Below are positions 1 to 43,784 of a DNA stretch of 43,784 nt, in pieces. A program made the translations under genes and the position numbers. The notes beneath the pieces are model-generated. The model saw nothing but the letters and a program-made list of their open reading frames with translations, made no database searches and was not told the origin of the DNA. Source of the stretch: Clostridia bacterium (GTDB lineage: Bacteria; Bacillota; Peptococcia; Peptococcales; BICA1-8); NCBI GenBank assembly GCA_012720075.1, contig JAAXZE010000031.1, positions 1-43,784 on the forward strand, written 5' to 3'. Position 1 is the stretch's first letter. Every line of letters begins with the position of its first letter.

Positions 1-37
1 ACAGCTATGGTCCGGGAAAGGGGAATCCCCGTTTGCC

Positions 38-322
38 ATGAGTGATGCGTTGGGGTTTATTGAAACATATAGCTTAGTATCGGTTCTGGAAGCTGCTGAT
101 GCCATGTGCAAGGCTGCCGATGTGGAACTGGTCGGTTATGAGAATGTAGCTTCCGGTTTAATTTCTGTTGTTGTCCGGGGTGACCTGGCTGCGGTGCAGA
201 GGGCAGTAGACGCCGGAGTCAAAGAAGCCGGCAAGGTGGGAAAGGTTTACAGCTATAATGTCATCGCCAGGCCTCATCCCGACGTGGAAAAAATTGTCGC
301 CAAATACGTTATCGATTGGTGA
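38..322 (+). CDS. BMC-H microcompartment shell protein (PduA/EutM type)
   Basis: 94 aa. Canonical BMC-domain pattern: LGFIET..LVSVLEAADAMCKAADVELVG...ASGLISVVVRGDLAAVQRAVDAG...VIARPH. First gene of the co-directional BMC operon. Confidence 0.9.
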   Translation: MSDALGFIETYSLVSVLEAADAMCKAADVELVGYENVASGLISVVVRGDLAAVQRAVDAGVKEAGKVGKVYSYNVIARPHPDVEKIVAKYVIDW

Positions 323-350
323 AAATTAAGTTTTTTATCTTGTGGTTTAA

Positions 351-1868
351 ATGGGAAAGGGGGAACTTGAATTGAGTAGAATTGACAATGATTTACTCTC
401 TGTACAAGAGGCTCGTATTCTTGTGGAAAACGCCCGCGAGGCCCAGAAGATACTGGCCGTTTTCCCTCAGGAAAAGCTGGACATAATCGTTCAGAATATG
501 GCTGAAGAAGTATCTAAATTAGCTAAGGAACTTGCCATAATGGCCCATGAAGAAACGGGTTTTGGCAAATGGCAGGATAAATATATCAAAAATGTTTTTG
601 CCAGTGATTTTCTATACAAAAAAATCAGGGATATGAAAGTTGTCGGTATTATTGATGAAGACAAGGAAAATCAGACAATGGACATTGGAGTCCCCGTAGG
701 AGTGATTGTAGCCTTACCCCCTTCGACTAATCCTGTTTCCACTACAATCTATAAAGCCTTGATTGCCATAAAATCCGGAAACGCAATCATCTTTTCCCCC
801 CATCCCAAGGCAAAAAAAACCATTACCAGAACTCTGGATATATTGATAAAAGCTGCTGAAGAAGCCGGATTGCCTTGTGGAGCCATCGGGTATTTGCGAA
901 CAATAGCCTATGAAGGCACCGTTTCCTTAATGAATCACAAAGATACGGCATTAATTTTGGCGACAGGAGTGCCTAAACTGGCTGAAGCGGCTTATAAATC
1001 GGGGAAACCGGTCATTTATGGCGGCCCCGGTAACGGGCCGGTCTTTATTGAACGTTCCGCTGATATAAAAAAGGCCGTGGAAAATATTATTGCCAGCAAA
1101 ACTTTTGATAACGGGATTGTAGCGGCCTCGGAGCAGTCAATCGTTGCCGAGGAATGTATTGCTCAGGAAGTAAAACGGGAATTTGAGAAAAACGGTGGAT
1201 ATTTCATGTCGGAAAAAGAAGCGGCAGAGCTTGGCAAGTTGCTTTTAGGCCTCGACGGAAGAATAAATCCCGAAAGTGTAGGTAAATCGGCTTTAGAGTT
1301 GGCTAAAAGAGCCAATTTCCGTGTTCCTGCCGATACCAAAGTTTTGATTTCCGAACAAAAATATGTATCCCCTGATAATCCCTATTCCCGAGAAAAACTA
1401 TGTCCAGTTCTGGCTTTCTATGTTGAGAAAGACTGGAAGAATGCCTGCGAAAAATGCATAGAACTGCTTATTAATGAAGGCATGGGTCACACTTTGGTCA
1501 TTCACTCCAAAAATGAGAGTGTTATTAGAGAATTTGCCTTAAAAAAACCTGTATCAAGGGTGCTGGTAAATACTCCTGCCTCTTTAGGCGGAATAGGTGT
1601 TACAACCAACCTTTTTCCCGCCTTAACTTTAGGTTGCGGTACGGCCGGTGGAGGATATATCTCTGACAATGTCTCGCCTAAAAACTTGATTAATATCCGT
1701 AAAGTCGGTTATGGTGTTCGTCAGCTTGATGAGATAACCCCCAAAATTCGGTCAGAGGAAGTTGGCAAACTGAATTGTAACAGCTATTTGGCTAAAGGGA
1801 GTTCGGCTGAAGAAAGTTATGATATCAAAGAATTTTTAGATAAATTGCTTGACCAACTGGAACTGTAA
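351..1868 (+). CDS. Acylating aldehyde dehydrogenase paralog 1 (AdhE-N-terminal/EutE-PduP superfamily). The catalytic Cys position is Ala, so it may be a pseudoenzyme. It carries a C-terminal amphipathic tail.
   Basis: Conserved blocks PSTNPVSTTIYKALIAIKSGNAIIFSPHP, GPGNGP, LGCGTAGGG. The nucleophile motif reads FDNGIVAASEQS, against FDNGTICASEQA in the paralog at 11621. The C-terminal extension of roughly 50 aa ends YDIKEFLDKLLDQLEL. An alternative in-frame start is TTG 372, 8 nt after AAGGGGGA; it would bring residue numbering into register with paralog 2. Confidence 0.85.
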   Translation: MGKGELELSRIDNDLLSVQEARILVENAREAQKILAVFPQEKLDIIVQNMAEEVSKLAKELAIMAHEETGFGKWQDKYIKNVFASDFLYKKIRDMKVVGIIDEDKENQTMDIGVPVGVIVALPPSTNPVSTTIYKALIAIKSGNAIIFSPHPKAKKTITRTLDILIKAAEEAGLPCGAIGYLRTIAYEGTVSLMNHKDTALILATGVPKLAEAAYKSGKPVIYGGPGNGPVFIERSADIKKAVENIIASKTFDNGIVAASEQSIVAEECIAQEVKREFEKNGGYFMSEKEAAELGKLLLGLDGRINPESVGKSALELAKRANFRVPADTKVLISEQKYVSPDNPYSREKLCPVLAFYVEKDWKNACEKCIELLINEGMGHTLVIHSKNESVIREFALKKPVSRVLVNTPASLGGIGVTTNLFPALTLGCGTAGGGYISDNVSPKNLINIRKVGYGVRQLDEITPKIRSEEVGKLNCNSYLAKGSSAEESYDIKEFLDKLLDQLEL

Positions 1869-1916
1869 AGGATAAAGCAACAAGTAAAGTCCGTCGAGAA
1901 AAAGGAGGGAAACGGC

Positions 1917-4457
1917 TTGGAACTCAAGGAGTTTACAAATAAATTTGCCGCTGCCACTAAACATTTATCCCCCGAAGAAAAGGCTGCAATTATGAAGGTC
2001 TTTCAGGGGATTTCTCAGGAATTGGCCGGAAAAAAAACAAAAGATATTGAGAAAAAAACCCCTGCAGTTGACGGCGAAATTACAGGAATGACGCCGCGTA
2101 TTGAACGCTTGCGGGCCAACTATATGAAAGCAAAGCCTAGTGTTACTGTTCATCGGGCCAGGGCTTATACAGAGGTGACTAAAAAATATTTTGGCCTGCC
2201 CAAAATCCTTCTCCGGGCCAAGTGCTTTAGAAAAGCCTGTGAGACAGCACCGCTGTTAATTCAAAAGGATGAGTTGATTGTGGGGCATCCCTGCGGTAAA
2301 CCAAGGGCCGGTGCTGTATCGCCGGATATTGCCTGGCGATGGGTAAGGGATGAGTTGGACACCATGTCCACCAGGCCTCAAGACCCTTATGAAATCAGCG
2401 AAGAAGATAAGCGGATTTTAAGGGAGGAGATTTTTCCTTTCTGGGAAGGCCGCAGCGTAGATGAAATTTGCCAGCAACAATATGAGGAAGCCGGGATATG
2501 GTCATTCTGCGGGGAAGCCTTTGTCTGTGACTTGTCCTACCACCAGGTTAACGGCGGAGGAGACACCTGCCCGGGCTACGACATAATCCTCATTAAAAAA
2601 GGAATACTCGGTATCAGAAAGGAAGCCGAAGATAGACTAAGCAAACTGTCCATGGAAAATCCTGAGGATATCGATAAGATTTACTTCTATAAAGCGGAAA
2701 TTGAGACCTGTGACGGTATTCTGGCTTATGCCAAACGTCTTTCCGATTATGCCGCTGAGCTGGCTCAGCGAGAAACGGACGAAGCAAGAAAGCAGGAATT
2801 GTATAAAATTTCCGATATACTGGCCCATGTACCGGCTAATCCACCCAGAACCTTCTATGAAGCTTTGCAGTCTGTTTGGACTTTGCAATCTCTCTTCGTA
2901 CTGGAAGAAAACCAAACGGGTATTTCTCTGGGCCGCATGGATCAGTACCTTTATCCTTTTTACAAAGCCGATCTGGAAGCCGGACGCATGACCAAATTGG
3001 AAGCTTTTGAATTATTGAGTTGTTTTTTAATTAAATGCTCCGAAGTAATGTGGCTATCCAGTGAAGCAGGCTCGAAGTATTTTGCCGGTTATCAACCCTT
3101 TATCAATTTAACCGTTGGTGGGCAGAAAAGAACCGGCGGAGACGCAACCAATGATTTAACTTATTTGATAATGGATGCCGTTCGCTTTACCAAGGTGTAT
3201 CAGCCATCCCTGGCTTGTCGCATTCATAATAAATCTCCCCAAAAATATTTAAAGAAAATTGTTGATGTTGTAAAAGCAGGGTTGGGCTTTCCGGCCTGCC
3301 ATTTTGATGACGCCCATATAAAAATGATGCTGGCCAAAGGATTTAGTATTGAAGACGCCCGGGATTATTGTCTAATGGGCTGTGTTGAACCGCAAAAATC
3401 GGGCCGCATCTATCAGTGGACCTCCACCGGATACACTCAATGGCCCATTGCCATCGAATTTGTATTAAACCGGGGGATTATGAAATGGCACAAGACCAAA
3501 CAAGGGCTGGATACCGGAGATCTGGACAATTTCAAAACCTATGAAGAGTTTGATGCTGCCGTCAAAAAACAAATCGAACATATTATTCGTTTATCGGCTA
3601 TAGGAACCATTATTAGCCAGAGGGTTCACAGGGATCATGCTCCCAAACCATTGATGTCCCTTTTAGTGGAAGGCTGTATGGAAAAGGGCAAGGATGTTAC
3701 CAGTGGTGGAGCACTGATAAATTTCGGACCGGGATTGATTTTCTCTGGTTTGGGAACCTATGCCGATTCCATGGCGGCTATTAAAAAGCTGGTCTTTGAT
3801 GAAAAGAAATATACCCTTAAACAAATCAGAGATGCTTTGGACGCCAATTTCGAAGGTTATGAGGAATTGCGCAAAGATTGTCTGAATGCTCCCAAATATG
3901 GTAATGACGATGATTTTGTTGATGAAATTGCTGCTGATTTGATTGTTTGGACCGAGCGGGTCCATAACAGGTTTAAAATGCTTTATTCCCATTTTTCCCA
4001 CGGCACACTGTCTATTTCCAATAACACTCCTATCGGTGAGATTACCGGTGCCACACCTAACGGTCGTTTGGCCTGGACACCTTTATCGGACGGAATTAGT
4101 CCTACTCAAGGTGCCGATAAATTAGGGCCGACAGCCATCATTAAATCGGTTAGTAAGCTAAATGTGGAAGCTATGAATATCGGTATGGTGCATAACTTCA
4201 AACTGTTAAAGGGTATTTTGGAGACTCCGGAAGGAGAGAACGGTTTGATAAATTTGCTAAGAACCGCCTCTATTCTTGGCAATGGGCAGATGCAGTTCAG
4301 CTATGTTGACAATGAGGTTTTGAAAAAAGCCCAGCTTGAACCGGAAAAGTACAGGGATTTGATAATTCGAGTGGCCGGATATAGCGCCTACTTTGTAGAG
4401 CTTTGCAAAGAAGTACAGGATGAAATAATCAGCAGAACGGTTCTGGACCGTTTTTAA
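1917..4457 (+). CDS. cutC: Choline trimethylamine-lyase (glycyl radical enzyme)
   Basis: 846 aa, TTG start 7 nt after AGGAGGG. Glycyl-radical motif RVAGYSAYF with Gly at residue 821. Thiyl loop GCVEP with Cys489/Glu491. Tyr208, Asp216 (NGGGD), Phe395 (GYQPF) and Thr502 (QWTS) counted directly from the translation. They fall on the numbering I recall for Desulfovibrio alaskensis CutC choline-binding residues. Confidence 0.9.
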
Positions 4458-4525
4458 TCCATGATCGCACCTTTTGTCAAGCTCAAAGGGGTCTGAATGG
4501 ATCTTAGCTTTGGCGGTTTTAGGGG

Positions 4526-5515
4526 ATGAACACAATGACTATTGTAACCAACGGCATAGAAAGAAAAGGGAGAATATTCAATATTCAAAAATATTCCATC
4601 TACGATGGACCAGGGATTCGAACCTTGATTTTTTTCAAAGGTTGTCCTCTAAGATGTAAATGGTGTTCAAACCCGGAGGGACTGGAAAGAAAATATCAGG
4701 TTATGTTCCAGGCAAATTTATGTACCCACTGCGGCAGTTGTATCCCTGTTTGTCCTGCTTATATCCATTATTTCTCGGAGCAGGGCGAGGGGTTGTTTCA
4801 GGCTGACGCTGTAAAACCGGTGCACAAAATAAACAGAAACATTGACTGTATTGGTTGCCGGAAATGCGAAACGGCTTGCCCCAGCCAGGCCTTATCCATT
4901 GCCGGTATGGATAAAACCGTTTCCGAGGTTATGCAGGTTATAGAACAGGATTTGCTTTTCTATCAAATTTCAGGGGGAGGAGTGACTCTGGGCGGAGGAG
5001 AGGTTAGTACCCAGCCGGAATTTGCCGCCAATATCTTGTCAGAATGCCAGCGTATGGGCATTCACACGGCTATTGAAACCTGTGGTTATGCCAAACTGGA
5101 TTGCATGCTCATGCTGGCCCGGTTTACCGATTTAATTTTGTATGACATTAAACACATCGATTCGGAAAAACATTATGAGCTCACAGGAGTCCGTAATGAA
5201 CGCATTCTGGATAATCTTACGGAGCTTTTGCGTCGAGGTTTTAACGTCAGGATCAGAATGCCCCTTATCAAAGGTTTGAATGACAGTGAAAAAACTATTC
5301 AGAGGACAATGGAATTTTTGCAATCCTTAAGAAATTATAAAAACTTCCTGGGAGTTGACCTTCTCCCCTATCATAAACTGGGTATCAACAAATACAAGCA
5401 ATTGGACATGGAGTATGCTATCACCGAAGATTTAAGCTACCGAGATGAGGAACTGGTTAAAATCGGTGAGTTCATAAAAGGTTACGGCCTGCAGGCGGAA
5501 ATTATCAGGCATTAA
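4526..5515 (+). CDS. cutD: Glycyl-radical enzyme activating enzyme (radical SAM)
   Basis: [12 protein letters not shown] radical-SAM CxxxCxxC motif. Two ferredoxin-like motifs, [12 protein letters not shown] and [15 protein letters not shown]-binding [10 protein letters not shown]. Directly downstream of cutC. ATG 4535 is an alternative start with better spacing from the GGGG purine run. Confidence 0.9.
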
Positions 5516-5537
5516 CGGTATCTTACGGAGGGATTTT

Positions 5538-5891
5538 ATGAGCGGAGCCAAGGAATTTGAAAAACAACGTATTATCCAGGAATCTGTACCTGGCAAGCAG
5601 GTTACACTGGCTCATATCATAGCTTCTCCGGCCCTGGATCTTTATGAACGTCTGGGAATTGAGAAAGCAGGGGCCATTGGCATATCAACTCTGACTCCTT
5701 GTGAAACGGCAATTATTGCCGCGGATATAGCGACCAAGGCCTCTGACGTGGAGATTGGTTTTCTGGACCGGTTCACAGGGTCATTGGTTATCTACGGGGA
5801 TGTGGCCAGTGTCGAAACAGCCATGCTGGCCATCAATGATATTTTGGAAAATTTGTTAGGGTTTACCCCGGCAAAGATTACCCGCACATGA
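5538..5891 (+). CDS. Circularly permuted BMC-H shell protein (EutS/PduU type)
   Basis: 117 aa. N-terminal [21 protein letters not shown] and [21 protein letters not shown] closely match the EutS/PduU pattern. Confidence 0.85.
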
Positions 5892-6376
5892 AAAAAAGAA
5901 TTATGATAATCGGACCGACCCAGTCCGGCAAAACCAGTCTGGTTAATGCCTTAGAAAATACCAATCGACCGTTAATAAAAACCCAGGACGTTATTTATGG
6001 AAAAAAGACCATAGAAACACCAGGTTCATATATTGAAAACCCTTCCATGTACAGGTACCTGATTGCCATTGCCCAGGACGCATCCCATGTGCTTTTATTA
6101 ATCGATCCATCAAGACTTATGGAGGTTTATCCGCCGGGTTTCGCCAAAGCCTTTAATTGTCCTGTGAGCGGAGTTATTACCAAGATTGATTTGGCTGGGC
6201 AAAACGCTGATTGGGCCTATCGACAGATGAAAAAAATAGGGGTTAATGAACCATATTTCAGTCTTTCTTTTAAGGACAATACCGGAGTGGAAGCTTTAAA
6301 AAACTACCTGTCGGCAAATGAACTCAGGGGAGGTGGGCTAGGAGATGAAGTTCTTAACGGAAATGGAACTGCGTGA
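5888..6376 (+). CDS. EutP/PduV-family small GTPase-like BMC-associated protein
   Basis: P-loop [14 protein letters not shown]. Size and TKIDL motif are typical of EutP/PduV. ATGA start/stop overlap with the upstream gene. Confidence 0.85.
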
Positions 6377-6980
6377 TTTATACAATAAAGAATCCTTTGC
6401 TACTTTCGTTTTGCAGCAGGATGTAAGGATTACACCGGGGGCTCGCCAATTTCTCATGGATAGAAAAATTAAACTTATCGAAAGTCCCGCCAATAACCGG
6501 AAACCCAAAGAAAAAACGGTGCAAGGCCCAGATAGCTTAAATACCCTGAGACTGCCCATATTATTGGAAAAAATAAATTCTTTGTTTCTGCTGGTTGCTG
6601 CTGAGATATTGCACTCCGGTGATACTGCTTTGGCGAAAAAAGTTATGCTTTTGGCTAAATGTTTTCAAAAAATACAGAAAGCCGAACAACAGCAGATAGT
6701 ATTAGAACAATTGCAATTTTTGGGTTTAGCTGAAGAAATAGAGAACCAATGGGAAGATATTGAGATTACTCAAACCCATCTGGGCCTAAAAAACGGGCGA
6801 GAGATCGCTTGGTTAAACTATTTGCGGGTCTCCCTGCAAGAAGCCGAATTAGCCATAAGGGAAGCCTATTGGGATGAACAAAAACAAAGATGTTCACGGC
6901 AGGATCTTATCGACGGGGTTAATCTGGTAATTAGCCTGGTTGATGTAATAATGAAGAAATGTCTAGGAGGAACAAAATGA
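6345..6980 (+). CDS. BMC-locus protein of unknown function with an EutQ/EutT-type N-terminal motif
   Basis: 211 aa. ATG preceded by AGGAG. The N-terminus [39 protein letters not shown] resembles the N-terminus of the EutQ-like ORF at 10349. The rest is predicted helical with no recognisable catalytic motif. Confidence 0.55.
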   Translation: MKFLTEMELRDLYNKESFATFVLQQDVRITPGARQFLMDRKIKLIESPANNRKPKEKTVQGPDSLNTLRLPILLEKINSLFLLVAAEILHSGDTALAKKVMLLAKCFQKIQKAEQQQIVLEQLQFLGLAEEIENQWEDIEITQTHLGLKNGREIAWLNYLRVSLQEAELAIREAYWDEQKQRCSRQDLIDGVNLVISLVDVIMKKCLGGTK

Positions 6981-7819
6981 CTGCAAAAAATTCGGCTTTT
7001 CAATATTGTGACCGGCTTGTTGGTGATTTTGAGAAAGTAATAAAAGAACCTATATTAAATAAATCATCTGTTTATTACACCGGTGTGGATTTAGGGACAG
7101 CCTACATTGTACTGGCTGTTCTTGATGAGAATTTCAAGCCCGTTGCCGGAGCCTATCGTTATGCCAGTGTAGTTAAAGACGGCATGGTGGTGGATTATAT
7201 CGGCGCCATTAACATTGTCAAGGAGTTAAAACAAGAACTGGAACAGAAATTGGGTACTGAATTGGTTTATGCCGCAACTGCCCTCCCGCCGGGTACCTTT
7301 AGTCTTGATTCGGGAGTAATAAAACATGTTATACAGGGAGCCGGTTTTGAAATTACCAATATTTTGGATGAGCCGACAGCAGCAAATGCAGTACTCAAAC
7401 TAAAAGACGGGGCTATTGTCGATATCGGGGGAGGCACCACCGGGATTGCCGTCTTAAAAGACGGGAAAGTAGTTTATATAGCTGACGAACCTACCGGAGG
7501 CATTCACTTTTCCCTTGTTATTGCCGGCGCCTATAAACTAAGTTTTGACGAGGCAGATGAGTATAAGCGGGATTATAAAAATCATAGGGAGTTGATTCCC
7601 GTGGTGAAACCTGTTATAGAGAAGATTTCCTCGATTATTACAAGGCAAATTGCCGATTATCAGGTTAAAGAAATTTACCTGGTAGGTGGAACCAGTTGTT
7701 TCACCGGAATTGAGGAGATAATTGCCAAACAAACCAATATTCCGACTTATAAACCGCAAAATCCTATGTTTGTAACTCCTTTAGGCATCGCCCTTAACTG
7801 TACCCAAAAAAGCCTTTAA
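6977..7819 (+). CDS. eutJ: EutJ-like Hsp70/actin-fold chaperone
   Basis: VDLGTAYIVLAVLD phosphate-1 motif and DIGGGTTGIAVL phosphate-2 motif. AGGAGG lies 7 nt before ATG 6977. The ORF track extends to 6959. Confidence 0.85.
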   Translation: MTAKNSAFQYCDRLVGDFEKVIKEPILNKSSVYYTGVDLGTAYIVLAVLDENFKPVAGAYRYASVVKDGMVVDYIGAINIVKELKQELEQKLGTELVYAATALPPGTFSLDSGVIKHVIQGAGFEITNILDEPTAANAVLKLKDGAIVDIGGGTTGIAVLKDGKVVYIADEPTGGIHFSLVIAGAYKLSFDEADEYKRDYKNHRELIPVVKPVIEKISSIITRQIADYQVKEIYLVGGTSCFTGIEEIIAKQTNIPTYKPQNPMFVTPLGIALNCTQKSL

Positions 7820-7837
7820 ATAGGAGTGTGTTTACCG

Positions 7838-8146
7838 ATGGAGTACCGAATAATAAAGTCTCCTTCGCTGGGAACATTGGAGATTCTCTCTCGAAGAAGC
7901 TCCCCTTCGAATATCCCGGTTAAAGAATATGATGCGGTTGGTTTGGTGCAAGGGCGGCTGATTGACATGGTTATTGCCGCCGATATAGCCGAAAAGGCGG
8001 CCGAGGTGGTAGTGACGGACATAAAAGGTCATTGTCCCCAAAATTTTATTATGCTGGCTATTTTCGGTGATACAGCGTCGGTGGAAACAGCTATCGACCG
8101 GATTAAAGAAAAGCTTAATACATTGAAAAAGGGTGAAACCTTATGA
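7838..8146 (+). CDS. Divergent circularly permuted BMC-H shell protein with a His-Cys-Pro pore loop
   Basis: The core AVGLVQGRLIDMVIAADIAEKAAEVVVTDIKGHCPQNFIMLAIFGDTASVETAIDRI aligns to the BMC domain. The strand normally at the C-terminus (V.VIPRPH) appears N-terminally as YRIIKSPS. ATG 7838 lies 11 nt after AGGAG. The ORF track starts at GTG 7826. Confidence 0.65.
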   Translation: MEYRIIKSPSLGTLEILSRRSSPSNIPVKEYDAVGLVQGRLIDMVIAADIAEKAAEVVVTDIKGHCPQNFIMLAIFGDTASVETAIDRIKEKLNTLKKGETL

Positions 8147-8403
8147 TAGCAGCCAAAGTTATTGATAATATTTGGGCTACCAGAAAAGCGGAATCTCTTA
8201 GAGGACTGAAATTAATGTTAGTAGAAGTGCTGGGGGGGACGGAAGGCGGCCGTTTAATAATAGCTGCCGATACCATCGGCGCCGGCATTGGCGAGCGTGT
8301 TTTAGTGTGTACCGGCAGTTCAGCGCGGAAAATGATGGACAATGATAATATCCCTGTTGATGCCGTGATAGTAGGAATAATTGATGAAGACTGTACCTTT
8401 TAA
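8143..8403 (+). CDS. eutN: BMC-P pentameric vertex protein (EutN/PduN/CcmL family)
   Basis: 86 aa. MIAAKVIDNIWATRK...LKLMLVE...AADTIGAGIGERVLVCTGSSAR is typical of the EutN/CcmL family. Confidence 0.9.
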   Translation: MIAAKVIDNIWATRKAESLRGLKLMLVEVLGGTEGGRLIIAADTIGAGIGERVLVCTGSSARKMMDNDNIPVDAVIVGIIDEDCTF

Positions 8404-8424
8404 GAGATATGGGGGTGGCAAAAG

Positions 8425-9759
8425 TTGGATCTGCTAAACATTATCAAAGACGCGGGGGTTATCGGAGCAGGAGGAGCGGGTTTCCCAACCCATGCCAAAC
8501 TGACTTCCCAGGCCGAGTATGTGTTGCTAAACGGAGCGGAATGCGAGCCTCTGCTTAGAGTTGACCAGCAATTGCTGGCACAGTTCCCCGATGAAATCCT
8601 CCAAGGTTTGGACGCTGTAAGCAAACATATTAAAGCTAATAAAGCCATAATTGGCATCAAGGGCAAACACAAAAAGGTTATTGACATATTGCGGGACAGA
8701 ATTGCCGCTTTAGGGCTTGCAAACTACATGGAAGTCAAGGAACTTCCGGATATGTACCCTGCCGGTGATGAACAGGTTTTGGTCCATGAGCTGACCGGCA
8801 GAGTTGTTCCGGAAGGTTCCATACCCCTCAAAGTTGGCTGTGTGGTTATCAATGCAGAAACAGCCCTGAATGTCCGGGAAGCTTTAACCGGAAAGGCTGT
8901 TACGGAAACCTATATTACCGTTACAGGAGATATCCCCAACCCAATTACGGTCAAGGTTCCCGTTGGTATAGCGATTAAGGAAGTAATAGCCCATGGCGGG
9001 GTGGAGAATTTAGATGAATATGCAGTGATTGACGGTGGACCCATGATGGGTGCCGTCCTTAGTGATACTAACGGATATGTCACTAAGAAAAGCAAAGGTT
9101 ATGTGCTGTTGAAAAAAGATCATTATCTTATCAGAAAAAAATCGGTGACCACCGACCAGGCAAGGGTTATAAGCCGGGCAGCTTGTGAGCAGTGTCGGAT
9201 GTGTACTGATTTATGCCCCCGTTATCTACTGGGACACAGTATTCAACCTCATAAAATCATGCGGGCTTTAAACTATGATCTGGATGTAAATAAACAGCAA
9301 ATTGCTCAATTATGTTGTGAATGTAACGCTTGTGAGCTGTTTTCCTGTCCGGCCAATCTCCATCCCAAAACAATCAATGTTCTTTTTAAGCAAAAAATGG
9401 CCCGGCAAGGCATTAGATATCAACCGGAAGAAAAGGACTATCAAGCCAGATCTTTTCGAGAATATCGTCTTATTCCCAGTAAACGGCTGGTAGCAAAAAT
9501 GGGTTTAACGGCTTTCGATAGACCGGCTCCTTTGACTCAAATTGAGTTTAAACCTGAATACTTAAGTATTGCTTTACGGCAGCACATCGGAGCGCCTGCC
9601 ATTCCGGTTGTCTCAGTAGGAGAACATGTTAAAGCCGGGCAACTGATTGGCAAAATTCCGGAAAACAGCCTGGGGGCTACAGTCCATGCCAGTCTGGAGG
9701 GAACTGTTACCGAGATTACTGATAACGCAATTGTGATAAAGGTGGGTCCTTATGTATAA
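8425..9759 (+). CDS. PduS-like / RnfC-type flavo-iron-sulfur oxidoreductase
   Basis: GAGGAGFPTHAKL nucleotide-binding motif. Two 4Fe-4S motifs, CEQCRMCTDLCP and CCECNACELFSCP. BMC-locus context. Confidence 0.85.
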   Translation: MDLLNIIKDAGVIGAGGAGFPTHAKLTSQAEYVLLNGAECEPLLRVDQQLLAQFPDEILQGLDAVSKHIKANKAIIGIKGKHKKVIDILRDRIAALGLANYMEVKELPDMYPAGDEQVLVHELTGRVVPEGSIPLKVGCVVINAETALNVREALTGKAVTETYITVTGDIPNPITVKVPVGIAIKEVIAHGGVENLDEYAVIDGGPMMGAVLSDTNGYVTKKSKGYVLLKKDHYLIRKKSVTTDQARVISRAACEQCRMCTDLCPRYLLGHSIQPHKIMRALNYDLDVNKQQIAQLCCECNACELFSCPANLHPKTINVLFKQKMARQGIRYQPEEKDYQARSFREYRLIPSKRLVAKMGLTAFDRPAPLTQIEFKPEYLSIALRQHIGAPAIPVVSVGEHVKAGQLIGKIPENSLGATVHASLEGTVTEITDNAIVIKVGPYV

Positions 9760-10300
9760 AGCAATAGGAATGATTGAACTATCCAGTATTGCCAGAGGAA
9801 TTGTGGTGGCGGATTTAATGCTTAAAACGGCTTTTGTCCAAGTTGTAACGGCAACTTCTGTTTGTCCGGGCAAATATATCATTGTTGTCCAGGGAGAAGT
9901 TGCTGCCGTGGAAAGCTCAGTTAATGCGGGACTTGAAAAGGCAAGGGAGTATTTGATAGATAGTTTCGTTCTCCCTAATGTTCATGACTCTGTTTTTTCT
10001 GCAATTACAGCCACTACTATGCCTGATCGGCTGGAGGCCATTGGAATAATGGAATCTTTCTCCTTGGCATCGATGATAATTGCGGCCGATGCCGCACTGA
10101 AGGCTGCAGACATTCAAGCCCTGGAGTTATGTTTAGGCAGGGGGCTGGGAGGTAAAGCTTATTTCACCTTTACCGGTGATGTGGCCGCTGTGCAGGCGGG
10201 TATCGATGCAGGAAAAGCCCTGGTTCTGAAAAACGGCCTTTTGGTTGATGTAGAAGTAATTCCTTCTCCGTCGGAAAAGCTGTGGCCTTCGCTGTTATAA
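9752..10300 (+). CDS. BMC-T tandem-domain shell protein (PduT-like)
   Basis: 182 aa with two BMC domains (IGMIELSSIARGIVVADLMLK... and IGIMESFSLASMIIAADAALK...). Cys38 sits in SVCPGKY, the position of the PduT 4Fe-4S ligand as I recall it. Confidence 0.85.
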   Translation: MYKAIGMIELSSIARGIVVADLMLKTAFVQVVTATSVCPGKYIIVVQGEVAAVESSVNAGLEKAREYLIDSFVLPNVHDSVFSAITATTMPDRLEAIGIMESFSLASMIIAADAALKAADIQALELCLGRGLGGKAYFTFTGDVAAVQAGIDAGKALVLKNGLLVDVEVIPSPSEKLWPSLL

Positions 10301-10348
10301 AAAGTATTCTCACATATTTGGTTCATTTAAACGAAAGGAGGTGCTACC

Positions 10349-11020
10349 TTGAAAAAACTTGTTTGTGCAGAAGTGGTTAAAGCTGCGGCAGAAAAGGGTC
10401 AGAAAACCATCAGCTTGGAGTGTAATACCCTTATTACCCCGGCTGCCAGGGATCTGGCCAAAGAATTGGGCGTAGAATTTGTAACAGGTTCATCTGCCGG
10501 AGAAAAGGGCCGCTGCCAAAATAATGTTTTTCAGAAGAATGAAACTCTAAAGAATATTGACAGGGATCTTATTTACCAAATTGTAAAAGTGATATTGTCA
10601 AATAACCTCCTGCAAAATGCAGCGGACCTGCCTTCTTATAAACCTTTTTGTATAGATGGTGACCCGGAAAGCGGATTAAAGATTGTCCGAGGCAGGACAG
10701 TAAAATTTGCCCCCCTTTACCCAGGTGATACAAATAAAAAAGTAGCTTGTTGTGATGTGGCAAAAGAAGAAAACGGTCAGATGCGAGCAGGGTTTTTGAC
10801 CATGGAAAAATCCTGTTTTGACGGAGATCTGGGCAATGACGAAATAAATGTTATTTTGGAAGGAAGTATGTCGGTAAATATCAACGGAAATACTTTCGAA
10901 GTTTGCCAGGGGGATGTTCTCCTCATACCTAAAGGGTCTAAAGTAACAAGAAGTTCTTCAGGGTATGTCAAACTCTTTTATGTAACCGGAAACCGGGCAA
11001 ACCTTATGGTACACCAATAG
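10349..11020 (+). CDS. eutQ: EutQ-like cupin protein
   Basis: TTG start after AAAGGAGGTG. C-terminal cupin barrel: EINVILEGSMSVNINGNTFEVCQGDVLLIPKGSKV. The N-terminal ..LITPAARDLAKELGVEF motif is shared with ORF 6345. Confidence 0.75.
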   Translation: MKKLVCAEVVKAAAEKGQKTISLECNTLITPAARDLAKELGVEFVTGSSAGEKGRCQNNVFQKNETLKNIDRDLIYQIVKVILSNNLLQNAADLPSYKPFCIDGDPESGLKIVRGRTVKFAPLYPGDTNKKVACCDVAKEENGQMRAGFLTMEKSCFDGDLGNDEINVILEGSMSVNINGNTFEVCQGDVLLIPKGSKVTRSSSGYVKLFYVTGNRANLMVHQ

Positions 11021-11036
11021 GATAGGAGGGTAAATT

Positions 11037-11585
11037 ATGCAGGCTCTTGGCTTAATAGAGACATGGGGACTCCTTCCTGCTATTGAATGTGCGGATGTAA
11101 TGCTCAAGACAGCTCCAGTGGAACTGTTAGAAAGAACTTTTGTAGGCGGTGGGTATGTAACCATTACGATAACGGGTGATGTGGCGGCTGTTAAAGCGGC
11201 AGTAGAAGCCGGAGTGTCGGCGGTTGAGAGAATCAGCCAATCATTATTAAAATCTTGCCATGTTATTCCCAGACCTCATTCAGAAGTTGAGGGCACAGTG
11301 ATTCTGGTAAAGGCGACATCTCCCCAGAAAAAACCGTCAAACAGCGCTATCTCTGTTCCGCTGCATCTTGAGCTTTATAACAAAAAGGAAGTTGACGCTT
11401 TCTTTCAGGATTTTGGTTTTGAACAAAGTGTAAATGCTCTAAAAATGCTCTCGGTAGAAAAATTACGCAGGTTGGCAAGAGATTACAAAGAACTGGATAT
11501 AGCCGGCAGGGCCATATCCAGAGCCAACAAAGAATTGCTGATTCAACAAATTGCAGAATATTACCGCAAAGAGTTTAACAAATAA
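11037..11585 (+). CDS. BMC-H shell protein with a C-terminal SAP/HeH (Rho_N-like) extension
   Basis: Residues 1-90 are a canonical BMC-H domain (ALGLIETWGLLPAIECADVMLK...GGGYVTITITGDVAAVKAAVEAG...HVIPRPH). The roughly 90-aa tail contains LSVEKLRRLARDYKELDIAGRAISRANKELLIQQIAEYY. Confidence 0.85.
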   Translation: MQALGLIETWGLLPAIECADVMLKTAPVELLERTFVGGGYVTITITGDVAAVKAAVEAGVSAVERISQSLLKSCHVIPRPHSEVEGTVILVKATSPQKKPSNSAISVPLHLELYNKKEVDAFFQDFGFEQSVNALKMLSVEKLRRLARDYKELDIAGRAISRANKELLIQQIAEYYRKEFNK

Positions 11586-11620
11586 TCTTTGTGAAAAAAG
11601 ACAGAGAGAGGTAGAGTAAA

Positions 11621-13102
11621 TTGCAAACCTTTGATTTTGATTTACAATCGGTGCAAGAGGCCAGAAATCTGGCCCGTCAGGCTAAATTGGCCCAGCAAGA
11701 ACTGGCTAAATTTAATAACGAACAGATTGAAAAAATTATCTGCAATATGGTGAAAGCAGCCGAAGAGAATGCCGTTTCTCTGGCTGAATTAGCGGTGAAA
11801 GAAACGGGATTTGGCAAAGTAGAAGATAAAACTTTCAAAAATATTTTTGCTTCCACAGAATTGTACAAATTCATTAAGCCAATGAAAACCATTGGAGTAA
11901 TTAATGAAGACAAGATCAATAAGATTATAGAAATTGCGGAACCTGTAGGGTTATTGCTGGGTATTGTCCCTTCAACCAATCCTACATCTACAACCATCTA
12001 TAAATCTATTATTGCCATAAAATCCCGTAACGGCATTGTATTTTCGCCCCACCCTTCGGCTCTCAAATGTACCCTGGAAGCTGCCAGGTTAATGAATGAA
12101 GCGGCAGCCGCTGCCGGGGCTCCGCAGAATATTATCGGTTGTGTATCTAAGGTTTCCATGAAGGCGACCGAAGAACTCATGAAATGTCCTGAAGTTGATA
12201 TGATAATTGCCACCGGGGGCTCAGCCATGGTCAAATCCGCCTATAGTGCCGGGAAACCGGCCTTGGGTGTAGGACCCGGCAATGTTCCGGCTTTTATTGA
12301 AAAAACTGCAAATATTTCGAAGGCTGTAAAAAATATTATCACAAGTAAAACCTTTGATAATGGGACTATATGTGCTTCTGAGCAAGCAGTCATTGTGGAA
12401 GAATGCATTCGCGACCGGGTTATAGAAGAATTCAAACGTCAGGGCGGCTATTTCTTAACCCCTGAGGAGACTAAAAAGGTTGCCGAGAAGATATTTATCA
12501 ACGGTCATACCATGAATGCCAAGTTTGTGGGGAGATCAGCGGCTGAAGTAGCTGCCGGCGCCGGTATAACCATTCCGCCGGGTACCAAGGTTCTCTTGGG
12601 TGAACAAGAAGGGGTAGGGCCGGAATATCCTTTGTCCTACGAGAAGCTGACCACAGTACTGGCTTTTTATACCGTAAAAGATTGGCAAGAAGCCTGTGAA
12701 TTGTGCATTAAACTTTTAAATAACGGTGGTGTAGGACATACCCTGTCCATTCATACGGAAAATGAGGAAATGGTCATGAGATTCTCTGAAAAACCGGTAT
12801 TTAGGATTTTGGTAAACACTCCCTCCACCCATGGCGGTGTGGGAGCTAGTACCGGCCTTGCTCCCGCCTTTACCCTGGGGTGCGGTACATGGGGCGGCAG
12901 CGCTACTTCGGATAATGTGACACCTTTGCACCTAATTAATAAAAAGCGGGTGGCCTATGGTATTAAAGAGTGTAGTGAAAACTCAAATATATCCTATTTA
13001 AAAAACGTGCAAAGTACAAATTTTGCCGATTTTAGTGAAGATCAGCTTATTTCGTTGGTGGATGAGGTCCTCTCACTTTTAAAGAAACGGGGTGAACTTT
13101 AA
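11621..13102 (+). CDS. CoA-acylating aldehyde dehydrogenase paralog 2 (catalytic Cys present) with a C-terminal encapsulation-peptide-like tail
   Basis: FDNGTICASEQA (Cys251), ATGGSAMVKSAY, GVGPGNVP, LGCGTWGGS. The C-terminal tail is EDQLISLVDEVLSLLKKRGEL. TTG start. Confidence 0.9.
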   Translation: MQTFDFDLQSVQEARNLARQAKLAQQELAKFNNEQIEKIICNMVKAAEENAVSLAELAVKETGFGKVEDKTFKNIFASTELYKFIKPMKTIGVINEDKINKIIEIAEPVGLLLGIVPSTNPTSTTIYKSIIAIKSRNGIVFSPHPSALKCTLEAARLMNEAAAAAGAPQNIIGCVSKVSMKATEELMKCPEVDMIIATGGSAMVKSAYSAGKPALGVGPGNVPAFIEKTANISKAVKNIITSKTFDNGTICASEQAVIVEECIRDRVIEEFKRQGGYFLTPEETKKVAEKIFINGHTMNAKFVGRSAAEVAAGAGITIPPGTKVLLGEQEGVGPEYPLSYEKLTTVLAFYTVKDWQEACELCIKLLNNGGVGHTLSIHTENEEMVMRFSEKPVFRILVNTPSTHGGVGASTGLAPAFTLGCGTWGGSATSDNVTPLHLINKKRVAYGIKECSENSNISYLKNVQSTNFADFSEDQLISLVDEVLSLLKKRGEL

Positions 13103-13104
13103 AA

Positions 13105-13746
13105 GTGGGAAAGTATGACGCTTTGGCGGAGCTTCTGCTGGAAGTGCTCAAAGAAGGGGGGAACATAAAAAAGGATACTAACGCTATACCTGTGGGTATA
13201 TCTAACCGTCATATTCATCTTTCCCAAAAGGATTTAGATTGCCTATTCGGTCAGGGATATGAACTGACAAAGCTCAAAGATTTGAGTCAACCTATGCAGT
13301 ATGCCTGTAAAGAAACAGTGATTATCTGTGGACCCAAAGGGGCAATTGAAAATGTTCGCGTCCTTGGACCTGTGCGCAAGGAGACCCAGGTAGAGATCCT
13401 TCAGTCCGATTGTTTCAAACTGGGGGTGATGGCTCCGGTAAGGATGTCGGGTGATTTGGAAGGAACACCGGGAATTACCGTAATTGGCCCCAAGGGAAGC
13501 GTCCAATTGTCAAAGGGAGTCATCGTCGCTCAAAGGCATATCCATATGACCCTGGAAGATGCCAAAAGATATGATGTAACCGATGGCGAACTGGTGACAA
13601 TCAAGATAAGCGATATTCGAGGAGGCACGTATTCCAATGTAGTCATACGAGCCAACGACAATTCGGCTCTGGAGTGCCATCTTGACATGGAAGAAGCCAA
13701 TGCTATGTATCTTAGTCCAAACTCGACGATTACAATTTTAAGATGA
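13105..13746 (+). CDS. pduL: PduL-type phosphotransacylase
   Basis: Two PduL repeats with GISNRHIHLS and AQRHIHMT motifs. The N-terminal amphipathic helix YDALAELLLEVLKEGG looks like an encapsulation peptide. Confidence 0.9.
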   Translation: MGKYDALAELLLEVLKEGGNIKKDTNAIPVGISNRHIHLSQKDLDCLFGQGYELTKLKDLSQPMQYACKETVIICGPKGAIENVRVLGPVRKETQVEILQSDCFKLGVMAPVRMSGDLEGTPGITVIGPKGSVQLSKGVIVAQRHIHMTLEDAKRYDVTDGELVTIKISDIRGGTYSNVVIRANDNSALECHLDMEEANAMYLSPNSTITILR

Positions 13747-13764
13747 AAATAGGAGGAATTGAAA

Positions 13765-14052
13765 ATGAAAACAGAAGCTTTAGGATTAATTGAAACCAGA
13801 GGTTTAGTAGGAGCTATTGAAGCCGCAGATGCAATGGTAAAGGCCGCCAATGTTTATCTAATAGGCCGCGAATTAGTTGGCGGAGGTCTGGTTACCGTTA
13901 TGGTAAGAGGTGATGTAGGAGCCGTAAAAGCTGCGACAGACGCCGGAGCAGCTGCAGCTCAGCGAGTTGGTGAACTCATCTCCGTTCATGTTATTCCTCG
14001 CCCTCATGGCGATGTAGAAATGATCCTTCCTTCAGTCAAGAAAGAAGCGTAA
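13765..14052 (+). CDS. BMC-H shell protein (PduA/PduJ type)
   Basis: [57 protein letters not shown]...[11 protein letters not shown] 13765 lies 8 nt after AGGAGG. The ORF track starts at TTG 13759. Confidence 0.9.
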
Positions 14053-14070
14053 TCATTTTAAAAACCAAGG

Positions 14071-14099
14071 GCTGCCTCAATAAAGAGGCAGCTTTTTTT
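14071..14099 (+). terminator. Rho-independent terminator closing the BMC operon
   Basis: GCTGCCTC-aataaa-GAGGCAGC followed by T7. Confidence 0.8.
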
Positions 14100-14258
14100 A
14101 AAACTCTAAATTGATTGTTTTTATTGCCCCAATAAATCCTAATTTATTAAGATATTTTTTTGAGCTATATCAAATTGTTATATCAGGTATATTTATTACG
14201 TAATTAACAAGATTATAAGTAGTTTTTATAATAAAATTGGCTGTGAATAATTTAACAA

Positions 14259-14287
14259 TTGCACAATGTTTTGTACTTAGTTAAAAA
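14259..14287 (+). promoter_or_regulatory. Candidate sigma-A promoter for the BCCT transporter
   Basis: TTGCAC, a 17-nt spacer, then TAAAAA. The -10 match is weak and the surrounding spacer is AT-rich. Confidence 0.3.
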
Positions 14288-14318
14288 AGTCCAAAAGAGT
14301 TGTGCGTTAAATATTCAG

Positions 14319-14350
14319 GTTATACAAGCTCAAAGTTATACAAGCTAAAA
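14319..14350 (+). repeat. Tandem 16-nt direct repeat just upstream of the BCCT ribosome-binding site
   Basis: GTTATACAAGCTCAAA / GTTATACAAGCTAAAA, 15/16 identical and head to tail. Confidence 0.8.
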
Positions 14351-14367
14351 AGAGGGGAGAAAAAAGG

Positions 14368-16005
14368 ATGGAAAACGGAAAAATCGCAAAGATTAACAAA
14401 ACGGTATTTTGGGGCAGCACATTAGTCTGTTTGTTATTTTTCGGTCCGATGATCATTTTTCAGGAATCTGCCCAGGGTCTGGTAGGAAAAGTCATGTATG
14501 CTATTACCCATGGTACTGACTGGTTGTGGGAAAGTATTGTTTTCGGTGCGGTTCTATTTTCTTTGTGGTTAGCCTTTGGTCCTTACGGTAACGTAAAACT
14601 GGGAGGTCCCGACGAAAAACCTGAGTTCTCAACTTTCACTTGGTTTGCCATGATGTTTTGTGGTGGTTCAGGCGCAGGTCTTATCTATTGGGGAATTCTG
14701 GAACCAATATATTATTTAAAATGGCCTCCTTTCTGGGCAGAACCACATTCGGCACAGGCTGCTCAGTGGGCGCTGTCATACGGGATCTTTCACTGGGGTA
14801 TTAGTGCTTGGGGTACATTTGTTATACCGGCTATAGGTTTTGCGTACATGTTTTATGTCAGGAAAAAGCCTTATCTATATCCCAGCTATGCTTGTAGAGG
14901 TGTTTTCGGTGATAAGGTTGATGGAAGTTTTGGCAGAATAATAGATTTAATAATGGTTGTTGGTATGGTTGGTGGGGTAGCAACATCTTTAGGACTTATC
15001 TTACCGATGATTACCAACATAGCTGCAGATTATTTAGGCCTGCAGGACACCCTCTGGCTACGGATTGTAGTTGCCGCATTGTATTCTTGTCTGTACGGAT
15101 ATAGCTGTTACAAAGGTTTATACTCAGGGATTGCAAGAATTTCAAATATTAATATGTATATGCGCTTCCTTTTAATATTATTCGTCTTATTTGCAGGACC
15201 GACTTTATTCATGCTTTCGTTATTCTTTGATAATATCGGTATGTTATTACAAAACTTTTTACGGATGAGCTTATATACTGACCCCATAACTAAATCAGGT
15301 TTCCCCCAAGACTGGACTGTTTTCTACTGGGCATGGTGGTTTGCCTGGGCAACCTATATGGGGCTTTTCGCCACCAGAATTTCTCGCGGCAGAACTATTA
15401 AACAATTAGTCTTAAACATGCTCTTTACTGCAACTGCCGGATGTGCTACTTTCTATCTGACATTTGGTTCTTATACCGTTGATATGATCCTTAACAAGGG
15501 CGTAGATTTGATTACAATTTTACAAGAATCAGGCGGACCGGCGGTAATAACCTATTTATTAAATACTTTGCCGTTTGCTTCTGTTGCAATACCTCTGTTC
15601 CTTATCGTTATGCTTGTATCCCAGGTTACAGCCGTAGACTCGGTTTCATACACAATCTCAGCCATGTGCTGTCATGAAATAAGAGATACTCAAGAACCAC
15701 CCAAGTGGTCAAGAATATTCTGGTCTTTCATGTTATTCTTCTGCACCTGCTCACTTTTTGTAGTAGGTGGTTTACAAGTAGTACAGCTGTCATCAATTAT
15801 ACTGGCTTTCCCGGTCGCTTTTGTAACAGTAATCCTGGCTGTTTCTTTGGTTAAATGGTTGAGAGAAGACTTTGGCGAAATTGTAAAACCGAGATATTTA
15901 ACCTACGCTGATTCAAAGTTAGCTTCTGAGGTTTCCGAGACTACTGATACTGTCAACAGAACTATAACACCTGAAGCAGTTATTGCAGCAGATACCGGAA
16001 AATAA
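14368..16005 (+). CDS. BCCT-family (betaine/carnitine/choline) transporter
   Basis: 545 aa, about 12 TM segments. BCCT signature FYWAWWFAWATYMGLFATRISRGRTI. Confidence 0.9.
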   Translation: MENGKIAKINKTVFWGSTLVCLLFFGPMIIFQESAQGLVGKVMYAITHGTDWLWESIVFGAVLFSLWLAFGPYGNVKLGGPDEKPEFSTFTWFAMMFCGGSGAGLIYWGILEPIYYLKWPPFWAEPHSAQAAQWALSYGIFHWGISAWGTFVIPAIGFAYMFYVRKKPYLYPSYACRGVFGDKVDGSFGRIIDLIMVVGMVGGVATSLGLILPMITNIAADYLGLQDTLWLRIVVAALYSCLYGYSCYKGLYSGIARISNINMYMRFLLILFVLFAGPTLFMLSLFFDNIGMLLQNFLRMSLYTDPITKSGFPQDWTVFYWAWWFAWATYMGLFATRISRGRTIKQLVLNMLFTATAGCATFYLTFGSYTVDMILNKGVDLITILQESGGPAVITYLLNTLPFASVAIPLFLIVMLVSQVTAVDSVSYTISAMCCHEIRDTQEPPKWSRIFWSFMLFFCTCSLFVVGGLQVVQLSSIILAFPVAFVTVILAVSLVKWLREDFGEIVKPRYLTYADSKLASEVSETTDTVNRTITPEAVIAADTGK

Positions 16006-16032
16006 GAAAAGGATATATAAAAAGCATTTCTG

Positions 16033-16071
16033 CACAGCCTCTGGAGAAACCGGAAAGAGGCTGTGTCTTTT
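16033..16071 (+). terminator. Rho-independent terminator
   Basis: CACAGCCTCT ... AGAGGCTGTG 10-bp stem followed by TCTTTT. Confidence 0.7.
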
Positions 16072-16168
16072 AATTAGGAAATTTTCACTAATTAAACAAT
16101 TTGGTATACTGTATCCCCGCAAATAAGGTATAATAACTTGACTGAAAAAAATAAGAAAGGTGATCAGA

Positions 16169-17095
16169 ATGCGTTTGGAACAGCTATATTTTCTTATTGA
16201 AGTATATAGGTGTCAATCCATTTCTTTAGCTTCTGAACGGGCCCATATCTCTCAACCGGCCTTAAGTACTTCTATTAGTAAATTAGAATCTGAACTTGGT
16301 GTACCGCTATTAAAACGAACTAATCAAGGTGTCTTTCCGACTGAAATCGGTGAGATGATAATTCAAAAGGCCATAAAGATTGCTGAAATTATTGAAGATA
16401 TTAAGGAAATTGCTAAAATGAACTCCCTTGATTTTTGTGGAGATTTATCAATTGCTGCCGAGGCCGGGGTTAACATTTCGCTGATGCCCAATGTTTTAGT
16501 TAATTTTAAAAAGAGCTTTCCGAGAGTAAATACCTTTCTCAAGGTTGGAGAATCAAATAATATTTTGAGAGATGTAAATTCAGGAAAAGCCGACTTTGGC
16601 ATCATAATGAAGACGGAAGCTTTTAATAAAGCAAAAGATATTAAATATTTAGAGCTATTTACCGATGAATTAGTTGTCTTAGCAGGTAAAGATTGTCCGA
16701 TTTCAGATAATGAAACCACTTTGAAAGAGGCTTTATCTTTCCCTATAGTTTTATACAATACAGAATATGTCACCGATTGTGGAGTTTCCAGCATTTTGAA
16801 TAAATATGGCGATTTTAATGTTTCTTTTCGGATAGACAATTTACCCATGTTAGAAAAAATAATATCTCAGGGACAAACGCTGGTATTTGTGCCTAGGCTT
16901 ATGGCAAAAGAATATTTTAAGGAAAATAGATTCAAAACGGTTAAAATTAAAGATGTAAAAATGGAAGTAAGTGTAATTTTGATTTGGTCAAGTCGTCATC
17001 ACCTTTCTTACATTGAAAAAGAATTTATAAAAATATTACGAAAGTTCTGTCCTGAAAACAGTCCAATCAAAAAGGAAAGCGAAAAAAATAGTTAA
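16169..17095 (+). CDS. LysR-family transcriptional regulator
   Basis: The N-terminal wHTH MRLEQLYFLIEVYRCQSISLASERAHISQPALSTSISKLESELGVPLLKR is the LysR signature, followed by a substrate-binding domain. ATG 16169 is preferred over GTG 16160. Confidence 0.85.
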   Translation: MRLEQLYFLIEVYRCQSISLASERAHISQPALSTSISKLESELGVPLLKRTNQGVFPTEIGEMIIQKAIKIAEIIEDIKEIAKMNSLDFCGDLSIAAEAGVNISLMPNVLVNFKKSFPRVNTFLKVGESNNILRDVNSGKADFGIIMKTEAFNKAKDIKYLELFTDELVVLAGKDCPISDNETTLKEALSFPIVLYNTEYVTDCGVSSILNKYGDFNVSFRIDNLPMLEKIISQGQTLVFVPRLMAKEYFKENRFKTVKIKDVKMEVSVILIWSSRHHLSYIEKEFIKILRKFCPENSPIKKESEKNS

Positions 17096-17262
17096 CCATT
17101 TTAAAAAATGAATAAAAAAGGCCTGTTTTTGGCAGGTCTTGTTTTTGCTTTGCCTCAGCTTATATGGGGCATATATTTTTGCTAATTTACATTGCTCTGG
17201 CAGGTGATTATTCTATAGCTAATGGGTAGTGAAATATTACACAATGGTAAGGAGCTAATCAT

Positions 17263-18255
17263 ATGGAACAAAAAGCGCTTTTATTAGTTCAACAGAGGGA
17301 ATTGTCTTTTGCTAAAAAAGGGATTGTTCTAAGTCTTATTTCCGGTTTATTATATGGGTTGGATAGTGTCCTTTTGGGGATGGTTTTTCCTCTGGTGACT
17401 TCGACAAATAGTACCGGAATGTTAGTTGTTCCGTTAGTAATAGCCTGTATGTACGACGGCTTTGCGGCAATATGGATATTGATAAAAAATATAATCAGTG
17501 GAAAATGGCGGGAGTATGGGCGTACCCTAAGAAGCGGTTTAGCAAAAAACATTATTTTGGCAGCCATAATCGGCGGACCTATCGGTATGTTCGGTAATAT
17601 ACTGGGGATATATTTTGCGGGGCCTTCGTATGCCGCTGCCATTACTTCCGCTTACCCGGCTATAGGAGCAATCCTCGGGGGCATATTTTTAAAAGAAAAA
17701 ATATCAGCCAGAGTAGGAATAGGTGTTATTTTAGCCATTACTGGTGCATATATTGTGGCTTATGTCCCGCCGGAAGGGAGCAATCCCAATTTTTACCTGG
17801 GCATCTTCTTAGCTTTGGTTGCAGCCGTCGGTTGGGCTGTAGAAGGAGTTATGTCCACCTATGGGATGGATTTGATAGACTCCGATATTGCCATAGGTAT
17901 CCGGGAAACCATTTCATTTTTGGTATATCTTTCTATAATTATACTTTTGCCTGGCCAAGAAGCTTTTCAACTATTTTTACATACCGTTAACAGTCAAGTG
18001 GGCCTTTGCCTTGCTACAATCGGACTATTCAATGCTACTTCCTATTTGTGTTGGTATCGTTCAATGAATATGACCGGAGTAACCAGAGCCATGGGGTTAA
18101 ACGTTACCTATGCATTGTGGGCTGTATTCTTTGGCTGGTTATTAACTGGCTTAAAAATAACACCGACGTTAATAGCCGGAGTTATAATAATTTGTATAGG
18201 TACGATCCTTACCGTGGGCAATCCGAAAGAAATTATGAAGATTAGGAATAATTAG
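17263..18255 (+). CDS. Polytopic membrane permease, DMT/EamA-like (about 10 TM)
   Basis: Call rests on hydrophobicity pattern and two-halves architecture. No family-specific motif was recognised with certainty. Confidence 0.55.
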   Translation: MEQKALLLVQQRELSFAKKGIVLSLISGLLYGLDSVLLGMVFPLVTSTNSTGMLVVPLVIACMYDGFAAIWILIKNIISGKWREYGRTLRSGLAKNIILAAIIGGPIGMFGNILGIYFAGPSYAAAITSAYPAIGAILGGIFLKEKISARVGIGVILAITGAYIVAYVPPEGSNPNFYLGIFLALVAAVGWAVEGVMSTYGMDLIDSDIAIGIRETISFLVYLSIIILLPGQEAFQLFLHTVNSQVGLCLATIGLFNATSYLCWYRSMNMTGVTRAMGLNVTYALWAVFFGWLLTGLKITPTLIAGVIIICIGTILTVGNPKEIMKIRNN

Positions 18256-18266
18256 GAGGCAATAGT

Positions 18267-18566
18267 ATGAGTCTTGTGCCTGTTAAAATTAGGATTTTAC
18301 AACTCATTAGCGAAAACCAGGGGATCTCCAATGAAGATTTGCTGCTTCTTTTAAAAAAGGAATACACCTGGGATAGAAATATTAATGAAAAAAGTATTGA
18401 GGATTACCTTATTTCTTTTAAAAACATTGGTATGATTGAACTGACCGATATTGTTTTTGATGCTGGCGGCAAACTGAAACAGTTTTACAAAATAACTGAT
18501 TATGGCCTAAATAGGTTGAAGCTGGTAGCTGAAAAAGAGTATAAGCAATTTAAAAAAATTGGGTAA
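18267..18566 (+). CDS. Small hypothetical protein, possibly winged-helix
   Basis: 99 aa. AGGAGG lies upstream. VKIRILQLISENQGISNEDLLLLL resembles a wHTH recognition region. Call is weak. Confidence 0.4.
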   Translation: MSLVPVKIRILQLISENQGISNEDLLLLLKKEYTWDRNINEKSIEDYLISFKNIGMIELTDIVFDAGGKLKQFYKITDYGLNRLKLVAEKEYKQFKKIG

Positions 18567-18567
18567 A

Positions 18568-18599
18568 GAAAAAACTGCGTCTTTGCGACGCAGTTTTTT
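18568..18599. terminator. Bidirectional rho-independent terminator between convergent genes
   Basis: A-run, ACTGCGTC-tttgc-GACGCAGT, then T6. Confidence 0.75.
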
Positions 18600-18623
18600 G
18601 AATTTTTAGCGGAGGATTCATTC

Positions 18624-20150
18624 TCACTGTTTTAGGAGAATGGTGAATTCCGAACCGGCATTGACTTTGCTTCTGACTCTGATTTTCCCTTGATGGCCTA
18701 AGATAATAATTTTTGCGATGGCCAACCCCAGGCCGTGGCCGCCTTTTTCTTTTGTCCGGGATTTTTCTGAACGGTAAAATCTGTCGAAAATGTGTTTCAG
18801 TTCTTCTTTGGTCATACCAATGCCGGTATCTTTAATACTAATGGCATGGTAATCCCCTTCCCGGCCTAAAGTGACGGTGATTTCACCCCCAGGCGGAGTG
18901 TACTTGAGGGCATTATCGATAAAAATCCTGATGGCCTGTTTAATGAGGTTTTTATCGGCATGTAATCTTGCTTCCCGTTCAATATTAAAAGTTATTTTAT
19001 GTGAATTATCAATAATTTGGGTTTCCCTGGCAATCTCATGGAGGATTTCCGTAAGACTTATGTCTTCTTTTTGTAAGACAAAATTATCTTTATCGTGGCG
19101 GGCCAGGAATAATAATTTGTCAATCAGCTCTTTCATGTTTTCGGCTTCATTTTTGATGGCCTCTATGGATTCCTGCAGGACTTCCCGGTCGTTTTTTCCC
19201 CAACGGTCCAGCATATTGGCATAACCCTGGATTACGGCGATTGGCGTCCTTAATTCATGGGAAGCGTCGGAAACAAACTGCTTTTGGCGGTTATAGTTAT
19301 CTTCAATGCGATTCATCATTTCGTTGAAAGTCAGGGCCAGCTCTTTTAGTTCATCCTTGGCGCCGCTGACGTTGAGTCTTACGTTCAGGTTTTTGGCCGA
19401 GATGTCTTTTACCGTTTGGGTCATTTCTTTAATGGGCTGGAAGATTCCCCGGCCGATGAAGAATATTGATATTATGGAAAAAAATATGATAACCGGAAAA
19501 ACAGCCAGGATGATTTTGGCCAGATAGACCGTTTCCCTTATTTCCTTCCCGATATCCGAGAAAATTACCAATTGGACAGAGAGGTGAAAAGGCAAGGGAG
19601 CTAAAAAACCTGTGAAATCCAAAGAATTAAGCCTGTTTGTGTTTATAGCCAGATAGATGTTTTCCTGTGTCCGGACAAAGCCAATCAGTTTCGGACAACC
19701 GTATGGAGCCAATTCCTCTTTGGTTGAAAACATCAAGTTTTCATTTTGGTCAAAGATTAAAAGAGGCAAATCCTGCTTTTGGGAAAAAGTTTTTAGGTCC
19801 GACTTTAGGCCGGGGTTTTCAGCGATATGTTCTATTTTTTCTGTATTAGCCTCAAATTCTTTCTTTAAAAATGTCTCTAGGGCGGTATAATCATCAGCGA
19901 CGGCATTAAAGATTTTCATTCCGCCAAAGACCAAATATACGCCTAAACCGGCCAGGATCATGGCCTTAAGGAATATTCGCAGGTAATTTAAAGAAAGGCG
20001 GAAACCAATGGAAAATTCCAGCTTTTCGGAAAGCAATTTATGCAAAAGCTTGATTAATTCCACGGGGAGATAAATGATTTTTAAAAGGCGCTTTTTTGGA
20101 TTGGAATTTTCCTTATTATTGTGGTGAATATTATTCTGGTTATTTTTCAT
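18624..20150 (-). CDS. Sensor histidine kinase (two TM, HAMP, HisKA, HATPase_c)
   Basis: H-box SHELRTPIAVI; N/G boxes DNALKYT, DTGIGM, GHGLGLAI. The probable start is ATG 20150 (MKNNQN), overlapping the regulator stop codon. The ORF track extends to 20201. Confidence 0.85.
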   Translation of the reverse strand: MKNNQNNIHHNNKENSNPKKRLLKIIYLPVELIKLLHKLLSEKLEFSIGFRLSLNYLRIFLKAMILAGLGVYLVFGGMKIFNAVADDYTALETFLKKEFEANTEKIEHIAENPGLKSDLKTFSQKQDLPLLIFDQNENLMFSTKEELAPYGCPKLIGFVRTQENIYLAINTNRLNSLDFTGFLAPLPFHLSVQLVIFSDIGKEIRETVYLAKIILAVFPVIIFFSIISIFFIGRGIFQPIKEMTQTVKDISAKNLNVRLNVSGAKDELKELALTFNEMMNRIEDNYNRQKQFVSDASHELRTPIAVIQGYANMLDRWGKNDREVLQESIEAIKNEAENMKELIDKLLFLARHDKDNFVLQKEDISLTEILHEIARETQIIDNSHKITFNIEREARLHADKNLIKQAIRIFIDNALKYTPPGGEITVTLGREGDYHAISIKDTGIGMTKEELKHIFDRFYRSEKSRTKEKGGHGLGLAIAKIIILGHQGKIRVRSKVNAGSEFTILLKQ

Positions 20151-20826
20151 GGTCTTTAAACATATATCCAACGCCCCGTACCGTATGGATAAATGAAACA
20201 TTATATTTTTGGTCTATTTTGTTGCGCAGGTAGCGGATATAAACATCGGTGATATTGGTATCGCCCAGGTAGCCGTAGCCCCACACGTTTTCTAAGATTT
20301 TTTCCCGGGATAGAACAATGCCCTTATTTTCCATCAGGTATTTTAAGAGTTCAAATTCGGTCTTGGAGAGGGCAATTTCTTCGTCTTTAAATGTTACCCG
20401 GTATTCATCCTTATAAAGTGTAAGATCTCCGCAGGTAATGGTATGGTTATGCGGCATTTTCTTATCTTTTCTTTTTAGAACGGCTCGAATACGGGCTAAT
20501 AACTCCTCGATGGCAAAGGGCTTGGTTATATAATCATCGGCTCCGCTGTCCAAACCCATGACCTTGTCCGTCACATCTTCCTTGGCTGTCAGCATGATAA
20601 TGGGCGTATCCCAATCCCTCCGCAGTCTTCGGCAGATTTCAATACCGCTTAAACCGGGCAGCATTAAGTCAAGGATGATTAAATCGGCTTGACCCGAGAC
20701 TGCTTCTTCATAGCCCTTTCGACCGTCATGAATTACTTTGACCTCATATCCTTCGTGCTGTAATTCCAGCTCCAGAAATCGTGCAATTTTCACTTCGTCC
20801 TCGATTACCAAAATTTTGGTTTTCAT
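20140..20826 (-). CDS. OmpR-family response regulator
   Basis: Receiver domain (ILVIEDE...DLIILDLMLPG...LTAK) plus a winged-helix trans_reg_C domain (LT..EFELLKYL...RGVGY). Confidence 0.9.
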   Translation of the reverse strand: MKTKILVIEDEVKIARFLELELQHEGYEVKVIHDGRKGYEEAVSGQADLIILDLMLPGLSGIEICRRLRRDWDTPIIMLTAKEDVTDKVMGLDSGADDYITKPFAIEELLARIRAVLKRKDKKMPHNHTITCGDLTLYKDEYRVTFKDEEIALSKTEFELLKYLMENKGIVLSREKILENVWGYGYLGDTNITDVYIRYLRNKIDQKYNVSFIHTVRGVGYMFKDHEK

Positions 20827-20886
20827 TTTACTCCTCCGCCGTTTAGCGTTGTTTTAGTCAATTATTTCCTTTATTATAAACGCAAA

Positions 20887-20911
20887 TGAACCTGTCAACA
20901 ACACAGGTTCA
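20887..20911 (-). terminator. Hairpin downstream of the 20934-21473 gene (possible terminator)
   Basis: TGAACCTGT-n7-ACAGGTTCA. The minus strand follows with TTTGCGTTT. The T tract is interrupted, so confidence is moderate. Confidence 0.45.
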
Positions 20912-20933
20912 TTTTAATTTTATTTAACATTAT

Positions 20934-21473
20934 TTACTGGATGATGATTTCGTTCTCACCGTCATCTTCTTTTTTTGCGGCAGTTTTTTGCTCTTGGGTT
21001 TGGGATTCCGGGTCTTCTTTCATTTTTTCTGCGGCGGTTTTGACCTTATTGCTTAAATCATCCATAATTTCATTGATTTCAACGGTCTGGCCGGTCACTT
21101 TTTTGATTCTAATCTTGTAACCCATAATATAAAGGCCGGCTACCAAAAGGATATAGAACCAGAAAAATGGAATGGTTATCAGAACCAGAAGGGCCAGGAA
21201 AATAATGGGGACATTCAAATAGGTTTCTCCGTTTTTCTCAACAATAAAACGGGTAACCGAGCTTTTTTGAAATAATTTTTTGATCGTCGAACAAAAAGAA
21301 GAATGCTTATGATGATGGTGAAAGTGGCGGGTATGGGCCGGCTGACTCTTTTCAAATTCGATAATGGCCTCAATTAAATCCCCGTTATGTTTTTCTAAAA
21401 GCTCTTTAGCTTCCTGGTAACTGCAGTTGGTCCTTTTTCGCATCTCATCAATGAGTTCAATGGTGATGTTCAT
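20934..21473 (-). CDS. Membrane protein with an N-terminal UBA/EF-Ts-N-like domain and a His-rich tract (DUF4342-like)
   Basis: ITIELIDEMRKRTNCSYQEAKELLEKHNGDLIEAII resembles a TS-N/UBA fold. HTRHFHHHHKH tract. Two TM helices and an acidic C-terminus. Confidence 0.5.
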   Translation of the reverse strand: MNITIELIDEMRKRTNCSYQEAKELLEKHNGDLIEAIIEFEKSQPAHTRHFHHHHKHSSFCSTIKKLFQKSSVTRFIVEKNGETYLNVPIIFLALLVLITIPFFWFYILLVAGLYIMGYKIRIKKVTGQTVEINEIMDDLSNKVKTAAEKMKEDPESQTQEQKTAAKKEDDGENEIIIQ

Positions 21474-21619
21474 TTATCACAACTCCTTTCATAATTATTT
21501 TACAATCTCATTATAGCCCTGCATGATTAAAGCAGTTTTAAGGAAAAATTAGAATTTGATTAAAATTGAGTTATATACTTTAATAAAAGTAGAGGTCTTA
21601 TTAAAAAGGAGCGAGAAAA

Positions 21620-21943
21620 TTGATTTTTTCTATTCTTTTTTATCTTTCAGTTGGAATTACCTTTTTTTTGATACTTTTATCCATAAAAAAACACCCCAAA
21701 TATTACTGGCTTGGGGCGTTGACTTCGTACATTTTTAGTTTTTTAGGCAGCTGGTCCATAGGTCTTTACACCTTAAGCATCACTTTTGTTCTCCTGGCCT
21801 TAGCCTTTAGTCATAAGATGGGATGGATAAAAAGCATTTTTCATTCCCTGGTGGTTATTGTTATTTCTTTATTAATTTGGTTCTTAAGCATTACATTTAT
21901 TGACGATTATTGGCTCTTTTTCCCCTTTCACATCTTTGGTTAG
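21620..21943 (+). CDS. Small hypothetical membrane protein (about 4 TM)
   Basis: 107 aa, TTG start after AAGGAG, strongly hydrophobic. No homology recognised. Confidence 0.4.
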   Translation: MIFSILFYLSVGITFFLILLSIKKHPKYYWLGALTSYIFSFLGSWSIGLYTLSITFVLLALAFSHKMGWIKSIFHSLVVIVISLLIWFLSITFIDDYWLFFPFHIFG

Positions 21944-22036
21944 CTTAATTTTACAATTTCTCTGCCTCCCTCCTCGAAATTAATAAAACTTTAAAAAGAA
22001 CTGCTTTGGTTTTAGAAAGGTTCGAGTAATGTTTTA

Positions 22037-22083
22037 ATAGACAAACCTTTTGCGTATACTGTCAAAAGGTCGTCTATTTTTTT
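22037..22083 (+). terminator. Rho-independent terminator
   Basis: ATAGAC-aa-ACCTTTTG ... CAAAAGGT-c-GTCTAT followed by T7. Confidence 0.75.
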
Positions 22084-22145
22084 ATTCTTTTTAACTTACC
22101 TCTTACATATATCTTTTACTGCAAAGAAAAATGAGGAGGGATAAT

Positions 22146-23261
22146 GTGGGCGGTAAGGTTAGAGAGTTTTTTCCCGGAGGCAATACATCCTATGGATTTT
22201 ATTCTTTCTATGATTTTATTATCGATAAGGATGCCACCCGTATATTTTGTATCAAAGGTGGACCGGGTGTGGGTAAATCCACCTTTATGAAGGCCATAGG
22301 TCAGGCGATGCTGGAGAGGGGTTTTGATGTGGAATATCATAATTGTTCTTCCGATAATAATTCCATCGACGGGGTGGTTATCCCGGCCATTAAAGTTGCC
22401 CTTATTGACGGCACCGCACCCCACATAGTTGACCCCAAAACTCCCGGGGCTATCGATGAGATTATAAATCTGGGCGAATATTGGGATGAAAAAGGATTGC
22501 GGGAAAATAGAGATGAGGTCATAGCATCCAGAAACCGGGTAAGCAGGCTATTTAAAATTGCTTACAGCAGTCTGAAAGAAGCCAAAGTCATCCATGATGA
22601 ATGGGAAAGCTATATTACCGAAAGCATGGATTTTGCACCGGTCAATAAAATTACCCGGTATGTAGCCAATGAAGTTTTCAGCGATGTTGAGCCGGATTAT
22701 ACCCGGGTGGCTAAAGCTCGGCATCTGTTTGGCAGCGCTATTACTCCCCAAGGACCGGTGAATAAACTGGACAGTATTTTAGTGGATGTTGAAAATGTCT
22801 ATATCTTAAGGGGAGAACCGGGTGTCGGCAAATCTACTTTTATGGAAAAGATGCTGGCCAGAGCTCAGGAGATGGGCATTGATACAGAAGTGTTTCATTG
22901 CCCTTTAGACCCGGTGAAACTGGACTTTCTGGTTATCCCCAAGTTGAAAGTAGCCTTTATTAACGGGACTGAGCCGTTAAAGGTTGATTTAAAGAGATTT
23001 ACGACAACTGAGATTGATTTTGACCAGTTTTTGGATCCTGAAATACTTGATATTTATGAAAAAGAAATAGACTCCTGTAAGGAGCGTTTTTGGGAAGCGT
23101 ATAATCGGGCAGTCTATTATATTTCCCAGGCCAAGAAGGTTCATGATGAAATGGAAGAATATTATATCCCAAATATGAACTTTGTAAAAATAAATGAAAA
23201 AAGGGATGAGATATTAAACAGGATACTAAAATACGCTGATGAAATAGAAAACCAAAAATAA
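22146..23261 (+). CDS. Internally duplicated double P-loop ATPase of unknown function
   Basis: Two Walker A motifs in homologous halves, GGPGVGKSTFMK and GEPGVGKSTFMEK. The probable start is GTG 22146, 6 nt after GGAGGG. The ORF track starts at ATG 22131, which lies inside the RBS. Confidence 0.7.
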   Translation: MGGKVREFFPGGNTSYGFYSFYDFIIDKDATRIFCIKGGPGVGKSTFMKAIGQAMLERGFDVEYHNCSSDNNSIDGVVIPAIKVALIDGTAPHIVDPKTPGAIDEIINLGEYWDEKGLRENRDEVIASRNRVSRLFKIAYSSLKEAKVIHDEWESYITESMDFAPVNKITRYVANEVFSDVEPDYTRVAKARHLFGSAITPQGPVNKLDSILVDVENVYILRGEPGVGKSTFMEKMLARAQEMGIDTEVFHCPLDPVKLDFLVIPKLKVAFINGTEPLKVDLKRFTTTEIDFDQFLDPEILDIYEKEIDSCKERFWEAYNRAVYYISQAKKVHDEMEEYYIPNMNFVKINEKRDEILNRILKYADEIENQK

Positions 23262-23285
23262 ACTGATAATATTAATTTTTTAAAA

Positions 23286-23317
23286 AGAAACGGTGGTTTC
23301 GTGCCGTTTCTTTTTTT
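23286..23317 (+). terminator. Rho-independent terminator
   Basis: AGAAACGG-n10-CCGTTTCT followed by T7. Confidence 0.75.
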
Positions 23318-23345
23318 GAGACAGGGAATTTATGTAGTTTAACGG

Positions 23346-23374
23346 TTGACAAAATAGTTAACCAGATTTAATAT
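23346..23374 (+). promoter_or_regulatory. Candidate sigma-A promoter with an overlapping palindrome (possible MarR operator)
   Basis: TTGACA, a 17-nt spacer, then TAATAT. The TTAATATTAA palindrome overlaps the -10 and is flanked by GTTAAC / TTAACA arms. Confidence 0.45.
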
Positions 23375-23496
23375 TAATTCGATTAACAATTTAAAAAATT
23401 TAGGCTTTGGGGAGGCTTATGGAGTGGACAGGAAAAATCCAATAATGAATTTCTGCTTTATTTGGGGCGGAACGGAAAAACCGGGGTGCAAAAAAA

Positions 23497-23925
23497 ATGG
23501 TAACCGATAAGGAAAAAGTCTTAGTACTTGATAAAGCTCTTCAAAAATTAACCAAAGAAATAGGTCAAAGATTTGCAGCTATACTTCCCGATAATATTAC
23601 ACCAAATCAATTTTTCATTTTACTACATATAGCCAGTATTGAGAACTGCAAAGCTGCAGATATTGCGGAATGTATGGGCGTTTCCCCGGCGGCGGCCTCA
23701 AATATGATTGAAAGACTTTACAAAAATAACTGGATCGACAGGGTTCGTAGTGAAGGGGATAGGAGAGTTGTTTGGCTAAGAATCAGTGAAAAGGGAGAGA
23801 AATTATTAAAAGAAATTCAGGAAAAAAAGATAGAAATGTTTCTTACCGGTTTGAAAAATGTTTCGGATAAGGAAATGGATTTCCTGATAGCTGTTTTAAA
23901 TAAAATATTGGGTAAAAAGGAATAG
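23497..23925 (+). CDS. MarR-family transcriptional regulator
   Basis: 142 aa. ITPNQFFILLHIA...AADIAECMGVSPAAASNMIERLYKNNWIDRVRSEGDRRVVWLRISEKG is the MarR wHTH pattern. Confidence 0.85.
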   Translation: MVTDKEKVLVLDKALQKLTKEIGQRFAAILPDNITPNQFFILLHIASIENCKAADIAECMGVSPAAASNMIERLYKNNWIDRVRSEGDRRVVWLRISEKGEKLLKEIQEKKIEMFLTGLKNVSDKEMDFLIAVLNKILGKKE

Positions 23926-24002
23926 CATCATTATTGATATTAATTATGGGAAAAATATGTGCCATTCTTTTGAATGAGAGGAGAAGATCCAAATTGGAAA
24001 AT

Positions 24003-25055
24003 ATGAGGAAATTATCTAAATTGCTTTGCCTGCTGACAATAGCTCTCCTTGTCTTTGGCTGCGGAACAAAAGAACCTGTAGAACAAACAGAGGTTCAGGA
24101 AAAGGCAATACCTGTTGAAACAATGGAAGTAACCAAAGGCGAGTTTAAAAAATTTCTAACCTTAAGCGGTCTAACTGATGCCCATAAAACTGTAATAGTA
24201 ACACCCAAAATTGCCGGTGCTGAAAAAGTTATTTCCTTAAATATAAAGGAAGGGGATAAGGTAACCGAAGGACAGACTTTGGCTGTTTTGGACCAGAGCA
24301 CCGTCAGTATTCAATTAAACCAGGCCCAAAGGGCTTATGACGATGCATTGGCCAATTATGAAAGAAATAAAGCTTTATTTGAAGCCGGAGCCATACCAAA
24401 AGCATCTTTTGAGCAGGTCGAGACCGTCCTTATCCAGGCTCGAAATGCTTTAGAAGCTCAGCAAATAGCTTTTAATAATACCATAGTTAAAGCTCCCATC
24501 AGTGGCATAGTAACGGCGGTAAATGTGGTGGAAGGTGGTTTGGCGACTGCTTCCGCTCCTATGGCGACCATTGTGGATATTAGCGTTTTGGAAATTAATA
24601 CAAGTATAAATGAAATGCAGGTTGAAAAGATTTCCGTCGGTCAAGAGGTGGAAATAAGTGTTCCTGCCGCCGGTGACAAGGTTTTTAACGGGAAAATTGA
24701 TTTTATTAGCCCGGTTATGAACCAAACCAAAAGCTATCCGGTAAAAATCACTCTTGATAATTCCAAAGGCGAGCTTAAAGCCGGTATGTATGCCAAAATA
24801 GGGTTAACTACCGATGTTCTCCAAGATGTTGTTAAGGTTCCCAGAAAAGCGGTAATAACCCGGGATAACGAAAGTAAAGTATTTGTAGTAGAAGAAGGCA
24901 GGGCGGTTATGAAAAAAGTTACAATTGGCATGAATAACGGAACCGAAGTTGAGATAACCTCAGGTTTAAATCCGGGCGAAATATTAGTTATTACCGGAAA
25001 TGAGGATTTGGTAGATGGTGACTTAGTTACTATTGTAAATAGAGGTGAAAACTAG
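24003..25055 (+). CDS. RND efflux periplasmic adaptor (MFP/HlyD family) lipoprotein
   Basis: Lipobox LLVFGCG after MRKLSKLLCLLTIA. Biotinyl-lipoyl-like and beta-barrel regions (GQTLAVLD, IVKAPISGIVT). The start is uncertain: the ORF track gives 23934, and TTG 23994 is also possible. Confidence 0.8.
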   Translation: MRKLSKLLCLLTIALLVFGCGTKEPVEQTEVQEKAIPVETMEVTKGEFKKFLTLSGLTDAHKTVIVTPKIAGAEKVISLNIKEGDKVTEGQTLAVLDQSTVSIQLNQAQRAYDDALANYERNKALFEAGAIPKASFEQVETVLIQARNALEAQQIAFNNTIVKAPISGIVTAVNVVEGGLATASAPMATIVDISVLEINTSINEMQVEKISVGQEVEISVPAAGDKVFNGKIDFISPVMNQTKSYPVKITLDNSKGELKAGMYAKIGLTTDVLQDVVKVPRKAVITRDNESKVFVVEEGRAVMKKVTIGMNNGTEVEITSGLNPGEILVITGNEDLVDGDLVTIVNRGEN

Positions 25056-28000
25056 ATGAACTTTACCGATATTTCCATTAGAAGACCGGTCACCATTATC
25101 ATGGTATTTTTTATCATCCTCATTTTGGGTGTAGTTTCCCTTTCCAATCTTGCCGTGGATTTATTTCCTGATATTGAATTGCCGGTGGCTATTACCATGA
25201 TCACTTATGAGGGTGTTGGTCCGGAAGAAATAGAAAAAATAGTAACCAAGCCTATTGAGGGTCAGCTAAGTACCTTGAGTGGTATCGAAAATCTTCAGTC
25301 TATTAGCTCTTCAGGCATGTCGGTGGTAGTTACCCAATTCGCCTGGGGTACTAATATGGATACCGCCATGGTGGATTTAAGGGATAAAGTTAATTTGATT
25401 AAACCCATGCTGCCTGAGGAAGTCCAGGAACCAATCATTATGAAACTGGACTTAAACGCCATGCCTATAGTTATAGCGGGGATAACCGGCCAGTATGAAT
25501 TAGACCAGTTGGAAAAAATCGTGGAGAATGACATTGCACCCCGTTTGGAGAGAATTCCGGGGGTTGCATCGGTTAATATATCCGGAGGAAGAACTAGAGA
25601 AATTAAAGTTGAAATAGACCCTTATAAATTAAATGCTTATAATTTGACTTTAAACGATATTATTCAAACTATTGCCGCTGAAAACCACAATGTTTCCATA
25701 GGTCATGTGGAAGAAGGCGAAAAAGACTATTTAGTCCGGGTAAAAGGAGAATTCACCAGTCTTGATAGCTTGGAGAACGTTTTAATCCCGCTAAAGACTG
25801 GTGAAACCATTGAATTAAAATACCTGGCCGAAGGAATAATTGACGGTTATGCCGATATTTCAGGTTATGCTTTAATAAACGGTCAACAAACCATATCACT
25901 CACTGTTTCCAAAGAAAGTGACGCCAACACCGTTAGTGTCTCCGAAAAAGTAAATCAGGAATTAGAAAAAATCCAAAAAGAAATGGAAGGAAAAATCAGC
26001 ATTGCCAAAGCCATGGACCAAGCTGATTATATAAACGATGCCATTGATAATGTTGCAAATAACGGTATTAAAGGGGCATTGTTGGCCTGCTTCATCCTGT
26101 TTTTATTTTTAAGAAATTTTAGAAGTACTTTAATAATTGCAACTGCCATTCCTATTTCGGTCATAACCACCTTTGTACTCATGTATTTTGGGGACTTGAC
26201 TCTGAACTTGATTTCTTTAGGTGGTTTGGCTCTTGGTGTCGGGATGATGGTAGATAATGCTATAGTTATTTTGGAAAACATCTACCGTTACCGGCAAAAC
26301 GGCTATAATAGGATTGATTCGGCCAGAGACGGCGCCAACGAAGTATCTTTGGCTATTGTAGCTTCAACCTTAACTACCGTTGCCGTATTTTTACCCATTG
26401 TTTTTGTTGAGGGTATTGCCTCCCAAATTTTTAGACCCATGGCCTTAACCGTTTCTTTTTCCTTATTGGCATCCCTTACGGTTGCTTTGACCCTGGTGCC
26501 CATGCTGTGCTCCAAATATTTGCGAGTAGAAACCAATGGCAATGGTACCGGTGGTTTCTTTAATAAATTAAGTAAGAAGTGGCTTAAGGTTTTAGATGCT
26601 ATTAATGCCAGGTATGAAGTATTATTAAAATGGTCCATGGGTAGGAGAAAAACCGTTATTTTCATAAGCCTAATAGCCTTTATAATAAGCGTAGCTTTAA
26701 TACCCATGGTGGGGATGGAATTTATCCCTGAGACCGATACCGGGATGTTTACTTTAAATATTGAGCTTCCTCCCAACACCGTTCTGGAGCGAACTGAAAA
26801 AGTAGTTATGGAAGTAGAAAAGATAATGTCAGAAATCCCTGAAGTTCAAACAATTTTTACCATGGCGGGGAATACCGGAATGAACTTTCACGGCGGTTCA
26901 ACCACAAATCAGGCCACTATTTACGGTCAATTAGTACCCCTAAATGAGCGGCAGCGAGATATTAACCAGGTAGTGGACGAAGTTCGCCAGAGAACCCAGA
27001 GTATTCCCGGAGCGCAAATTTCCATTAGCGTTGAAAGTATGGTAATGGGCTCTACATCGCCTATTTCCCTGACAATCAAAGGGGAAGAATTGGATGTTTT
27101 GGAGGATCTGGCTAATCAAATAGCCGAAAAGGTTAAACAGGTTCCGGGTACCCGGGAGGTAACCACCAGCTTTGAAGAAGGCAATCCCGAGATTTCCGTT
27201 TACATTGACCGGCAAAAAGCCGCCCAATATGGGGTTTCTTCTTATCAAGCGGCCTCCAGCCTGCGAAGTGCCTTGCAGGGTGTCGTGGCTTCCAAATACC
27301 GAACCGGCGGTGAAGAAATCGATATCAAAGTTCTATTATCTAAAGAAGCCCGGACCAATATTGAAGACTTGAAGAGATTAATGGTACCCAGTCTGAGAGG
27401 TTTTAACGTTCCTTTAGAAGAGATTGCTGAAATCCAGTACAGTACCGGTCCTATTTCCATTAACCGGATTAATCAATCCAGGCAAGCAACGGTTACCGGA
27501 AGTATAATTGGACGTGATTTAAACAGCGTAATGCAGGATGTCCAGGCAGCAATTCAGGATATTCCTATTCCGCAGGGATATATTCTGGAAGTTGGCGGCG
27601 CAAATAAAGAGATGGTGGATTCCTTTATCAGCTTAGGAAAAGCGTTGGCCCTGGCTATCCTTTTGGTGTACATGATTTTGGCGGCCCAATTTGAATCATT
27701 ATTGTATCCCTTTATCATCATGTTTAGCATTCCTCCCACATTAATAGGAGTAGTCGGAGGTTTATTGCTTACCGGCAGGACCTTAAGCGTGCCTACCTTT
27801 ATCGGTATTATCATGCTGGCCGGTATTGTAGTTAATAATGCCATAGTTTTGGTTGACTATATTAATACTCTTAGACGGAGGGGAATGGAAAAAATGGAGG
27901 CTATCATCCAAGCCGGTCCAATACGTTTGCGGCCAATTTTAATGACTACTATGACCACCGTGCTGGGCTTGGTACCGATGGCTTTAGGAATCGGAGAAGG

Positions 28001-28181
28001 AGCCGAAATATCGGCAGGCATGGCTACCTCCATCGTTTTCGGGCTTACTTTTTCTACATTAATCACGTTGGTTCTGGTACCGGTTATTTACTATATTCTT
28101 GATGATATAAGTGTTAAATTTAATAAAAAAAGAAAGGCAAAAGATTGTTTAGAAGAGAATGCTATTCCCCAAAGTAATTAA
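25056..28181 (+). CDS. RND-family efflux transporter (AcrB/HAE1-like)
   Basis: 1041 aa, 12-TM two-halves architecture. N-terminus FTDISIRRPVTIIMVFF; GLALGVGMMVDNAIVILENI and AGIVVNNAIVLVDY motifs. Confidence 0.9.
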   Translation: MNFTDISIRRPVTIIMVFFIILILGVVSLSNLAVDLFPDIELPVAITMITYEGVGPEEIEKIVTKPIEGQLSTLSGIENLQSISSSGMSVVVTQFAWGTNMDTAMVDLRDKVNLIKPMLPEEVQEPIIMKLDLNAMPIVIAGITGQYELDQLEKIVENDIAPRLERIPGVASVNISGGRTREIKVEIDPYKLNAYNLTLNDIIQTIAAENHNVSIGHVEEGEKDYLVRVKGEFTSLDSLENVLIPLKTGETIELKYLAEGIIDGYADISGYALINGQQTISLTVSKESDANTVSVSEKVNQELEKIQKEMEGKISIAKAMDQADYINDAIDNVANNGIKGALLACFILFLFLRNFRSTLIIATAIPISVITTFVLMYFGDLTLNLISLGGLALGVGMMVDNAIVILENIYRYRQNGYNRIDSARDGANEVSLAIVASTLTTVAVFLPIVFVEGIASQIFRPMALTVSFSLLASLTVALTLVPMLCSKYLRVETNGNGTGGFFNKLSKKWLKVLDAINARYEVLLKWSMGRRKTVIFISLIAFIISVALIPMVGMEFIPETDTGMFTLNIELPPNTVLERTEKVVMEVEKIMSEIPEVQTIFTMAGNTGMNFHGGSTTNQATIYGQLVPLNERQRDINQVVDEVRQRTQSIPGAQISISVESMVMGSTSPISLTIKGEELDVLEDLANQIAEKVKQVPGTREVTTSFEEGNPEISVYIDRQKAAQYGVSSYQAASSLRSALQGVVASKYRTGGEEIDIKVLLSKEARTNIEDLKRLMVPSLRGFNVPLEEIAEIQYSTGPISINRINQSRQATVTGSIIGRDLNSVMQDVQAAIQDIPIPQGYILEVGGANKEMVDSFISLGKALALAILLVYMILAAQFESLLYPFIIMFSIPPTLIGVVGGLLLTGRTLSVPTFIGIIMLAGIVVNNAIVLVDYINTLRRRGMEKMEAIIQAGPIRLRPILMTTMTTVLGLVPMALGIGEGAEISAGMATSIVFGLTFSTLITLVLVPVIYYILDDISVKFNKKRKAKDCLEENAIPQSN

Positions 28182-28239
28182 GAAAAATTAGGAGATATAT
28201 ATTATCTTATTGCATATAATAAAAAATAAATAATAATTT

Positions 28240-28260
28240 AAGCCCTTCGGGGCTTTTTTT
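28240..28260 (+). terminator. Rho-independent terminator
   Basis: AAGCCC-ttcg-GGGCTT followed by T7. Confidence 0.8.
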
Positions 28261-28345
28261 ATTCATATTATCATTGGCTGGTCCATATATTAAATTAGAA
28301 TGGAGAATATTGGTTAATTTTGGAGTGTCAAGGAGGGGTAAATTA

Positions 28346-29068
28346 ATGGCTGAACTATGGAAGCCGCAGCCACGAAAAACCTTGGGCAGTAGTTCCTATT
28401 ATTATAAGAGGGGAAAAAAAAGAATTTCAAGCATTGTGAGAAGCAAGCTTTTTATTCAGACGACATCGGTCGTAGTAATATTTATTTTTTTCTGGGTGGT
28501 ATTTCAGTTTAACAGCCCTTTGTTTGTGGGTATGCAAAAGACTATTAGAGATTGGTTTACTAAAGATACCGATTTGGCTCCGGTTATAAATATCATCCAG
28601 AAAATAGGTCTTTATGGGGATTCCTTTGAAAGGGCAGGATATGAAGTGATAGCGCCGGAGATAACCGACACTCCGTTAGAGCCTATGACCATTCCCGTTT
28701 CAGGAACCGTTGTTAAACCTTATGGCTGGACCATGATCGAGGGTGAATCCAGCTTTCATAACGGAATTGAAATACAGGCCCCGGCCGGTTCCGCCGTTAA
28801 AGCGGCCTATGACGGAACCGTTTTAGAAATAAAAAATGATGAAAAGCTGGGCCGGGTTATCGTCATTTCCCATAAGGCAGGCATTGTGACTACTTACGGA
28901 TATTGCAGCGAAATACTGATTAAGGCCGACCAGCAGGTTACCCAAGGTCAGGTTATAGCCCGAATAGGCAGAAAAGGGGAAGAACAGGCCAAGCTTTACT
29001 TTGAAGCCAATAAGCTGGGCGAACCGGTAAATCCTATGGAGTTGATATCGACTTCTCCTGGAATATAA
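28346..29068 (+). CDS. Membrane-anchored LytM/M23-domain protein with degenerate metal ligands (SpoIVFA-like architecture)
   Basis: One TM segment followed by an M23 fold. The canonical H.G.D block reads HNGIEI, YAHL reads YGYC, and HLHFE reads KLYFE. ATG 28346 follows GGAGGGG. The ORF track starts at 28274. Confidence 0.75.
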   Translation: MAELWKPQPRKTLGSSSYYYKRGKKRISSIVRSKLFIQTTSVVVIFIFFWVVFQFNSPLFVGMQKTIRDWFTKDTDLAPVINIIQKIGLYGDSFERAGYEVIAPEITDTPLEPMTIPVSGTVVKPYGWTMIEGESSFHNGIEIQAPAGSAVKAAYDGTVLEIKNDEKLGRVIVISHKAGIVTTYGYCSEILIKADQQVTQGQVIARIGRKGEEQAKLYFEANKLGEPVNPMELISTSPGI

Positions 29069-29126
29069 CCCATAAAATAAGGTTTCAGTGCGCGCTAGGT
29101 TAAGGTTAAGGAAAACAAAAAAAATT

Positions 29127-29175
29127 GGGGGCATTACTCAGTCAAGAAGTGAATGAGAAATGCCCCATTTTTTTT
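29127..29175. terminator. Bidirectional terminator between convergent genes
   Basis: A8 run, GGGGCATT..CTCA...TGAG..AATGCCCC long hairpin, then T8 run. Confidence 0.75.
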
Positions 29176-29197
29176 ATGCCCTTAATTGTTATCGCTT

Positions 29198-29539
29198 TTA
29201 ACTTATTGCATTTCTTCCTCGCTCTTTTGTTCTGATGCGAACGGCATCAACTACATCAAAGATAAATATCTTGCCATCACCAATCTGCCCGGTTTCGGCT
29301 GCTTCGATTATTACTTCTAAGACATTTTCTAATAATTCGGCTTTTATTACTACTTCCACTTTGATTTTAGGCAAAAGGTTAATGCTCATCTCCTGTCCCC
29401 GGTATATCCCTATATGCCCTTTCTGCAGTCCGCAGCCAATAACCTGGGTTATTGTCAGGCCGGTAATACCGAATTCACCTAAAGCCTTCTTAACATCCTC
29501 TAATTTATTGGGTCGAATAATCGCTTCTATTTTTTTCAT
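29198..29539 (-). CDS. glnK: PII nitrogen regulatory protein
   Basis: 113 aa. MKKIEAIIRPNKLEDVKKAL...GITGLTITQV.G.G.QKG...YRG. T-loop Tyr present. Downstream of amt in the same operon. Confidence 0.9.
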   Translation of the reverse strand: MKKIEAIIRPNKLEDVKKALGEFGITGLTITQVIGCGLQKGHIGIYRGQEMSINLLPKIKVEVVIKAELLENVLEVIIEAAETGQIGDGKIFIFDVVDAVRIRTKERGRNAIS

Positions 29540-29606
29540 ACTTAAAATTCCTTTCTTTTAAAATTTTTATTAAATTAATCAGTACACAAACACGATATTT
29601 TCTGTA

Positions 29607-31001
29607 TTAACCCTCAAAGGCTTTGGAAATCAGACTTTTTCCGCTGAGGGCCACAACGCCTGAAGAGGATAAATTATCATGGATTGTGTTTGAAGAATTT
29701 AATAAGAATTCGCCATAAGCCGACATACCGTGTTCACCAATATCCAGACCTTCAATTTCTTCTTCCACGCTTACCCGTATACCGACCAGCTTATCGATGA
29801 TTTTAACGGCAATTGTAGTAACTGTTACTACCCAGAAAAATACTGTTGCTACCCCAATTGACTGAATTCCTAATAAGGATAGGCCGCCCCCGTAAAGAAG
29901 TCCTCCTTCAGCGGCAAAGACACCGATTAAGATGGTGCCTAAAGCACCGCAGACACCATGTACGGAAATGGCACCTACCGGATCATCAATTTTAGCCACA
30001 TTATCAAAGAAAGTAGCCGATATGATAAGAACCACTCCTGCTATGGAACCTATGATTACAGCGCCCACGGGCAATACTACTAAAGCTCCGGCGGTAATGG
30101 CAACCAGGCCTGCCAGTGCCCCGTTTAACGTAAAGGTGATATCAGGTTTGCCGTATTTTATCCAAGAATAAAGCATGGATGTTATTGTGCTGCAAGCTGC
30201 AGCCAACAGTGTGTTGGTTGCAATAAGTGCGATATCATTATAGGCATTGCCTGATAAAGTACTGCCCGGGTTAAAACCAAACCAGCCGAACCAAAGAATA
30301 AGAACGCCTAATGCACCCAGAGGGATATTATGGCCCGGTATGGCGTTGACTTTGCCGTCCTTATCGTATTTTCCTATCCGGCTGCCCAATAAATAGGCTG
30401 CAACTAATGCGGACCAGCCGCCGACGCTGTGGACAACGGTAGAACCGGCTAAATCTATAAAACCGAGACTGCTCAACCAGCCTCCGCCCCAGATCCAGTG
30501 CCCGACAATGGGGTAAGTAAAACCTGCAATAACAATTGCCAAAATAAGGTATGCGGAAAACTTTATTCGTTCGGCAACGGCTCCTGATAATATTGTGGCT
30601 GAAGTAGCGGCAAACACCGCCTGAAAGAAGAAAAAGCCTAAAGTAGGAATTCCAAAATCGAACTCTCCGAAACCGTTGGTAAAAAATCCACTGGTGCCTA
30701 TTAACCCTAAGGCATCTTTACCAAACATTAAGGCAAAGCCAATGATAAAATACGTTACGGCTCCAATGGCTATGGTTAGAAAGTTTTTCATTAAGATATT
30801 TACGGTATTTTTAGAACGGGTAAAACCGATTTCCACCAAGGAGAACCCTGCGTGCATCAGAAAAACCAAAAACCCGGCAATCATAATCCAAATGGTATCC
30901 AGGGCAATGGTGACTTCTTCAAAAGTTTCGGCGGCTAAAGCGGGAGATACTGTTAAAAACAATAAGGTCCATAAGCATAAAAACAGCAAGATTTTTTTCA
31001 T
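29607..31001 (-). CDS. amtB: Ammonium transporter (Amt family)
   Basis: 464 aa. Signal peptide and 11 TM. Motifs DTIWIMIAGFLVFLMHAGF, AGSTVVHSVGGWSAL and ISVHGVCGALGTI. Confidence 0.9.
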   Translation of the reverse strand: MKKILLFLCLWTLLFLTVSPALAAETFEEVTIALDTIWIMIAGFLVFLMHAGFSLVEIGFTRSKNTVNILMKNFLTIAIGAVTYFIIGFALMFGKDALGLIGTSGFFTNGFGEFDFGIPTLGFFFFQAVFAATSATILSGAVAERIKFSAYLILAIVIAGFTYPIVGHWIWGGGWLSSLGFIDLAGSTVVHSVGGWSALVAAYLLGSRIGKYDKDGKVNAIPGHNIPLGALGVLILWFGWFGFNPGSTLSGNAYNDIALIATNTLLAAACSTITSMLYSWIKYGKPDITFTLNGALAGLVAITAGALVVLPVGAVIIGSIAGVVLIISATFFDNVAKIDDPVGAISVHGVCGALGTILIGVFAAEGGLLYGGGLSLLGIQSIGVATVFFWVVTVTTIAVKIIDKLVGIRVSVEEEIEGLDIGEHGMSAYGEFLLNSSNTIHDNLSSSGVVALSGKSLISKAFEG

Positions 31002-31035
31002 TTTACAACACTCCTTTTTATGTTTTTAAAATTTA

Positions 31036-31081
31036 TAAAAAAGACGCCTGTTTTCTTTTTTGCAGAAGGAAAACAGACGCC
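31036..31081 (-). terminator. Leader terminator/attenuator hairpin proximal to the amt start
   Basis: Minus-strand RNA GGCGUCUGUUUUC-n13-GAAAACAGGCGUC forms 13 bp including 2 G.U pairs, followed by U6. It lies about 30 nt upstream of the amt AGGAG/ATG. Confidence 0.6.
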
Positions 31082-31095
31082 GTTGCCCGAGGATT

Positions 31096-31133
31096 AAAAA
31101 AGTCCTGAAAAAGGTAGCAACCTTTCCCAGGAC
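31096..31133 (-). terminator. Second, distal terminator-like hairpin in the amt leader
   Basis: Minus-strand RNA GUCCUG-GG-AAAGGU-UGCU-ACCUUU-UU-CAGGAC followed by U6. Confidence 0.5.
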
Positions 31134-31364
31134 ATCTTTGCCCCAAAAATTATGCTTTTTTAATTGTCACTAATTATACCTTGAGAAAAAGTTTATGTCT
31201 ACTGGGAAATCAATTGTATACAAAATTTTTTCTTTAAGATAAAGTTATATATAAACCGGCCTAAAACCGGTTTTACGGGTTTGTTTGTTGGGTTTGCCTT
31301 TTTTGTTATTTAAGAGTACTATATTTATGTTAAAATACAATTTTATGAAGAAAGGGATTTGGTA

Positions 31365-33254
31365 ATGCGTGAGCTTATTGAAACTAAAATATTACCTAAA
31401 GTTGAAAAGCCTCTGAGATATTTAGGCGATGAATGGAATGTGGAGAAAAAAGACTGGGAAAAAGTACGGCTGAGAACGGTCTTTGCCTTTCCCGATATAT
31501 ATGAAGTAGGCATGTCCCATTTGGGACTGAGTATAATTTACCACCTGGTTAACGAACAAAAGGATTTCTTAATGGAAAGGGTTTTTGCTCCCTGGACCGA
31601 CATGGAAGAAGAACTGAGAAAGTATAACCTGCCTTTGTTTAGTTTGGAGTCCTACAAGCCCCTATATGAATTTGACGTGGTTGCCTTTACCCTGCAGTAT
31701 GAAATGAGCTTTACCAATATTTTAAACATGCTGGACCTGGGGAAAGTACCTTTGCGTTGCGATGAAAGGACTGATAACGATCCCCTGGTTATAGCGGGGG
31801 GCCCTTGTGCCTATAATCCGGAGCCTTTGGCTGATTTTATCGATGTTTTTGTCATCGGTGAGGGTGAAGAGGTAACTTTGGAGGTTATGGAAGTTATTGC
31901 CCGTCATCGGGAAGAGCGCAGGGGCAAAATGGAGCGGGACAAGCTTTTGGAAGAGCTTTTGGAGATAAAGGGAATCTATATTCCTAAATTTTATACTGTT
32001 AGCTATTTGCCCGACGGGAAAATTGCCGGTATTAAGCCCAATCATCCCAAAGCACCGGCGGTAATTACCAAGCGCTTTATTAAAAATTTAGATGAAGCCT
32101 ATTTCCCGACAAAACCCCTAGTTCCTTATTTGGAGGTTGTCCATGACCGGGCAATGCTGGAGGTTTTAAGGGGCTGTACCCGGGGCTGCCGTTTTTGCCA
32201 GGCCGGGATGCTTTACCGTCCTGTTCGAGAGCGGGACCCGGAATTATTAAAAGAGCAGGCGGAAAAACTGATTAGAAATACGGGTTATAACGAAATTTCC
32301 CTAACTTCTCTGAGTACCAGTGACTATACCTGTATTGAACCGGTAATCAAGGAATTATTGGATAAATACAGCGAAGAAGGGGTAGGGGTATCTTTGCCTT
32401 CTTTGCGGGTGGATTCTTTTTCCATCAATTTGGCCAAAGAGGTCCAGAGGGTAAGAAGAAGCAGCCTTACCTTTGCCCCCGAGGCCGGCACTCAAAGGCT
32501 CAGGGACGTAATCAATAAAGGTGTAACGGAAGAAAACCTGATGAAGGTGACTGAAGCGGCCTTTAGAGAAGGCTGGCATAAAATAAAGCTGTATTTTATG
32601 CTGGGCCTTCCTACCGAAACCAATGAGGATTTAGACGGCATCGCCGACCTGGCCTATAAGGTTTTAAACCTTGGCGACAGGATTCGCAAAGAACAAGGCT
32701 CCAAAGGGCCCCAACCTCAGGTTACCATAAGTGTTGCGGGATTTGTTCCCAAAGCCCATACGCCTTTTCAATGGGTCCCCCAGGTACCTTTGGAACAGCT
32801 GAAAGCAAAACAGCAATACCTTAAAAATAAAATCAGAAACCGCAGGATTAATTATAACTATCATGATGCCGAATTAAGCTATGTGGAAGCCGTTTTTGCC
32901 AAAGGGGACCGGAGACTGGGGAAAGGTTTATTGGTTGCTTGGCAGAAGGGCTGCAAATTTGACGGTTGGTCCCAGCATTTTAAATTTGCAACCTGGATGG
33001 AAGCCATAAAAGAGGCAGGCTTGGATCCTGAATGGTACGCTTACCGGGAACTGAAATATGATGATATTCTTCCCTGGGAACATATAGATATGGGCGTCAA
33101 GAAACAATTTCTGATTAAAGAACATCAAAAAGCTATGGAGGCTGCGGTAACAGGGGACTGCCGCTTTAAACACTGCACTGTGTGCGGTATTTGTCAGGAC
33201 TTGGACGTAGCATTGGATTTAAAAGGAGGAAGACCTGGTGGACATAAGAATTAA
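31365..33254 (+). CDS. Radical SAM protein, TIGR03960-like (B12-binding-like N-domain plus radical SAM core)
   Basis: CTRGCRFCQAG CxxxCxxC motif. Its position upstream of the DUF2344-type gene and rng is as typically seen in Clostridia. ATG 31365 lies 7 nt after AAAGGGA. Confidence 0.8.
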   Translation: MRELIETKILPKVEKPLRYLGDEWNVEKKDWEKVRLRTVFAFPDIYEVGMSHLGLSIIYHLVNEQKDFLMERVFAPWTDMEEELRKYNLPLFSLESYKPLYEFDVVAFTLQYEMSFTNILNMLDLGKVPLRCDERTDNDPLVIAGGPCAYNPEPLADFIDVFVIGEGEEVTLEVMEVIARHREERRGKMERDKLLEELLEIKGIYIPKFYTVSYLPDGKIAGIKPNHPKAPAVITKRFIKNLDEAYFPTKPLVPYLEVVHDRAMLEVLRGCTRGCRFCQAGMLYRPVRERDPELLKEQAEKLIRNTGYNEISLTSLSTSDYTCIEPVIKELLDKYSEEGVGVSLPSLRVDSFSINLAKEVQRVRRSSLTFAPEAGTQRLRDVINKGVTEENLMKVTEAAFREGWHKIKLYFMLGLPTETNEDLDGIADLAYKVLNLGDRIRKEQGSKGPQPQVTISVAGFVPKAHTPFQWVPQVPLEQLKAKQQYLKNKIRNRRINYNYHDAELSYVEAVFAKGDRRLGKGLLVAWQKGCKFDGWSQHFKFATWMEAIKEAGLDPEWYAYRELKYDDILPWEHIDMGVKKQFLIKEHQKAMEAAVTGDCRFKHCTVCGICQDLDVALDLKGGRPGGHKN

Positions 33255-33936
33255 ATACGGAAAAACGGAGCAAGGAAAATTTATTTCCCATTTGGATTTA
33301 AGCCGGGCCTGGCAGCGTGCTTTTCGCAGGGCCCAAATTCCTGTTCTTTATAGTCAGGGTTTTAATCCCCATCCCAAGATTTCCTTTGGGTCAGCTCTGG
33401 CCGTAGGGGTTACCAGTTCGGGAGAATATATGGATGTAACATTAAAAAAATTTATTCCAATAGAGGAAATTAAAGGTGAATTAGAGAAATATTTACCTAA
33501 AGGGCTAGAAGTTTACACAATTGTCGAGATTACCCACCAGACACCCTCCCTCATGGCCATTATTAACAGAGCCCGATATCGGGTGACGCTAGAATCATAT
33601 CAAAAACTCCAACAGGAAGAATTAAATGGTTTCATCTCTGATTTACTGCGCCAGGAACAGGTTGTGGTACAGCGGAGTACCAAAAACGGCCCCAAAGAGA
33701 AAGATATTCGCCCAGGTATTTTCGAGTTAAAGGGTCAGATTCTTTCTGATAAGAAAATTGTGGTGGAAATGGTTGTGGAAACCGGCAGCGGTGGAAATGT
33801 ACGACCGGAAGAAGTTGTTTCTGCCCTTATGGATAGGGGGTTGCCCCTGGATTCGGAAACGATGAAGATTCATCGGGAAGGATTGTACGTCGACAGTGAT
33901 ACCGGATTAATATCCCCCCTCAGTGTCATAACATAA
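33238..33936 (+). CDS. Radical-SAM-associated protein (TIGR03936/DUF2344-like)
   Basis: The N-terminus IRIKYGKTEQGKFISHLDLSRAWQRAFRRAQIPVLYSQGFNPHPKISFG is characteristic of this family. GTG start overlaps the upstream gene. Confidence 0.75.
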   Translation: MDIRIKYGKTEQGKFISHLDLSRAWQRAFRRAQIPVLYSQGFNPHPKISFGSALAVGVTSSGEYMDVTLKKFIPIEEIKGELEKYLPKGLEVYTIVEITHQTPSLMAIINRARYRVTLESYQKLQQEELNGFISDLLRQEQVVVQRSTKNGPKEKDIRPGIFELKGQILSDKKIVVEMVVETGSGGNVRPEEVVSALMDRGLPLDSETMKIHREGLYVDSDTGLISPLSVIT

Positions 33937-33948
33937 GGAGAGGAGTAT

Positions 33949-35613
33949 ATGAACAAGGAGATAATAGTTCAATCCAATGAAGATGAAACCCAAGTAGCGG
34001 TCCTGGAAAATGAGCAGTTGGTGGAAATATATATTGAGCGCAGTGTTAGCGACCGTTTGGTGGGCAGTATTTTTAAAGGCAGGGTGGAAAATGTTTTGCC
34101 CGGCATGCAGGCAGCCTTTGTCAATATCGGCTTAGAGAAAAATGCTTTTTTGTATGTGGAAGATGCTTTGCCTAATGGAACTCAACTTGATAACGGAGTT
34201 AAACTAAATATCAGAGATATACTCAAGGAAGGACAGGAAATACTGGTGGAAGTTGTAAAGGAGCCTGTCGGTAATAAAGGACCCAGGGTGACCCGACAAT
34301 TGACATTGCCGGGACGTTTTCTGGTTTTGATGCCTAACGTCGACTATGTTGGCATATCCAGGAGAATTTCCAATGAAGAAGAACGGGAGAGGCTTAAGCA
34401 AATTGCGGAAAAAATTAAACCAGAAAGTTATGGCATAATCGTTCGGACTGTAGCCGAAGGGGCATCTGAAGAAGATTTAAAGGAAGATTTGGATTTGCTC
34501 ATTAACAACTGGCGAAAAATTTTGCAAAGGGAACGGAATTCCGGCGCACCGGCTTTAATTCATAAAGACTTGGAACTGGTCAAAAGAATCCTCAGGGATG
34601 TAGTGACCGATGATGTTCGCCGTATTACCGTAAATTCTCAGGCTACCTATGAACAGATTATGGAGATTATGGCCGGTAAATTAAAGTTTAAAATAAACCT
34701 TGTTGAGGAGCAGGACCTTTTTAGCCGATATAATATCCATCAGGAATTGAGCAAAGCCTTAAAACGCAAAGTCTGGTTAAAAAGCGGGGGCTATATAGTA
34801 ATTGACCAGACCGAAGCATTAACCAGTATTGATGTTAATACAGGAAAATATGTGGGCAGTGTGGATTTGGCCGATACGGTTTTAAAAATAAATTTGGAGG
34901 CCGTGGTAGAAATTGCCCGGCAGTTGCGGCTTAGAAACATCTGCGGTATAATCATCATTGAGTTTATTGATATGGAAAATGAGGAACACCGTAAAGAAGT
35001 ATTGGCAAAGCTGGAAGAGGAATTGCACAGAGATAAGACCAAAGCCCATATTTTGGGGATAACGTCTTTAGGTTTGGTCGAGATGACCCGGAAAAAAACC
35101 CGGCACTCCTTAAGCACCGCTCTGGAAAAACCCTGTCCTTGCTGTGAAGGCAAGGGGCGGGTTTTGTCCGAAAGCACCATTGTCATTCAGATTAAGGAAA
35201 AGCTGAGGGAATTAGCGGCTCGAACCATGGCCGAAACCATTTTGGTTACGGCCCATCCCGATGTGGCGGCTTTATTGATCGGACCGGGTGGAACTCAGTT
35301 AAAGCATTTAGAAGAGAGTTTAAAGAAAGAAGTTATTATTCGGGGCCGAAAAAACCTGAGTTTGGAACAATACGAGATACAGAGCGTTTATGGTGTCCAT
35401 GATTTAAAGAATACCATTATCCCGGTGGAGGAAAATCAAATTGTTAAGGTTTTGATCGAGGAGCAGCATGCTCAGCATTCCAATGACGGTATTGGACGCA
35501 TAGAAGGTTATATCATTAATGTAGAAAACGCCGGGAAATTTGTCGGGGAAAAAGTATTAGTGGAAATTGCAAAGGTTTACAGGACTTATGCCAAGGCGGT
35601 CTTGGTGCAATAG
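33949..35613 (+). CDS. rng: Ribonuclease G/E family endoribonuclease
   Basis: S1 domain GSIFKGRVENVLPGMQAAFVNIG. Catalytic blocks TEALTSIDVNTGKY and GIIIIEFIDM. Zn-link-like CPCCEGKG. Confidence 0.9.
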   Translation: MNKEIIVQSNEDETQVAVLENEQLVEIYIERSVSDRLVGSIFKGRVENVLPGMQAAFVNIGLEKNAFLYVEDALPNGTQLDNGVKLNIRDILKEGQEILVEVVKEPVGNKGPRVTRQLTLPGRFLVLMPNVDYVGISRRISNEEERERLKQIAEKIKPESYGIIVRTVAEGASEEDLKEDLDLLINNWRKILQRERNSGAPALIHKDLELVKRILRDVVTDDVRRITVNSQATYEQIMEIMAGKLKFKINLVEEQDLFSRYNIHQELSKALKRKVWLKSGGYIVIDQTEALTSIDVNTGKYVGSVDLADTVLKINLEAVVEIARQLRLRNICGIIIIEFIDMENEEHRKEVLAKLEEELHRDKTKAHILGITSLGLVEMTRKKTRHSLSTALEKPCPCCEGKGRVLSESTIVIQIKEKLRELAARTMAETILVTAHPDVAALLIGPGGTQLKHLEESLKKEVIIRGRKNLSLEQYEIQSVYGVHDLKNTIIPVEENQIVKVLIEEQHAQHSNDGIGRIEGYIINVENAGKFVGEKVLVEIAKVYRTYAKAVLVQ

Positions 35614-35708
35614 AAATTGATAGTGATGCTGATAGTCTATAGTTTCCGACTAATAGAGGATGATATTTATTGGTCGGGAGGTATAGACTATTAATGTTGG
35701 AGGGAGTT

Positions 35709-36422
35709 ATGCGGTTTTTTGCGCTGGGTGATCCCCATTTATCCTTTAATGTCAGAGGGGGAATTGATAAGCCCATGGACATTTTCGGGGATAACTGGCA
35801 GGACCACCATCAACAGATAAAAGAAAATTGGGAAAGGGTAGTTAGGCCGGAGGACATTGTATTGGTTCCCGGTGACATTTCCTGGGCAATGAAGCTGGAA
35901 GAAGCCCGTTATGATCTGGAGTTTTTAGGGCGGTTGCCCGGTCGGAAAATATTGATCCGCGGCAACCATGATTTATGGTGGCAGGGTATTGGCAAAGTGA
36001 GGAAAGTGCTGCCCTGGGGAATGGAGGCCATCCAAAATGACCATATCCTCCTTGACAATGGATGGGCTGTCTGCGGAACCAGAGGATGGACCTGTCCCGG
36101 CGAGAAAAACTTTACTGCCGAGGACAATAAAATTTATGAGCGGGAGTTGGGCCGCTTGCGTCTATCCCTTTCCAGCATAAAGGAGAAAGATATAAATATT
36201 TTGGTTATGCTCCATTACCCTCCTGCTAACGGCAAACATGAAAGCAGCGGTTTTATTGAGCTGTTGCAGGAATTTGGCGTGAAACACTGTGTTTACGGAC
36301 ACCTACATAGTGATTCCATAAAAGGGGCTTTGCCCGAAGAAAAGTGGGGAATAAGGTTTTATTTAGCAAGTGCCGATGCGGTAAATTTCACCCCGAAACT
36401 TATTCTTGAAACAGACCGATAA
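35709..36422 (+). CDS. Metallophosphoesterase (calcineurin-like)
   Basis: Motifs MRFFALGDPHL, PGDISW, RGNHD, MLHYPP and YGHLH. ATG 35709 follows GGAGGGAG. The ORF track starts at 35670. Confidence 0.8.
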   Translation: MRFFALGDPHLSFNVRGGIDKPMDIFGDNWQDHHQQIKENWERVVRPEDIVLVPGDISWAMKLEEARYDLEFLGRLPGRKILIRGNHDLWWQGIGKVRKVLPWGMEAIQNDHILLDNGWAVCGTRGWTCPGEKNFTAEDNKIYERELGRLRLSLSSIKEKDINILVMLHYPPANGKHESSGFIELLQEFGVKHCVYGHLHSDSIKGALPEEKWGIRFYLASADAVNFTPKLILETDR

Positions 36423-36440
36423 GCCAATTGGCGATAGTTA

Positions 36441-36554
36441 AAGGAAGGTTAAGGTTGAGGTTAAGGTTAAGTTTTTTTGTTGTCATCAACTTGTGCTCTA
36501 AATGTCACTTTTTTCTTCATCCTTAATCTAGCGAAGCGAAACCTTAACCTTGAA
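36441..36554. repeat. Intergenic GGTTAAGG-rich element with inverted arms; contains one copy of a 24-nt dispersed repeat
   Basis: AAGGAAGGTTAAGGTTGAGGTTAAGGTTAAG at 36441-36471 and the complementary ACCTTAACCTT at 36541-36551. 36528-36551 is the exact reverse complement of 43630-43653. Confidence 0.8.
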
Positions 36555-36575
36555 GCGGTAAAGCCGTTTCAGCTC

Positions 36576-36604
36576 TTGACTACCAAATAAGGATATAGTA
36601 TACT
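36576..36604 (+). promoter_or_regulatory. Sigma-A promoter of the rplU-prp-rpmA operon
   Basis: TTGACT, a 17-nt spacer, then TATACT. Confidence 0.7.
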
Positions 36605-36714
36605 CTTTTATTGTAGGCAGTAGACTGTTCTGCTGCCGAAACCGCACGAATCGGGTTCCAAAAGCTATTAACGCTACCCGGATTTGGCGAGTATGGGATA
36701 GGGAGGTGTAACTA
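36605..36714 (+). ncRNA. Probable ribosomal protein L21 leader (cis-regulatory 5' UTR)
   Basis: A leader of about 110 nt between the promoter and the rplU GTG, with the hairpin GGCAGTAGA-ctgt-TCTGCTGCC. Position matches the L21-leader element known in Firmicutes. No covariance model was run. Confidence 0.45.
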
Positions 36715-37026
36715 GTGTACGCTATCATTGAAACAGGCGGTAAACAGTATAAGGTTCAAGAAGGCGATAGCTTAAAGGTTGAGCTTTTAGATGCTGAAGT
36801 CGGTCAAACTGTTGAAATTGACAAGGTTTTAATGGTAAACAAGGATGGTCAGGTTAAAGTTGGTAATCCTTTTGTTGCCGGCGCTAAAGTAGCTTTAAAG
36901 GTTCAAGAGCATGGCAAAGGCAAAAAGATTGTGGTCTTTAAGTATAAGCCTAAAAAGAATTACCGCAGGAAACAAGGTCATCGTCAACCATATACAAAAG
37001 TAGTAGTAGAAAAGATTTATGCGTAA
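36715..37026 (+). CDS. rplU: 50S ribosomal protein L21
   Basis: [18 protein letters not shown]...; GTG start after GGGAGGTG. Confidence 0.95.
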
Positions 37027-37031
37027 GTATT

Positions 37032-37382
37032 ATGATAAAAGCCGTTATTTTTCGAGATGCTCAAGAATCCTTGGTTGGTTTTGATATATCCGGTCATGCG
37101 GGTTATGCTGAAAGAGGTCAGGACATTGTATGTGCCGCCGTTTCCTTTCTGGCTACTACGACAGTTAACAGCCTGAACGAGCAGTTAAAGGTTTCACCCC
37201 ACTATGAGGTTGATGAAGCGGTTGGACACCTGCATTGTTGCCTCGTGCTGGAAAAGATGGACCGCGGTGACCTGGAAAAAGCCCAAGTTATCTTGAAAAC
37301 CCTGGAAATAGGTTTAAAGTCGTTGGAACAAGACTATGGAAAGTATATTAAGTTACAACAGAGGAGGTGGACAAAATGTTAA
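37032..37382 (+). CDS. prp: Ribosomal-processing cysteine protease Prp (YsxB family)
   Basis: GHAGY...DIVCAAVS catalytic His/Cys pattern. Lies between rplU and rpmA. Confidence 0.9.
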
Positions 37383-37666
37383 AGCTTAACCTTCAGTTGT
37401 TTGCATCTAAAAAAGGTGTTGGTAGCTCCAAAAACGGACGGGATAGCGAAGCTAAACGTCTTGGCGTAAAGAAACATGACGGTCAGTTCGTTTTAGCCGG
37501 CAATATCATCGTCAGACAAAGGGGCACTAAGATCCACCCCGGTGACAATGTCGGTATCGGCGGAGATGATACTTTATTCGCATTAACCGATGGTATTGTT
37601 AAATTCGAACGCAAGGGTAAAACCAGAAAGCAAGTGAGCATAATACCTGAAACTGCAATTAGCTGA
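37376..37666 (+). CDS. rpmA: 50S ribosomal protein L27, with the Prp-cleavable N-terminal extension
   Basis: [35 protein letters not shown] 37376 follows GAGGAGGTG. The ORF track starts at 37367. Confidence 0.95.
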
Positions 37667-37672
37667 TATAAG

Positions 37673-37699
37673 CCTGGCCCGGTTGGGTCAGGTTTTTTG
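37673..37699 (+). terminator. Rho-independent terminator after rpmA
   Basis: CCTGGCCC-ggtt-GGGTCAGG followed by T6. Confidence 0.75.
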
Positions 37700-37843
37700 T
37701 TTAACCATGTTTGAGCCGGCACAGCGTTGATAATTGTATGAATTTAACATGCTGGTTATTGTCACTTATGGATATGGACAAACGGCCAATTACTGATATA
37801 ATGGAAAAGCAAACATTATTTTACTTTTTGGAGGTCTTGAGAG

Positions 37844-38353
37844 GTGCAAGAGCTACTGGAAGAGCTGTTGGAAGCCAATCGTCATCAACGTCATGATTTT
37901 CTTAACCACTTACAGGTTATCTGGGGTTTTTTAAGAATTAAAAAGGAAGAAAGGGCAGTTCAATACATGCAGGATGTTACCGAATACCTGCAGGGTTTAA
38001 GGGAATTAAATAATTTTGCCAATATTCAATTAGCTGCCGATCTTACGGCCAAAGCTTTAAAACTGGGATTAATCAAAGGGTTTAGAATATCTGTCCCCGA
38101 GCCATGGGATACTAAAGATGAAAATATTCCAAAGGTTAGAGATTTTCTAAATGAATTTTGGGAAAGGCTTGTGCCCATTGTCAGCGACAGTGACATGAAT
38201 ATTAACTTAGTATTTACTAAAGGTAAAATTATTTTAGATGAGCATAATAAAAAGGAGGATTTTCCTTGGTCTGATTTTTGTGCCATAGGAGATAAATACG
38301 GCTATAAAAATCAGGTTGAGGATAATAAGCTTACTTATTGTATTGAAGGGTGA
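37844..38353 (+). CDS. spo0B: Spo0B-like sporulation phosphotransferase (SpoOB-type helical His domain; no ATP-binding boxes)
   Basis: The LLEANRHQRHDFLNHLQVIWGFL motif resembles the Spo0B/CitA-type phosphoacceptor helix. The C-terminal domain lacks N/G1/G2 boxes. It sits between rpmA and obg, as spo0B does in Bacillus. GTG start. Confidence 0.6.
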   Translation: MQELLEELLEANRHQRHDFLNHLQVIWGFLRIKKEERAVQYMQDVTEYLQGLRELNNFANIQLAADLTAKALKLGLIKGFRISVPEPWDTKDENIPKVRDFLNEFWERLVPIVSDSDMNINLVFTKGKIILDEHNKKEDFPWSDFCAIGDKYGYKNQVEDNKLTYCIEG

Positions 38354-38362
38354 TAAATAAAC

Positions 38363-39637
38363 ATGTTCTATGATTATGCCAAAATACATGTCAAAGCCGG
38401 AGACGGCGGGAACGGGGTTGTGGCTTTCCGGCGGGAAAAATATGTTCCCTATGGAGGCCCTTCCGGTGGAGACGGTGGCGACGGCGGCAGTATAATTCTA
38501 GAAGCCGATGAGGGTTTGAGGACTTTGGTGGATTTTCGCTATCGTACCCATTATAAAGCGGACAGGGGCGAGCACGGTTCCGGTAAAAATCAGCATGGCA
38601 AAAATGCCCCGGATAAAATATTAAAGGTTCCTGTCGGAACGGTGATTAAAGACGCTGAAAACAATAGGATCATTGCCGACTTAACCAAACCTGGACAGCA
38701 AGTAGTGGTTGCCAAAGGAGGAAGGGGCGGACGAGGCAATGCCCGTTTTGTCAGTTCTACCCATAGAGTTCCTACTTTAGCGGAAAACGGCGATCCCGGC
38801 GAAGAGCGGTGGATTATTTTAGAACTCAAGCTTTTAGCGGATGTTGGTTTAGTAGGTTTTCCCAATGTTGGCAAATCGACCTTGATTTCTCGGGTATCAG
38901 AGGCAAAACCTAAAATTGCCGATTATCATTTTACCACCATTACCCCCAACTTGGGTGTGGTAAGAGTGGATGAGGGCAGGAGCTTTGTCATGGCCGACAT
39001 TCCGGGTCTTATTGAAGGTGCTGCCCAAGGTGCCGGCCTGGGGCATAGATTTTTAAGGCATGTCGAACGGACTAAAGTTTTGGTACATGTACTGGATATC
39101 TCCGGTTCCGAAGGCAGGAACCCTTTGGAGGATTTTCGCATAGTAAATAATGAATTAAAGGAATATAGCCAATTATTGATCAAGAGGCCCATGATAATTG
39201 CTGCAAATAAAATAGATTTACCTGGAGCGGAAAATAATTTAAAATTAATTAAGGAAGAGTTAAAAGAGTATGAAATTTTTCCAATTTCAGCAGCTACCGG
39301 CGAGGGTCTCAAAAGCCTGATTTACCGTCTGGCTGACCTCTTAGATGAAACGGAGGACGTAGATGAAGTTCCTCAGGTAGAAGAGGAACAAATGCGGATG
39401 ATTAAAGTAGAGGATGAGCCAAAATTCTTTATTGAAAAAGAAGGGAATGTCTTTATAGTCAGCGGGCCTGAAGTAGATAAGCATTGGGCCAGGACTAATT
39501 TTAACAATGAAGAAGCGGTTAAAAGGTTTTTGCAAATTCTCGACGCAATGGGAGTTGTAAAAGAATTAAGGAACAGAGGAGCTAAGGACGGTGATGTTGT
39601 ACGGGTTAATAACTTGGAATTTGATTTTGTAGATTAG
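38363..39637 (+). CDS. obg: GTPase Obg/CgtA
   Basis: Glycine-rich Obg fold (GGDGGDGGS, GGRGGRGN). G domain GFPNVGKST, DIPGLIEGA, NKID. C-terminal OCT domain. Confidence 0.95.
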   Translation: MFYDYAKIHVKAGDGGNGVVAFRREKYVPYGGPSGGDGGDGGSIILEADEGLRTLVDFRYRTHYKADRGEHGSGKNQHGKNAPDKILKVPVGTVIKDAENNRIIADLTKPGQQVVVAKGGRGGRGNARFVSSTHRVPTLAENGDPGEERWIILELKLLADVGLVGFPNVGKSTLISRVSEAKPKIADYHFTTITPNLGVVRVDEGRSFVMADIPGLIEGAAQGAGLGHRFLRHVERTKVLVHVLDISGSEGRNPLEDFRIVNNELKEYSQLLIKRPMIIAANKIDLPGAENNLKLIKEELKEYEIFPISAATGEGLKSLIYRLADLLDETEDVDEVPQVEEEQMRMIKVEDEPKFFIEKEGNVFIVSGPEVDKHWARTNFNNEEAVKRFLQILDAMGVVKELRNRGAKDGDVVRVNNLEFDFVD

Positions 39638-39678
39638 CTTACCTATTAAATCTTTTTTGAGGAGGAGTTTTTGCGGCC

Positions 39679-39867
39679 ATGGAATGTATTGGCTGTGGCA
39701 ACTGTCAACAAGGTGAAGCCACTTATTATTGTGTTATGCGTAATGGTTTTGTTGTGGCGGAGCAATCTACACCCAGAGAGAAGGTCAGAACTTCTAACTG
39801 GAAAAAAGGTGACCCGCAATATGAAAAACACCGTCGCTCACGTCGGGATTTGGAAAAAATAGGATAA
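39679..39867 (+). CDS. Small Cys-containing hypothetical protein (62 aa)
   Basis: MECIGCGNC...YYC gives a CxxCxxC...C pattern, with a basic C-terminus. It is followed by a strong terminator. The competing frame 39671-39862 looks less protein-like. Confidence 0.4.
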   Translation: MECIGCGNCQQGEATYYCVMRNGFVVAEQSTPREKVRTSNWKKGDPQYEKHRRSRRDLEKIG

Positions 39868-39874
39868 CGTAAGG

Positions 39875-39899
39875 AGCCGGCTGAAGAAGCCGGCTTTTT
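39875..39899 (+). terminator. Rho-independent terminator
   Basis: AGCCGGCT-gaaga-AGCCGGCT followed by TTTT. Confidence 0.8.
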
Positions 39900-40007
39900 A
39901 AAATATTTCTTTTTGTACTATTTTTGCTAACTTATGCTATAATATTAGTACTATACCCTCAAGGAGGTGGAGATGCTGGAACAAATATTTCTTGTTCCGG
40001 CAGATGA

Positions 40008-40301
40008 ATGTTAACTGGTAAACAAAGGCGCTTCTTGCGTGCCTTAGGTAACGCTTTAGACCCCATAGTTCAAATTGGTAAAGGAGGAGTTACGGATAGT
40101 GTTATTTTTTCACTAAACGAAGCTTTGACTGCCAGGGAACTGGTCAAAGCGAGGGTTCTAAAGAACTGTTTGGAGGAAGTCAAGGACGTAGCCCAAAAAC
40201 TTACTGCAGCAACTAATTCCTACCTGGTCCAAATCATCGGACGAAACATTATCCTTTATCGTCCTTCGGAAGATAAGCCTTTGATCGAACTGCCCAAGTA
40301 G
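40008..40301 (+). CDS. yhbY: YhbY/CRS1-type RNA-binding ribosome assembly protein
   Basis: MLTGKQRRFLRALGNALDPIVQIGKGGVTDSV...EL.K.RVL is typical of YhbY/YqeI. Confidence 0.9.
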   Translation: MLTGKQRRFLRALGNALDPIVQIGKGGVTDSVIFSLNEALTARELVKARVLKNCLEEVKDVAQKLTAATNSYLVQIIGRNIILYRPSEDKPLIELPK

Positions 40302-40342
40302 AGATCTTTAAATATAGCCGATAGCTTATAGTATAATTACTA

Positions 40343-40371
40343 TTGACTATTGGCTATTATTTTATTATATA
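40343..40371 (+). promoter_or_regulatory. Candidate sigma-A promoter for proBA
   Basis: TTGACT, a 17-nt spacer, then TATATA. Confidence 0.4.
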
Positions 40372-40411
40372 TACTTGCTTATTATGGGGAAGGTTTGGTG
40401 AAGTTTAAGAA

Positions 40412-41551
40412 ATGGTGGAACGGGATAGTTTTAAAGAATTAATTATCAAGGCCCGGAGGATTGTGATTAAAGTAGGCACAAGTACTTTAACCCATAGTAC
40501 GGGTAAATTAAATCTTGCTCTCATTGAAAAGCTGGTAAGGCAATTAACCGATTTGAGCCATCAAGGAAAGGAAGTATTGCTGGTTACCTCCGGCGCCGTC
40601 GGGGCCGGCATGGGCAAACTGGGTTTAAAGGAAAAACCTAAAACCATTCCTGAAAAACAGGCGGCGGCTGCTGTGGGCCAGGGCATTATCATGCATATTT
40701 ATGAAAAATTATTTTCCGAATATGGTCTGGTTGTGGCCCAGTTACTGTTAACTAGGGCCGACATGACCGACCGGAGACGGTTTTTAAACGCCCGGAATAC
40801 CCTATTGACCCTATTAAACAAAGGGGTTGTTCCTATAATCAATGAAAACGACACCGTTGCCATTGAGGAAATTAAATTTGGCGATAACGACACCTTGGGC
40901 GCCCTTGTGGCCGGATTGGTTGATGCTGATTTACTAATTTTATTGTCGGACATAGAAGGTTTGTATACGGGTGATCCCCGGAAGGATAAAAATGCCCAAC
41001 TGATTCCTATTGTTGAAGAGATAACCGCTGAGATCCAGGGTTTGGCTGGAAACGCCGGAACAAAATTCGGAAGCGGGGGAATGTCTACCAAAATTTCCGC
41101 CGCCAAAATTGCCGTTAATGCCGGAATACCTATGATAATAGCCAACGGCAGCCGGCCTGATGTTATCAGAGAAATCTGCGCAGGCAGCCCCATAGGTACT
41201 CTCTTTATACCCAGAGAGGTCAAACCCCATGCCCGCAAGAGCTGGATTGCCTTTGGCTCTGATGTCCAGGGCAAACTTTGGGTGGATGACGGTGCCCGCA
41301 AAGCCATAATCAATAACGGGAAAAGCCTTTTACCCAGTGGAATTAAAAGAGTGGAAGGCGACTTTACCTCCGGTCATGTGGTCAGCATCGTTGACCTGGA
41401 GGGTGTTGAGTTTGCCAGGGGCATTGTGAATTACAGCGCCGAAGAGCTGGAACTGATTAAGGGAATTCAAACCAAGGATATTGTTAATATCCTTGGTCAT
41501 AAGGATTATGATGAAGCAATACACAGGGATAACCTGGCCCTGCGGATATGA
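40412..41551 (+). CDS. proB: Glutamate 5-kinase (with PUA domain)
   Basis: IVIKVGTSTLT, LVTSGAVGAG, INENDTV and FGDNDTL motifs. C-terminal PUA domain. Confidence 0.95.
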   Translation: MVERDSFKELIIKARRIVIKVGTSTLTHSTGKLNLALIEKLVRQLTDLSHQGKEVLLVTSGAVGAGMGKLGLKEKPKTIPEKQAAAAVGQGIIMHIYEKLFSEYGLVVAQLLLTRADMTDRRRFLNARNTLLTLLNKGVVPIINENDTVAIEEIKFGDNDTLGALVAGLVDADLLILLSDIEGLYTGDPRKDKNAQLIPIVEEITAEIQGLAGNAGTKFGSGGMSTKISAAKIAVNAGIPMIIANGSRPDVIREICAGSPIGTLFIPREVKPHARKSWIAFGSDVQGKLWVDDGARKAIINNGKSLLPSGIKRVEGDFTSGHVVSIVDLEGVEFARGIVNYSAEELELIKGIQTKDIVNILGHKDYDEAIHRDNLALRI

Positions 41552-41565
41552 AAGGTGGGAGTAAA

Positions 41566-42819
41566 ATGATTATTAATGAGTTAATTACCAAAGGTGCTCT
41601 GGCCAAAGAGGCGGCATATCGCCTGGGCTTAGTCAGCCCGAAAGTTAAAGATGAGGCTTTGCTGAAAATGGCAGAGGATTTGGAAGCCAGGTGTGATGAA
41701 ATTTTAACCGCCAATGGGCTGGATATGGAAAAAGCAAAAGAAAAGAACCTTTCCAAATCATTCCTGGACCGCCTTTTATTGACCGAAAAACGGGTAAAGG
41801 AAATGGCTGAGGGTTTAAGGGCCATTACCAAGCTCAGTGATCCTGTAGGGGAAATAGAAAGCATGTGGACAACTGCCCATGGTCTGCAGGTGGGCAAGAT
41901 GCGGGTCCCCTTAGGCGTGGTGGGTATCATTTATGAAGCACGGCCCAATGTTACCGTAGATGCTGCCGGTTTATGCTTAAAATCCGGCAATGCCGTCATT
42001 TTACGAGGCAGTTCCGATGCTATCAATTCAAATCTGAAAATTACGGAAATTATAAGTACCAGTGTGGAAAAAGTCGGTCTTCCCCGGGGATCCATTCAGT
42101 TAATTGAAGATACCGGACGGGAAGTAGTCAACCAGTTTATGAAGTTAAATGAATACCTGGATGTTTTAATCCCCAGAGGCGGAGCCGGCTTAATAAAAAG
42201 TGTGGTGGAGAATGCCACCGTACCGGTCATTGAAACGGGAGTCGGCAACTGCCATGTTTATGTAGATGCCGAAGCCGATCTCAAAATGGCTGAAGATATC
42301 ATTATCAATGCCAAAACCCAGCGGCCCGGAGTATGTAATGCTGCGGAGACTTTACTGGTTCATAAGGATATTGCTGAAAAATTCCTGCCTTCGGTGGGGC
42401 AAAAACTGCGGGACTTAGGTGTTGAATTAAGGGCTTGTCCCATGGCTCAAAAAATGCTCCCTGAAAGCATCTTGGCTACCGAAGAAGATTTTGCCACGGA
42501 ATTTTTAGACTTAATATTGGCTGTAAAAGTGGTAGAGGATATGGATGAGGCATTGGAACATATCCGCAAATACGGAACTAAACATTCGGAGGCCATAGTT
42601 ACCAATGATTACCGGAGGGCACTGCTATTCCAACGGGCTGTGGATGCAGCGGCTGTTTATGTCAATGCTTCCACCAGATTTACCGACGGATTTCAATTTG
42701 GTTTTGGAGCCGAAATCGGTATCAGTACCCAGAAGCTTCATGCCCGGGGTCCTATGGGCTTAAGAGAGCTTACCAGCTATAAATATATAGTATTTGGCGA
42801 CGGGCAAGTAAGGAGTTAA
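41566..42819 (+). CDS. proA: Gamma-glutamyl phosphate reductase
   Basis: IYEARPNVTVDAAGLCLKSGNAVILRGS, NCHVYVD, VCNAAETLLVH and HSEAIVT motifs. ATG 41566 follows AGGTGGGAG. The ORF track starts at 41548. Confidence 0.95.
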   Translation: MIINELITKGALAKEAAYRLGLVSPKVKDEALLKMAEDLEARCDEILTANGLDMEKAKEKNLSKSFLDRLLLTEKRVKEMAEGLRAITKLSDPVGEIESMWTTAHGLQVGKMRVPLGVVGIIYEARPNVTVDAAGLCLKSGNAVILRGSSDAINSNLKITEIISTSVEKVGLPRGSIQLIEDTGREVVNQFMKLNEYLDVLIPRGGAGLIKSVVENATVPVIETGVGNCHVYVDAEADLKMAEDIIINAKTQRPGVCNAAETLLVHKDIAEKFLPSVGQKLRDLGVELRACPMAQKMLPESILATEEDFATEFLDLILAVKVVEDMDEALEHIRKYGTKHSEAIVTNDYRRALLFQRAVDAAAVYVNASTRFTDGFQFGFGAEIGISTQKLHARGPMGLRELTSYKYIVFGDGQVRS

Positions 42820-42931
42820 TGGAGAATTGAGAATGGAGAGTTAAGAATTATATAGAGTATTTAGTACTTGCAGTAACTATGGTAGCTATAATAGCAACTT
42901 TTTTTACAGACTAAAATTTTCGAGGTGTAAA

Positions 42932-43558
42932 ATGGAGAACACAGAGAGAAAGGCATTAGGGATTATGGGGGGGACATTTGACCCCATTCATTATGGTCAT
43001 TTGGTTACAGCGGAAGTAGTGCGAAGCGAATTTAATCTGGAAAAGGTTTATTTTGTACCTTCCGGTAATCCTCCCCATAAAGATCCCGTTAAGGTTACCG
43101 ATTCCCAGCATCGGTATTTAATGACCATCCTGGCCATTACAACTAATAAATACTTTGAGGCATCTTCCATTGAGGTTGACCGGATAGGAAAATCGTATAC
43201 CTACGATACGGTGAAATATTTTAAAGAAAATTATCCTGAATATGATATATACTTTATAACGGGCGCTGATGCCATTAAAGAAATTTTGACCTGGCACCGG
43301 GTCGAAGAATTATTGGATCTTTGTTACTTTGTGGCTGCCACCCGCCCCGGTTATGACCTGGAGGACTTAAAAAAGAAAGAATTAAAAGTTTTACCAAAAG
43401 CTTATTTAGAACGGATAACTATTATTGAAGTTCCTGCCATGGCTATTTCTTCTACGGGAATCAGAAAAAGGGTGCGGGAAGGAAAACCAATTAAGTATCT
43501 TCTCCCGGAAGCGGTGGAACATTATATTTATAAGAAAGGGCTTTATATCGGGAAATAA
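42932..43558 (+). CDS. nadD: Nicotinate-nucleotide adenylyltransferase
   Basis: [15 protein letters not shown] (the HxGH nucleotidyltransferase motif) and [10 protein letters not shown]. Confidence 0.95.
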
Positions 43559-43629
43559 TTTTGGAAGCAAGTGACATCGTGACATCTGTTACTGAAGGAG
43601 CTGTGCTCCGTTCAACAGTTCTACAAAAA

Positions 43630-43653
43630 AAGGTTAAGGTTTCGCTTCGCTAG
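43630..43653. repeat. Copy of the 24-nt dispersed repeat AAGGTTAAGGTTTCGCTTCGCTAG
   Basis: Exact reverse-complement match to 36528-36551. A related copy lies at 29079-29111. Confidence 0.85.
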
Positions 43654-43665
43654 GTTATAGAGATG

Positions 43666-43760
43666 TTGCATCCGATGAAAGTTAGTCTCTTGGGATGCAT
43701 CTAATCTCAAGCTAAATGTATGATGCATCCGATGCATGCCAATTTAAATCTGATGCATCC
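43666..43760. repeat. Cluster of five (G/T)ATGCAT(C/G)C sites
   Basis: TTGCATCC 43666-43673, GATGCATC 43694-43701, GATGCATCC 43722-43730, GATGCATGC 43731-43739, GATGCATCC 43752-43760. Confidence 0.8.
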
Positions 43761-43784
43761 CAAAAAAGTTACCCAAAAGATGAG

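Follow-up and report, generated by a model that had tools for sequence, protein, structure and literature searches.

The gene at positions 351..1868 of the 43,784-nt window (the whole stretch of Clostridia bacterium DNA analysed here, with all coordinates on the forward strand) is the CutB orthologue of a type I cut, or GRM1, choline-utilisation microcompartment operon on the chromosome of a spore-forming member of the Bacillota, and it encodes Ala in place of the catalytic Cys of acylating aldehyde dehydrogenases (AldDHs). With a probability of roughly 0.6, its product has no catalytic function, is encapsulated and probably serves near CutC as a multivalent organiser of the enzyme core. An inactive CutB is not new, since it has been described since 2014 (Axen 2014, PMC4207490; Martinez-del Campo 2015, PMC4453576; Aussignargues 2015, PMC4594438; Sutter 2021, PMC8217296), and those papers already propose a scaffold role and describe an encapsulation peptide at the C terminus; what the window adds is only a new member with Ala at the nucleophile site. 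From the sequence, we infer the inactivity of CutB, its encapsulation and its partners.

Identity of the gene and its locus

Read from ATG 351, the open reading frame 351..1868 encodes a 505-aa PF00171 protein containing FDNGIVAASEQS. The start is probably TTG 372..374, giving 498 aa, as suggested by the ribosome-binding site AAGGGGGAA at 357-365, by the 498-aa database gene call P0001 and by the orthologue N-termini (MNRIDNDLL). Profile searches scored the protein at 82.3 bits with PF00171 (cut-off 23) and 654.7 bits with TIGR02518 (EutH_ACDH, cut-off 620.1). The AF2 model shows an ALDH fold with a mean pLDDT of 79, the confidence being low exactly at residues 255-258 and 415-440, and its best Foldseek match is 3K9D (E 1.9e-55, TM 0.83/0.91), to which CutB is 55% identical across the structural alignment.

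As the first-pass annotation had stated, the locus holds a second full-length acylating paralog, CutF (11621..13102, 493 aa), which contains FDNGTICASEQA and is presumably an active acetaldehyde dehydrogenase. CutB and CutF share 48% identity over 454 aa. By identity, CutB groups with Cys-less homologues from Desulfosporosinus, Desulfitobacterium, Sporomusa and Clostridium (64-83%) and not with its own CutF, and it shares with the Cys-less clade the signatures CEKCIELL, EKLCP, V207 and Y223. Its nearest relative, P0002, was independently assembled and is 83% identical, while the CutF pair of the same two loci is 85% identical. In a neighbour-joining tree that carries no bootstrap support and is read as an unrooted split only, because the midpoint root fell inside the CutB clade as an artefact, a single split places the Cys-less sequences on one side, with the exception of P0155 and P0228. 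A recent duplication of CutF was rejected as the origin of CutB, which is closer to Listeria EutE (55%, structural alignment) than to the CutF of its own operon.

The locus reads BMC-H, CutB, CutC, CutD, BMC, PduV, EutJ, EutN, PduS, PduT, EutQ, CutF, PduL, BMC-H, BCCT. Immediately upstream of CutB lies a BMC-H shell protein gene (38..322, PF00936), which in most related loci is the second of two operon-opening BMC-H genes. The downstream neighbour is truly CutC, the glycyl radical enzyme choline trimethylamine-lyase (1917..4457), as the initial annotation held: it scores 1570 bits with TIGR04394 against a cut-off of 1050, matches PF02901 and PF01228, and has the ribosome-binding site AAAGGAGGG before TTG 1917. 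It is followed by the gene of the activating enzyme CutD (4526..5515; TIGR04395, 514.7 bits against a cut-off of 360). In addition to these two profiles, both above their cut-offs, PF00936 occurs seven times, and PF03319 and PF06130 are present, so that the window shows the features of a GRM1 or type I choline microcompartment locus. The context expected of a GRM1 CutB is likewise found, namely CutC, CutD, BMC shell genes and a second, Cys-bearing AldDH, and the same arrangement recurs in related genomes. The nearest named relatives are Desulfosporosinus, Desulfotomaculum and Sporomusa.

The order shell gene(s)-CutB-(ADH)-CutC was found in 79/80 genomic loci, with CutD present wherever the contig reaches that far, and relatives with the signature peptides are encoded in at least 588 stretches matched in the species-level genome collection. 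The description of CutB as lying directly upstream of cutC is correct here, where 48 nt separate the CutB stop from the CutC start, but does not hold generally, since an Fe-alcohol dehydrogenase gene intervenes in 12 of 77 pairs. Several close relatives are among these, whereas an alcohol dehydrogenase gene was found neither between CutB and CutC nor anywhere else in the 43.8-kb window.

Absence of the catalytic Cys

The catalytic Cys of the motif FDNGxxC(A/S)SEQ is not present in the window CutB. At this position GCG (1122..1124) encodes Ala258, which aligns with Cys251 of CutF (TGT, 12371-12373) and with the Cys of 3K9D and 5J78; codons and alignment thus agree with the difference reported at first. 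Cys occupies the site in 92/92 relatives of the Cys-bearing group and in all of the best 120 homologues of CutF, in contrast to 0/120 among the best 120 homologues of the window CutB. Among the 79 syntenic genomic orthologues, the site is Ser in 77, always with a TCN codon, Ala in one, Thr in one and Cys in none. Ser dominates, and Ala is a minority state (5/196 sequences). The argument that a Cys codon needs at least two base changes to become GCG is true as far as it goes, yet it makes the wrong comparison, because the common codon is TCN for Ser and TCG becomes GCG by one change. This is immaterial to the conclusion, since neither Ser nor Ala is Cys.

No other Cys takes over the role of the nucleophile. 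Every Cys of the window CutB was checked against the relatives, and no compensating Cys was found. Cys351, the only one that seemed enriched in CutB, was rejected because it also occurs in 17% of the Cys-bearing relatives and in the Cys-bearing protein L055, and is rare in the Pro-type clade; Cys429 was rejected because it is relaxed to Ser in half of the CutB sequences. L055 itself, from a Helcococcus MAG, was considered as a Cys-retaining CutB, but its locus reads AldDH-EutN-FeADH-GRE-EamA-AE, identifying it as the nearest active relative rather than as a CutB.

A probably remodelled active-site cleft

Only eight alignment positions are at least 85% conserved in the Cys-bearing relatives and different in CutB, and all of them fall within residues 204-258. 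In the window CutB, glycines conserved in the ATGG and GVGPGN loops are missing. The nucleotide-binding differences noted at the outset (ATGVPKLAEAAY against ATGGSAMVKSAY, and YGGPGNGP against GVGPGNVP) are real. Val207 (969..971) replaces the second Gly of ATGG, which is Gly in 97% of the 92 Cys-bearing relatives and in 116/120 CutF homologues, whereas Val is found in 196/196 sequences of the CutB clade (G207V, 100%). Tyr223-Gly224 (1017..1022) replaces the Gly-Val of the GVGPGN loop (G223Y, V224G); the Cys-bearing relatives have Gly in 96% and Val in 97%, the CutB clade has Tyr in 93% and Gly in 97%, and 119 of the best 120 CutF homologues have GVGPGNVP. In the ALDH superfamily, we take the motifs that hold the glycines replaced by Val207 and Tyr223 to line the dinucleotide site; the placement of both residues in the dinucleotide-binding cleft was made by homology to these general motifs, not from coordinates. 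A search of the cited ALDH papers for contacts of the glycines at 207 and 223 found roles given for His, Glu, Asn and Cys, with the glycines not mentioned.

The remaining catalytic residues are all present in the window CutB. His380-Thr381 (1488..1493), the GHT motif of the proton relay (PMC5311937), and Glu348 (1392..1394), the active-site Glu of the EKL motif (PMC4762007, PMC5311937), are retained, as is Asn127 (729..731), the oxyanion-hole Asn of PSTNP (PMC4762007). Across the clade this Asn is relaxed, being Ser in 36% of the CutB sequences compared with Asn in 120/120 CutF proteins. His380, Thr381, Glu348, Lys77, Lys80, Thr126, Thr205, Gly206, Glu261 and Gln262 are kept at 96-100%, whereas the Pro-type subclade lacks Lys80, Thr205 and others. 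The retention of His380, Thr381 and Glu348, together with the fixation of Val207, Tyr223 and Gly224, suggests that the old active-site cleft has not simply decayed but remains under constraint, perhaps in use as a binding surface. The conservation of His380, Thr381, Glu348, Lys77/80, Glu261 and Gln262 exceeds the obvious need of a pure scaffold and could reflect ligand binding or residual chemistry.

One reading of this pattern, which we regard as rather unlikely, is that CutB is a ligand-binding regulatory subunit whose remodelled cleft still takes up NAD(H), CoA/acetyl-CoA or acetaldehyde, and which either buffers or senses them inside the compartment or forms hetero-oligomers with CutF that tune the activity of CutF. 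The ten residues kept at 96-100% would fit such a role, and so would Val207, Tyr223 and Gly224, which are fixed rather than variable, as expected of a re-purposed pocket; CutB and CutF also share a common fold at 48% identity. However, bulky residues replace two glycines of the presumed dinucleotide-site motifs, which argues against canonical NAD or CoA binding, and the loss of Lys80, Thr205 and others in the Pro-type subclade also speaks against this reading. Obligate heteromers are likewise not indicated by paralogs of this identity with different C-terminal helices.

Substitutions at the nucleophile site

The residues observed at the CutB nucleophile site are Ser, Pro, Ala, Thr and Val, with at least four independent origins of Ala, two of Thr and two of Pro, and none of Cys. 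Within the Ser-type clade, the Ser is 95% conserved, and its hydroxyl might have a specific role. Since this Ser would stand next to the retained His380 and Glu348, CutB could be imagined as an enzyme with altered chemistry, such as a Ser-His-Glu acyl-transferase or an esterase-like activity on acetyl-CoA, or one using another nucleophile, and a purifying selection similar to that on CutF would agree with an active enzyme. We nevertheless hold this to be highly improbable. Besides the window, at least three further independent lineages have Ala, others have Pro, Thr or Val, and a large, diverse subclade in Desulfovibrio and Lactobacillales is all Pro; Ala, Pro and Val are incapable of acting as a nucleophile. 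The Ala lineage, represented by the window and P0002, shows no sign of decay, as judged from the 83% identity of its CutB pair compared with the 85% of the CutF pair. In addition, there is no CutB-specific Cys as a substitute, and the oxyanion Asn is relaxed.

Selection on CutB

CutB is under purifying selection similar to that on the Cys-bearing CutF. In 134 matched pairs, the median dN/dS was 0.148 for CutB, 0.169 for CutF and 0.100 for CutC, and the matched pairwise identities were 0.774, 0.808 and 0.816 for CutB, CutF and CutD, respectively. Neither the window nor any of the 79 syntenic loci shows a frameshift or premature stop in the CutB frame, which is intact apart from a few copies cut short by a contig end. 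The identities and dN/dS values reject decay of CutB to a pseudogene. The entire orthologous clade has been without the Cys for a long time, under purifying selection throughout. The idea that CutB is a decaying, functionless duplicate, or its Ala codon a sequencing error, is effectively refuted despite the lost catalytic residue and the single substitution that separates GCG from TCG, given the intact frames, the dN/dS of 0.13-0.15, the invariant Val207, the presence of Ala in the nearest independent relative P0002 as well, and the fact that correcting an error would restore Ser, not Cys.

The C-terminal tail and the proposed role of CutB

The kept fold and the long amphipathic C-terminal tail described at first are both supported by the AF2 model. 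A poorly conserved linker (residues 467-490, 1749..1820), with pLDDT below 50 and with variable sequence and length among orthologues, leads into a predicted helix, DIKEFLDKLLDQLE (residues 491-504, 1821..1862). The hydrophobic moment of this helix, 0.62, ranks at the 98th percentile for the protein, and its motif (D/E)LxELLEKLLxQL is conserved across orthologues and distinct from that of the helix of CutF (LISLVDEVLSLLKK). The tail fits the Kinney/Aussignargues definition of an encapsulation peptide, i.e., a predicted terminal amphipathic helix of about 15-20 aa after a poorly conserved linker, and the helix is thus a putative encapsulation peptide that would target CutB to the shell. Streptococcus-type CutB reportedly has no encapsulation peptide (PMC4594438), and scaffolding mediated by the helix can therefore not be universal.

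All the computational evidence agrees with the original proposal of a conserved, nucleophile-less, encapsulation-tagged paralog with a probable non-catalytic role, which is favoured because Cys is absent clade-wide, Ala, Pro and Val recur at its site, the cofactor-loop positions are altered, selection is purifying, and the linker and helix are present. In the organiser model, CutB would form neither thiohemiacetal nor thioester intermediates and so would not oxidise acetaldehyde to acetyl-CoA, a step that would fall to CutF. It would be packaged in the compartment lumen via its own C-terminal helix. Like its relatives, CutB is probably dimeric or tetrameric and would in that state present several of these helices. 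Multivalent CutB could then organise or cross-link the cargo core beside CutC, a step likened to the cross-linking of CutC by the active AldDH CutF of GRM2 and to the organisation of carboxysomes by defunct enzyme domains. A literature search found no published assay or other experiment on any CutB.

A further version of the organiser model is put forward tentatively. Because Val207, Tyr223 and Gly224 are fixed while His380 and Glu348 are kept, CutB may have been re-engineered into a dedicated organiser, with its former cofactor cleft turned into a candidate binding site, and may tether CutC to the shell, directly or via a metabolite-dependent switch, by its own class of encapsulation helix.

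Relation to known systems

The "putatively inactive second AldDH" of GRM1A and GRM1B is the CutB of the type I cut clusters of Desulfovibrio, Desulfitobacterium and Clostridium (PMC4207490, PMC4453576, PMC4594438, PMC8217296), and an inactive scaffold has been proposed for it (PMC4207490, PMC4594438, PMC8217296). The window CutB resembles it in locus type, in its place beside CutC, in the missing Cys, in the Cys-bearing CutF of the operon and in the helix resembling an encapsulation peptide. It differs in that the literature gives Ser or Pro at the nucleophile site, compared with Ala here.

CutB shares its fold, a TIGR02518 score above the cut-off and the GHT, EKL and PSTNP motifs with EutE, the acetylating acetaldehyde dehydrogenase of EUT2 microcompartments (Listeria monocytogenes lmo1179, PDB 3K9D) and the N-terminal domain of AdhE, and it has a C-terminal encapsulation peptide as in type I BMC AldDHs (PMC8217296). 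Unlike EutE and AdhE, it lacks the Cys nucleophile and has ATGV for ATGG and YGGPGN for GVGPGN, so that the reaction implied by the family name is not expected.

In GRM2 of Klebsiella (Kalnins 2020, PMC6971018), an oligomer with the AldDH fold and a C-terminal tail resembling an encapsulation peptide interacts with CutC, so that the enzyme core is made larger or cross-linked, and this is the mechanism proposed here for CutB. However, this cross-linker, CutF, is an active enzyme and is bound to a defunct N-terminal domain of CutC of about 335 aa, which the GRM1 CutC does not have, and GRM1 instead has a separate inactive paralog. More distant parallels are the defunct enzyme domains that act as carboxysome organisers (as cited by Axen 2014, PMC4207490) and the vertebrate pseudoenzyme ALDH16A1, which has lost the whole catalytic triad (PMC12041015). 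As in CutB, a dead enzyme fold is retained there under selection for protein-protein interaction roles, although the lineages are unrelated, the partners are other ones, and CutB keeps its His and Glu.

Implications

CutB passes the cut-off of the NCBIfam equivalog TIGR02518. As a result, its Ser and Ala types are routinely annotated as "acetaldehyde dehydrogenase (acetylating)", and too many enzymes are predicted for such loci. Three features tell CutB from the active enzymes: G207V, G223Y/V224G and the relaxation of the oxyanion Asn.

Trimethylamine, a gut metabolite linked to disease, is produced in choline microcompartments, and little is understood of how these are organised internally. 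The conserved, putatively inactive AldDH encoded next to CutC may be what organises the enzyme core, an idea already published. The Ala variant shows, as do those with Pro, Thr and Val, that the site does not require a nucleophile. If CutB were a re-engineered organiser with a rebuilt cleft, it would be the first case shown, in a catabolic microcompartment, of a pseudoenzyme dedicated to scaffolding or regulation, and the recurrent change of Ser to Ala, Thr or Pro, with no reversion to Cys, would reflect selection against a reactive thiol in the acetaldehyde-rich lumen.

The choline utilization locus

Two full-length PF00171 proteins are encoded within one operon of the window, i.e., the acylating aldehyde dehydrogenases (AldDH) CutB at 351-1868 (+, 505 aa) and CutF at 11621-13102 (+, 493 aa). 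CutB is followed downstream by CutC at 1917..4457 (+), recognized by TIGR04394 (1570 bits, cut-off 1050), and then by the activase CutD at 4526..5515 (+), recognized by TIGR04395. By its profile match, the CutC of the window is a bona fide choline trimethylamine-lyase. The gene order, namely BMC-H, CutB, CutC, CutD, BMC, PduV/EutP, a conserved 211-aa ORF, EutJ, BMC, EutN, PduS, PduT-like BMC-T, EutQ, BMC, CutF, PduL and BMC-H, is that of a type I cut / GRM1 choline microcompartment operon. The 211-aa ORF (6345-6980) is found at the corresponding place in nearly all of the 80 related loci and has no Pfam family, its sole match being a faint, sub-threshold one of its C-terminus to the EutT adenosyltransferase NF011595 (E 1e-7, 31 bits vs. 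a cut-off of 226). CutC carries an N-terminal extension of ~58 residues (1917-2090) ahead of the TIGR04394 profile start, which may be a short putative N-terminal encapsulation peptide as described for GRM1 glycyl radical enzymes (GREs).

No Fe-alcohol dehydrogenase (Fe-ADH) gene was found within 1-43784, where the window begins inside the operon and the upstream part lies beyond it. Of 77 related CutB-CutC pairs, 12, close relatives included, have an Fe-ADH (PF00465) between the two genes, and many Clostridium-type loci have it 4-6 kb upstream of CutB. Among the fetched loci, the intervening gene was seen in L003, L004, L007-L010 and L016 at about 11500-12670. At 8425-10300, the window encodes a PduS-like flavin/FeS oxidoreductase (Complex1_51K, RnfC_N, Fer4) and then a tandem-BMC PduT-like shell protein, a pair that, according to a literature proposal, conducts electrons in a minority of the GRM1 loci; NAD+ recycling at this locus possibly proceeds via PduS/PduT.

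After the operon, a BCCT-family transporter, a LysR regulator and an EamA transporter (14368-18255) likely serve choline uptake and its regulation; in another locus, L018, the BCCT-family gene is placed upstream of the operon instead. Elsewhere the window carries ordinary chromosomal genes (a two-component system, RND efflux, Amt, RNase G, L21/Prp, Spo0B, Obg, ProB/ProA and NadD). This context indicates a spore-forming Bacillota host, and among named relatives Desulfosporosinus, Desulfotomaculum/Desulforamulus and Sporomusa are the closest. A third PF00171 protein (41548-42819) adjoins the amino-acid kinase/PUA gene (ProB) and is thus presumably ProA (glutamate-5-semialdehyde dehydrogenase), unrelated to the cut locus.

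The nucleophile site of CutB

CutB and CutF are 48% identical over 454 residues, and their alignment places FDNGIVAASEQS of CutB above FDNGTICASEQA of CutF. The first-pass annotation had read an Ala in CutB at the position of a catalytic-type Cys in CutF, and both residues were confirmed, as GCG at 1122-1124 (Ala258) and TGT at 12371-12373 (Cys251), respectively. The CutB numbering counts from ATG 351, which is followed by AAGGGGGAA (RBS, 357-365) and an in-frame TTG at 372. Since the database gene call has 498 aa and the orthologues begin with MNRIDNDLL, the true start is probably TTG 372, not ATG 351; counted from there, Ala258 becomes Ala251, identical in numbering to Cys251 of CutF.

Whether a non-Cys residue is conserved among orthologues, a question raised by the same annotation, was answered in the affirmative by alignment: the 120 best CutB homologues (64-100% identity) contain 0 Cys; Ser predominates, alongside 4 Ala, 2 Pro and 1 Thr. 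When one genome per species was scanned, at least 599 stretches matched, and in 588 of these a relative with the CutB signature CEKCIELL or PY[SAV][RK]EKLCP is encoded. In 79 of 80 fetched loci, the genes run shell gene(s)-CutB-(ADH)-CutC, with CutD next wherever the contig reaches, and the site residue in these 79 is Ser (77), Ala (1) or Thr (1). The Ser codons of the syntenic orthologues are TCN without exception. TCN lies a single step away from Cys TGY as well as from Ala, Thr or Pro. The GCG of the window is thus derived from TCG by one change, and not from a Cys codon by two, as had been argued earlier; the accompanying claim that a sequencing error is unlikely holds, because the Ala state was independently assembled. 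Nearest-neighbour comparison gave at least four independent Ala origins (one shared by the window and the homologue P0002, and one each in the homologues P0034 and P0106 and the locus L074), two Thr origins, two Pro origins and no reversion to Cys. The window and P0002 both have Ala, with CutB 83% and CutF 85% identical; the Ala state is therefore old and has persisted without decay.

Clustering at 50% identity revealed a highly diverse Pro-type Cys-less group in Desulfovibrio, Halodesulfovibrio and Mailhella, which also holds shorter Vagococcus and Enterococcus proteins, as well as a single Val type and a single Thr type. In an unrooted NJ tree without support values, the Cys-less sequences fall on one side of a single split, except P0155 and P0228. 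One metagenomic cluster representative, P0131, with the motif FDYGTLSCCEQS, has Ser at the nucleophile site and Cys at +1 and +2, a pair that might, from the motif, be a shifted nucleophile in one divergent Cys-less lineage. The nearest Cys-bearing relative of the clade is the 62% identical protein of L055, a Helcococcus MAG locus (FDNGVICASEQS), in which the CutB signatures EKLCP, Gly224 and Glu359 are already present. This protein was rejected as a CutB, as it is encoded in another GRM locus (AldDH-EutN-FeADH-GRE-EamA-AE-TPR protein, 10004-16529). The L055 GRE shares 71% identity with the CutC of the window.

Active site, fold and C-terminal tail

The deviations of CutB in the nucleotide-binding block that had been noted before were observed again (ATGV vs. 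ATGG, YGGPGNGP vs. GVGPGNVP). Comparison of 196 CutB-clade sequences with 92 Cys-bearing relatives identified no more than eight positions that are at least 85% conserved in the latter yet different in CutB (204, 207, 211, 221, 223, 224, 250 and 258). Position 207 is Gly in 97% of the Cys-bearing relatives and Val in 100% of the CutB clade, position 223 changes from Gly (96%) to Tyr (93%), and position 224 from Val (97%) to Gly (97%). At the pyrophosphate site, residue 207 presumably comes after the Rossmann Gly of the ALDH 'TG(S/G)' turn, and by general ALDH motifs 223/224 would lie in the loop beside the nucleophile. Among 120 CutF homologues, Cys is kept in 120, ATGG in 116 and GVGPGNVP in 119. 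The Asn with an oxyanion-hole role (PMC4762007) is kept in 120/120 CutF, is Ser in 36% of CutB and is Asn127 in the window. The TLGCG Cys is replaced by Ser in half of the CutB sequences, and comparison of Cys positions across the clade and the Cys-bearing relatives revealed no compensating Cys in CutB. His380-Thr381, the proton relay, and Glu348, which positions the nicotinamide ribose (PMC5311937, PMC4762007), are conserved at 96-99%.

The fold is retained, as the first-pass annotation had stated: the AF2 model of CutB (mean pLDDT 79), of low confidence at 255-258 and 415-440, matches Listeria EutE 3K9D with TM 0.83/0.91. Residues 467-490 have pLDDT <50 and vary in sequence among orthologues. 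The amphipathic C-terminal tail is likewise kept, as a predicted helix at 491-504, DIKEFLDKLLDQLE, whose hydrophobic moment, 0.62, ranks at the 98th percentile within the protein. Its conserved motif is (D/E)LxELLEKLLxQL, whereas that of CutF is EDQIxxLVDEVLxLLKKRG, suggesting that the two carry different encapsulation-helix classes.

Selection on CutB

Mean pairwise identities from 20 matched genomes are 0.774 for CutB, 0.808 for CutF, 0.816 for CutD and 0.862 for CutC. The median dN/dS values, from 134 matched pairs restricted to unsaturated dS in CutB, CutF and CutC, are 0.148, 0.169 and 0.100, respectively. The CutB ORF is intact in every locus, with no frameshifts or premature stops and a few clipped by the contig end. 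A decaying copy is ruled out by the dN/dS, the identity and the intact ORFs; on these estimates, CutB is a functional protein under purifying selection.

Role and annotation of CutB

CutB thus combines an absent nucleophile and active-site changes with purifying selection, an encapsulation-type tail and strong synteny with CutC. It would be packaged in the compartment lumen without catalysing acetaldehyde oxidation, and as an ALDH-type oligomer it could display several helices and organize or cross-link the core near CutC. The strongest experimental precedent comes from GRM2, in which the active AldDH CutF binds the CutC N-terminal domain and enlarges the core (PMC6971018). The main rival is a ligand-binding or regulatory role, with which the conservation of His and Glu and the fixation of Val and Tyr in CutB are compatible. 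That the window CutB acts through a Ser nucleophile is unlikely, given its Ala and the recurrence of Ala, Pro and Val at the site.

A scaffold or regulator role for the inactive second AldDH was suggested by Axen et al. 2014 (PMC4207490), and the names CutB and CutF were assigned by Martinez-del Campo et al. 2015. Aussignargues et al. 2015 reported a C-terminal encapsulation peptide on both copies in Desulfovibrio, Desulfitobacterium and Clostridium and posited the inactive form as a scaffold (PMC4594438), and Sutter et al. 2021 marked a 'putatively inactive second copy' in GRM1A/B (PMC8217296). No published assay, localisation or deletion of CutB was found in the literature. The non-catalytic reading of the first-pass annotation is sound, yet already published.

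CutB scores 654.7 bits against TIGR02518, an NCBIfam equivalog with a cut-off of 620.1, so that nucleophile-less Ser- and Ala-type proteins are named 'acetaldehyde dehydrogenase (acetylating)' (as in P0003-P0100); the Pro-type proteins bear only the public name 'aldehyde dehydrogenase family protein'. What is new from the window is an Ala-type member of the CutB family; the diagnostic substitutions, the selection estimates and this annotation caveat come from the survey.
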